Positions 1 to 32,000 of a DNA stretch of 32,000 bases are shown here, piece after piece. The notes beneath the pieces are model-generated. The model had not been told where the DNA came from. It made no database searches and saw nothing but the letters and a program-made list of their open reading frames with translations. The stretch covers positions 1,000,444-1,032,443 of the forward strand of contig PQXB01000001.1 in NCBI GenBank assembly GCA_003194425.1, given 5' to 3'. Origin of the DNA: Candidatus Methanophagaceae archaeon. GTDB taxonomy: Archaea > Halobacteriota > Syntropharchaeia > Alkanophagales > Methanospirareceae. Made by a program: the position numbers and the translations under genes. The stretch's first letter is position 1, and every line of letters begins with the position of its first letter.

Positions 1-575
1 GATTTCAGATTTTTTATCTCTCGCACTATTTCTGGCACACGCTCTAAATTCATAATCCGGCTCTCTTTTCCCTTAATCGGTGCGATAAGTTGGTTAAGAA
101 GGGCGTTCAGTCGCTTGAGGTCTGCGAGAACTTCCTTGATCTCGTCGGGAAATAGCGAGCGGACATAGTAGAGGTTCTTCGATGATTTTGACTTGCCAAA
201 AGCAAAAGCGAATTCTATGATGCTGGGGGTGGTTACTCTGTAAAAGGATAAAACCGTTTTATAATCGGTTTGAGTCGGAATTAACATCTTTTCAGTCACC
301 GAGTAAAGATGTTTTACCATCTTGTCACGGCTGGGCAACCCTATTTTTGCGATAGGAGCGGGGACATCTTCAATTGGTTCGGCGTCCTGAAGCTCGGAGA
401 TGTTTTGCTTTAGCCTCTCTCGTGTCTTTCGTATCTCTTCATATAATTGCTCTGCATTTGCACTCAGACCGCGAAATAACGATTTCGACGCAATCTCCAG
501 CCAAATATCTATTTCATCAAAGGCGACCGCAGACGGTATTTCTTCCTTGCCCAAAATTCTATCCAACCACTTCAT
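1..575 (-). CDS. hypothetical coiled-coil protein, partial (C-terminal part lies beyond window start)
   Basis: Manual translation of the minus strand from ATG 575..573 gives an open frame to position 1 (MKWLDRILGKEEIPSAVAFDEIDIWLEIASK...KRLNALLNQLIAPIKGKESRIMNLERVPEIVREIKNLK, more than 190 codons, no stop). It is absent from the ORF track because it runs off the edge. The + strand ORFs 374..715 and 400..648 are its shadows. No family recognised. Confidence 0.55.
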   Translation of the reverse strand, partial: MKWLDRILGKEEIPSAVAFDEIDIWLEIASKSLFRGLSANAEQLYEEIRKTRERLKQNISELQDAEPIEDVPAPIAKIGLPSRDKMVKHLYSVTEKMLIPTQTDYKTVLSFYRVTTPSIIEFAFAFGKSKSSKNLYYVRSLFPDEIKEVLADLKRLNALLNQLIAPIKGKESRIMNLERVPEIVREIKNLK

Positions 576-639
576 TTTTATTTTATCGGGGACTCCGAGA
601 AGATCGCCACTTTATAGTAGGGGAGTTAAACCTTTCTGT

Positions 640-2109
640 TCAGATTAGAGTAGTGCGAAAAGTATTATTTTTTTTGTTTTTTTTTTTAGTTTTGTTTTTG
701 TTAGAGAAAGAATGAAAGGGACCGATTTTTTGCGGCGTCTCGGGCTGCTTACCTTTAAGAAGTTCTTCAATCGTAAAGATTTGCAGCTTTAGATATTTAT
801 TTCCGAAGGAATCGAGATAAAAGCCAACCTCTGCTGCTTCTTCTTTCATCGGGGCTGTTGCTGTCTTTAGCGTCAAGAAGAAGCCCATCTCAGCCTTCTC
901 TCGCTCTACAACCCTAATAAGTTCGCGGATTTGGCTTACACCGACCTTACCGCTCTTAACAGAGACGACCGCCTTCTTCGTCTCGCCAGCGTCGTTAAAG
1001 AAGAGAAAGCCGTCAATTCCAGTGTCAGCACCCTTCTTCTTATCGCCGAACGGTCTGGCTCCAATGAGTGAGAGTGCCCACCATTGAAATTGGTAGCGGT
1101 TCTCTTTTGCTAACGCTTCGGCACCTGCTAAATCTACTGGCTCGCCAACGACCGAAAACGCAATATCAGGGAAGTTGGTCTTTAACCGCCATTTCATTAA
1201 CGATATTGCAAGGTGCGTGATGTCAATGCCAATCCAGTTTCTTTTTAGCCTGTGTGCAGCAACGACCGCAGTGCCACAGCCACAGAACGGGTCTAAAACC
1301 GTGTCGCCTTCTTTTGATGATGCTTTTATTATCCGCTCTAACAATGCCTCTGGCTTCTGTGTGCGGTAGCCAACACGCTCCTTGGCCATTGGAGCAAGTA
1401 TTCCAATCTCCCAAACATCAGAGAGCGGTGGTCCAAGAGTCTCCTCCTCAAGCCGCCCGGGTTTGCGGTGCCCAGACGAGAAATCGGCAACTTGCTTTTT
1501 TGTTCCGAATGTTTTTAAGGTTGACTCTGCTAATTGCTCGTATCCGTAAAGGGTGCAAAAAGTGTGCTCCACCGACTTTGAATAGAAGAGAATTACATCG
1601 TGCATTTTTTGAAATCTCTTAGACTTTGCGGGCCATCTTCGATAACGCCAGATTATTTCGTTCTGAAAATTCTCCTTACCGAAGACCGCGTCCAAAACAA
1701 TCCTCAAATAATGGCTCGCTGTAGGGTCACAGTGCAGGTAAAGAGAGCCAGTCGACTTCAAAACTCGCTTCAACTCCAGCAGCCGAATGCACATCATCGT
1801 GAGGTAAGCCATCATATCGCTCCTCGGAAAAACCTCTCTCAATGCACGCATCAAAAGGACGACAGTAGCAGGAGCGGTATTTACAATCTCTTGGAACGCC
1901 CGCTCGCTCTCGCTTGTCCAGTGCCAAGTGTCCTCAAAGGCGGTAATTTGTGCTGCCGACTGCTCGCCACTCTGCTCTTTAAAAAGGATGTTGTAACTGG
2001 CGTTGGAGTTGAACGGAGGGTCAAGATAAATCAAATCTACCGACTCGTCAGGAATGTATTTCCGAAGAATCGTTAAGTTGTCGCCGTAGTATAAGGTGTT
2101 TAACTCCAT
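640..2109 (-). CDS. beta-class DNA (N6-adenine/N4-cytosine) methyltransferase fused to a C-terminal Mrr-like PD-(D/E)xK nuclease-fold domain
   Basis: Motif IV DPPF (VDLIYLDPPFNSNASYN) lies near the N-terminus. AdoMet motif I (VLDPFCGCGTAVVAAHRLKRNWIGIDI) comes about 280 aa later, the order typical of PF01555-type enzymes. The C-terminal ~130 aa (GADTGIDGFLFF...AVVSVKSGKVGVSQIRELI...GFFLTL) resemble the Mrr catalytic domain. Start set at ATG 2109 (MELNTLYYG), 28 codons inside the track ORF, because the longer version overlaps gatD. Confidence 0.85.
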   Translation of the reverse strand: MELNTLYYGDNLTILRKYIPDESVDLIYLDPPFNSNASYNILFKEQSGEQSAAQITAFEDTWHWTSESERAFQEIVNTAPATVVLLMRALREVFPRSDMMAYLTMMCIRLLELKRVLKSTGSLYLHCDPTASHYLRIVLDAVFGKENFQNEIIWRYRRWPAKSKRFQKMHDVILFYSKSVEHTFCTLYGYEQLAESTLKTFGTKKQVADFSSGHRKPGRLEEETLGPPLSDVWEIGILAPMAKERVGYRTQKPEALLERIIKASSKEGDTVLDPFCGCGTAVVAAHRLKRNWIGIDITHLAISLMKWRLKTNFPDIAFSVVGEPVDLAGAEALAKENRYQFQWWALSLIGARPFGDKKKGADTGIDGFLFFNDAGETKKAVVSVKSGKVGVSQIRELIRVVEREKAEMGFFLTLKTATAPMKEEAAEVGFYLDSFGNKYLKLQIFTIEELLKGKQPETPQKIGPFHSFSNKNKTKKKNKKNNTFRTTLI

Positions 2110-2114
2110 TTTAT

Positions 2115-3464
2115 TTACTCTTTCTCCTGCATCAACCGCCTCACCTTTTCCAACTCGCTCTCGCCAGTCCCGCCTGTCTGCCCCAAGACCCACATTAACT
2201 TCACCAAAGCCGTCTCCGGCAGCAAGTCCCCGCCCTCAATCACGCCAGCACGAAGCAAGTCCCGACCGGTGTCGTACACGCGGTCGCAAATCCGCCCGTG
2301 CAAGCACTGCGAAGTCATCACAACGGGAACGCCCCGTTTTACCGCTCTCGCAACGCTTGGGATCCAGTCCGCCGAGACGTGCCCCAAACCCGTCCCCTCC
2401 AAGACGACTCCCTTGTAGCCCTGCTCCACGAAAAAATCCAGCACCGCAGGGTCAGCGCCGGGGTAGAACTTCACGAGCCCGCACCTCGCCTCAAACTTGT
2501 CTCTCAGCTCTAATTCCTGCTCGCCTCGCTTCCTGTTTCTGGAACCCGAGAAGAGTTCAACCTTCGTGCTTCCGACATCGTTGGGGTCGTAAAGCACCCT
2601 CCCAATCGGAGTCTCGTTCACCGAGCGGAAAGCGTCGCGTGCAGAGGTGTGCATTTTCCTCACCCTCGTGCCGCGGTGGACGAGGCAGAAGTCGTCGGAG
2701 GTGCTGCCGTGCATCACGACCACAACCTCCGCGAGGTCGCTGCACGCCGCAACCTTCGCTGCACAAATCGCGTTCATCGCAGCGTCGCTCGACGGGCGGT
2801 CGGAACTTCGCTGCGAGCCCACGAGAACCACAGGCACAGGCGTCTGCAGCATAAAAGAGAGTGCAGCCGCGGTGTAGCCCAGCGTGTCCGTGCCGTGCGT
2901 TACAACCACGCCCTCTGCACCGTTTTTTATCTCGTTGAAGACCTCTCTTGCGAGCCTCTGCCAGTACTCGGCACGCATATTTTCGCTGAGCAGGCTGTAA
3001 ACTACTCTCCCTCGGATGTTTGCGATTTCGCCTAACTCCGGAACTGCCTCGAGAATGTCTTCGGTCGAGAACTGCGGAGAGACCGCACCGGTTCGGTAGT
3101 CCACTTTAGAGGCGATTGTGCCGCCGGTGGAAAGGAAGGAAAGAGAGGGCAAACCGTCTTTTAATTCTCGCACTTGCTTTTCCTTTTTTTCCCCCTCTTT
3201 TAACGCCTCTGCCCTGCTCACGACCTTGCTCACAACCTCAACCTCAACCTCGGTCTCCGCGTCCGCATCTTCCAGCCGCACGCCAATGTTGTAGCCGCTC
3301 TCCAGTTTTATTACAATTTTTTCTCCTCTCTCGCTGCTCGCACCGGTCGGCATTACAACGCCCTCGTAAGTGACGACGCCCTCGCCTTCTCCTTCCCCAC
3401 CGCTGCACTCCCTCCTCTTCCTTACCCTCACGCGGTCGCCTCCCCCAAACTCGAGTTTTTGCAT
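2115..3464 (-). CDS. gatD: glutamyl-tRNA(Gln) amidotransferase subunit D (archaeal GatD, asparaginase-type domain)
   Basis: Asparaginase-family motifs [17 protein letters not shown] and [18 protein letters not shown], plus an archaeal GatD N-terminal beta domain. Start set at ATG 3464 ([14 protein letters not shown]); the track start 3590 would overlap the divergent gene at 3516. Confidence 0.9.
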
Positions 3465-3481
3465 CAAAGAATAATTCAAAG

Positions 3482-3495
3482 AAAAAGATAAAAAG
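3482..3495. promoter_or_regulatory. A/T-rich TATA-like element in the 51-bp divergent gatD / 3516 intergenic region
   Basis: AAAAAGATAAAAAG is the only A/T block in 3465..3515. It lies ~26 nt from ATG 3516 and ~20-30 nt from ATG 3464. That spacing would give leaderless or near-leaderless mRNAs in both directions. Confidence 0.35.
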
Positions 3496-3515
3496 CATTT
3501 ACAAACCGAACCGAA

Positions 3516-4484
3516 ATGACTTACGAGAAGTTCAGGAGGGAGGTGAAGCGGGTCTTGGAGGCGACGGCGGTGCCGCTCACTTGGAATCAAATAAAAGCAC
3601 GCTCAACCACCCTAAAGCAGAAAGCCCCGTACCACGTCTTCGTCCAGAAGTTGCAGGGCGACATCGGATTGGTGCGGCTAAAGCCAAAGACCGCACGCGG
3701 CGAGAGGAGGACGAGGACGGTCTGGGCGTTGCGGCGGTGGTTTGAGGACGGCAGGTTTAGGGAACTCCTGCCCGAGAAGGTTCGCCTCACGATTTTGTCT
3801 TCCAAAAAAGACCACGCAATCGCGGCGAACGAGCACTGGGAATTGAAGCGGATTTTTCCGCTCCCCGCCGGTTCCGACGGATTAAAACCGTGGGACGTGG
3901 TAGAGGCGGAAGTAGAGGCGTTCTTTCCTGAAATGGACAGAAGACCGGAGAGCATAAAAATACGAGGGGACGGGCTGGGGCTGAGGCTCTTGCAGAGGAT
4001 TGAGGACGGAGAGGAGCGGTTGCGGGTTGCTGAGAAGGTTGCGGAGACTGGAGAGTTCCTGCACACTGACGCTTGGCGAGGGAAGACGCTAGGCGTGACG
4101 AAGCCGAGATTCAGGTGCTTTTACTTCTACGACAGCAGGTGCCAGTTCTTCTGCGACCAGAGCGTCTGCGTGGGGCACGACTTGGAAGTGGAAGCGGGAG
4201 GAGAGGGAGGAGGGAAGGGAGAAGGAGGAGAAGAGGGGGAAGGAGGAGAAGAGGGGGAAGGAGGAGAAAAGGGGGAAGGAGGAGAAAAGGGGGAAGAAGC
4301 TGGAGAGAGAGGAGAAGGGGACAGAGAGAGCGTAGAAATAAAGGGCGACAAGGTCTTCTTCGTCTTGGAGGCGGTAGAGCGAAAAGGGGGAGAGTTTGTG
4401 TGGGAAAAGGAGAGGGTGGAGTGGCGCATAAAATCGGTGATTTCGCTGACCGACCCGAGACAGCAGAGGTTGTTCCTAAATTAG
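3516..4484 (+). CDS. hypothetical protein with a basic N-terminal region, a Cys-rich segment and an internal GEGGE(E/K) repeat
   Basis: 322-codon ORF with ATG start and coding-like composition outside the repeat. No family recognised. Contains [22 protein letters not shown] and an 18-bp x4 tandem repeat at 4222..4293. Confidence 0.6.
4222..4293 (+). repeat. 18-bp x4 in-frame tandem repeat (AAGGAGGAGAAGAGGGGG / ...AAAAGGGGG), encodes GEGGE(E/K)
   Basis: Counted base by base: copies at 4222, 4240, 4258 and 4276. Copies 1-2 are identical to each other, as are copies 3-4. Confidence 0.9.
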
Positions 4485-4612
4485 CCCGAGCATTTTCAAT
4501 AAAATCGGAATCAAAGCAGCCATCGTCGTCGCCCACATTCCAAGAATCAACGCCACTGTCCACCTGAAGTTGGTCTCGATTTTTGCGTTGGTTGTCTCGT
4601 TTTACTCAGAGT

Positions 4613-5449
4613 TTATTTTAGCGAGAGCCTTCGCACAAACTCCAAACTCTCTCTGCCCTCCTCCAGCCCGTACAACTCAAACACCACCAAGCCCTCGTAC
4701 CCGCAGCAGTCTTCAACCCCTCCCCTAACCCACTCAAACACCTTCTTCCAGTCAAGGTTCCCCCTACCGAGCGGCAAATGCAGGTCCTCTGCTCCGAAGT
4801 TGTCGCTCGCGTGCAGGTGAATTATTTCTGTCCTCAACGCAAAGAACTCGTCCAGCGTCTTCGTCGTGTTCGCGTGCCCGACATCGAGGCAGATTCCAAG
4901 ATTCTCCGCAGCGTCCGAGTTCGCATTCTCTCTCACGCCACGCACTATTTTCACGAGTTCGTCGGGAAACCTACCCATCAGCATATTCGCAGAGGTTAGG
5001 TTCTCGACTGCGACTCGCAGCCCGCGGTCAGCCGCGAATTCGCAGACCTCTGTCAGACCTGCGATCGCCTTCTGAAATGCTTTCTCAGGCGTCTGAACGG
5101 AGAGCGGCGAGAAGAAGCCGGGGTGCACGACGCAAATGTCGTCGATGAACTCGTAGGCGTTCTCGATGCTCTCTTTTAACTGCCGAACGCACTCTGCCCA
5201 AATCCTTTCGTTCACGCTCGCGATGTTAATGTCCGAGAGAGGAGTGTGCAAAGAGAGAAAGAGGTTCGTTGTCTCGTGGATTTCCCGCACCCGCTCTCTA
5301 AATTCGCCTCCGTTTTTCCCCTTCTCCAGTTTCTGCAGCCCCTCGCCCACGATTTCCCAACCCTGAAAACCCGCGTCCTCCAGCTTGTAAATCCAGTTCA
5401 CAGGGTCGCTCGTCGCGTTTACCGAGGAGAAACTTATCTTCGCTTTCAT
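4613..5449 (-). CDS. sugar phosphate isomerase/epimerase (xylose isomerase-like TIM barrel, AP endonuclease 2 family)
   Basis: 278 aa with family-typical segments VVHPGFF, VAVENL, ICLDVGHA, HLHASDNFGAEDLHLPLGRGNLDW. Confidence 0.75.
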   Translation of the reverse strand: MKAKISFSSVNATSDPVNWIYKLEDAGFQGWEIVGEGLQKLEKGKNGGEFRERVREIHETTNLFLSLHTPLSDINIASVNERIWAECVRQLKESIENAYEFIDDICVVHPGFFSPLSVQTPEKAFQKAIAGLTEVCEFAADRGLRVAVENLTSANMLMGRFPDELVKIVRGVRENANSDAAENLGICLDVGHANTTKTLDEFFALRTEIIHLHASDNFGAEDLHLPLGRGNLDWKKVFEWVRGGVEDCCGYEGLVVFELYGLEEGRESLEFVRRLSLK

Positions 5450-5544
5450 TTTTTATGCTGTTAAAACCCTTGCACCCTCCTTTTTAGCGGTGGCATCCCA
5501 GTCCCCGTTTCTCTTTATGTTTTATTTTCTTAACGATAAAAATT

Positions 5545-7326
5545 ATGCGAGATGAAAAAAACAAAGTGAAAAAAACAAAGTCTTGGGAAGTCGCGGTAGT
5601 CGCCGCACTCACCGCCCTCTTCGTAGTTCTCGCGTGCGTTAACCTCGGCTCTCTTGAGTTGCCCTCCTCCTGCTGGCAACCGCAGTCGTCTTCAGGCGAG
5701 GAGGAAGTAGTTCTTGATTTTGGCAGTGTTCAGGAGGTGAAAGAAATTTACATCTTCTTGGCTGACGAGAGGCGGACGAAGTTTGAGTGCTACGAGAGTA
5801 GCGGGAGGCGGGTTCTGTCCTACGACAACGACCCTGCAAAGAATGTGCATTTCTGCTCGTGGGACCGGCAAGAGTTGAGTGGCGGAGGTTTGGAGAACAC
5901 AAGCACGAGGTCTTTGAGGCTCGTCTTTGACGCTGCGGTCTCGGACGGGAAAGTGGGCGAGATTTTGGTGGTCTCTGCGGAGGGTAAGAAAATAGCGGTG
6001 AGCGGTGGCGAAGGTGCTGCGAAATTGGTTGACGAGCAGGAGCTCGTGGAACTGCCGGTTACGCAGAAGGACGGGGCTTACTTTGACGAGATGTATTTTG
6101 TGCGGACGGCGAGGCAGCACTTGAACCTTGAGGAGCCGTACGAGTGGACGCACCCGCCGCTTGGAAAGCTCGCGATTGCGGGCGGGATTTTGCTCTTCGG
6201 GTTCAACCCGTTTGGCTGGCGGATTTTAGGCGTTCTCGCCGCTGCTGCGATGATTCCGATAATTTTCCTGCTCGGCAGGCGACTGTTTAAGAGCTCGGCA
6301 GCAGGCGTCGCCGCCGCCTTCCTACTGACCTTCGATTTTATGCACTTCTCGTTGGCGCGGCTCGCGACTGGCGAGACCTACCTCGCCCTCTTCTCGCTCT
6401 TGATGTTTTTCTTTGCCTTCGACTACTTCGCCTCCTCCACCAAGCGAACGGACGAGCGAACGGACGAGCGAACGGACGAGCGAACGGACGAGCGAGCGAG
6501 CGAACGGACGAGCAGAAGCCTTTTTCTCAGCCTCCTCTTCTTTGGGCTCGGCTTCGCTGTAAAGTGGACTGCGGTCTTCGGCTTGGCAGCGGTTCTGGTT
6601 CTTTGGTTGGTCTGCAATTTTAAGGAACGGCGTCCAATTCTCAAGGACTGCAAGGTGGTAGTGGCGGGCTTGCTCGTCTCTGCTGCGATTTACATCGCGA
6701 CTTACCTGCCTTACATCTTTTCGGGTGCAGAGGGAGGGCACGGAGGAGGGCACGGGCTTGCGGATGTTTTTGACCTCCAACTGCGAATGTTCGGCTACCA
6801 CGCGGGAATTGAAGCCACGCACCCCTTCTCTTCGCCGTGGTGGTCGTGGCCGCTTCTCCTCAAGCCGCTTTGGGTCTACTCTAACAACTTGGGCGGTGGA
6901 ACGGTCTCGACGACGGTTTTGATGGGAAACCCTGCGATTTGGTGGTGCGGGACGGTCGCGTTGGTTTCTCTCGCGGTGCGGTTTGTGGCGGGAAAGTTGT
7001 GGAGAAAAGGAAAGGAGGGTGGAGAGGTCTTTGTTGCCCTTTTCATTCTCGTTCCGTTTCTGCTGCAGTGGCTTCCTTACGCACTCATCACGAGAATCCT
7101 CTTCATTTACCACTTCGTTCCAAATGTCCCGTTTCTGATTCTCGGGCTGACTTACTGGCTAAACATCGGTTTAGAAAAGGACGCAAAGAGGAATAAAATC
7201 ATCGTCGTTTCTTTTCTTGTTTTGGTCGCGGCTCTCTTCTTCCTCTTCTACCCCGCAATCTCGGGCTACCCCGTCGCGTTCGAGTTCAAGGAGTGTCTGC
7301 GGTGGCTGAAGGGGTGGACGTTTTAG
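5545..7326 (+). CDS. GT39/PMT-family (GT-C) phospholipid-carrier-dependent glycosyltransferase with an extra N-terminal extracytoplasmic domain
   Basis: N-terminal TM anchor followed by a ~130-aa soluble domain. Then the PMT signature YFDEMYFVRTARQHLNLEEPYEWTHPPLGKLAIAGGILLFG and multiple TM helices. Contains a 12-bp TDER repeat at 6444..6511. Confidence 0.8.
   Translation: MRDEKNKVKKTKSWEVAVVAALTALFVVLACVNLGSLELPSSCWQPQSSSGEEEVVLDFGSVQEVKEIYIFLADERRTKFECYESSGRRVLSYDNDPAKNVHFCSWDRQELSGGGLENTSTRSLRLVFDAAVSDGKVGEILVVSAEGKKIAVSGGEGAAKLVDEQELVELPVTQKDGAYFDEMYFVRTARQHLNLEEPYEWTHPPLGKLAIAGGILLFGFNPFGWRILGVLAAAAMIPIIFLLGRRLFKSSAAGVAAAFLLTFDFMHFSLARLATGETYLALFSLLMFFFAFDYFASSTKRTDERTDERTDERTDERASERTSRSLFLSLLFFGLGFAVKWTAVFGLAAVLVLWLVCNFKERRPILKDCKVVVAGLLVSAAIYIATYLPYIFSGAEGGHGGGHGLADVFDLQLRMFGYHAGIEATHPFSSPWWSWPLLLKPLWVYSNNLGGGTVSTTVLMGNPAIWWCGTVALVSLAVRFVAGKLWRKGKEGGEVFVALFILVPFLLQWLPYALITRILFIYHFVPNVPFLILGLTYWLNIGLEKDAKRNKIIVVSFLVLVAALFFLFYPAISGYPVAFEFKECLRWLKGWTF
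6444..6511 (+). repeat. 12-bp tandem repeat GCGAACGGACGA, 4 perfect copies plus one displaced copy, encodes (TDER)n
   Basis: Copies at 6444, 6456, 6468 and 6480. An 8-nt GCGAGCGA spacer precedes the copy at 6500. Confidence 0.9.
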
Positions 7327-8138
7327 AAATTCCCTTTAGAAACCCGCTCAAACACCCGCCGAACTGCAACGACCGCTTTAGAATCCTCGGGCAGTTCAAT
7401 CGTCGGCTTGCCCACCAAGTCGTACGCCCGCACCTGCTCGTCCTCTGGAACCGTGCCCACGAGCGTAAGCCCGCTCTCCTTCACCTGCCCGAGCAGCGAA
7501 TTCCAGACCACCTCGTCCGCTCTGACCTCCTCTGTAACCTTGTTCAGCACCAGAAAAATCTGCTGAAAATTTATCTGCAACTGCTTGGCGAGCCGTTTTA
7601 TCGAGGACGCAGTCTCCAGCCCCCGTTTCGTGGGGTCGCTGACCACGAGCATCGTGTCCACGTCCCGTGTCGTCCTGCGGCTGAGATGCTCCAACCCAGC
7701 TTCGCAGTCAATCAGAATCGTGTCGAAGCGAGAGGAGAGCTTGTCGATAAAATGCCGTAAAATGTCGTTTACCAGGCAGTAGCAGCCAGGACCCTCAGAA
7801 CGCCCCATCACAAGAACCGAGAAGCGAGGCGTCTTCGCCAGCACCTCCTCTATTTTGTACTCAACCAGCAGGTCAGTCGGCATTTCCTCCGAGAAAAAAA
7901 CCTGCGACGGAGACGCAATTTCCTCACGCAGGTCTCCGATTGTCTTATTTATTTTTACACCCAACACACTCGGAAGGCACGACGCAGGATCGGCGTCAAT
8001 CGCAAGCACCTTTCCTACTCCCTCGCCTGCGGTCAAGAATTTCAGTAGCAGCGAGGCGATTACGGTCTTTCCTGTCCCGCCTTTTCCTGCTACTGCGATG
8101 ATTCCCGCCCTCTGCTTTTGCCCTTGTTTTTGGTTCAT
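7323..8138 (-). CDS. cooC: CooC/AcsF-type nickel-insertion accessory ATPase (MinD/ParA superfamily)
   Basis: Deviant Walker A IAVAGKGGTGKT, the CooC-specific Cys-x-Cys motif EGPGCYCLVN, and ILIDCEAGLEHLSRR. ATG at 8138. Confidence 0.8.
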   Translation of the reverse strand: MNQKQGQKQRAGIIAVAGKGGTGKTVIASLLLKFLTAGEGVGKVLAIDADPASCLPSVLGVKINKTIGDLREEIASPSQVFFSEEMPTDLLVEYKIEEVLAKTPRFSVLVMGRSEGPGCYCLVNDILRHFIDKLSSRFDTILIDCEAGLEHLSRRTTRDVDTMLVVSDPTKRGLETASSIKRLAKQLQINFQQIFLVLNKVTEEVRADEVVWNSLLGQVKESGLTLVGTVPEDEQVRAYDLVGKPTIELPEDSKAVVAVRRVFERVSKGNF

Positions 8139-8199
8139 TCTTCGAGATTGTTCGGTAAAATTGGTTTCTTGAATAAAGACTTACCTCTAACCCTAAAGA

Positions 8200-9642
8200 A
8201 TGCAAAAAGGTTACATTTTGTCGTTAGAATCGGACGCGTGGCTCTTTCACGCCGACCTGCTCGTAGACAAGGCGCACGTGGTGATGTTAGAGGAGCGAGG
8301 GATAATCAGCAGCGAGGACGCGGCGGCGATTCTGAACGGCTTGACAAAAATAGCGGCGCGGGGGAGGGAGTTTGTTGAACGCGAACTGCCTGCTTACGAG
8401 GACGTGCACACTGCAGTAGAATCGGTTTTGATAAGGGAAATCGGTGAGGAGGTGGGCGGAAGAATGCACACCGGGCGGTCGAGGAACGACGAGGTTGCGA
8501 CTTGCATTCGAATCGCGGTTCGGGACGAGTTGTTGGGACTCGCAGAGGAGGTTAACAAGTTGAGAAGGGCGTTACTAAAGAGGGCGGGGGAGAATGTTGA
8601 GACCGTGCTGCCGGGCTACACGCACCTTCAGCACGCACAACCGACCACTCTCGCACACCACCTCCTTGCACACGCGGACGCGTTTGCTCGTGATTTCGCA
8701 CGGCTTGAGGATGCGTACGGGCGAGTGAATGCGTGCCCGTTGGGTGCGGCGGCGTTTGCTTCTACTGGGTTTCCGATTGACCGCGAGCGGACGGCGGAAC
8801 TGCTTGGGTTTGACGCGGTGCTTGAGAATTCGATGGACGCGGTCTCAACGCGGGATTTCGTCGTCGAGACGGTCTCGTGCTACGCCAACTTGGGGACGAA
8901 CTTGAGCAGGCTTGCGGAGGAGGTAATTTTGTGGAGCAGTGCGGAGTTCGGGTTCGTTCGTCTTCCCGCGGACTACGCGACAGGGAGTTCAATAATGCCA
9001 CAGAAACGAAACCCCGACTACGCCGAACTCGTGCGGGCGAGGGCAGGCACGGTCTTCGGGTGCTTGGTCGCGGTTCTCTCGATTTGCAAGGCTCTGCCCT
9101 ACGCTTACAACCGCGACTTGCAGGAGGTTACACCGCACTTGTTGAGAGCCGCTAAAACGACCGCAGCGTCGGTGGCAGTGGTGCGGGGGGTTGTGGCGGG
9201 GCAGGAATTCAGGGAGGAGAAAATGCGGAGACAGGCGGAGGTTGACTTCACTACCGCGACCGAGCTGGCTGACACTCTTGTCCGCGAGACTGGGGTGCCT
9301 TTTAGAACCGCACACAAAATCGTGGCTTCGCTGGCTTCTGCAGAGCGGGGAAGACCAAGTCTTCGTAAAATCGACGAGTTCGCTACCTGCGTCGCAGGGA
9401 AGAGGCTTAGCGAGCTTGGGTTGACCGAGGAGAAAGTGAAAGAGGCGTTGGAGATTGCGTCAAACATTGAGAAGCGGGAGGTGAAAGGCGGTCCGGCGAA
9501 GAAGGAGGTTCTGAGAATGCTGCAAGCGAGAAGGTCGGATTTGGAGGTGGACGAGCGGTCGCGAGTGGCGAAGGAGGTGAAGGTAAAAAGGCGGTTGGAG
9601 GAGTTAGAGAGAGAGGTTGAGAAGAAGAGAATCATGCCGTGA
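8200..9642 (+). CDS. argH: argininosuccinate lyase
   Basis: Fumarate-lyase signature GSSIMPQKRNPDYAEL, plus GRMHTGRSRNDEVAT and YTHLQHAQPTT. The N-terminus is short (in-frame stop at 8194..8196) and there is a charged C-terminal coiled-coil tail. Confidence 0.9.
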   Translation: MQKGYILSLESDAWLFHADLLVDKAHVVMLEERGIISSEDAAAILNGLTKIAARGREFVERELPAYEDVHTAVESVLIREIGEEVGGRMHTGRSRNDEVATCIRIAVRDELLGLAEEVNKLRRALLKRAGENVETVLPGYTHLQHAQPTTLAHHLLAHADAFARDFARLEDAYGRVNACPLGAAAFASTGFPIDRERTAELLGFDAVLENSMDAVSTRDFVVETVSCYANLGTNLSRLAEEVILWSSAEFGFVRLPADYATGSSIMPQKRNPDYAELVRARAGTVFGCLVAVLSICKALPYAYNRDLQEVTPHLLRAAKTTAASVAVVRGVVAGQEFREEKMRRQAEVDFTTATELADTLVRETGVPFRTAHKIVASLASAERGRPSLRKIDEFATCVAGKRLSELGLTEEKVKEALEIASNIEKREVKGGPAKKEVLRMLQARRSDLEVDERSRVAKEVKVKRRLEELEREVEKKRIMP

Positions 9643-9698
9643 GATTGAGGATAATTTTAAGAAGCAGGAGGTCTTCGGAAACTCGGGCGGCTGCAAAC

Positions 9699-10739
9699 CT
9701 ATTTAGGTGAACTCCTCGCAGCAAGCCCCGCAACTAATTCCAACTTCTCCTTTGCCTCCGAATCTGCGAGCCCTGCAACGCTCTTCCTCGCAGCAGTCAA
9801 GAAGTCGTGAGAGAGCCGGATTGCGTAGTCAACCGAGCCGGTGTTTAAGAAAATCTCTCTGACCCTCTCAATCTCTAACTCTGCCTCAGAGTCGGAGAGA
9901 AAGTTAGAACCGCTCGAAAAAATCTCTCGCAAATAGGCTTTTTCAGAGGGCTTTGAGTGGTTCAGTGCGTGAACGAGAAGGAGGGTTCGTTCGCGGTTTT
10001 TGATGTCCAACCCGCTCGGCTTTCCGGTCTTCGCAGGGTCGCCGCAGAGGTCTAAAAGGTCGTCTTGAATCTGAAATGCAACGCCCAAATTTCTGCCGTA
10101 GTCGCGGAGACTCTCGACTTCTGCCTCGCTCCCGCCGCCGAGAATTGCTCCCGCGGTCGTGCTTGCGACGAAAGTAGAGGCGGTCTTCAACCCCGCCACC
10201 TCGAGGTAGGTCTGCTCTGTAACTTCTTCGGGGTTCTTCAACCGCAGCGAGAACTCCAAGTACTGCCCCCTCGCCACATCGGAAATTGCAGACCCGACCA
10301 AGCCAACGACCGCCGGCACTCCGCACCTCGCCAGCATTTCGCACGAGAGCCCGAGCAGGAAATCGCCGATTACAATCGCCTGCTTCTCGCCGTATTTAGC
10401 GGGGCTCGAGGGGTTCTTCCTGCGTACGCTGTTCTCGTCAATTATGTCGTCGTGAACCAGAGAAGCGTTGTGCAGGAGCTCAATCGCTACGGCAGTCGTC
10501 AACGCCTTCTCTCGTTTCTCTCGTGAGCCAGCACCTCCAGCGCCGCGGACGCCAACAGCCTCCGCCGAAAGAAGGCAGAGAACAGGGCGAAGTCTCTTAC
10601 CGCCCACCTCTCGCAGATAATTCAGCACCTCGTGTAAAATCTTGTTTGTGCGTCCCTCGTGCATTTCTGCTCCAAGAATCTCGGAGAGCCTGCGGTTGAA
10701 GTAGCCCACCTCCTCTTGAAACTGCTGCTCTTCTTTCAT
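9699..10739 (-). CDS. idsA: trans-polyprenyl diphosphate synthase (probably geranylgeranyl diphosphate synthase)
   Basis: First Asp-rich motif LVHDDIIDENSVRR and second motif FQIQDDLLDL. Product chain length cannot be determined by eye. Confidence 0.85.
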   Translation of the reverse strand: MKEEQQFQEEVGYFNRRLSEILGAEMHEGRTNKILHEVLNYLREVGGKRLRPVLCLLSAEAVGVRGAGGAGSREKREKALTTAVAIELLHNASLVHDDIIDENSVRRKNPSSPAKYGEKQAIVIGDFLLGLSCEMLARCGVPAVVGLVGSAISDVARGQYLEFSLRLKNPEEVTEQTYLEVAGLKTASTFVASTTAGAILGGGSEAEVESLRDYGRNLGVAFQIQDDLLDLCGDPAKTGKPSGLDIKNRERTLLLVHALNHSKPSEKAYLREIFSSGSNFLSDSEAELEIERVREIFLNTGSVDYAIRLSHDFLTAARKSVAGLADSEAKEKLELVAGLAARSSPK

Positions 10740-10769
10740 CCGATTCTACAATTTATAATTCAAAGCGTC

Positions 10770-11393
10770 TTATAAAAAGAGACGCTTTACCGCCTTTCCT
10801 CTCCGCTTTGGGACTACCTCCAGCTCCGCACCCTCAAATTTCGCCCTCAACTCCCTGCCCTCCTGCAAGTAGTCGAGAAACAATGCTAGGGCTGCCACCT
10901 CCGAGTGCGGCTGGTTTGAGACTGCGACGTTCCAGTCCGCTGCTTCGAAGACCTCGTACGGCACTTTCTCTGCACCCACTACGACCAGCACTCGAGCCTC
11001 TTCCTGCACACTCTCCCGCCCCTCCTCTCGCACCCCCTCTTGCACCTCCTCTTGCACCTCCTCTCGCACTCCTTCTCGCACCCCTTCTCGCACCCCTTCT
11101 CGTACCTCGCAAATCACATCAGGAAGGTTCTCGCCGTACATCGTGAGGTGGCAGACTTTTCCGCCCTTCTGCTTCCACGCCCTCAGCTCTGCACGCCACT
11201 TCACACCGCTCTGCACAAAGAAGTCGCCGCCCCAGCGCTTAGTTACTTCTCGGACACTTCTCTCTACGCCCTTGTCGTTAGCAGCGAGCAGCATTCCCCT
11301 CGCACCCAACGCACGCCCGACTAATCCAAGATGCGTTGTTGTTCGCTTGTCCCTCTCTGGGCGGTGCCCTAACCTCAAAATCACTATTTCCAT
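10770..11393 (-). CDS. trm56: tRNA (cytidine56-2'-O)-methyltransferase aTrm56 (SPOUT family) carrying a 7 x 12-bp in-frame repeat insertion
   Basis: MEIVILRLGHRPERDKRTTTHLGLVGRALGA, HLTMYGENL, VVVGAEKVPYEVFEAADWNVAVSNQPHSEVAALALFLD match the aTrm56/COG1303 pattern as I remember it. Confidence 0.85.
   Translation of the reverse strand: MEIVILRLGHRPERDKRTTTHLGLVGRALGARGMLLAANDKGVERSVREVTKRWGGDFFVQSGVKWRAELRAWKQKGGKVCHLTMYGENLPDVICEVREGVREGVREGVREEVQEEVQEGVREEGRESVQEEARVLVVVGAEKVPYEVFEAADWNVAVSNQPHSEVAALALFLDYLQEGRELRAKFEGAELEVVPKRRGKAVKRLFL
11027..11110 (-). repeat. 12-bp x7 in-frame tandem repeat inside trm56, encodes (R/Q)E(G/E)V x7
   Basis: Plus-strand units TCT(C/T)G(C/T)AC(C/T)(C/T)C(C/T/G) at 11027, 11039, 11051, 11063, 11075, 11087 and 11099. 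Two adjacent pairs are identical. Confidence 0.9.
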
Positions 11394-11406
11394 TCACTAT
11401 TTCCAT
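11381..11406 (-). repeat. 13-bp perfect tandem duplication ATGGAAATAGTGA x2 that includes the trm56 start codon
   Basis: Plus strand TCACTATTTCCAT at 11381..11393 and again at 11394..11406. Confidence 0.95.
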
Positions 11407-11425
11407 CCTCACTGAACCATTTACA

Positions 11426-11436
11426 TTTATAAAAAA
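11426..11436. promoter_or_regulatory. TATA-like element TTTATAAAAAA in the divergent trm56 / APS-kinase-like intergenic region
   Basis: It lies ~40 nt upstream of ATG 11471 (+ strand). On the minus strand it lies ~25 nt upstream of the duplicated ATG at 11406. Confidence 0.4.
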
Positions 11437-11470
11437 TGCTAAAATAAACGAAGCAAAAAACGAGGGAAAA

Positions 11471-12073
11471 ATGAGTTGGGCTGTTTGGGTAACAGGCTTG
11501 CCGGGCAGCGGCAAGACCGCAATTGCAAAGCGGGTTAGAGGTGTCCTGAAAGACCTGAAAGAGCGGGGCGTGGCTGACGCGGAGTTGCCGAAGGTGCTTG
11601 AGCTCGACGAGGTGCGGAAATTCGTTACGCCAAAACCCTCTTATTCGGAGGCGGAGCGGGAGGTTGTGTACGCGTCGCTGGTTTTTATGGCGAGGCTTCT
11701 GGTGGAGGAGTGCGGGAGGTCGGTTTTAATCGACGCCACTGCAAACCGACGGCGGTACCGGGAGAGAGCCCGCGAGAGCATTCCGAATTTCGCAGAGGTC
11801 TTCGTGCAGTGCCCTTTAGAGAAGTGCGTTGAACGAGAGCGGAGAAGAAAGGCAAAGCACTCTCCCGCGGGCATCTACGCGAAGGGGCGAGAAAAGGGGG
11901 CGACGGTGCCGGGCGTGAATGTGCCGTACGAGGAGCCGCTGAACCCCGAGGTCGTGGTGAACAGCGGTGAGTTGAGCGTGCAGGAGTGCGCGGATTATGT
12001 AGTAGAATTTATCCTAAAAAATTTTAGTCAAGTTTATAACAACACAATAAATATTTATAAACACAGGAGTTAA
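11471..12073 (+). CDS. adenylylsulfate (APS) kinase-family P-loop kinase
   Basis: VTGLPGSGKTAIAKRV (P-loop), LELDEVRKF, FAEVFVQCPLEKCVERE, VPGVNVPYEEPLNPEVVV follow the CysC-family layout. Start set at ATG 11471 (MSWAVWV) with GAGGG 5-9 nt upstream. The track start 11336 lies inside the trm56 gene. Confidence 0.7.
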   Translation: MSWAVWVTGLPGSGKTAIAKRVRGVLKDLKERGVADAELPKVLELDEVRKFVTPKPSYSEAEREVVYASLVFMARLLVEECGRSVLIDATANRRRYRERARESIPNFAEVFVQCPLEKCVERERRRKAKHSPAGIYAKGREKGATVPGVNVPYEEPLNPEVVVNSGELSVQECADYVVEFILKNFSQVYNNTINIYKHRS

Positions 12074-12081
12074 AAGATAAA

Positions 12082-12107
12082 AGAGCCGTATAAAAGAGTC
12101 GTATAAA
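12082..12107 (+). repeat. 13-bp imperfect tandem duplication AGAG(C/T)CGTATAAA x2 directly upstream of ATG 12110
   Basis: Copies at 12082..12094 and 12095..12107 with one mismatch. Each contains a TATA-like GTATAAA. Confidence 0.85.
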
Positions 12108-12109
12108 AA

Positions 12110-13447
12110 ATGGAAAAAAGAGGGAGAAGAGGAATTGGGAAAGTAGCCGTCTTTGCGTGCTTGTTTTTATTTTTTTTATTTTTATGCACGCCCGCGGCTT
12201 TAGCGAACTACAACTTCGACGGAGTTCCAGTGGAGACAGCGACGAGTGGCACCGTTAACGGCGGTGTCTTTATTGACTACGAACCGTGGGCAGGGACGAC
12301 AACGCTGACCGGTGATTTTGAAGTGCCGAGAGGGGAAGTGAAGTGGGCTCGGTTGTACACGGGCATTTGGGGCGGAACCGAAAAGTACGAAGGTTGGGTA
12401 AATGTGACCTTCAACGGGGTTTGCGACGGCGACGCTGGGCTTGGTCCGATTCACTTGCAAGGGGAAAATGACGCAAACCCAAATGTGTGGTGCAGCACGC
12501 ACGGGAAATATTGGATTTGGTACAATGTGACTGACTTGGTGAACGCAGGGGCAGTGAACACCGCGAGCACGACAAAAATTAACGCAACCGTTGGCGGGTT
12601 CGACGGCAGGGTCTACGGGCTCGTGCTGGTCGTGGTCTACGAGGGCGGCGACAACCCCAAAGAGATTCAGTACTGGGTAAACGACGGCTGCGACGCCTTA
12701 CACTCTTTTGCGTGGCCGCACCCTGCTCACGACACAGGGACAACGGATTTCGACGGTTCTGTGAACGCGGAGAAGGTGAGTAGTGCAAATCTCACAGTGG
12801 TGTTCCTAACCGCTTACGAGCCGGTTTGTGACCGCTGTCTGAAGTTCAACGGGCACGAGTTGGACACGACCGAAGTGGACAGCAACAACTTTGAGTTGAA
12901 GTCCTGGAGTGTAACAGGTTACGTGGCAGCAGCGGGGAACAACGCCTGGTACAGTCGGGGCGAGGACTCGTACGTTAATGTGGCGAACGCGGTCTTGGTC
13001 TTAGAGAACGAGGAGGAAGAAGAAGAAGAACCAACGGTCCGGGTTTCAACGGACAAACCCGAGTACAGCCCCGGCGATGTGATGAATGTCAGCCTGGAGA
13101 TTTGCAATCCGACCGAGGAGGTGGAGACATTCGAGTGGTATTTCGGCGTCCCGCAGTTGGGGATTTGGGCAACTCTAACCAGCACACAGCTACCCGCCGA
13201 GTTTGACGAGACTTTTACAGTTCCGATTTCAGTAGGTGAGTGGGGTGCAACGCCGTTCGGAATCGTGCAGTACGTGCAACTGCTGGACCCGGAGAGCGGC
13301 GAAATCTTGGACCAGGATGTCTGTCTTGCAAAATACAACCCAACTGCTGCTGCCTACGAGGAGGAAAAAGCGACGACGACACAGGACAGGAGACAGGAAA
13401 TAGGAGAAGAAATAAAGAGAGAAGTGGGGAAAGTAGAGTTGCGTTAG
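12110..13447 (+). CDS. secreted DUF3344-like protein (signal peptide, no obvious anchor)
   Basis: Signal peptide MEKRGRRGIGKVAVFACLFLFFLFLCTPAALA. Motifs KWARLYTGIWGG, VYGLVLVVVYEGGDNPKEIQYWVNDGCDAL are shared with the next gene. The DUF3344 (PF11824) assignment is from memory of that family. Poly-Glu hinge ENEEEEEEEP, then a second beta-rich domain. Confidence 0.65.
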   Translation: MEKRGRRGIGKVAVFACLFLFFLFLCTPAALANYNFDGVPVETATSGTVNGGVFIDYEPWAGTTTLTGDFEVPRGEVKWARLYTGIWGGTEKYEGWVNVTFNGVCDGDAGLGPIHLQGENDANPNVWCSTHGKYWIWYNVTDLVNAGAVNTASTTKINATVGGFDGRVYGLVLVVVYEGGDNPKEIQYWVNDGCDALHSFAWPHPAHDTGTTDFDGSVNAEKVSSANLTVVFLTAYEPVCDRCLKFNGHELDTTEVDSNNFELKSWSVTGYVAAAGNNAWYSRGEDSYVNVANAVLVLENEEEEEEEPTVRVSTDKPEYSPGDVMNVSLEICNPTEEVETFEWYFGVPQLGIWATLTSTQLPAEFDETFTVPISVGEWGATPFGIVQYVQLLDPESGEILDQDVCLAKYNPTAAAYEEEKATTTQDRRQEIGEEIKREVGKVELR

Positions 13448-13471
13448 TTCGCGACTCAAAACCCCTTTTTT

Positions 13472-15547
13472 ATGAGACAAGATAAAATGGAAATAAAAAA
13501 AATGCGGACGGTAGTGTTCTTTGGGTGCTTGCTTCTGCTCTTCTGTTTGAGCACGCTTGCACCTGCTTTAGCGGAAGAGGTCAGGCAGCCAGACCTTGCG
13601 ATTACCGCTGTTACACCCTTCCATTTCTGGTCGGAAAAATATGATCTGCCCGCAGGAGACCCTTGGTTCAATCTTACGAATTATGTAAAAGTTACCGTGG
13701 CGAATAACGGGGAAAATAAAACTAACAGAAGCTTTGTAGTGACCTTGTGCGCAAATGACGACGAAATAGGAAGCGAAAGAGTGGAAGAACTGTTAAACCC
13801 AGAAGAGAGCACAGATGTGAGATTCGAGTGGGTGCCAAAAGGAGAAGAAGAAGACCCTTTGAGCTGGACTGACACTGCTGAAGGGGCCATTTGCACCTAC
13901 ACAGACACCAGTGTTGAGTACACGCTAAAGGCGAAGGTGGTCGCTGATGAAGACGGAGAAGTGCTGGCGGAAAATGAAACGAAGCAAAAAGTCGTTTGGA
14001 ACGGCTACAGTGCTGACGAGCCGTTGGAGAATTTAGTGCACGGCGAGGTAGAAGGCGGCATAATTTACAGCACTGGAGACGGTGAATACAGGAGTTACGA
14101 GGACGGAGACAGTGGCACTGACGACACCTACTACGACATTAATTACGATTTAGAGATTCCTGGAACTGGGACAGGGAGCACGAAGCTGGCAAGATTGTAC
14201 ATTTACTACACTTGGGCAAAGCCCTCGTACAAAGCACCGAAAATGAGCGTTAGACTGGAGACGCCTTCAGGCAACAGCTATGATCTGAAGATGGAAAGGA
14301 GCTACAACGACATAAAAGGAGATTTGGGAGGGGATAGATACGCATGGGGCACTTACGCGTACGATATTAAAGAGTATGTGAAAGAAAGCGGGAAATACAG
14401 AGTGAGTGTGAAAAACCTGAACTACGAAGGCAGTGATTCGGAGTTTGCAGACAAGTATTCTTTTGCACCGCCAGCTATTCTTGTCGTTTATGAGGACACA
14501 GCAGCGCCGAAACGAGAATATTGGATAAACGAAGGTGCTGACTTACTAATGAGTAAGGGTGGTGATGAGGAGAGTCCCAGACCCTGCGGTTTCCTTTCTT
14601 TAGAAGAATGCAAAAACACCGCAACATTTTTGGGAGACGTAGATTTGAGCGAGGTAAAAGAAGCGGTGCTTGGCGTTGTCTCTGCCTGGGGTGGTAACCC
14701 AGTAGACGTCTGGCACAGCTATTTGTACTTCAATGACGAGGAGTTAGGAATGGATGTGTACGACGGTTACAGTGGTTCGTGTAGCAAGGAAATGGGTGGC
14801 GTTTTAATGCATGTAGGCTCCGATTACGCTCAACTTGGGATAGAGCTGACTGATGTAAAAGACGACCTTGAAAGTGAAAATAACGAAGTAATTCAAGGCG
14901 ACGACGGGGACAACATGATGCCCACGAATGCATTCTTGCTAATAACTTGTGAAAACGGCGACGACAACGAACCCACACAAAACCCCCCAAACATAACCGC
15001 CTGGAACCCCATTGAGTCCGTTGTGAACAGCACAGAGGACGAACTACGAACCTTCGACATCTCTGTAAACCAAACCGTAGAAATTAGCTGGCAATTAAAC
15101 GGCACACAGGTGCAGACAAACGAGAGCGTAACAGAAGCAGAAGTAGCCACCTACACGAACACGAGTGCAGTTGCAGGGATTTGGAATGTCTCGGCAGTCG
15201 CAACAAACACCGAGACTGGCTTGTCGGCTCGGCACACTTGGCTCTGGAATGTGACGCCTGTGCTTAATGCGACGCCTACTCCTACTCCAAACCCCTCTCC
15301 TACACCCACAGCAAATTTAACTCCAACATCAACACCCTCCTCCGCTACTCCCACACCGCTGACCCCAAGTTTAACACCACCAACTCCAACGCCAACCTCC
15401 GTGCCCAAGGTCACACCTACACCTGCTCTAACTCCAACCCCTACTACAACGCCTGTTCCTGGATTTGAACTTCCGATCACGTTGTGCGGAGTGTTGCTTG
15501 CAGCGGCAGTGGTGCGTGTGCGTCAAGTAAGGAAGAAGAAAAAATGA
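13472..15547 (+). CDS. surface protein: CARDB-like domain + DUF3344-like domain + Ig-like domain + Pro/Thr linker + PGF-CTERM anchor
   Basis: Signal peptide. PDLAITAVTP...VKVTVANNGENKTNRSFVVTL...VRFEWVP is CARDB-like. KLARLYIYYTW and PPAILVVYEDTAAPKREYWINEGADLL are paralogous to 12110..13447. Many N-x-S/T sequons. A ~60-aa P/T-rich linker is followed by PGFELPITLCGVLLAAAVV...RKKKK. Confidence 0.7.
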   Translation: MRQDKMEIKKMRTVVFFGCLLLLFCLSTLAPALAEEVRQPDLAITAVTPFHFWSEKYDLPAGDPWFNLTNYVKVTVANNGENKTNRSFVVTLCANDDEIGSERVEELLNPEESTDVRFEWVPKGEEEDPLSWTDTAEGAICTYTDTSVEYTLKAKVVADEDGEVLAENETKQKVVWNGYSADEPLENLVHGEVEGGIIYSTGDGEYRSYEDGDSGTDDTYYDINYDLEIPGTGTGSTKLARLYIYYTWAKPSYKAPKMSVRLETPSGNSYDLKMERSYNDIKGDLGGDRYAWGTYAYDIKEYVKESGKYRVSVKNLNYEGSDSEFADKYSFAPPAILVVYEDTAAPKREYWINEGADLLMSKGGDEESPRPCGFLSLEECKNTATFLGDVDLSEVKEAVLGVVSAWGGNPVDVWHSYLYFNDEELGMDVYDGYSGSCSKEMGGVLMHVGSDYAQLGIELTDVKDDLESENNEVIQGDDGDNMMPTNAFLLITCENGDDNEPTQNPPNITAWNPIESVVNSTEDELRTFDISVNQTVEISWQLNGTQVQTNESVTEAEVATYTNTSAVAGIWNVSAVATNTETGLSARHTWLWNVTPVLNATPTPTPNPSPTPTANLTPTSTPSSATPTPLTPSLTPPTPTPTSVPKVTPTPALTPTPTTTPVPGFELPITLCGVLLAAAVVRVRQVRKKKK
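15458..15544 (+). other. PGF-CTERM archaeosortase sorting signal of the 13472 gene
   Basis: PGF tripeptide, a hydrophobic helix and a basic tail (PGFELPITLCGVLLAAAVVRVRQVRKKKK), directly after a Pro/Thr linker. Confidence 0.7.
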
Positions 15548-16179
15548 AAAGAAGTAGAGGGAAGAAGAGAGAGGGAATGTTGGTGATTTTGGTGATTTTT
15601 GCTGCAGCACTCCTCTGTGCAACCGCCAACGCCGAGACAACCAAGCCCGCAGTCACACGCACTACGGTCACACGCACTACCAACACCACGACTCCTGCTC
15701 CAGGCTCAACATTTGAGGTGACGCTGAACTTAACAGGGACAGGTCTGCAAATCGGCGGAGTCGTAGAAACGATTCCTGACGGCTTTGCGTTCGTCCGCAC
15801 CACGCACCCCGAAAATCAAACCTACACCGCGGGTCAAAAAGTCGTCTTTGGGGTCGTCAACGAGACAGTGATAAAATATGAAGTCCAAGCACCGTCGTCA
15901 GAAGGCGCGGGCGCGACAACTGGAATCTTCAACGGAGAGTGGTACAACGCCTTGACCAAAGCAAAGGGAGAAATCGGAAGCACGAGCGTTTCTGTGCGGG
16001 CTGGTCTTGGTGCTGCGGAAACGCCCACACCAACATCTACGCCTGCACTCTCGCCTCCTGCTTTAGTGCCCGGGTTCGAGGCGGTGTTTGCGGTTACAGG
16101 ATTGTTTACAGTGGCTGCTGTCCGTTTAGTCTTTGTTCAACTAAAGAAGAAGGGAGGTGAGGCGAGAGGGCGTGAGTAA
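15544..16179 (+). CDS. small PGF-CTERM-anchored surface protein
   Basis: Start ATG 15544 overlaps the previous stop (ATGA). Signal peptide MKRSRGKKREGMLVILVIFAAALLCATANA, a single ~130-aa beta-rich domain, a TPTPTSTP linker, and the canonical PGFEAVFAVTGLFTVAAV + KKK tail. Confidence 0.7.
   Translation: MKRSRGKKREGMLVILVIFAAALLCATANAETTKPAVTRTTVTRTTNTTTPAPGSTFEVTLNLTGTGLQIGGVVETIPDGFAFVRTTHPENQTYTAGQKVVFGVVNETVIKYEVQAPSSEGAGATTGIFNGEWYNALTKAKGEIGSTSVSVRAGLGAAETPTPTSTPALSPPALVPGFEAVFAVTGLFTVAAVRLVFVQLKKKGGEARGRE
15652..15681 (+). repeat. 15-bp x2 in-frame tandem duplication (GTCACACGCACTAC G/C), encodes VTRTT x2
   Basis: Copies at 15652..15666 and 15667..15681, just after the predicted signal-peptide cleavage site. 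Confidence 0.9.
16069..16176 (+). other. PGF-CTERM archaeosortase sorting signal of the 15544 gene
   Basis: PGFEAVFAVTGLFTVAAVRLVFVQLKKKGG after a TPTPTSTPALSPP linker. Close to the canonical TIGR04126 pattern as I recall it. Confidence 0.75.
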
Positions 16180-17377
16180 GTTTAAGTTGTTTCTTTGGCT
16201 GCTGTCTGCGTTGGTCTTCTTTTCCTCCGTGAGCACGGCTTCAGCGGACGAAGTGGACGACCTGCTAAACAAGTGCGGAATCGCTCCTGACCCGAAGCCG
16301 TCTGTGATGGTTTACGACTACGAGCTCAGCCCGGAGACGCTGATGCCCGGCGATCTGGGCGTGCTTACGGTAACGCTCAAGAATATGCAGGAGGAGCCGA
16401 TTGAGAAGGATGTGGACATAAAAGAAGAAGTAGTAGCGGACTACACAACCGTAGAAAAGACAACAACAACGAAAAAGACAACAACAAAGGAAAACACAAC
16501 AAAAGAGAAAGGGACAACCACAGAGGAAGAAACAACAAATACAATAAAGGAGAAAGTTGAACCTAAAATGCGAACCATTGACATTGACGCCGAGACGATG
16601 TTCACGATGGACGCTTTCGTAAAAGAAGCCTACATTCTCGAGAACAACGACTTTAAAGTCTACAACAAATATCTCTCGGCTGGCGTAGTCGGACCCGACG
16701 AGAAAATTGACTTCGCGTTCAAGATAAAAGCCCCTGCTGAAGAGGGGATTTTTATGCTGAAGTTCGTTGCAGACATTGAGGACACAGAAGGGAAGAACAG
16801 CAAAGGGATTCGCTATTTTATCCCTGTTACTGTTGCAGGCACGCTGAAAATAATGCCTCTCGAAGTCTCGCAGAACGAGGTCAGGTTGCAAGTTGTAAAC
16901 GAGGGGCTGTCTGACGCTGACTGCGTTTTTGCGACGGCAAGCGACGGCGGGCTGGAATTCGAGCAGGAAGAAATCTACCTCGGCAGGATAAAATCTGGCG
17001 AGTCTGCTGTCGCTGTGTTTAAGGTCTGTGAAGCCGAAGAAGGCGAGAACAGTGCAGTTGCAGTTTTCAAGGCGACTTACAAGAACGGCGTAAACGAGCA
17101 CGAGTCCAACCAAGTCTGTGTGAAAATGCTGTCTCTGCGTTGCGGCGGCGGGGAAAAAGAAGAAGAGAAAGAAAAAGAGAAAGAGAAAGAAGTAGAAGAA
17201 GAAACGGTGTTGCTGTTGGAAGGACAAGGGCAGCCAGAAACCCCTCTCGGGAAAAGGTTAGGGGCAGGTTTCGCAGTTGCTGTGCTTGTAGAGGCTGTAG
17301 CAGGAGCAGTGGCAGTGGGTTTTGGTCGGAAAAAGGGAAAGAGAAGAAGTAGGGAAGAAGGAGGAGAAGAAGAATGA
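16157..17377 (+). CDS. COG1361/CARDB-like S-layer-domain protein with C-terminal TM anchor and charged tail
   Basis: GTG 16157 or GTG 16172 (GGAGGTGA at 16153..16160) overlaps the previous stop at 16179. Signal peptide KFKLFLWLLSALVFFSSVSTASA. VMVYDYELSPETLMPGDLGVLTVTLKN is typical of COG1361-type domains. Has a T/K/E low-complexity insert. C-terminal GAGFAVAVLVEAVAGAVAVGF + KKGKRRSREE. Confidence 0.6.
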   Translation: MRREGVSKFKLFLWLLSALVFFSSVSTASADEVDDLLNKCGIAPDPKPSVMVYDYELSPETLMPGDLGVLTVTLKNMQEEPIEKDVDIKEEVVADYTTVEKTTTTKKTTTKENTTKEKGTTTEEETTNTIKEKVEPKMRTIDIDAETMFTMDAFVKEAYILENNDFKVYNKYLSAGVVGPDEKIDFAFKIKAPAEEGIFMLKFVADIEDTEGKNSKGIRYFIPVTVAGTLKIMPLEVSQNEVRLQVVNEGLSDADCVFATASDGGLEFEQEEIYLGRIKSGESAVAVFKVCEAEEGENSAVAVFKATYKNGVNEHESNQVCVKMLSLRCGGGEKEEEKEKEKEKEVEEETVLLLEGQGQPETPLGKRLGAGFAVAVLVEAVAGAVAVGFGRKKGKRRSREEGGEEE

Positions 17378-18663
17378 AAAAGAAACTGTTGGCTTCTCTC
17401 TCGGTAGTAGTGGTTCTAACATCGGTGGTCGTTGCTGGTGCTGGAGGAGGGGGAGGAAGTGTTGAGGTTGGTTTTTCTGCTTCTTCTGCTTCTTCTGTTT
17501 CGAGGGGGGAGGTCGTAAATGAAATTATGAATTTTATGAAGGAGAGATATTTAGGGGAAGATTTAGGGGAGGGGCCCCTTGGCGAAGAAGAGCTCTGCAA
17601 ACTCGCCTGCACTTATTTTTACCGCGGCAGGTACCCAAGAACAATTACGACCGCGACAGGCGAAAATGTTACGATTTACAAGCCGCTGGAGCGGGTGGTT
17701 GTGCTGAACACGGACATTGCGGAGACGATTCGCGTTTTAGGTGCCGAGGGCAAAATAGTCGGCATCAGCGACACGATAAAAAAACGACCTGCCTTTTTCC
17801 CGAAGATAAGTAAAAGACCGGTGGTTGGGGGGTGGAAGGAGATTGACGTCGAGGCGGTGCTGCAGTTAGAGCCCGACGCTGTCTTTGCTTACGGGAACTG
17901 GCCTGGTCCTGAATACATCGAGGAGAAACTACCGCCGAGCGTAACCGTCGTCCGACTGGACTTCTTCAAGCCCAAAGAACTCAGAGACGGTTTAAAAACT
18001 TTTGGTTATTTTCTTGAAGAGGAGGAAAATGCAAGTAAGTACCTCGAGTGGCACGACAAATATGCGGGCGAGATAAAAGAGCGGGTGGCAGAGATTCGAG
18101 AACGGCGAGGAGGGCGGAAAGACGAGCCGATTAAAGTCTTCCTCGACAAGAGCGCGGAGGAGTCAGTAAACGAACGCAAGACCTTTTCAGAGGGGACAGG
18201 AATGCACCAGCTCTGCGAACTCGCAGGCGGGCAGAACATTGCTGTGACCGCCGAGCTCGTAGGAACTTACCCGACTGTAGCGACCGAGAAGATTTTGGAG
18301 CAAGACCCTGCGGTCATTGTTGGGCTCTCTCGCAAGGGTGGCTACGAGACCGACGACGAATCCGGGCTGAAAGAGGAACACGAAAGGTTGGTTGGGCTAC
18401 CGGGGTTTGACAATCTCACAGCGGTAGAAAACGAGCGCGTTTACCTAATCGACAGCAGTGTGGCGTTCGGTCCGAGTTACCCCGTCGGTCTCGCCTACCT
18501 CGCAAACTGGCTCTACCCAGAGGAGTTTGAGGATTTGGATTTTAATTTAGATTTAAACCCGCAAGCAATTCTCCAAGAATATTTGGACAATTTCTGCGGC
18601 ATTGACTTCGATCTCACGAAGCACGGGGTGTTTGTGTTTCCGGGAACGGGAACGGAGGGGTGA
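17374..18663 (+). CDS. FecB/BtuF-type (Peripla_BP_2) substrate-binding protein, N-terminally membrane anchored
   Basis: ATG 17374 overlaps the previous stop (ATGA). TM/signal MKKKLLASLSVVVVLTSVVVAG. VTIYKPLERVVVLNTDIAETIRVLGAEGKIVGISD...WKEIDVEAVLQLEPDAVFA is the classic cluster-A iron-siderophore/cobalamin binding-protein pattern. Confidence 0.8.
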   Translation: MKKKLLASLSVVVVLTSVVVAGAGGGGGSVEVGFSASSASSVSRGEVVNEIMNFMKERYLGEDLGEGPLGEEELCKLACTYFYRGRYPRTITTATGENVTIYKPLERVVVLNTDIAETIRVLGAEGKIVGISDTIKKRPAFFPKISKRPVVGGWKEIDVEAVLQLEPDAVFAYGNWPGPEYIEEKLPPSVTVVRLDFFKPKELRDGLKTFGYFLEEEENASKYLEWHDKYAGEIKERVAEIRERRGGRKDEPIKVFLDKSAEESVNERKTFSEGTGMHQLCELAGGQNIAVTAELVGTYPTVATEKILEQDPAVIVGLSRKGGYETDDESGLKEEHERLVGLPGFDNLTAVENERVYLIDSSVAFGPSYPVGLAYLANWLYPEEFEDLDFNLDLNPQAILQEYLDNFCGIDFDLTKHGVFVFPGTGTEG

Positions 18664-21128
18664 TGAAAAGAGAAAGGAAAAGCAGCAGGAGGAAGAAGAG
18701 GAAGAAGGGCTTTTGTGTTAGTGTGACACTGGTAGCCTTTGCAGTGCTGGCGGTAGTGCTTCTTGCACTTTCTTCTACCGCGTCCGCAAAGTCCGTCCGC
18801 AGGAATTACACCGACGACGGCGAAGGTGGTTTCTTGTGGTACAATGAGACGGACAGTAGTAGTACGGCAGAGCACGCATCACCTATACCTAAATTTTACG
18901 AAGGTGAAAAGATTTATTTTTTGAACAATGCATCAAACAAGTCGGAGAATGTGAGTGTTTCGGGTCCTTGGAATGACGATGAGCCTGTCAAAGATGAAGG
19001 CGAGGAAGTTAAAGCAGGCGAGTTCTGGGATTCAGAAGGAAGATCAACGAATAAATATTACTATGTAAAAGATTCTTCTGGAGACGGCGGAGGCTGGCTA
19101 AAACTTGAGAAGCAGTCGTTAAAGGTAGAAATAGTTGGAAAGGAGGATAATAAAAAGACGAAGGTGGTGGAGGGGAATGAATTCAACCTCAGATTAAAGA
19201 AGAACGAGAAAGAGGGAGGGGTTTTGAAGATGACAATCGAGAATAAGGAAAATAAAAATCGAATAGAAGATGAGAAAGGCACTGAAATCTACGAAGTACT
19301 CGTGAGATACAGCTGGAAGGATTTTCTACCTTATGACGACAAGACCAACAGGATCGTGGTTTCTGCTGACAAGACAAAGGTAATAAAAGGGGTACAAATA
19401 AATGAGGATAAAAGACTCGTCTTCAACACCTCTCACCTGAAGATGGAGGGAGGTGAAGAGTACACGATAAGATTAGAGGACTACGCAACAGAGGTAGAAG
19501 CTACGGCAGACATAAAGGTTGTGGAAAAGGAGGTGGAGATAGAATGTGACGAGGAAGTGATACAAGGAGATGACATTGAGATAACGATAAAAAGTTCGTT
19601 CTGCGATGAAACCGCAAACATCACGATTAAATGTGCGGGAGAGTTTTGGAAGAATGGTACAGGGAATAAAACAGTACAGCTTGACGAAGACGGGCAGGCT
19701 ACTGCTTATTTTTCCACAGACGACGCGGAGCTTGGCAGGCAAGAGGTGACCGTTGTAGTCAGCGGAATGGAGAGGGTAAAATATGTAATGGTAAGGGAGG
19801 GGGAGGCGAGTTTAGAAGATGTGCCCGCAGAGGCGACTGTCGGCGACATTGTCACTCTAAAAGGCAGTTCGAACTTCGGTGAGTACGCAATCTTCGTGAT
19901 TGAAGATGTCTTTAAAAAAGAAGAGAAGATCGCGGGTGACAAATTCGAGTGGGTCTGGGACACGACCGGCGAGACTGACGGCTACAATAATATTGAGATT
20001 TTCATTCTTGACGAGCGCGCACCATTTTCTGTTGGAGATTATGTAAGTGAAGACTGGAAGAAGAGTGAGGAAGGGAAGAAAGGAGGAGTAGACGCTTCTG
20101 CGGGCATTTACTTGCTCCCGCCGGAGCTCACTATGAGCGTTCCGGAAATCGTATCTGATGACGACGAGGTGGAAGTAAACGGGACAGCCACTGGCACTGA
20201 CCACGTTTACCTCATCGTCATCGACTACAAGGGCGAACTGATATTTCCAGCGGGCGGAATTGAGAAGGCGACACCTGTCATCGATGACAAGTGGAACGAG
20301 AACATCGGCGAACTCGACTCTGCCAGGTACTGCGTGATTTCTGTTCACAAGGGCAAAGACGGAACGACAAAAGCGATTGAAGGCGGTAAGTGGGTGGTAG
20401 CAGAGGAAAGTCTCAAAGGCAAGTCGTTGAAGCAGAAAATAGCGATTCTTGAGGGTGAGGACGTTTTGGGAGAAGCGGGCAGCGACGACCTCTACGAGAA
20501 AGCGTACTTCACGGTCTCTGCACCGAGAGTCAGTCTTGAAGTGCCGGGAACGGTGCAAATCGGCGACCCGATTTCGGTGACGGCAGAGACGAACATAAAA
20601 GATGGAGAAAGGGCTTTTGTCTTCCTCTCGCAGAACTCAAGCCTCGTAGACAAGACAACCGCGACAGTCGCGGGCAGGAAAGTAGAAGCAAGCCTCAACA
20701 CGAGCGGGCTTGGACTTCAGCCAGGGAAATACGAAGTGAAGGTGGATGTCAGCGGGCGGGCTTCTGACGAGAAGGTAGTGACGCTGGTGGAGAAAGAGGA
20801 AAACGAGCCAACACAGCCGCCGGTGAGCAACGAAACTGAGCCACCGGGGAGCAACGAAACTGAGCCACCGGAGCCACCGGGGATGAACGAACCTAAGCCG
20901 CAGGGGGAGAACGAACTTGAGATTGAGGGCGGATTTGGAGAGGCTGAACTTGGGGAAGAGGGCGCGAACGGGACGAACGAGGGCTTTGAAGAGGAAGAAG
21001 CGGGAGAGGGAGCAGAGGGAAAGCCGAAGATGAGAATACCGCTAAACTCCTGGGATTTGCTCGTCTCGGTCTGTCTGGCGTTTTCTATTTCGACTGCCTT
21101 GAAGAAGCGTCGGCGGAGGCGTTGTTAA
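18660..21128 (+). CDS. large multi-domain surface protein with C-terminal TM anchor and poly-Arg tail
   Basis: GTG 18660 / ATG 18663 overlaps the previous stop. Basic N-terminus plus TM (FCVSVTLVAFAVLAVVLLAL). Repeated beta-rich modules, then an SNETEPP-type 24-bp repeat linker. C-terminal LLVSVCLAFSISTAL + KKRRRRRC. No family recognised. Confidence 0.65.
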   Translation: MMKRERKSSRRKKRKKGFCVSVTLVAFAVLAVVLLALSSTASAKSVRRNYTDDGEGGFLWYNETDSSSTAEHASPIPKFYEGEKIYFLNNASNKSENVSVSGPWNDDEPVKDEGEEVKAGEFWDSEGRSTNKYYYVKDSSGDGGGWLKLEKQSLKVEIVGKEDNKKTKVVEGNEFNLRLKKNEKEGGVLKMTIENKENKNRIEDEKGTEIYEVLVRYSWKDFLPYDDKTNRIVVSADKTKVIKGVQINEDKRLVFNTSHLKMEGGEEYTIRLEDYATEVEATADIKVVEKEVEIECDEEVIQGDDIEITIKSSFCDETANITIKCAGEFWKNGTGNKTVQLDEDGQATAYFSTDDAELGRQEVTVVVSGMERVKYVMVREGEASLEDVPAEATVGDIVTLKGSSNFGEYAIFVIEDVFKKEEKIAGDKFEWVWDTTGETDGYNNIEIFILDERAPFSVGDYVSEDWKKSEEGKKGGVDASAGIYLLPPELTMSVPEIVSDDDEVEVNGTATGTDHVYLIVIDYKGELIFPAGGIEKATPVIDDKWNENIGELDSARYCVISVHKGKDGTTKAIEGGKWVVAEESLKGKSLKQKIAILEGEDVLGEAGSDDLYEKAYFTVSAPRVSLEVPGTVQIGDPISVTAETNIKDGERAFVFLSQNSSLVDKTTATVAGRKVEASLNTSGLGLQPGKYEVKVDVSGRASDEKVVTLVEKEENEPTQPPVSNETEPPGSNETEPPEPPGMNEPKPQGENELEIEGGFGEAELGEEGANGTNEGFEEEEAGEGAEGKPKMRIPLNSWDLLVSVCLAFSISTALKKRRRRRC
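20822..20926 (+). repeat. 24-bp in-frame repeat: two near-identical copies plus degenerate copies, encodes (V/G)SNETEPP-type linker
   Basis: GGTGAGCAACGAAACTGAGCCACC at 20822 and GGGGAGCAACGAAACTGAGCCACC at 20846. Diverged units follow at 20879 and 20903. Confidence 0.8.
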
Positions 21129-21174
21129 GTTTATTAGGTTGTAGAATTTAGTGATTTGAAGAGGCGAAATAGAA

Positions 21175-22632
21175 ATGTGGCTATTTGGAAAGAAGCGACA
21201 CCCAAGACTGCTTAAAACGCAAAAAGTCAATTACTCGGACTTGTTTTTCATTTTGCGGCTCTCGCGGGGCGACCTCACGCTGAAACCGATTTTCATCGCG
21301 GCGAGTGTTGAACTCGGAAACAGCACCACAAAATCAATCCTGACCGCTACGGACTTGAAGAGCGGAAAGACCTACATTTTGGACAAGGCGGTCAGAATGA
21401 CCCGCGAGGCTCTCGACACTGGTGACTCGTTCTGCCACACGATTACAAATGTCGGGCTCTCGGAAGACTCGATCGCGGAGCTGGTGAAAGAGACACTACA
21501 GGAGTCTGCGAAGTCGGCAGGAATAACGATTCCGGATTTGCATTTCGTCGTGCGTTCTACGGGCGTAACAGCGTCCTTCTCGAAAATTGAGGAGGTTGAA
21601 GGCGTGATAAAAGCGTTGGCAAAGGGCTGCCTGCTCGCGGGAGTGCCGCCGCGGAAGATGATTTCGCCGATGAGTGTGGATAACATTGCGCCCGAGTTGC
21701 GGAAGTTTTCGAGGATGGAGAAGACTTATTTCGACGGTGCAGTGGCAGGCAACCTCCCACCCGCGGGCGAGTCAATCGTAGCGAACGAGATGGAGGGCGA
21801 GCTCGTAACCGCGGGGCTCAAGGAGGCTGCGAAATGGGTTGACGATGTGGATTTTCGGAACCCTGTTCTCTCCTTAGACTTCGGCACCACGCTCGCAGGT
21901 CGAATCTCGGACGACGGGCTGCCCTACGCCCGCGTTGTTGGAAATTTCTGCGGCTTGGCAGGCGCGATTCCCGACGCGATCGTCTCGCAGGTTGTCAGGC
22001 AGGACTACCCCTCTGTCCTCGACTTGCACTTGCAAAGCCAAAAAAAGAGACGGGTAAAAAAGGAAAAGGAGGTTGTGAGCGGCTACACCGAGGAGATTTT
22101 GAGGTTTATTCGCGTGGAAAAGGTAAAGAACGGCGCTCGCAGTAGAGTAGGCGGAGTGCCGGTAAATGCCGGTGCAGCGGAGAAGAGTGGCGTTGTCTTA
22201 ATTGGAATTGACGCGGGCGAGAACCTCTCGGAGTTGCCGAAATTGGCGGAAATCGGTGCAGAGCTCGTAAAAGAAGAGGGCGAGCAGTACCTTGCACCTG
22301 TGATTGACGAGTTGGCGGGGTGCGAGGTTGAGCGGTTGGTCGGAGTGGCGAAGGAGGAAGGTTTATTACTGCCTAACACGAAAATAGGAATAACGGGCAG
22401 GGCAGGAATAACGGGGAAGAAGCCCGAAATAATCTTGGAGAAGTTAAGCAAGTTGCTTGGACGGGAAATGGAGAAAGAAGTGATTTTTGCGGACGACGCA
22501 CTAGCACGGGGTGCTGCGGTTCTCGGAAAATGTATGCACCAGTTCGGAACGCCCCAGAACCCGATAGGCGGCATTCAAGGTCAAGGCTGCGTCTTTGGCA
22601 AGAGGGTGAAGAAGCAGAAAGGAAGGGTTTGA
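21175..22632 (+). CDS. mmp14: methanogenesis marker protein 14-like (ASKHA/actin-fold ATPase-like)
   Basis: 485 aa. The N-terminal IFIAASVELGNSTTKSILTATDL matches my memory of the TIGR03285 family (ASVELGNTTTK, phosphate-1-like motif). Size fits. True start uncertain: the first ~35 codons may be non-coding. Confidence 0.6.
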   Translation: MWLFGKKRHPRLLKTQKVNYSDLFFILRLSRGDLTLKPIFIAASVELGNSTTKSILTATDLKSGKTYILDKAVRMTREALDTGDSFCHTITNVGLSEDSIAELVKETLQESAKSAGITIPDLHFVVRSTGVTASFSKIEEVEGVIKALAKGCLLAGVPPRKMISPMSVDNIAPELRKFSRMEKTYFDGAVAGNLPPAGESIVANEMEGELVTAGLKEAAKWVDDVDFRNPVLSLDFGTTLAGRISDDGLPYARVVGNFCGLAGAIPDAIVSQVVRQDYPSVLDLHLQSQKKRRVKKEKEVVSGYTEEILRFIRVEKVKNGARSRVGGVPVNAGAAEKSGVVLIGIDAGENLSELPKLAEIGAELVKEEGEQYLAPVIDELAGCEVERLVGVAKEEGLLLPNTKIGITGRAGITGKKPEIILEKLSKLLGREMEKEVIFADDALARGAAVLGKCMHQFGTPQNPIGGIQGQGCVFGKRVKKQKGRV

Positions 22633-22648
22633 AGGAGAGAAAGAGAAA

Positions 22649-22702
22649 GAAGGTGAGAAAGGGAATGAAGGTGAGAAAGGGAATGAAGGTGAGAAAGAAA
22701 GG
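22649..22702 (+). repeat. 18-bp x3 intergenic tandem repeat GAAGGTGAGAAAGGGAAT
   Basis: Copies at 22649 and 22667 are identical; the copy at 22685 differs in its 3' third. They lie between the mmp14 stop (22632) and ATG 22727. Confidence 0.9.
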
Positions 22703-22726
22703 GAGAGAGAAAAGGGAGGAGAGGAA

Positions 22727-23368
22727 ATGGAGGTGAAAGTGGAAGGAGGGGACGAGTTTGCAAATGCGAGTTACGAGAAATTGTGCAATCTTATCTGCAG
22801 GGACATTGGCGTAAAAGGAAACATCGACAGGCTACAGATGTTCTGCAACGCGGCGGAGCACATTTTTATACTCTCGGTTAAGATCGGCAGAGTGGGAAGC
22901 CCAGTGAAAGTGAGGGATGTAACGCAGCGAGAGGGGAAGAAGTTGAGGATAACAAACGAGAAATATGCACCCGAGTTGCTCGCTCTCTTGTGGGACAAAT
23001 ACGGAAAGGGAAAGGAAGAGGGAGTGGAAGAGGGAGTGGAAGAGGGAGTGGAAGAGGAAGAGGGAGACGGAGAGAGAGGAGGCGAGCGGGTTCGTCAAAT
23101 AAGCAGGTTAGAGGTGGGGTTTGAACTGAAGGAGGAGGAGGTTGCGGAACTGATGGAATTGGTTGTTTCTGACCCCCGAGATGACTTGACCTTCAAGATT
23201 TTGGACGGAATTGACCGAATATTGCCCGAGGGGGCGCGAGTGCGGCATCCTGTTTCTACTGCACACGGGGTAACAATTCTCGCTTCAGAAAATCCAATAA
23301 AAGAGGAGTGGAGAGCGACGGCAGAAAAAATAGCGCAGGAAATGGAGGGGGTGAATGAAAATGTATGA
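22727..23368 (+). CDS. probable methanogenesis marker protein 17-like protein
   Basis: 213 aa, GGAGG upstream of ATG 22727, and an 8-14 nt overlap with the downstream McrC-family gene. N-terminal MEVKVEGGDEFANASYEKL and EKYAPELLALLWDKYG resemble what I recall of Mmp17 (TIGR03291). Not verified. Contains a 12-bp EEGV repeat. Confidence 0.45.
   Translation: MEVKVEGGDEFANASYEKLCNLICRDIGVKGNIDRLQMFCNAAEHIFILSVKIGRVGSPVKVRDVTQREGKKLRITNEKYAPELLALLWDKYGKGKEEGVEEGVEEGVEEEEGDGERGGERVRQISRLEVGFELKEEEVAELMELVVSDPRDDLTFKILDGIDRILPEGARVRHPVSTAHGVTILASENPIKEEWRATAEKIAQEMEGVNENV
23015..23062 (+). repeat. 12-bp in-frame tandem repeat GAAGAGGGAGTG x3 plus one degenerate copy, encodes (EEGV)3
   Basis: Perfect copies at 23015, 23027 and 23039. 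GAAGAGGAAGAG at 23051. Confidence 0.9.
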
Positions 23369-24299
23369 AATAATGATGTTTACTGGAGGAGTGTACAAGT
23401 TCAACGAGTTGAAGGAGGTGGTAGAGGACATTGGGGGGTTCGTGCTGCAAGAGATGGTAATGCAGTCCGAGACGATGATGCATTTGGCGTTTCCAGTGGA
23501 AGAGGAGCCTAGAATTCGGGCTAAAGCGAAGGAGTTGGGAGGCAAGCTGAAGGAGTTGCCGTTGGCGGGTGCTGAAATAATGGTCGTCGTCCCGTCGCTC
23601 GGCAAACACCACGCAGTTGACCCGATGTGCGATGTAGCGGAGTTTCTGCGGCGGAACGGTGCGATTACAAATATGATTGGGCTGGCAAGAGGCGTGGGGA
23701 AGCGGATTGCACAAATGACGGCACGAGAGAAGGCGATAATCGAGGAATGCGACGCTGCGGTTTTTGTCTTCGGCAATTTCAAGGAGTGCTTGACAGAGAA
23801 GGCTGCGAGGTTGTGCAGCGGGCTTGAAGTGCCGTATTTAATTGTTGGCGGTCCGCCGGAGTCTGATTTGGCTGAGTCTGATTTGGCTGAGTCTGATTTG
23901 GGTTTGGATTTAGAAAATTATGTGGGTGGCGTAGGAAGGAGAGCAGAGCGGATGAGGCGGAAATCGGAGATTGAACTGTTAGAAAAGATGGTAGAGGCGT
24001 TGAAGGAGGTTCTGGACGAGAAGAAGCGGGAGCTGGAAGAGGACCCGTTGGCTGCTTCGCCGTTGTTCGTGAAGGAGATGATAGAGATGAATTTGCCGCC
24101 AAAGGCGGGTGAGGAGTTGCCGATTGTTATTCATCTTGACGGGCTGCGGGTGAAGGTCGGGCAGGAGGACGAGGAGCGGGTTTTGGAGATCGAGATTGGG
24201 AAGAGGCGGCTCTCGGAGATTTGCGAGATGAAAGAGTCTTTGTACTCGGGGCATTTGCTGAAGGTTCTGCCAGAAGCGGTTACGGGGTCGGTCTTTTGA
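23355..24299 (+). CDS. mmp7: methanogenesis marker protein 7 (McrC-family paralogue)
   Basis: IMVVVPSLGKHHAVDPMCDVAEFLRRNGAITNMIGLARGVG and AAVFVFGNFKECLTEKAARLCSGLEVPYLIVGGPP align by eye with McrC segments (VVVVAMSPGRRHITKPVCEI..., VIHFGNV...IPTIIVCQAP). The ~310 aa length and MYEIMMFTGGVYK N-terminus fit Mmp7 rather than McrC. Alternative start ATG 23361. Confidence 0.65.
   Translation: MKMYEIMMFTGGVYKFNELKEVVEDIGGFVLQEMVMQSETMMHLAFPVEEEPRIRAKAKELGGKLKELPLAGAEIMVVVPSLGKHHAVDPMCDVAEFLRRNGAITNMIGLARGVGKRIAQMTAREKAIIEECDAAVFVFGNFKECLTEKAARLCSGLEVPYLIVGGPPESDLAESDLAESDLGLDLENYVGGVGRRAERMRRKSEIELLEKMVEALKEVLDEKKRELEEDPLAASPLFVKEMIEMNLPPKAGEELPIVIHLDGLRVKVGQEDEERVLEIEIGKRRLSEICEMKESLYSGHLLKVLPEAVTGSVF
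23859..23903 (+). repeat. 15-bp x3 in-frame tandem repeat GAGTCTGATTTGGCT, encodes (ESDLA)n inside mmp7
   Basis: Copies at 23859 and 23874 are perfect; the copy at 23889 has one change (GGT). Confidence 0.9.
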
Positions 24300-24313
24300 G
24301 CGGCGAGAGAGAT

Positions 24314-25024
24314 TCAAAGAACAGTCGCCAAAAACATTTCCATTCCGCTGTACACCACATTTCCAACCACGACGACATCGGCGTATTTTTTCATCTCGCC
24401 CGCCCTCTCCTTTGAGTCAATTCCACCGCCGTAAAAGAGAGACGCCTCGCCGCACAACGCCTCGCTCACTCGCCGCACCAGGTTGGGGTCGCCGTAAGCA
24501 CCGCTGTATTCAAGGTAGACGATGGGAAGGCGGAGGTATTTCTCGGCGTATTCCGCGTAAGCAACGACCTCCTCGGGGGTTAGCTCGGTCTTTGATTTTG
24601 TCACTCTCGCGACCGCGGACTCTGGGTTCAAGACGATGTACGCCTCGGGCACGACCTTCTCCCATTTTATTGCTGCGTGGTTTTTGCTTTTTTCGTTTTT
24701 TATCCACTCCAAGTGCTTACCCACGACCCACTCCAAATCGCCTGCGTTGAGAACCAGCGGCACGAAGACGAAATCTACGGCTTCGTACTGAACCGCTTCG
24801 GGCGTCGCAGGCTCTAATATTTTCGGTATTTTGTAGTTTGTCAAACTGCTTATTAGTTGGGCTACGTTCTCGTCGGTGATGTTTTGAGTGCCCGAGATCA
24901 TTACTGCGTCTGTCCCGCTTTCTACGACTGCTTTTAAGTCGGCTTCCGAGATGCGTTTGTCAGGGTCGAGTTTTGTGATGTGGCTCCAGGTTTTCCAAAG
25001 GGGGAGCGTTCTTTTCTCGGGCAT
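24314..25024 (-). CDS. geranylgeranylglyceryl phosphate synthase (PcrB/GGGPS family)
   Basis: WSHITKLDPDK, DAVMISGTQNIT, PIVYLEYSGAYGDP, LFYGGGIDSKERAGEM...VVVVGNVVY are GGGPS TIM-barrel signatures. Confidence 0.85.
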   Translation of the reverse strand: MPEKRTLPLWKTWSHITKLDPDKRISEADLKAVVESGTDAVMISGTQNITDENVAQLISSLTNYKIPKILEPATPEAVQYEAVDFVFVPLVLNAGDLEWVVGKHLEWIKNEKSKNHAAIKWEKVVPEAYIVLNPESAVARVTKSKTELTPEEVVAYAEYAEKYLRLPIVYLEYSGAYGDPNLVRRVSEALCGEASLFYGGGIDSKERAGEMKKYADVVVVGNVVYSGMEMFLATVL

Positions 25025-25082
25025 CGGTTACGGTTGAAGAATCAAATCTCCAGTGGAAATGGGGGTGGGTGTGTCTCACCTT

Positions 25083-25556
25083 TCACCGCATTTTGTGCAG
25101 CAGCTCGTTGATCTTGTCGCCGTGGTAGCCGAGTTCGCCGCCCTGCTTGACGCTCCGTTTTATGCCGCGGTGCCCTTTTCTCGGCGGGTGCAGTCTGAAG
25201 AGCGGTTTAATTTTGTAGTCTCTCAAGTCCTGCATTTTTACCTCCCCCGAACACAAAGCCCGAGCGAGCTCCTTCACCGAGCCGAAAGGCGTCTTTTCCT
25301 GCAAGTACTCCTCTGTCAGCCTCTTACCTCTGCCCCCCTCTAACCTTCCTCTCAGCCTCAGCAACTCCTCAAGCGTCTCCTCCGAAATCTCGCCCCACGC
25401 AACGTAGTCCTTCACTTTCTTTACCATTCCCGCGTAGTAACCGTTCTCTTCCACCACGACGCAGTGGTTCACTCGGTGCAGTCGCAGAAGTTCTAAAGTG
25501 TGCTTTATCTCCGGCCTCACACTTACTTTTCCCCTCAACTTTATTATCGCTTGCAT
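25083..25556 (-). CDS. rpl30p: 50S ribosomal protein L30 (uL30, archaeal long form)
   Basis: MQAIIKLRGKVSVRPEIKHTLELLRLHRVNHCVVV...LHPPRKGHRGIKRSVKQGGELGYHGDKINELLHKM. Confidence 0.9.
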   Translation of the reverse strand: MQAIIKLRGKVSVRPEIKHTLELLRLHRVNHCVVVEENGYYAGMVKKVKDYVAWGEISEETLEELLRLRGRLEGGRGKRLTEEYLQEKTPFGSVKELARALCSGEVKMQDLRDYKIKPLFRLHPPRKGHRGIKRSVKQGGELGYHGDKINELLHKMR

Positions 25557-25629
25557 AGCACTTTTTCTTTTTACAAAAGAAAACCTGCACTAAAAGAAAA
25601 GAAAAAGAATTTCTTTTAAAAGACTTTCT

Positions 25630-26283
25630 TTAAGAGAAGGTTTTCATCATCGCGGTTTTCCTTAACGCGTCGTAGGTTGCCAACGCGAGGTTGAAAGTTG
25701 TCTGTGTTTTGCCTTTGGTTTTTGTCCAGACATCTTTTACGCCGGCGAATTCGAGAACTTTCTTTGGCGTCTCGCCGGCTGCCAGTCCCAGCCCCTTCGG
25801 AGCGGGTTTCAGAGTCATTTCAACGCCGCCCGCCTTCCCCAAGACCTTGAAGGGCAGAGAGTGGTTGCCGTTGCAGTCGCACTCCCACGACCCGCAGCCT
25901 CGCTGAATGTAAGCCAAGTTCAGTTCAGCGGCTCGCACAGCTTTCGTGATTGCGTTGCGGACGAGAGCGTCTTTGCCCAGCCCGATCCCCAAGTAGCCGT
26001 CTCGGTTGCCGACGATTACGCAGACTCTGAACTTTATCCGCCGTCCCGAGTCGGTCATTCTTTGCACCATATTTATGTCGAGAACCTCGTCGCTGAGGTC
26101 AGGAAGAAGAGTTTCTACGATTTGGTGCTCTTTTAGCGGGTGCCGTGACCAAAGGGCTTCTTCAATGCTTTTTATCTCGCCACTCTGCACCAACGCACCC
26201 AACTTCGTCAGTGGTTTCCAACTCGCCCTCGCCTCCTCCTCCGCTCTTCCTTTTCTTCTCTTTTTTCCTTCTTGTTTTCTCAT
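25630..26283 (-). CDS. rps5p: 30S ribosomal protein S5 (uS5)
   Basis: [81 protein letters not shown] overlaps the L18 stop (ATGA). Confidence 0.9.
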
Positions 26284-26795
26284 TCTTTCCGCGTTCTCAT
26301 TATTTTCTCGCTTACTTCTTTAAAGTTGTCTTGAGAGAACCCCGAAATATGCTCGCCTCTGACACGCTCGTCGGTGGGAAAGACCGCGGAATCGTGTAGC
26401 AGCGACATTCCAGCGTCGGTAACGCCCTTTAAAGCAGCGTACACTTTAGAGCCGTGAGTGGGTGTCTGCAAGCCGAGGTCGAGAATCGCCTCGTCAAACC
26501 CCCCCTCTCTAGCCTTCCTGCCAAGCAGCAGTCCTGTTAAGTAAGCCGCGGGTGTGTTGCTTTCTCCACCTTTGTAGTCAAACTTCTTGAGCTCGGACGA
26601 GACAGCGTCCGCAACAGTTCTGTCCCCGAGCTTGTCTCTGCCTCCCAAGACCAGTTGCACGCGAATGTGTTTGTTGCTCTTTCGCACTACTACTCGTGGT
26701 TTGCCGCTGAGCAGCAGTTTCAGCCTCTTGCGGTAGTCGGTCTTGCCTTCTCTTCTCCGCCTGAACGGAACGCGGTAGGTCGGTCCTCTTGCCAT
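26280..26795 (-). CDS. rpl18p: 50S ribosomal protein L18 (uL18)
   Basis: [49 protein letters not shown]. Confidence 0.9.
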
Positions 26796-26865
26796 TTTTC
26801 TTCTCTCCTTCTCCCCTCCTTTTCCCTGCTTTTTCTCTGCCTTCTCTCTTCCCTCTTACTTTTCG

Positions 26866-27321
26866 CTACTCTTTCTCTAACCCGTTCGCTTTAATAAACT
26901 CGGTCAAATGAGCGACGCTTCTGAACTCCCCGCCTCGCGCTTTCTTGTACAACTTGCGGTAAGCGGTTCTGTCAATTCGCTCCTCGTCGTCCCGAAGTTC
27001 CCGCAATCTTCTACGCAGGCTTCTAATCCTTGTAATCCAGAGCCGTTTCTTGCCTCTTCTCGCACCTTTAGCGCCTTTTCTCGAACCCTGCCCTTTTCTG
27101 CGACCGAAAGATTTTTTCACCGCTCTTTCTCTCGCCCGTCCTCTGCTCACCCCTTTCTTCTGCTCTTTTTTTATAAAACCGTCTGCGATTAAATCTCGAA
27201 TGTCCTCTCTCGTAATCGCTTCTGCTACCTCTGCAACAACCTCAGGGTCGATCCAGACTCGCCCCGTGCCGACCTTCAAGACCGCTGCAGCCATTCTTTT
27301 CTGCTTTGCAAGATTTGCCAT
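26866..27321 (-). CDS. rpl19e: 50S ribosomal protein L19e (eL19)
   Basis: MANLAKQKRMAAAVLKVGTGRVWIDPEVVAEVAEAITREDIRDLIADGFIKKEQKKGVSRGRARER. Confidence 0.9.
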   Translation of the reverse strand: MANLAKQKRMAAAVLKVGTGRVWIDPEVVAEVAEAITREDIRDLIADGFIKKEQKKGVSRGRARERAVKKSFGRRKGQGSRKGAKGARRGKKRLWITRIRSLRRRLRELRDDEERIDRTAYRKLYKKARGGEFRSVAHLTEFIKANGLEKE

Positions 27322-27339
27322 TGCATTTACCTGTTGCTT

Positions 27340-28647
27340 TTATTTCCTTTCGCTTGGCACTAACAAAGTGTCCAAGCCATTTTTAATTATTCCTACTTTG
27401 ACTTTAGTTTTATCTTTTATATTCTTTTCTTCCGCTTCCCGAACAGCAACCTGAGCAGAATCGTAAGCCGAAATTCCCCACGCATTCAGCAACGCAGCGT
27501 CGAGTTCCGAGACGACCGAGAGCCGAACCCGTTTCATCGCTTTTCTAATGTAAAACGCCTTGTGCCCGCCGAGCACGAAGTTCGTCCTGACCGCAGCCGC
27601 AGCCGCCTCGTAAGTGCCGTGCTCGTTCATCCACTCCTCAAAATACGCGTCCCCTACCCCTTCCCTGCACTCCGCGACCAAAATCAGCCGTCCGCCGGGA
27701 GCAACTGCGCGGTAGCAGTTCTCGACCGCCTTCGTTGCTTGATACAGATTTCGGTCTTTTGGAAACCCGCCTGCACTCACTACCAAAACGTCAAACAACT
27801 CGTTAGGCTCAAGCTCAAAGCAGAACAACTTCTTCGCGACCTCGGCACCTTTAAGAAACACGGCGTTCATTTCTCCCGCGTACGCTCCTACCAAATTCCC
27901 TGAAGCGTCGACGACTACGTTCAACACAAAATCCGGCGGTGCAAAAGACGCCGCCTCTGTCATATCTAAATGCACGGGGTTGTCTTCTAAGTTCGCGGTC
28001 CTCGCACGGTCTCTCTCGTCCGTCAGAAGTGCGTGGTTCGCATTTACTGTCTCTCGTGCTGCAATTCCGGGAAGAATGCTCTTCCGACCGCCGCCGAACC
28101 CTGCGTAGTAGTGCAGCGTTAAATCGCCAGTCAGGATTTTTAAATCCGCCTCCAAGTAAGTCCTGTTTAGACGCACGGGCGTTCCTCTGCTCGTCGTTCC
28201 CACCTGCACTAACTCTTCCCCCCCAGCGTCGCAGTCGTGAACCTTCACGCCGTTCTCACCAAACCGAGAGAAGTGCTTGCCGAGAATCCTCTTTAAATCT
28301 TCCTCTGCGGGTGCAGAGTGCGTGCCGCAGGCAACGAGCAGTGTAACGCGTCCACCTTTCCCTCCTTCTCTAATCTCCTCTGTCAAGGCGTCGAGCATTT
28401 TCTCAGTCGGGGCGTCTCGCGTGTGGTCGTCAATCACGATTACGATTTTTGCGGCTTCTTTTTGCGCTACGATTTCTCGTAACCTTTTCGTGCCGAGCGG
28501 ATTTTGGAGCGCGTGTTTTATTGCAGTTTGGTCTTCGGGTTCGGGAGTAATTTTGCTTCTGTCGCTCTCGCCCTCAAGGTCTAACACCTCTCCTGCTGTC
28601 TCTATTTTTATCGGCTTGGAGCCGTAGGGGATTTGAGTTTTCGGCAT
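27340..28647 (-). CDS. larA: LarA-family nickel-pincer (NPN) cofactor-dependent 2-hydroxyacid racemase/epimerase homologue (DUF2088)
   Basis: LVACGTHS, TLHYYAGFGGGRKSILPGIA, EDNPVHLDM correspond by eye to the His/Lys/His positions of lactate racemase LarA. 435 aa. Confidence 0.8.
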   Translation of the reverse strand: MPKTQIPYGSKPIKIETAGEVLDLEGESDRSKITPEPEDQTAIKHALQNPLGTKRLREIVAQKEAAKIVIVIDDHTRDAPTEKMLDALTEEIREGGKGGRVTLLVACGTHSAPAEEDLKRILGKHFSRFGENGVKVHDCDAGGEELVQVGTTSRGTPVRLNRTYLEADLKILTGDLTLHYYAGFGGGRKSILPGIAARETVNANHALLTDERDRARTANLEDNPVHLDMTEAASFAPPDFVLNVVVDASGNLVGAYAGEMNAVFLKGAEVAKKLFCFELEPNELFDVLVVSAGGFPKDRNLYQATKAVENCYRAVAPGGRLILVAECREGVGDAYFEEWMNEHGTYEAAAAAVRTNFVLGGHKAFYIRKAMKRVRLSVVSELDAALLNAWGISAYDSAQVAVREAEEKNIKDKTKVKVGIIKNGLDTLLVPSERK

Positions 28648-28710
28648 TGTTCTTTCTTCTTTTTACTTATTTTTCTTTCGTTTTCTCCGTCTTTAATTGT
28701 TATTTGAAAA

Positions 28711-28791
28711 GGGAAGAGATTTGAAGAGGGAAGAGAAGAGATTTGAAGAGGGAAGAGAAGAGATTTGAAGAGAGAAGAGGAAGTTCAAAGA
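28711..28791 (+). repeat. 22-bp intergenic tandem repeat GGGAAGAGAAGAGATTTGAAGA: two perfect copies flanked by a shorter and a degenerate copy
   Basis: 17-nt short copy at 28711..28727. Perfect copies at 28728..28749 and 28750..28771. Degenerate copy at 28772..28791. All lie upstream of ATG 28803. Confidence 0.9.
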
Positions 28792-28802
28792 AAGGAAGGG
28801 AA

Positions 28803-29723
28803 ATGAGTGTAGAAGTGGTTGGCTTGGGGGCCGTGAATTACGACATTTTGTACGCCGTAGAAAGAATAGCGAAGGGCGGGGAAGAGGCGGGGATTTTGGG
28901 TGTAACGAAGGAACCTGGTGGCTCGGCAGCAAACACAATCGTCGGACTGTCGAGATTGGGCGTCAGCGCGGGGTTCGTTGGGGTCGTGGGCAGCGACGAG
29001 GCAGGCTCGCAGATTTTGGCGGATTTTCGGAGAGAAGGCGTGGAGGCGAGGCTGAGAAGAGAAGAGGGAGAGACAGGAACCGCAATTGGGTTCGTTGACC
29101 CCAGAGGAGAGCGGGCACTTTATATTTTCCCCGGCGTGAACGACAGGCTCGGGCTGGCGGAGGTTGAGGCTGAGAAGGATTTTCTGTGCGGCGCGAGGTT
29201 CTTGCACACGAGTTCGTTTGTCGGGAAGGAGCAGTTAGAGGTGCAACGCGAACTGGCGAGCCGACTGCGACGGCGTCTAAAACCCTCCGTCCACCTCAGT
29301 TTCAGCCCAGGAATGCTCTGCTTCAAGCACGGGCTCGAGGACTTGGTCGAGGTGGTAGGGCGGAGTGAAGTGGTTTTTTTCAGCGCTGGCGAACTGAAGT
29401 CGTTGGTTGGCGAGAAGGAAAATTACGAGAGCAGGGCAGAGGCGATTCTGAACTGCGGTGCAAAGATTGTTTGCGTTACGCTTGGCGAGAGGGGCTGTTT
29501 TGTCGCGGGGGCAGGAGGAGAGAAACATTTAATAAACGCGGCTTCGGGAAAAGGAGTGGTGGACACGACAGGAGCAGGCGACGCGTTCGCAGCAGGCTTC
29601 TTGTTCGGCTTGCTGCACGAGGAGGGGCTTTACGAGTGCGGTAAGACAGGGAATTTGGTGGCTTCGTTCTGCATTCGCGAGTACGGCTGCAGGAGCGGGC
29701 TGCCTTACAGTCTTGAAGGGTAG
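28803..29723 (+). CDS. PfkB-family carbohydrate/nucleoside kinase (ribokinase-like)
   Basis: VVGLGAVNYDILY, GGSAANTIVGLSRLG, and the C-terminal anion-hole motif VVDTTGAGDAFAAGFLFGL. Start set at ATG 28803 (MSVEVVGLG); the track start 28743 reads through the intergenic GA repeat. Confidence 0.8.
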   Translation: MSVEVVGLGAVNYDILYAVERIAKGGEEAGILGVTKEPGGSAANTIVGLSRLGVSAGFVGVVGSDEAGSQILADFRREGVEARLRREEGETGTAIGFVDPRGERALYIFPGVNDRLGLAEVEAEKDFLCGARFLHTSSFVGKEQLEVQRELASRLRRRLKPSVHLSFSPGMLCFKHGLEDLVEVVGRSEVVFFSAGELKSLVGEKENYESRAEAILNCGAKIVCVTLGERGCFVAGAGGEKHLINAASGKGVVDTTGAGDAFAAGFLFGLLHEEGLYECGKTGNLVASFCIREYGCRSGLPYSLEG

Positions 29724-30349
29724 TTTTTTATTTTTTCGCGGAGGACGCTCAAAGCCTCTTTCTCTCTACGCCCACCGCACTTTTCAACAATTTCAGCAAA
29801 AAAACGCATCTTTTTTTTCGTCTCCTCCTTTTCCCCCTCGTCCTTCGCTCTGCCGAACCTCGTTGCCAAAATAGTGGCTTCAACCACCGCGTTAAAACCC
29901 CTGTTCACCGCTTTCACCTCTTTTCTGCTTATTTTTACCGCGACAGGAGTGAGTTGAAAAAGGGACGACTCGGTAAAAACGGTCTCGAAAATTATCCACG
30001 AACTCGCCTCGCTCAGCACAGGAAAGCCGTAGTCTGAGTCGGAGGAGGAAAAGAAGAGCGAGAACTCTGCTTCGTCCAAATTCCCTAACGCGGACTTCAC
30101 AAACAAAACGGCGTCGCTTGTTACGTTCGCCGCCAACTTGCTCGTTTCCCGCACGTTAGAAAGCGTTCTTGATCCCTCGTACAGCCGCGCAAAATAGCGG
30201 TTGCTTTCCGAAATTACGCCGACCGGGGCAGCGTTCGGCTTGCCCGACGCAGACCGCGTGGTAACAATTACTTCCGAGACGCCCTCGCCAATTCCCGCCT
30301 CGCTCAGGTCAGCAGGCTCAGCCGAGCAGCGTTCAACTCTTCTCGCCAC
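29705..30349 (-). CDS. DUF447-like split-barrel protein (family linked to methanopterin-dependent metabolism)
   Basis: GIGEGVSEVIVTTRSASGKPNAAPVGV resembles the DUF447 N-terminal pattern (E-x-I-V-T-T...N-A-A-P-M-G) as I recall it. GTG start 30349 lies 7 nt after the tRNA 3' end. The 3' end overlaps the convergent PfkB gene by 19 nt. Confidence 0.5.
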   Translation of the reverse strand: MARRVERCSAEPADLSEAGIGEGVSEVIVTTRSASGKPNAAPVGVISESNRYFARLYEGSRTLSNVRETSKLAANVTSDAVLFVKSALGNLDEAEFSLFFSSSDSDYGFPVLSEASSWIIFETVFTESSLFQLTPVAVKISRKEVKAVNRGFNAVVEATILATRFGRAKDEGEKEETKKKMRFFAEIVEKCGGRREKEALSVLREKIKNYPSRL

Positions 30350-30356
30350 TGTTAAA

Positions 30357-30429
30357 TGGGCTCGATGCGATTCGAACGCATGACCTCCGCCTCGTCAAGG
30401 CGACGTCATTCCAACTAGACCACGAGCCC
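30357..30429 (-). tRNA. tRNA-Val (anticodon GAC), no encoded CCA
   Basis: Hand-folded cloverleaf from GGGCTCGTGGTCTAGTTGGAATGACGTCGCCTTGACGAGGCGGAGGTCATGCGTTCGAATCGCATCGAGCCCA. It has a 7-bp acceptor stem, a 5-bp anticodon stem with loop TTGACGA, a 5-bp T stem with loop TTCGAAT, and discriminator A. It is followed by TTTAAC. Confidence 0.9.
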
Positions 30430-30445
30430 TTCCCTTACTACTACA

Positions 30446-30462
30446 ATTTTATAATAAAATTA
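30446..30462 (-). promoter_or_regulatory. TATA-box-like element for tRNA-Val
   Basis: Minus strand AATTTTATTATAAAAT is centred about 26 nt upstream of the tRNA 5' end (30429), the normal archaeal TATA-to-start distance. It overlaps the Yip1-family stop codon. Confidence 0.5.
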
Positions 30463-31107
30463 AAATCCAAAAAATCTCGGTCCTCTCGGTCCTGGTCCTC
30501 CTGGTCCTAGTCCTGGAAATATTCCCCCTGGCTCTGTCGCGATAAACGCAGCAAACAACGCTACGAGGACGACCGCGGGAATGACAACTGCAAGGACCAC
30601 TGCGAGAACCGCTCTTCCCGTGGACAACTCGTGAAGTTGCCTCACGCCGACAGCCTCCACGACAAGCGTCCAAATCGCTGCAACGACGCCCAAAACAGGA
30701 ATCCACCCCAACAAGAGGCTCGGTGTCTCTCCGTAAATTACCGCTTTCAGCGTCTGCTCCACGCCATTTCTACCGCCGACGAGGAAGACCCAGAGGTGGA
30801 GCCAGAGCCCGCTGATGAAGACGCTGAATGTCCATACAACGAGCGTGCAGACGAAAAAGACGACTGCGAGCAAAGGACCCGCCACTGCTGTTCCAAAAGC
30901 CATCCTAGGGGCTCCGAGCATTCCAAACATCCCCGCGTACAGCGAGAACGCAACTGCAACCAAAACCGCAAGAATCGCCGCAAAGACCGCCAGAATGACG
31001 ACGAAATACTTGAACGCGTCCCCGAGCGTGTCCTCTTTAGAGCGGTCGAAAGTCTCCGACGGACTGAACAAGAACCCCTTCACCCTCTCCCCTACGCTTA
31101 ACACCAT
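30460..31107 (-). CDS. Yip1-domain family integral membrane protein
   Basis: N-terminal VKGFLFSPSETFDRSKEDTLGDAFKYFVVILAV followed by 4-5 TM helices, typical of PF04893-type proteins. G/P-rich C-terminal tail. Confidence 0.6.
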   Translation of the reverse strand: MVLSVGERVKGFLFSPSETFDRSKEDTLGDAFKYFVVILAVFAAILAVLVAVAFSLYAGMFGMLGAPRMAFGTAVAGPLLAVVFFVCTLVVWTFSVFISGLWLHLWVFLVGGRNGVEQTLKAVIYGETPSLLLGWIPVLGVVAAIWTLVVEAVGVRQLHELSTGRAVLAVVLAVVIPAVVLVALFAAFIATEPGGIFPGLGPGGPGPRGPRFFGF

Positions 31108-31156
31108 TTTTCCCTCTCTCCAAACCTACTAAAATATTTCCTCTTTAAAATCTTTT

Positions 31157-31194
31157 ATTTTTTTCACTGCGTCTCATTTTTTTCACTGCGTCTC
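31157..31194 (-). repeat. 19-bp perfect tandem duplication (plus strand ATTTTTTTCACTGCGTCTC x2) spanning the stop codon of the zinc-ribbon gene
   Basis: Copies at 31157..31175 and 31176..31194. The stop TGA (31166..31164) lies in the distal copy. Confidence 0.95.
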
Positions 31195-32000
31195 TTTTTC
31201 TTGCTCTCGCCCCCACAATTTGGACAGAACCTGGCTAAAATCGGTCGCAACTCGCCGCACTCCGAGCACTCCTCGAGCAACTGCCGCCCGCAGTTCTGAC
31301 AAAAAAGGGCAGCCACCCCCCCTGCCCCGCTTCGCAGAGGGAAGCCGCACCACGGGCACTTCCCCTCCCTCAAGCGAGAGCGGGAGACGCGCTCGAAGCT
31401 GAAGAGTTGCTTCTTGAGGTAAGCGAGCGTGACAGCACACGCCACTGCTCCGAGAATTGAAATTCCGAGCACGTGCACGAACTTCCACACATTCTCAACA
31501 ATCATAAAAATCAGCAAGAGCGAGGCAAAAGCCAAAAACGCGTTCGCGTGCAGCAGGTACTTGCTCCTCGCCTTTTTCGCCCGCAGGAAGACGAAAATCG
31601 CGACCGCCAAGAGTGGAAGCACAAAAGCCAACCGCACTGCCAAGACCTTCAGTCTGTATTTTTGGTAAGCCCTGTCGTACTCCTCCCGCGCCAACTCACG
31701 AGCCTTGTGCAGCTCTCCCTGCTTTTCGTCCAGCCGCCCCCGAACCTCGTCGTAAACGGCTTGTGCTGCCTCCAGTCTCTCCTGCGACTCGTTGTACCTC
31801 GCCCTCGCCTCTTCCCACTCCCGCTCTTTTACCGCGTCCTCCCCGCCTTTGTCGAGAATTACGCGGTACTCCTCCCTCTTGAACAAATACTTCTCTTTGG
31901 CACTGGAAAATTCCTTCTCCACGTCTGTGAGGGTTTCGCGGGCTGTTCTGAGTTCCGCGGAAATGTTGTCTTTCTCTGCCTTCAACCTGTAGACGCCGTG
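31164..32000 (-). CDS. membrane protein with N-terminal coiled coil, three TM helices and C-terminal double zinc ribbon; 5' end probably beyond window
   Basis: The track start 31985 is a TTG, and the frame stays open to 32000 (HGVYRLKAEKD...). Charged heptad-like N-terminus, then TM helices. CPWCGFPL...CQNCGRQLLEECSECGELRPILARFCPNCG gives four CxxC pairs. Confidence 0.6.
   Translation of the reverse strand, partial: HGVYRLKAEKDNISAELRTARETLTDVEKEFSSAKEKYLFKREEYRVILDKGGEDAVKEREWEEARARYNESQERLEAAQAVYDEVRGRLDEKQGELHKARELAREEYDRAYQKYRLKVLAVRLAFVLPLLAVAIFVFLRAKKARSKYLLHANAFLAFASLLLIFMIVENVWKFVHVLGISILGAVACAVTLAYLKKQLFSFERVSRSRLREGKCPWCGFPLRSGAGGVAALFCQNCGRQLLEECSECGELRPILARFCPNCGGESKKKRRSEKNETQ

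Follow-up and report, generated by a model that had tools for sequence, protein, structure and literature searches.

Layout of the six-gene block

The block lies in the genome of an ANME-1 (Methanophagales) archaeon, a member of a methane-oxidising group, and occupies positions 12110-21128 of the analysed stretch of DNA (32 kb, hereafter the window, numbered from its first letter). It comprises six + strand open reading frames, designated g1 to g6, whose coordinates and peptide motifs, as given in an earlier sequence-only reading of the same DNA, were all confirmed. Direct reading of the junctions gave one 24-nt gap followed by four start/stop overlaps, all on the + strand: ATGA at 15544-15547 (g2/g3), GTG 16157 and GTG 16172 upstream of the TAA stop ending at 16179 (g3/g4), ATGA at 17374-17377 (g4/g5) and GTGATGA at 18660-18666 (g5/g6). 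The g1-g2 spacer (13448..13471, + strand), the sole non-overlapping junction, ends in a T6 run at 13466-13471, which had been placed at 13461..13466 and raised as a possible terminator. Since it is one of 13 runs of at least five T on the + strand of the block, it is no distinctive terminator.

A putative promoter region on the + strand (12030..12109) precedes g1. Its TATA-like elements are TTTATAAA at 12054 and two TATAAA copies, at 12089 and at 12102. Tandem Repeats Finder placed 2.5 copies of a 13-nt repeat, ATAAAAGAGCCGT, at 12077-12108, abutting the g1 ATG; sigma-70 promoter scans are inapplicable to archaea. Hydropathy analysis placed N-terminal hydrophobic segments on all six products and C-terminal hydrophobic segments with basic tails on g2, g3, g4 and g6, such tails being absent from g1 and g5, and with the Pfam scans export or anchoring signals were assigned to 6/6 products. 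The proposal of a single coupled same-strand unit of exported or anchored products is upheld by the short gap, the four overlaps and the export signals, and the block is a genuine, composite and probably co-transcribed cell-envelope operon. Elsewhere in the window, a PMT-type glycosyltransferase gene lies 5 kb upstream of the block; the adjacency of the block to mmp14, mmp7 and mcrC is peculiar to this lineage.

An antisense ORF of 320 aa (16265-17227) lies opposite g4, and the public annotation of locus L002 called an antisense gene there, as would fit chance or mis-called ORFs with accidental overlaps and no functional unit. Such an explanation is extremely improbable and is ruled out by the conservation data. 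All six ORFs have conserved homologues, three with strong Pfam matches, and the six genes stand in identical order in 16 same-species contigs. The gene order is also kept in a relative, as an operon would predict: it is repeated complete in ANME-1 GoMg1 (L014) at 40-68% protein identity.

Domain content of the products

Profile scans of the six proteins recovered the families that the sequence-only reading had named, namely two DUF3344 (PF11824) members, CARDB, Peripla_BP_2 and PGF-CTERM. The first gene, g1 (12110-13447, + strand), encodes a 445-aa, predicted secreted, full-length DUF3344 protein (176.7 bits, E=9.4e-52). Its N-terminal signal is followed by the DUF3344 jelly roll at residues 37-299 and then by a C-terminal Ig-like domain with an acidic tail. 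No membrane anchor was found by hydropathy, as had been stated. Its AF2 model is an all-beta fold (mean pLDDT 82.6), and Foldseek matched it, with low TM scores, to the jelly roll and Ig domains of GH2, Endo-D and PNGase. Orthologues at 60-71% identity occur in L015, L044, L046 and L047.

The 691-aa product of g2 (13472-15547, + strand) is a second full-length DUF3344 member (138.4 bits, E=5e-40), in which CARDB, DUF3344, a beta-rich region, a Thr/Pro linker and a PGF-type C-terminal anchor follow one another. Its CARDB module, also expected, was unlisted in the whole-protein Pfam scan and emerged only in a separate scan of residues 1-180 (40.6 bits, cut-off 22.7). The C-terminus carries the literal motif PVPGFELPITLCGVLLAAAVV...KKKK, while the PGF models stayed below their cut-offs (12.3 vs 18.8; 16.4 vs 24.5). 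Immediately before g3, orthologues with 43-61% identity are found in L014, L015, L017, L044, L065, L068, L076 and L082; in two of these loci, L015 and L044, a single ORF combines the g1-like and g2-like modules. With only 25% mutual identity, g1 and g2 are indeed the diverged DUF3344 paralogues they had been taken for. ANME-1 shows a great expansion of this family, whose members often carry CARDB, dockerin or beta-helix domains as well.

The next two genes, like g6, belong to families without Pfam models. In the 211-aa protein g3 (15544-16179, + strand), a signal peptide and a Thr-rich segment precede a beta-sandwich of ~110 aa that no Pfam family covers, and a PT linker leads to a PGF-CTERM (PF18204, 22.7 bits vs cut-off 18.8). 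Its AF2 core (residues 41-152) has pLDDT >90, and Foldseek returned only generic Ig-like matches (CLIPPER, integrin, BslA, cohesins, YcnI), the adhesin CLIPPER domain being the top one. There are 72 homologue clusters, the named ones all ANME-1/Methanophagales, and the neighbour of g3 is invariably a Peripla_BP_2 gene.

The most likely start of g4 is GTG 16172 (16172-17377, + strand, 401 aa; 406 aa from the alternative GTG 16157), because GGAGGTGA lies upstream of it, homologues begin there and the resulting -8 overlap is as in relatives. The protein, which has no Pfam or NCBIfam match, carries a signal peptide, CARDB-like beta-sandwich domains that a Thr/Glu/Lys-rich insert interrupts, and an acidic repeat; its anchor is of a degenerate PGF type. 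What had been taken for a C-terminal TM segment with polybasic tail in g4 is this degenerate PGF-CTERM, and many orthologues have a true PGFGAV... ending. Homologues form 99 clusters (41-96% identity; named ones nearly all ANME-1), an alignment of the family shows an invariant NG(I/V)N.HE motif, and the profile search gave 19 representatives at E<1e-30. Neither g3 nor g4 showed a recognisable metal- or haem-binding motif or a NEAT or HmuY match in profile scans, and their alignments contain few conserved His or Cys residues.

The solute-binding protein (SBP) g5 (17374-18663, + strand; 429 aa) is of class III (Peripla_BP_2, PF01497, 89 bits, E=4e-25). It starts with a hydrophobic segment, either anchor or signal, contains a Gly/Ser linker and lacks an anchor at the C-terminus. 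Sub-threshold NCBIfam similarity was seen to PGF-anchored SBPs and to ferrichrome, IsdE, BtuF and F420-0 binders, the best match being TIGR04281 (80 bits vs cut-off 325). Its sequence relatives in the PDB are siderophore, haem, B12 and MolA-type (oxyanion) binders, at E=1e-14 and weaker. Across 18 aligned SBPs, 17 of them trio-linked (g3-g4-g5, see below), 95 residues are at least 90% conserved, a pattern expected of a ligand-binding protein. A permease or ATPase for g5 is absent from the window and from the surroundings of most trios.

The last gene, g6 (18660 or 18663 to 21128, + strand; 822 or 821 aa), encodes an exported protein with Ig-like repeats, for which all Ig-like Pfam matches were sub-threshold, followed by an acidic low-complexity region, a TM segment and an RRRRRC tail. 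A homologue occupies the same position in L014 (40% identity), between g5 and leuA, whereas in L044 g5 is followed directly by leuA, so that g6 is dispensable. Homologues of ~773 aa lie on the opposite strand in L010, L011, L046 and L047 (23-27% identity). Its relatives come and go, and by this distribution g6 is a variable component of the predicted shell.

Several of these features would suit an envelope architecture or adhesion locus, in which all six products are structural or adhesive parts of the ANME-1 sheath or S-layer-like envelope, or serve cell-cell or mineral attachment, and the g5 fold is a structural or sensory module, or merely co-located, with no shared uptake function. A survey of fibrillar adhesins listed DUF3344 among the candidates for adhesin tips, with an ambiguous function (PMC9210967), and the ANME-1 envelope proteins are described as not yet identified (PMC9012536). 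The lectin-like jelly roll of g1, the CLIPPER and cohesin matches of g3, the upstream PMT-type glycosyltransferase and g6 as an Ig-repeat stalk point the same way. The profile search added distant g4 relatives of ~400 aa, CARDB/NPCBM_assoc proteins found in glycosylation or other envelope clusters such as the glycosyltransferase cluster L037, for which a structural role fits equally well. We consider this reading somewhat unlikely, as it leaves unexplained the constant Peripla_BP_2 partner of g3, even within a FecCD ABC importer operon, and the g4 paralogues found with secreted CobN-like chelatases, ExbB/DUF2149 or NikKMLQ genes (see below); the strong conservation of g5 also speaks against it.

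A conserved trio and its neighbours

A census of 72 related loci was used to separate constant from variable genes. The trio g3-g4-g5 is present in 13 of 23 g4 lineages, its overlaps (-4/-8/-17 nt) are retained in ~16 genome loci at 41-69% protein identity, and its order was found in 12/12 further metagenome contigs long enough to show order. DUF3344 genes stand directly upstream of the trio in only 5/13 trio lineages; other trios have ExbB/DUF2149 or housekeeping genes there. Judged by gene order, the invariant core of the operon is g3-g4-g5 and the DUF3344 genes are variable add-ons, contrary to the view that the operon is built around the DUF3344 pair.

The add-ons also occur in other company, and the earlier suggestion that all six products belong to one surface assembly gained no support. 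CARDB-DUF3344 (~596 aa), DUF3344 (~340 aa), ABC_tran and MacB_PCD/FtsX genes form a conserved module in L046, L047 and L048, and in L044 the DUF3344 genes are preceded by a MacB/FtsX gene. A g6 homologue (31% identity, E=5e-81) overlaps a DUF3344 gene in L048 with no trio close by, and the genes upstream of the trio differ between L013 and L044 despite at least 80% g4 identity. These data would fit a mosaic island, in which g1, g2 and g6 belong to a DUF3344/MacB-type ABC system, a machine for mechanotransmission or export that would act on surface proteins, and this system became juxtaposed with an unrelated g3-g4-g5 uptake module, the overlaps reflecting genome compaction. Such a juxtaposition is judged quite improbable, as at least nine loci of several lineages have DUF3344 genes immediately before g3, and MacB genes were not found in the window. 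Moreover, g1-like, g2-like, g6-like, g3-like and SBP genes are neighbours again, in another arrangement, in L046 and L047, and this repeated re-association argues for functional linkage.

The neighbours of the trio and its paralogues lend real support to what had been a speculation, the capture of metal or corrinoid. In L083, ABC_tran, FecCD (E=7e-87), Peripla_BP_2 (49% identity to g5) and a g3 homologue with PGF-CTERM (53% to g3) are encoded by abutting or overlapping genes, and in L047 FecCD is encoded together with a g3-like protein, an SBP and a radical SAM protein. In a single lineage of three close genomes (L020, L022, L025), the genes downstream of the trio, on its strand, are DUF4198 (NikK-like, with PGF-CTERM), CbiM, NikL-like and CbiQ-like; NikK and NikL are markers of nickel-type NikKMLQO systems (PMC2667541). 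MotA_ExbB and DUF2149 genes divergently adjoin the trio in L026 and L064 (Pfam, tblastn), and an ExbB-like gene alone was detected beside it in L013 (tblastn). The g4 paralogues of L009 and L040 overlap, and are translationally coupled to, secreted CobN-like genes, followed by DUF2162, ExbB, DUF2149 and a second CobN, and in L045 a g3-like gene is accompanied by two SBP genes, a methyltransferase and CobN. In the hmu operon, which serves haem-iron harvesting, the hmuSTUV segment consists of CobN, a hypothetical protein, ExbB and DUF2149 (PMC10434189, PMC12583661). Methanoperedens plasmids encode DUF3344 proteins between NikR and Cbi/ECF transporters (PMC9674854), and in ANME dockerins commonly tether the binding proteins of Ni/peptide and TroA-type metal uptake (PMC9012536). 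Only ~4-5 of the 13 trio lineages have Ni, CobN or ExbB genes as neighbours, and these point to differing ligands: Ni2+, haem or corrinoid.

Proposed function and closest known systems

With moderate confidence, the block is read as encoding a module, anchored in the envelope, that captures a metal chelate or metallo-tetrapyrrole. We infer that its products interact physically, with g5 as the class III binding protein and g3 and g4 as its beta-sandwich accessory partners, anchored in archaeosortase (PGF-CTERM) fashion. These partners would retain g5 in the thick ANME-1 envelope, or hand the ligand through the envelope to it. The ligand may be a complex of Ni, Co or Fe, or else haem, a corrinoid or a compound resembling F430. 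Loaded g5 would deliver it to an importer whose genes lie elsewhere in the genome, either an ABC importer of FecCD type or a Nik/Cbi ECF module. The DUF3344 jelly rolls (g1, g2) and Ig repeats (g6) would form a lineage-variable, lectin- or adhesin-like outer shell that probably binds envelope glycan, mineral or partner surfaces, extending the reach of the core. Against the capture reading stand the missing permease and ATPase, the scattered metal-related neighbours with their differing ligands, the absence of metal- or haem-binding motifs from g3 and g4, the generic beta-sandwich and jelly-roll outcome of the fold searches, and the envelope clusters that house distant g4 relatives.

In its working, the module is likened to the Isd and Hmu systems, and it is a member of neither. 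The Isd system of Staphylococcus aureus comprises the sortase-anchored NEAT receptors IsdB/H/A/C, the class III binding protein IsdE and the permease IsdF. Shared features are several covalently surface-anchored beta-sandwich proteins encoded with a Peripla_BP_2-type binding protein, the proposed logic of passing a metal chelate through a thick envelope towards an ABC importer, and the weak similarity of g5 to IsdE (NCBIfam E=2e-7). Surface anchoring uses a sorting signal and a sortase-like enzyme in both cases, PGF-CTERM with archaeosortase vs LPXTG with sortase. In contrast to Isd, the block is archaeal and its protein families are unrelated; a NEAT domain was found in none of the six proteins by profile scans, nor by Foldseek for g3, and the cluster has no permease, sortase or haem oxygenase.

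In hmuYRSTUV of Bacteroidota, HmuS is a CobN-like dechelatase, HmuU is ExbB-like and HmuV is DUF2149. The resemblance lies in the relatives, where g4 paralogues are coupled to CobN/HmuS-like genes followed by DUF2162, MotA_ExbB and DUF2149 (L009, L040) and the trio is flanked by ExbB and DUF2149, or by an ExbB-like gene. The window itself has no hmu-type gene and offers a class III binding protein in place of the chelatase; to our knowledge, archaea lack HmuY and the TonB-dependent HmuR. Many archaeal HmuS homologues, with no assigned role, were noted in the HmuS study (PMC12583661).

The likeness to NikKMLQO/CbiMNQO comes from the one ANME-1 lineage in which such genes follow the trio. The transporter to which NikK belongs, as an extracytoplasmic accessory component, otherwise works without a binding protein (PMC2667541). 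Cbi/Nik genes are absent from the window. We know of no ECF transporter that uses Peripla_BP_2 proteins.

The haloarchaeal PGF-CTERM SBPs of TIGR04281 and the dockerin-bearing ANME binders (NikA/OppA, TroA; PMC9012536) follow the same archaeal strategy of fixing the binding protein to the surface, whereas g5 has no PGF-CTERM or dockerin of its own and the anchors sit on the separate partners g3 and g4. The DUF3344/CARDB and MacB-type ABC modules of ANME-1 and related Methanomicrobia contain the same family as g1 and g2, which here is joined to a binding-protein trio instead of the ABC_tran and MacB_PCD/FtsX pair of L046-L048. What would be new among these systems is g3 and g4 as anchored partner families of a solute-binding protein.

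Genes and surroundings of the block

The block at 12110-21128 consists of six genes on the forward strand, here called g1 to g6, and all six open reading frames lie exactly where an earlier, sequence-only reading had placed them: g1 (12110-13447, 445 aa), g2 (13472-15547, 691 aa), g3 (15544-16179, 211 aa), g4 (16157 or 16172-17377, 406 or 401 aa), g5 (17374-18663, 429 aa) and g6 (18660 or 18663-21128, 822 or 821 aa). The junctions described in that reading were likewise recovered from the sequence, with a 24-nt spacer between g1 and g2, ATGA at 15544 and at 17374, GTGATGA at 18660, and two candidate GTG starts for g4, at 16157 and 16172, both 5' of the g3 stop at 16179. The GTG at 16172 is the most likely of the two. 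A GGAGG or AGGAG motif of Shine-Dalgarno type lies ahead of g4, g5 and g6, and none was found ahead of g1, g2 or g3. A T6 run, earlier suggested as a possible terminator between g1 and g2, was found at 13466-13471 instead of the position first assigned to it; this role was rejected because 13 runs of at least five T occur in the block, so that the run is not distinctive. Counts from a scan for sigma-70 promoters and intrinsic terminators (3 vs 5.4 and 15 vs 13.2 in shuffled sequence) were described as at or below shuffle expectation, and such a scan is not meaningful for archaea. At 12077-12108 a 13-nt unit, ATAAAAGAGCCGT, is tandemly repeated in 2.5 copies; the repeat contains TATAAA boxes and stops one base short of the start of g1. 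It may represent a promoter element that has been duplicated, or the site of a regulator, and could imply that g1 is transcribed without a leader. Opposite the purine-rich g4 lies an antisense ORF of 320 aa (16265-17227, reverse strand), and in a related contig (L002, GCA_029935775.1) the gene caller annotated an antisense gene of 278 aa (12261-13097, reverse strand) in place of g4. There the match to g4 falls into two pieces (query residues 1-355 and 338-406) at the acidic repeat, pointing to a change in repeat length or a frameshift.

The upstream flank of the block is housekeeping in character, with an APS-kinase-like gene and genes for Trm56, polyprenyl synthase and argininosuccinate lyase. 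Directly 3' of g6, on the forward strand at 21175-24299, follow genes for DUF2114 (E=1e-166), DUF2113 and MCR operon protein C (McrC), the first two of which we take to be methanogenesis marker proteins 14 (mmp14) and 7 (mmp7). The 46-nt spacer between g6 and the DUF2114 gene holds a TATA-like TTTATTAG. A functional tie of the operon to mmp14-mmp7-mcrC was considered and set aside, since relatives have leuA or other genes there; the adjacency, being missing in relatives, is probably coincidental. No riboswitch (cobalamin, NiCo or other) was found in the whole window, for which Rfam gives one tRNA, at 30357-30429.

In-frame purine-rich tandem repeats of 12 or 18 nt occur at 4197-4318, 6443-6513, 11013-11106 and 23003-23072, and give unrelated proteins acidic stretches of low complexity. 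Trm56 ('VREGVREGVREE...') and the DUF2113 protein ('EGVEEGVEEGVEEEE') are two examples, each with its Pfam match split in two; similar repeats fill the intergenic stretches 22630-22733 and 28702-28779. Two further genes of the window deserve mention. At 27340-28647 on the reverse strand is a gene for a LarA-like protein (Lar_N, LarA_C, DUF362). Members of the LarA family require a nickel-pincer cofactor, and this further nickel-related gene shows no obvious connection with the operon. A 517-aa protein encoded at 640-2193 on the reverse strand fuses an N6_N4 DNA methylase to an Mrr_cat restriction endonuclease and resembles a single-polypeptide restriction-modification enzyme.

Domain content and anchoring of the six proteins

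The topologies predicted earlier were borne out by hydropathy, which gives all six proteins an N-terminal hydrophobic segment and gives g2, g3, g4 and g6, and neither g1 nor g5, a C-terminal hydrophobic segment with a basic tail. The Pfam families expected from the sequence were also obtained. Both g1 (176.7 bits, E=9.4e-52, model positions 4-275 of 275) and g2 (138.4 bits, E=4.7e-40, positions 1-274 of 275) carry full-length DUF3344 domains (PF11824) above the gathering score of 27.2 bits, which defined membership. The two domains share 25% identity and are deep paralogues, each with far closer orthologues (55-71% identity) in other loci. CARDB (PF07705) was matched when residues 1-180 of g2 were scanned alone (40.6 bits, E=3.2e-10, gathering score 22.7), and does not appear at E<=0.01 in the scan of the whole protein. 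Peripla_BP_2 (PF01497) was matched by g5 over nearly the entire model (89 bits, E=4.1e-25, positions 1-234 of 235, gathering score 27.5). This domain-covering match places g5 among the class III, or cluster A, solute-binding proteins (SBPs), and its sequence relatives in the PDB are siderophore, haem and B12 binders. It does not belong to the PGF-CTERM-anchored ABC SBP equivalog TIGR04281, scoring 80.1 bits against a trusted cut-off of 325 and having no C-terminal anchor.

PGF-CTERM tails, earlier assigned to both g2 and g3, were judged as archaeosortase A substrates by a C-terminal PGF motif, a TM helix and a basic tail scoring above the model cut-off. The assignment held for g3 (PF18204, 22.7 bits vs 18.8) and not for g2, which has a literal PGF motif but stays below both cut-offs (PF18204, 12.3 vs 18.8; TIGR04126, 16.4 vs 24.5). 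The g4 protein has no match to these models; its tail is nevertheless a PGF-CTERM in degenerate form, given the many orthologues with PGFGAV... at their ends, and the PGF motif is absent from g6. A PMT/PMT_2-type glycosyltransferase with a 4TMC domain (593 aa, 5545-7326, forward strand), itself carrying a purine-rich repeat insertion, is encoded 5 kb upstream of the block, and, speculatively, the Thr/Pro-rich linkers in g2, g3 and g4 could be among its targets for glycosylation.

Pfam and NCBIfam hold no family for g4, g6 or the ordered domain of g3, and NCBIfam gave nothing for g1, g3, g4 or g6. CARDB was not matched in g4 itself, and was seen only in its distant relatives and in one homologue (P0173). 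Profile searching showed the g4 family to be narrow, with 19 representatives at E<1e-30 among 1.84 billion proteins, and embedded in a broader CARDB-like superfamily; its distant relatives, which give indirect evidence on the COG1361 ('S-layer domain') label earlier attached to g4, are about 400 aa long and match CARDB, NPCBM_assoc or A2M weakly. The structural model of g3 is a nine-strand sandwich (residues 41-152, pLDDT >90) for which Foldseek returned CLIPPER, integrin, BslA, cohesin and YcnI, none of them convincing. Readings of g3 as a cohesin (TM ~0.5) or a copper-binding YcnI-like protein (TM 0.59) were dropped, the resemblance being too weak and the matches generically Ig-like; a cohesin for dockerin-bearing DUF3344 proteins was also rejected, as g3 has no Pfam cohesin match at E<=1 and g1 and g2 have no dockerin. 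Likewise, the g1 model matched only generic jelly-roll and Ig folds in Foldseek (LacZ, Endo-D, PNGase, C3b; TM ~0.17-0.20), and these matches permit no catalytic inference. No functional data were found in the literature on DUF3344 and COG1361. Generic adhesin-like folds, and the placement of distant g4 relatives in glycosylation clusters, favour a purely structural or adhesive role in the envelope, the main rival to a role in metal capture, but this would leave unexplained the persistent pairing of g3 and g4 with chelate binders of the PBP fold.

Conservation of the locus across ANME-1

A census of relatives was made with a g4 profile (alignment A1), which gave 34 genome loci, and a g3 profile, which gave 38 metagenome loci; gene labels were assigned by tblastn and ORF clustering, and g4 lineages were defined at 80% identity (n=23). 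Named homologues belong to ANME-1 (Methanophagales, Methanospirareceae, GoMg isolates), and 16 contigs of the same species carry this locus. What stays invariant is g3-g4-g5, found in 13 of the 23 g4 lineages and, in this order, in each of the 12 metagenome contigs whose length lets order be read. Down to 41% identity, its genes keep overlapping at their start and stop codons (-4, -8 or -17 nt). The trio also occurs in variant forms, with the g3-g4 pair tandemly duplicated before one binding-protein gene (g3-g4-g3-g4-g5; L067, 2280-6531), with g3 followed directly by an SBP gene and no g4 (L078, L080, L084, L086), or as SBP-g4-g3-SBP (L059).

The remaining genes are less constant. Of the trio lineages, only five out of 13 have DUF3344 genes directly upstream, namely those of the window, L014, L015, L017 and L044; the metagenome contigs L065, L068, L076 and L082 have them there too. 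L013 has ExbB upstream whereas L044, at least 80% identical in g4, has three DUF3344 genes, so the region upstream of the trio is flexible. A g6 homologue follows g5 only in L014, and in L044 g5 is followed straight by leuA; g6-family proteins of 745-773 aa are encoded nearby on the opposite strand in L010, L011, L046 and L047. The sequence-only reading would have fallen had no relative kept the gene order, yet L014 (ANME-1 GoMg1) has the whole six-gene order at 40-68% identity. The two DUF3344 paralogues are further linked by a Rosetta-stone-type fusion of g1-type and g2-type modules into single ORFs of 770 aa (L015, 5134-7374) and 892 aa (L044, 5298-7976), each with a separate g2 orthologue 3' of it.

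DUF3344 genes also form a conserved module of their own in ANME-1 and a 'Methanomicrobia archaeon' MAG (L046, 1-4588; L047, 1-4328; L048, 8001-12679; also L044, 1-650). This module encodes a CARDB-DUF3344 protein (~596 aa), a DUF3344 protein (~340 aa), an ABC ATPase and a MacB_PCD/FtsX permease, often from overlapping genes, and in L048 a g6-family gene overlaps a DUF3344 gene. The module suggests that many DUF3344 proteins are partners or substrates of MacB-type ABC machines. A second rival holds that the DUF3344 and g6 genes belong to that module (L046-L048) and are merely juxtaposed with the trio here; against pure coincidence, all components re-associate repeatedly in different arrangements. 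The locus is a real surface operon with a core (g3-g4-g5) of a class III binding protein and two anchored beta-sandwich partners, and a variable shell (g1, g2, g6).

Functional reading and comparison with known systems

Clues to function come from the genes beside trio members in relatives. In L083, abutting or overlapping genes encode ABC_tran, FecCD (E=7e-87), a Peripla_BP_2 protein sharing 49% identity with g5, and a homologue of g3 (53% identity, PGF-CTERM), and in L047 a g3-like gene occurs together with genes for an SBP, a radical SAM protein and FecCD. These arrangements mark g3 as an accessory gene of class III binding-protein importers. The radical SAM protein of L047 (~330 aa, Fer4_12), whose gene stands between those of the SBP and FecCD, is not HemN-like, and its reading as a ChuW-like haem degrader was dropped. 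Downstream of the trio, the L020/L022/L025 lineage has four genes, for a PGF-CTERM-anchored, NikK-like DUF4198 protein, CbiM, a small protein resembling NikL and one resembling CbiQ; NikK and NikL are marks of nickel-type NikKMLQO systems (PMC2667541). MotA_ExbB and DUF2149 genes adjoin the trio divergently in L026 and L064, and an ExbB-like gene was found beside it by tblastn in L013. In L009 (10001-21046) and L040 (9974-17158), a g4 paralogue overlaps a gene for a secreted CobN-like protein (signal peptide, 1373 aa), followed by DUF2162, MotA_ExbB, DUF2149 and a second secreted CobN-like gene. Upstream in this type of cluster is a gene for a 313-aa protein with a weak ribbon-helix-helix match below the Pfam cut-off. 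The MAG RS_14_10 has both the CobN locus (L040) and a trio (L012), and L045 combines a g3-like gene, two SBP genes, a methyltransferase gene and CobN.

ANME-1 have a heavy need for nickel (F430 in MCR), cobalt (corrinoids) and iron (cytochromes), and inhabit places where these metals are scarce because of sulfide. Their metal acquisition and envelope composition are open questions, and ANME often tether metal-uptake binding proteins via dockerins (PMC9012536). DUF3344 proteins are encoded between NikR and Cbi/ECF transporters on Methanoperedens plasmids (PMC9674854). The best-supported reading is that the products of the locus would capture, at the envelope or inside it, a metal chelate or metallo-tetrapyrrole in an Isd- or Hmu-like manner, and would deliver it to an importer encoded elsewhere. 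No single ligand is indicated, because the neighbours point variously to nickel, to haem or corrinoid and to generic chelates. A fuller proposal, tentative and in our view more doubtful than probable, is that ANME-1 possess an undescribed archaeosortase-anchored relay that scavenges metal chelates or metallo-tetrapyrroles (Ni, Co or Fe; corrinoid, haem or F430-type compounds) from sulfidic sediment. Here g3 and g4, as two new families, would be dedicated surface adaptors for PBP-fold chelate binders, pairing with the class III SBP in the window; their partners in paralogous loci would be secreted (de)chelatases of the CobN/HmuS-like type, driven by ExbB/DUF2149. DUF3344 jelly rolls and g6 stalks would form an outward capture layer.

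The comparative-genomic signal for the locus is solid, and the functional hypothesis is testable. The locus offers as a candidate a binding protein with two anchored partners, conserved across ANME-1, with comparative links from its core to FecCD, Nik/Cbi and secreted CobN/ExbB/DUF2149 modules. It also provides first hypotheses for g3, g4 and g6, which have no Pfam models, for DUF3344, and for the many archaeal HmuS/CobN homologues that a recent structural study did not explain (PMC12583661). The relay, if true, would give a first function to DUF3344 and to many archaeal CobN homologues; should the function prove to be structural alone, the locus would nonetheless point to envelope components in an uncultured group of biogeochemical importance.

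Among known systems, a canonical FecCD-type (type II) ABC importer operon was not found, as window ORFs of at least 150 aa include no permease or ATPase gene and FecCD/ABC_tran do not lie beside the trio in the genome loci, although the defining adjacency of a binding-protein gene to FecCD permease and ABC ATPase genes is present for the related SBP and g3 pair of L083 and partly in L047. NikKMLQO components (CbiM/NikM, NikK/DUF4198, NikL, Q, O) were absent from the scanned window ORFs of at least 150 aa, and genes of this type follow the trio only in L020, L022 and L025. NEAT domains of an Isd-type relay gave no Pfam match in g1-g6 (even at E<=1 for g3, g4, g6 and the scanned parts of g1 and g2), and no NEAT structure was among the top 50 Foldseek matches of g3. 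When the CobN, DUF2162, ExbB and DUF2149 proteins of L009 were searched against the window by tblastn, g4 alone was found. Membership in Isd or Hmu thus fails for the window, which has no NEAT, HmuY, CobN, ExbB, Nik or Cbi genes. Hmu-type genes (CobN-Mg_chel, MotA_ExbB, DUF2149) lie beside g4 paralogues or trios in L009, L040, L026 and L064, and an ExbB-like gene in L013. The hmuSTUV part of the Bacteroidota hmu operon comprises CobN, a hypothetical protein, ExbB and DUF2149 (PMC10434189), and its HmuS is a haem dechelatase whose head and neck domains resemble periplasmic binding proteins (PMC12583661); the CobN cluster of L009 and L040 is an archaeal look-alike of hmuSTUV. In the literature searched, no earlier description was found of the g3-g4-SBP trio or of its links to CobN/ExbB/DUF2149 and NikKMLQ. 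The general kind, surface-anchored binding-protein-dependent uptake with accessory receptors, is a known one, and the proposed relay, if true, would be an archaeal counterpart of Isd and Hmu built from unrelated parts.
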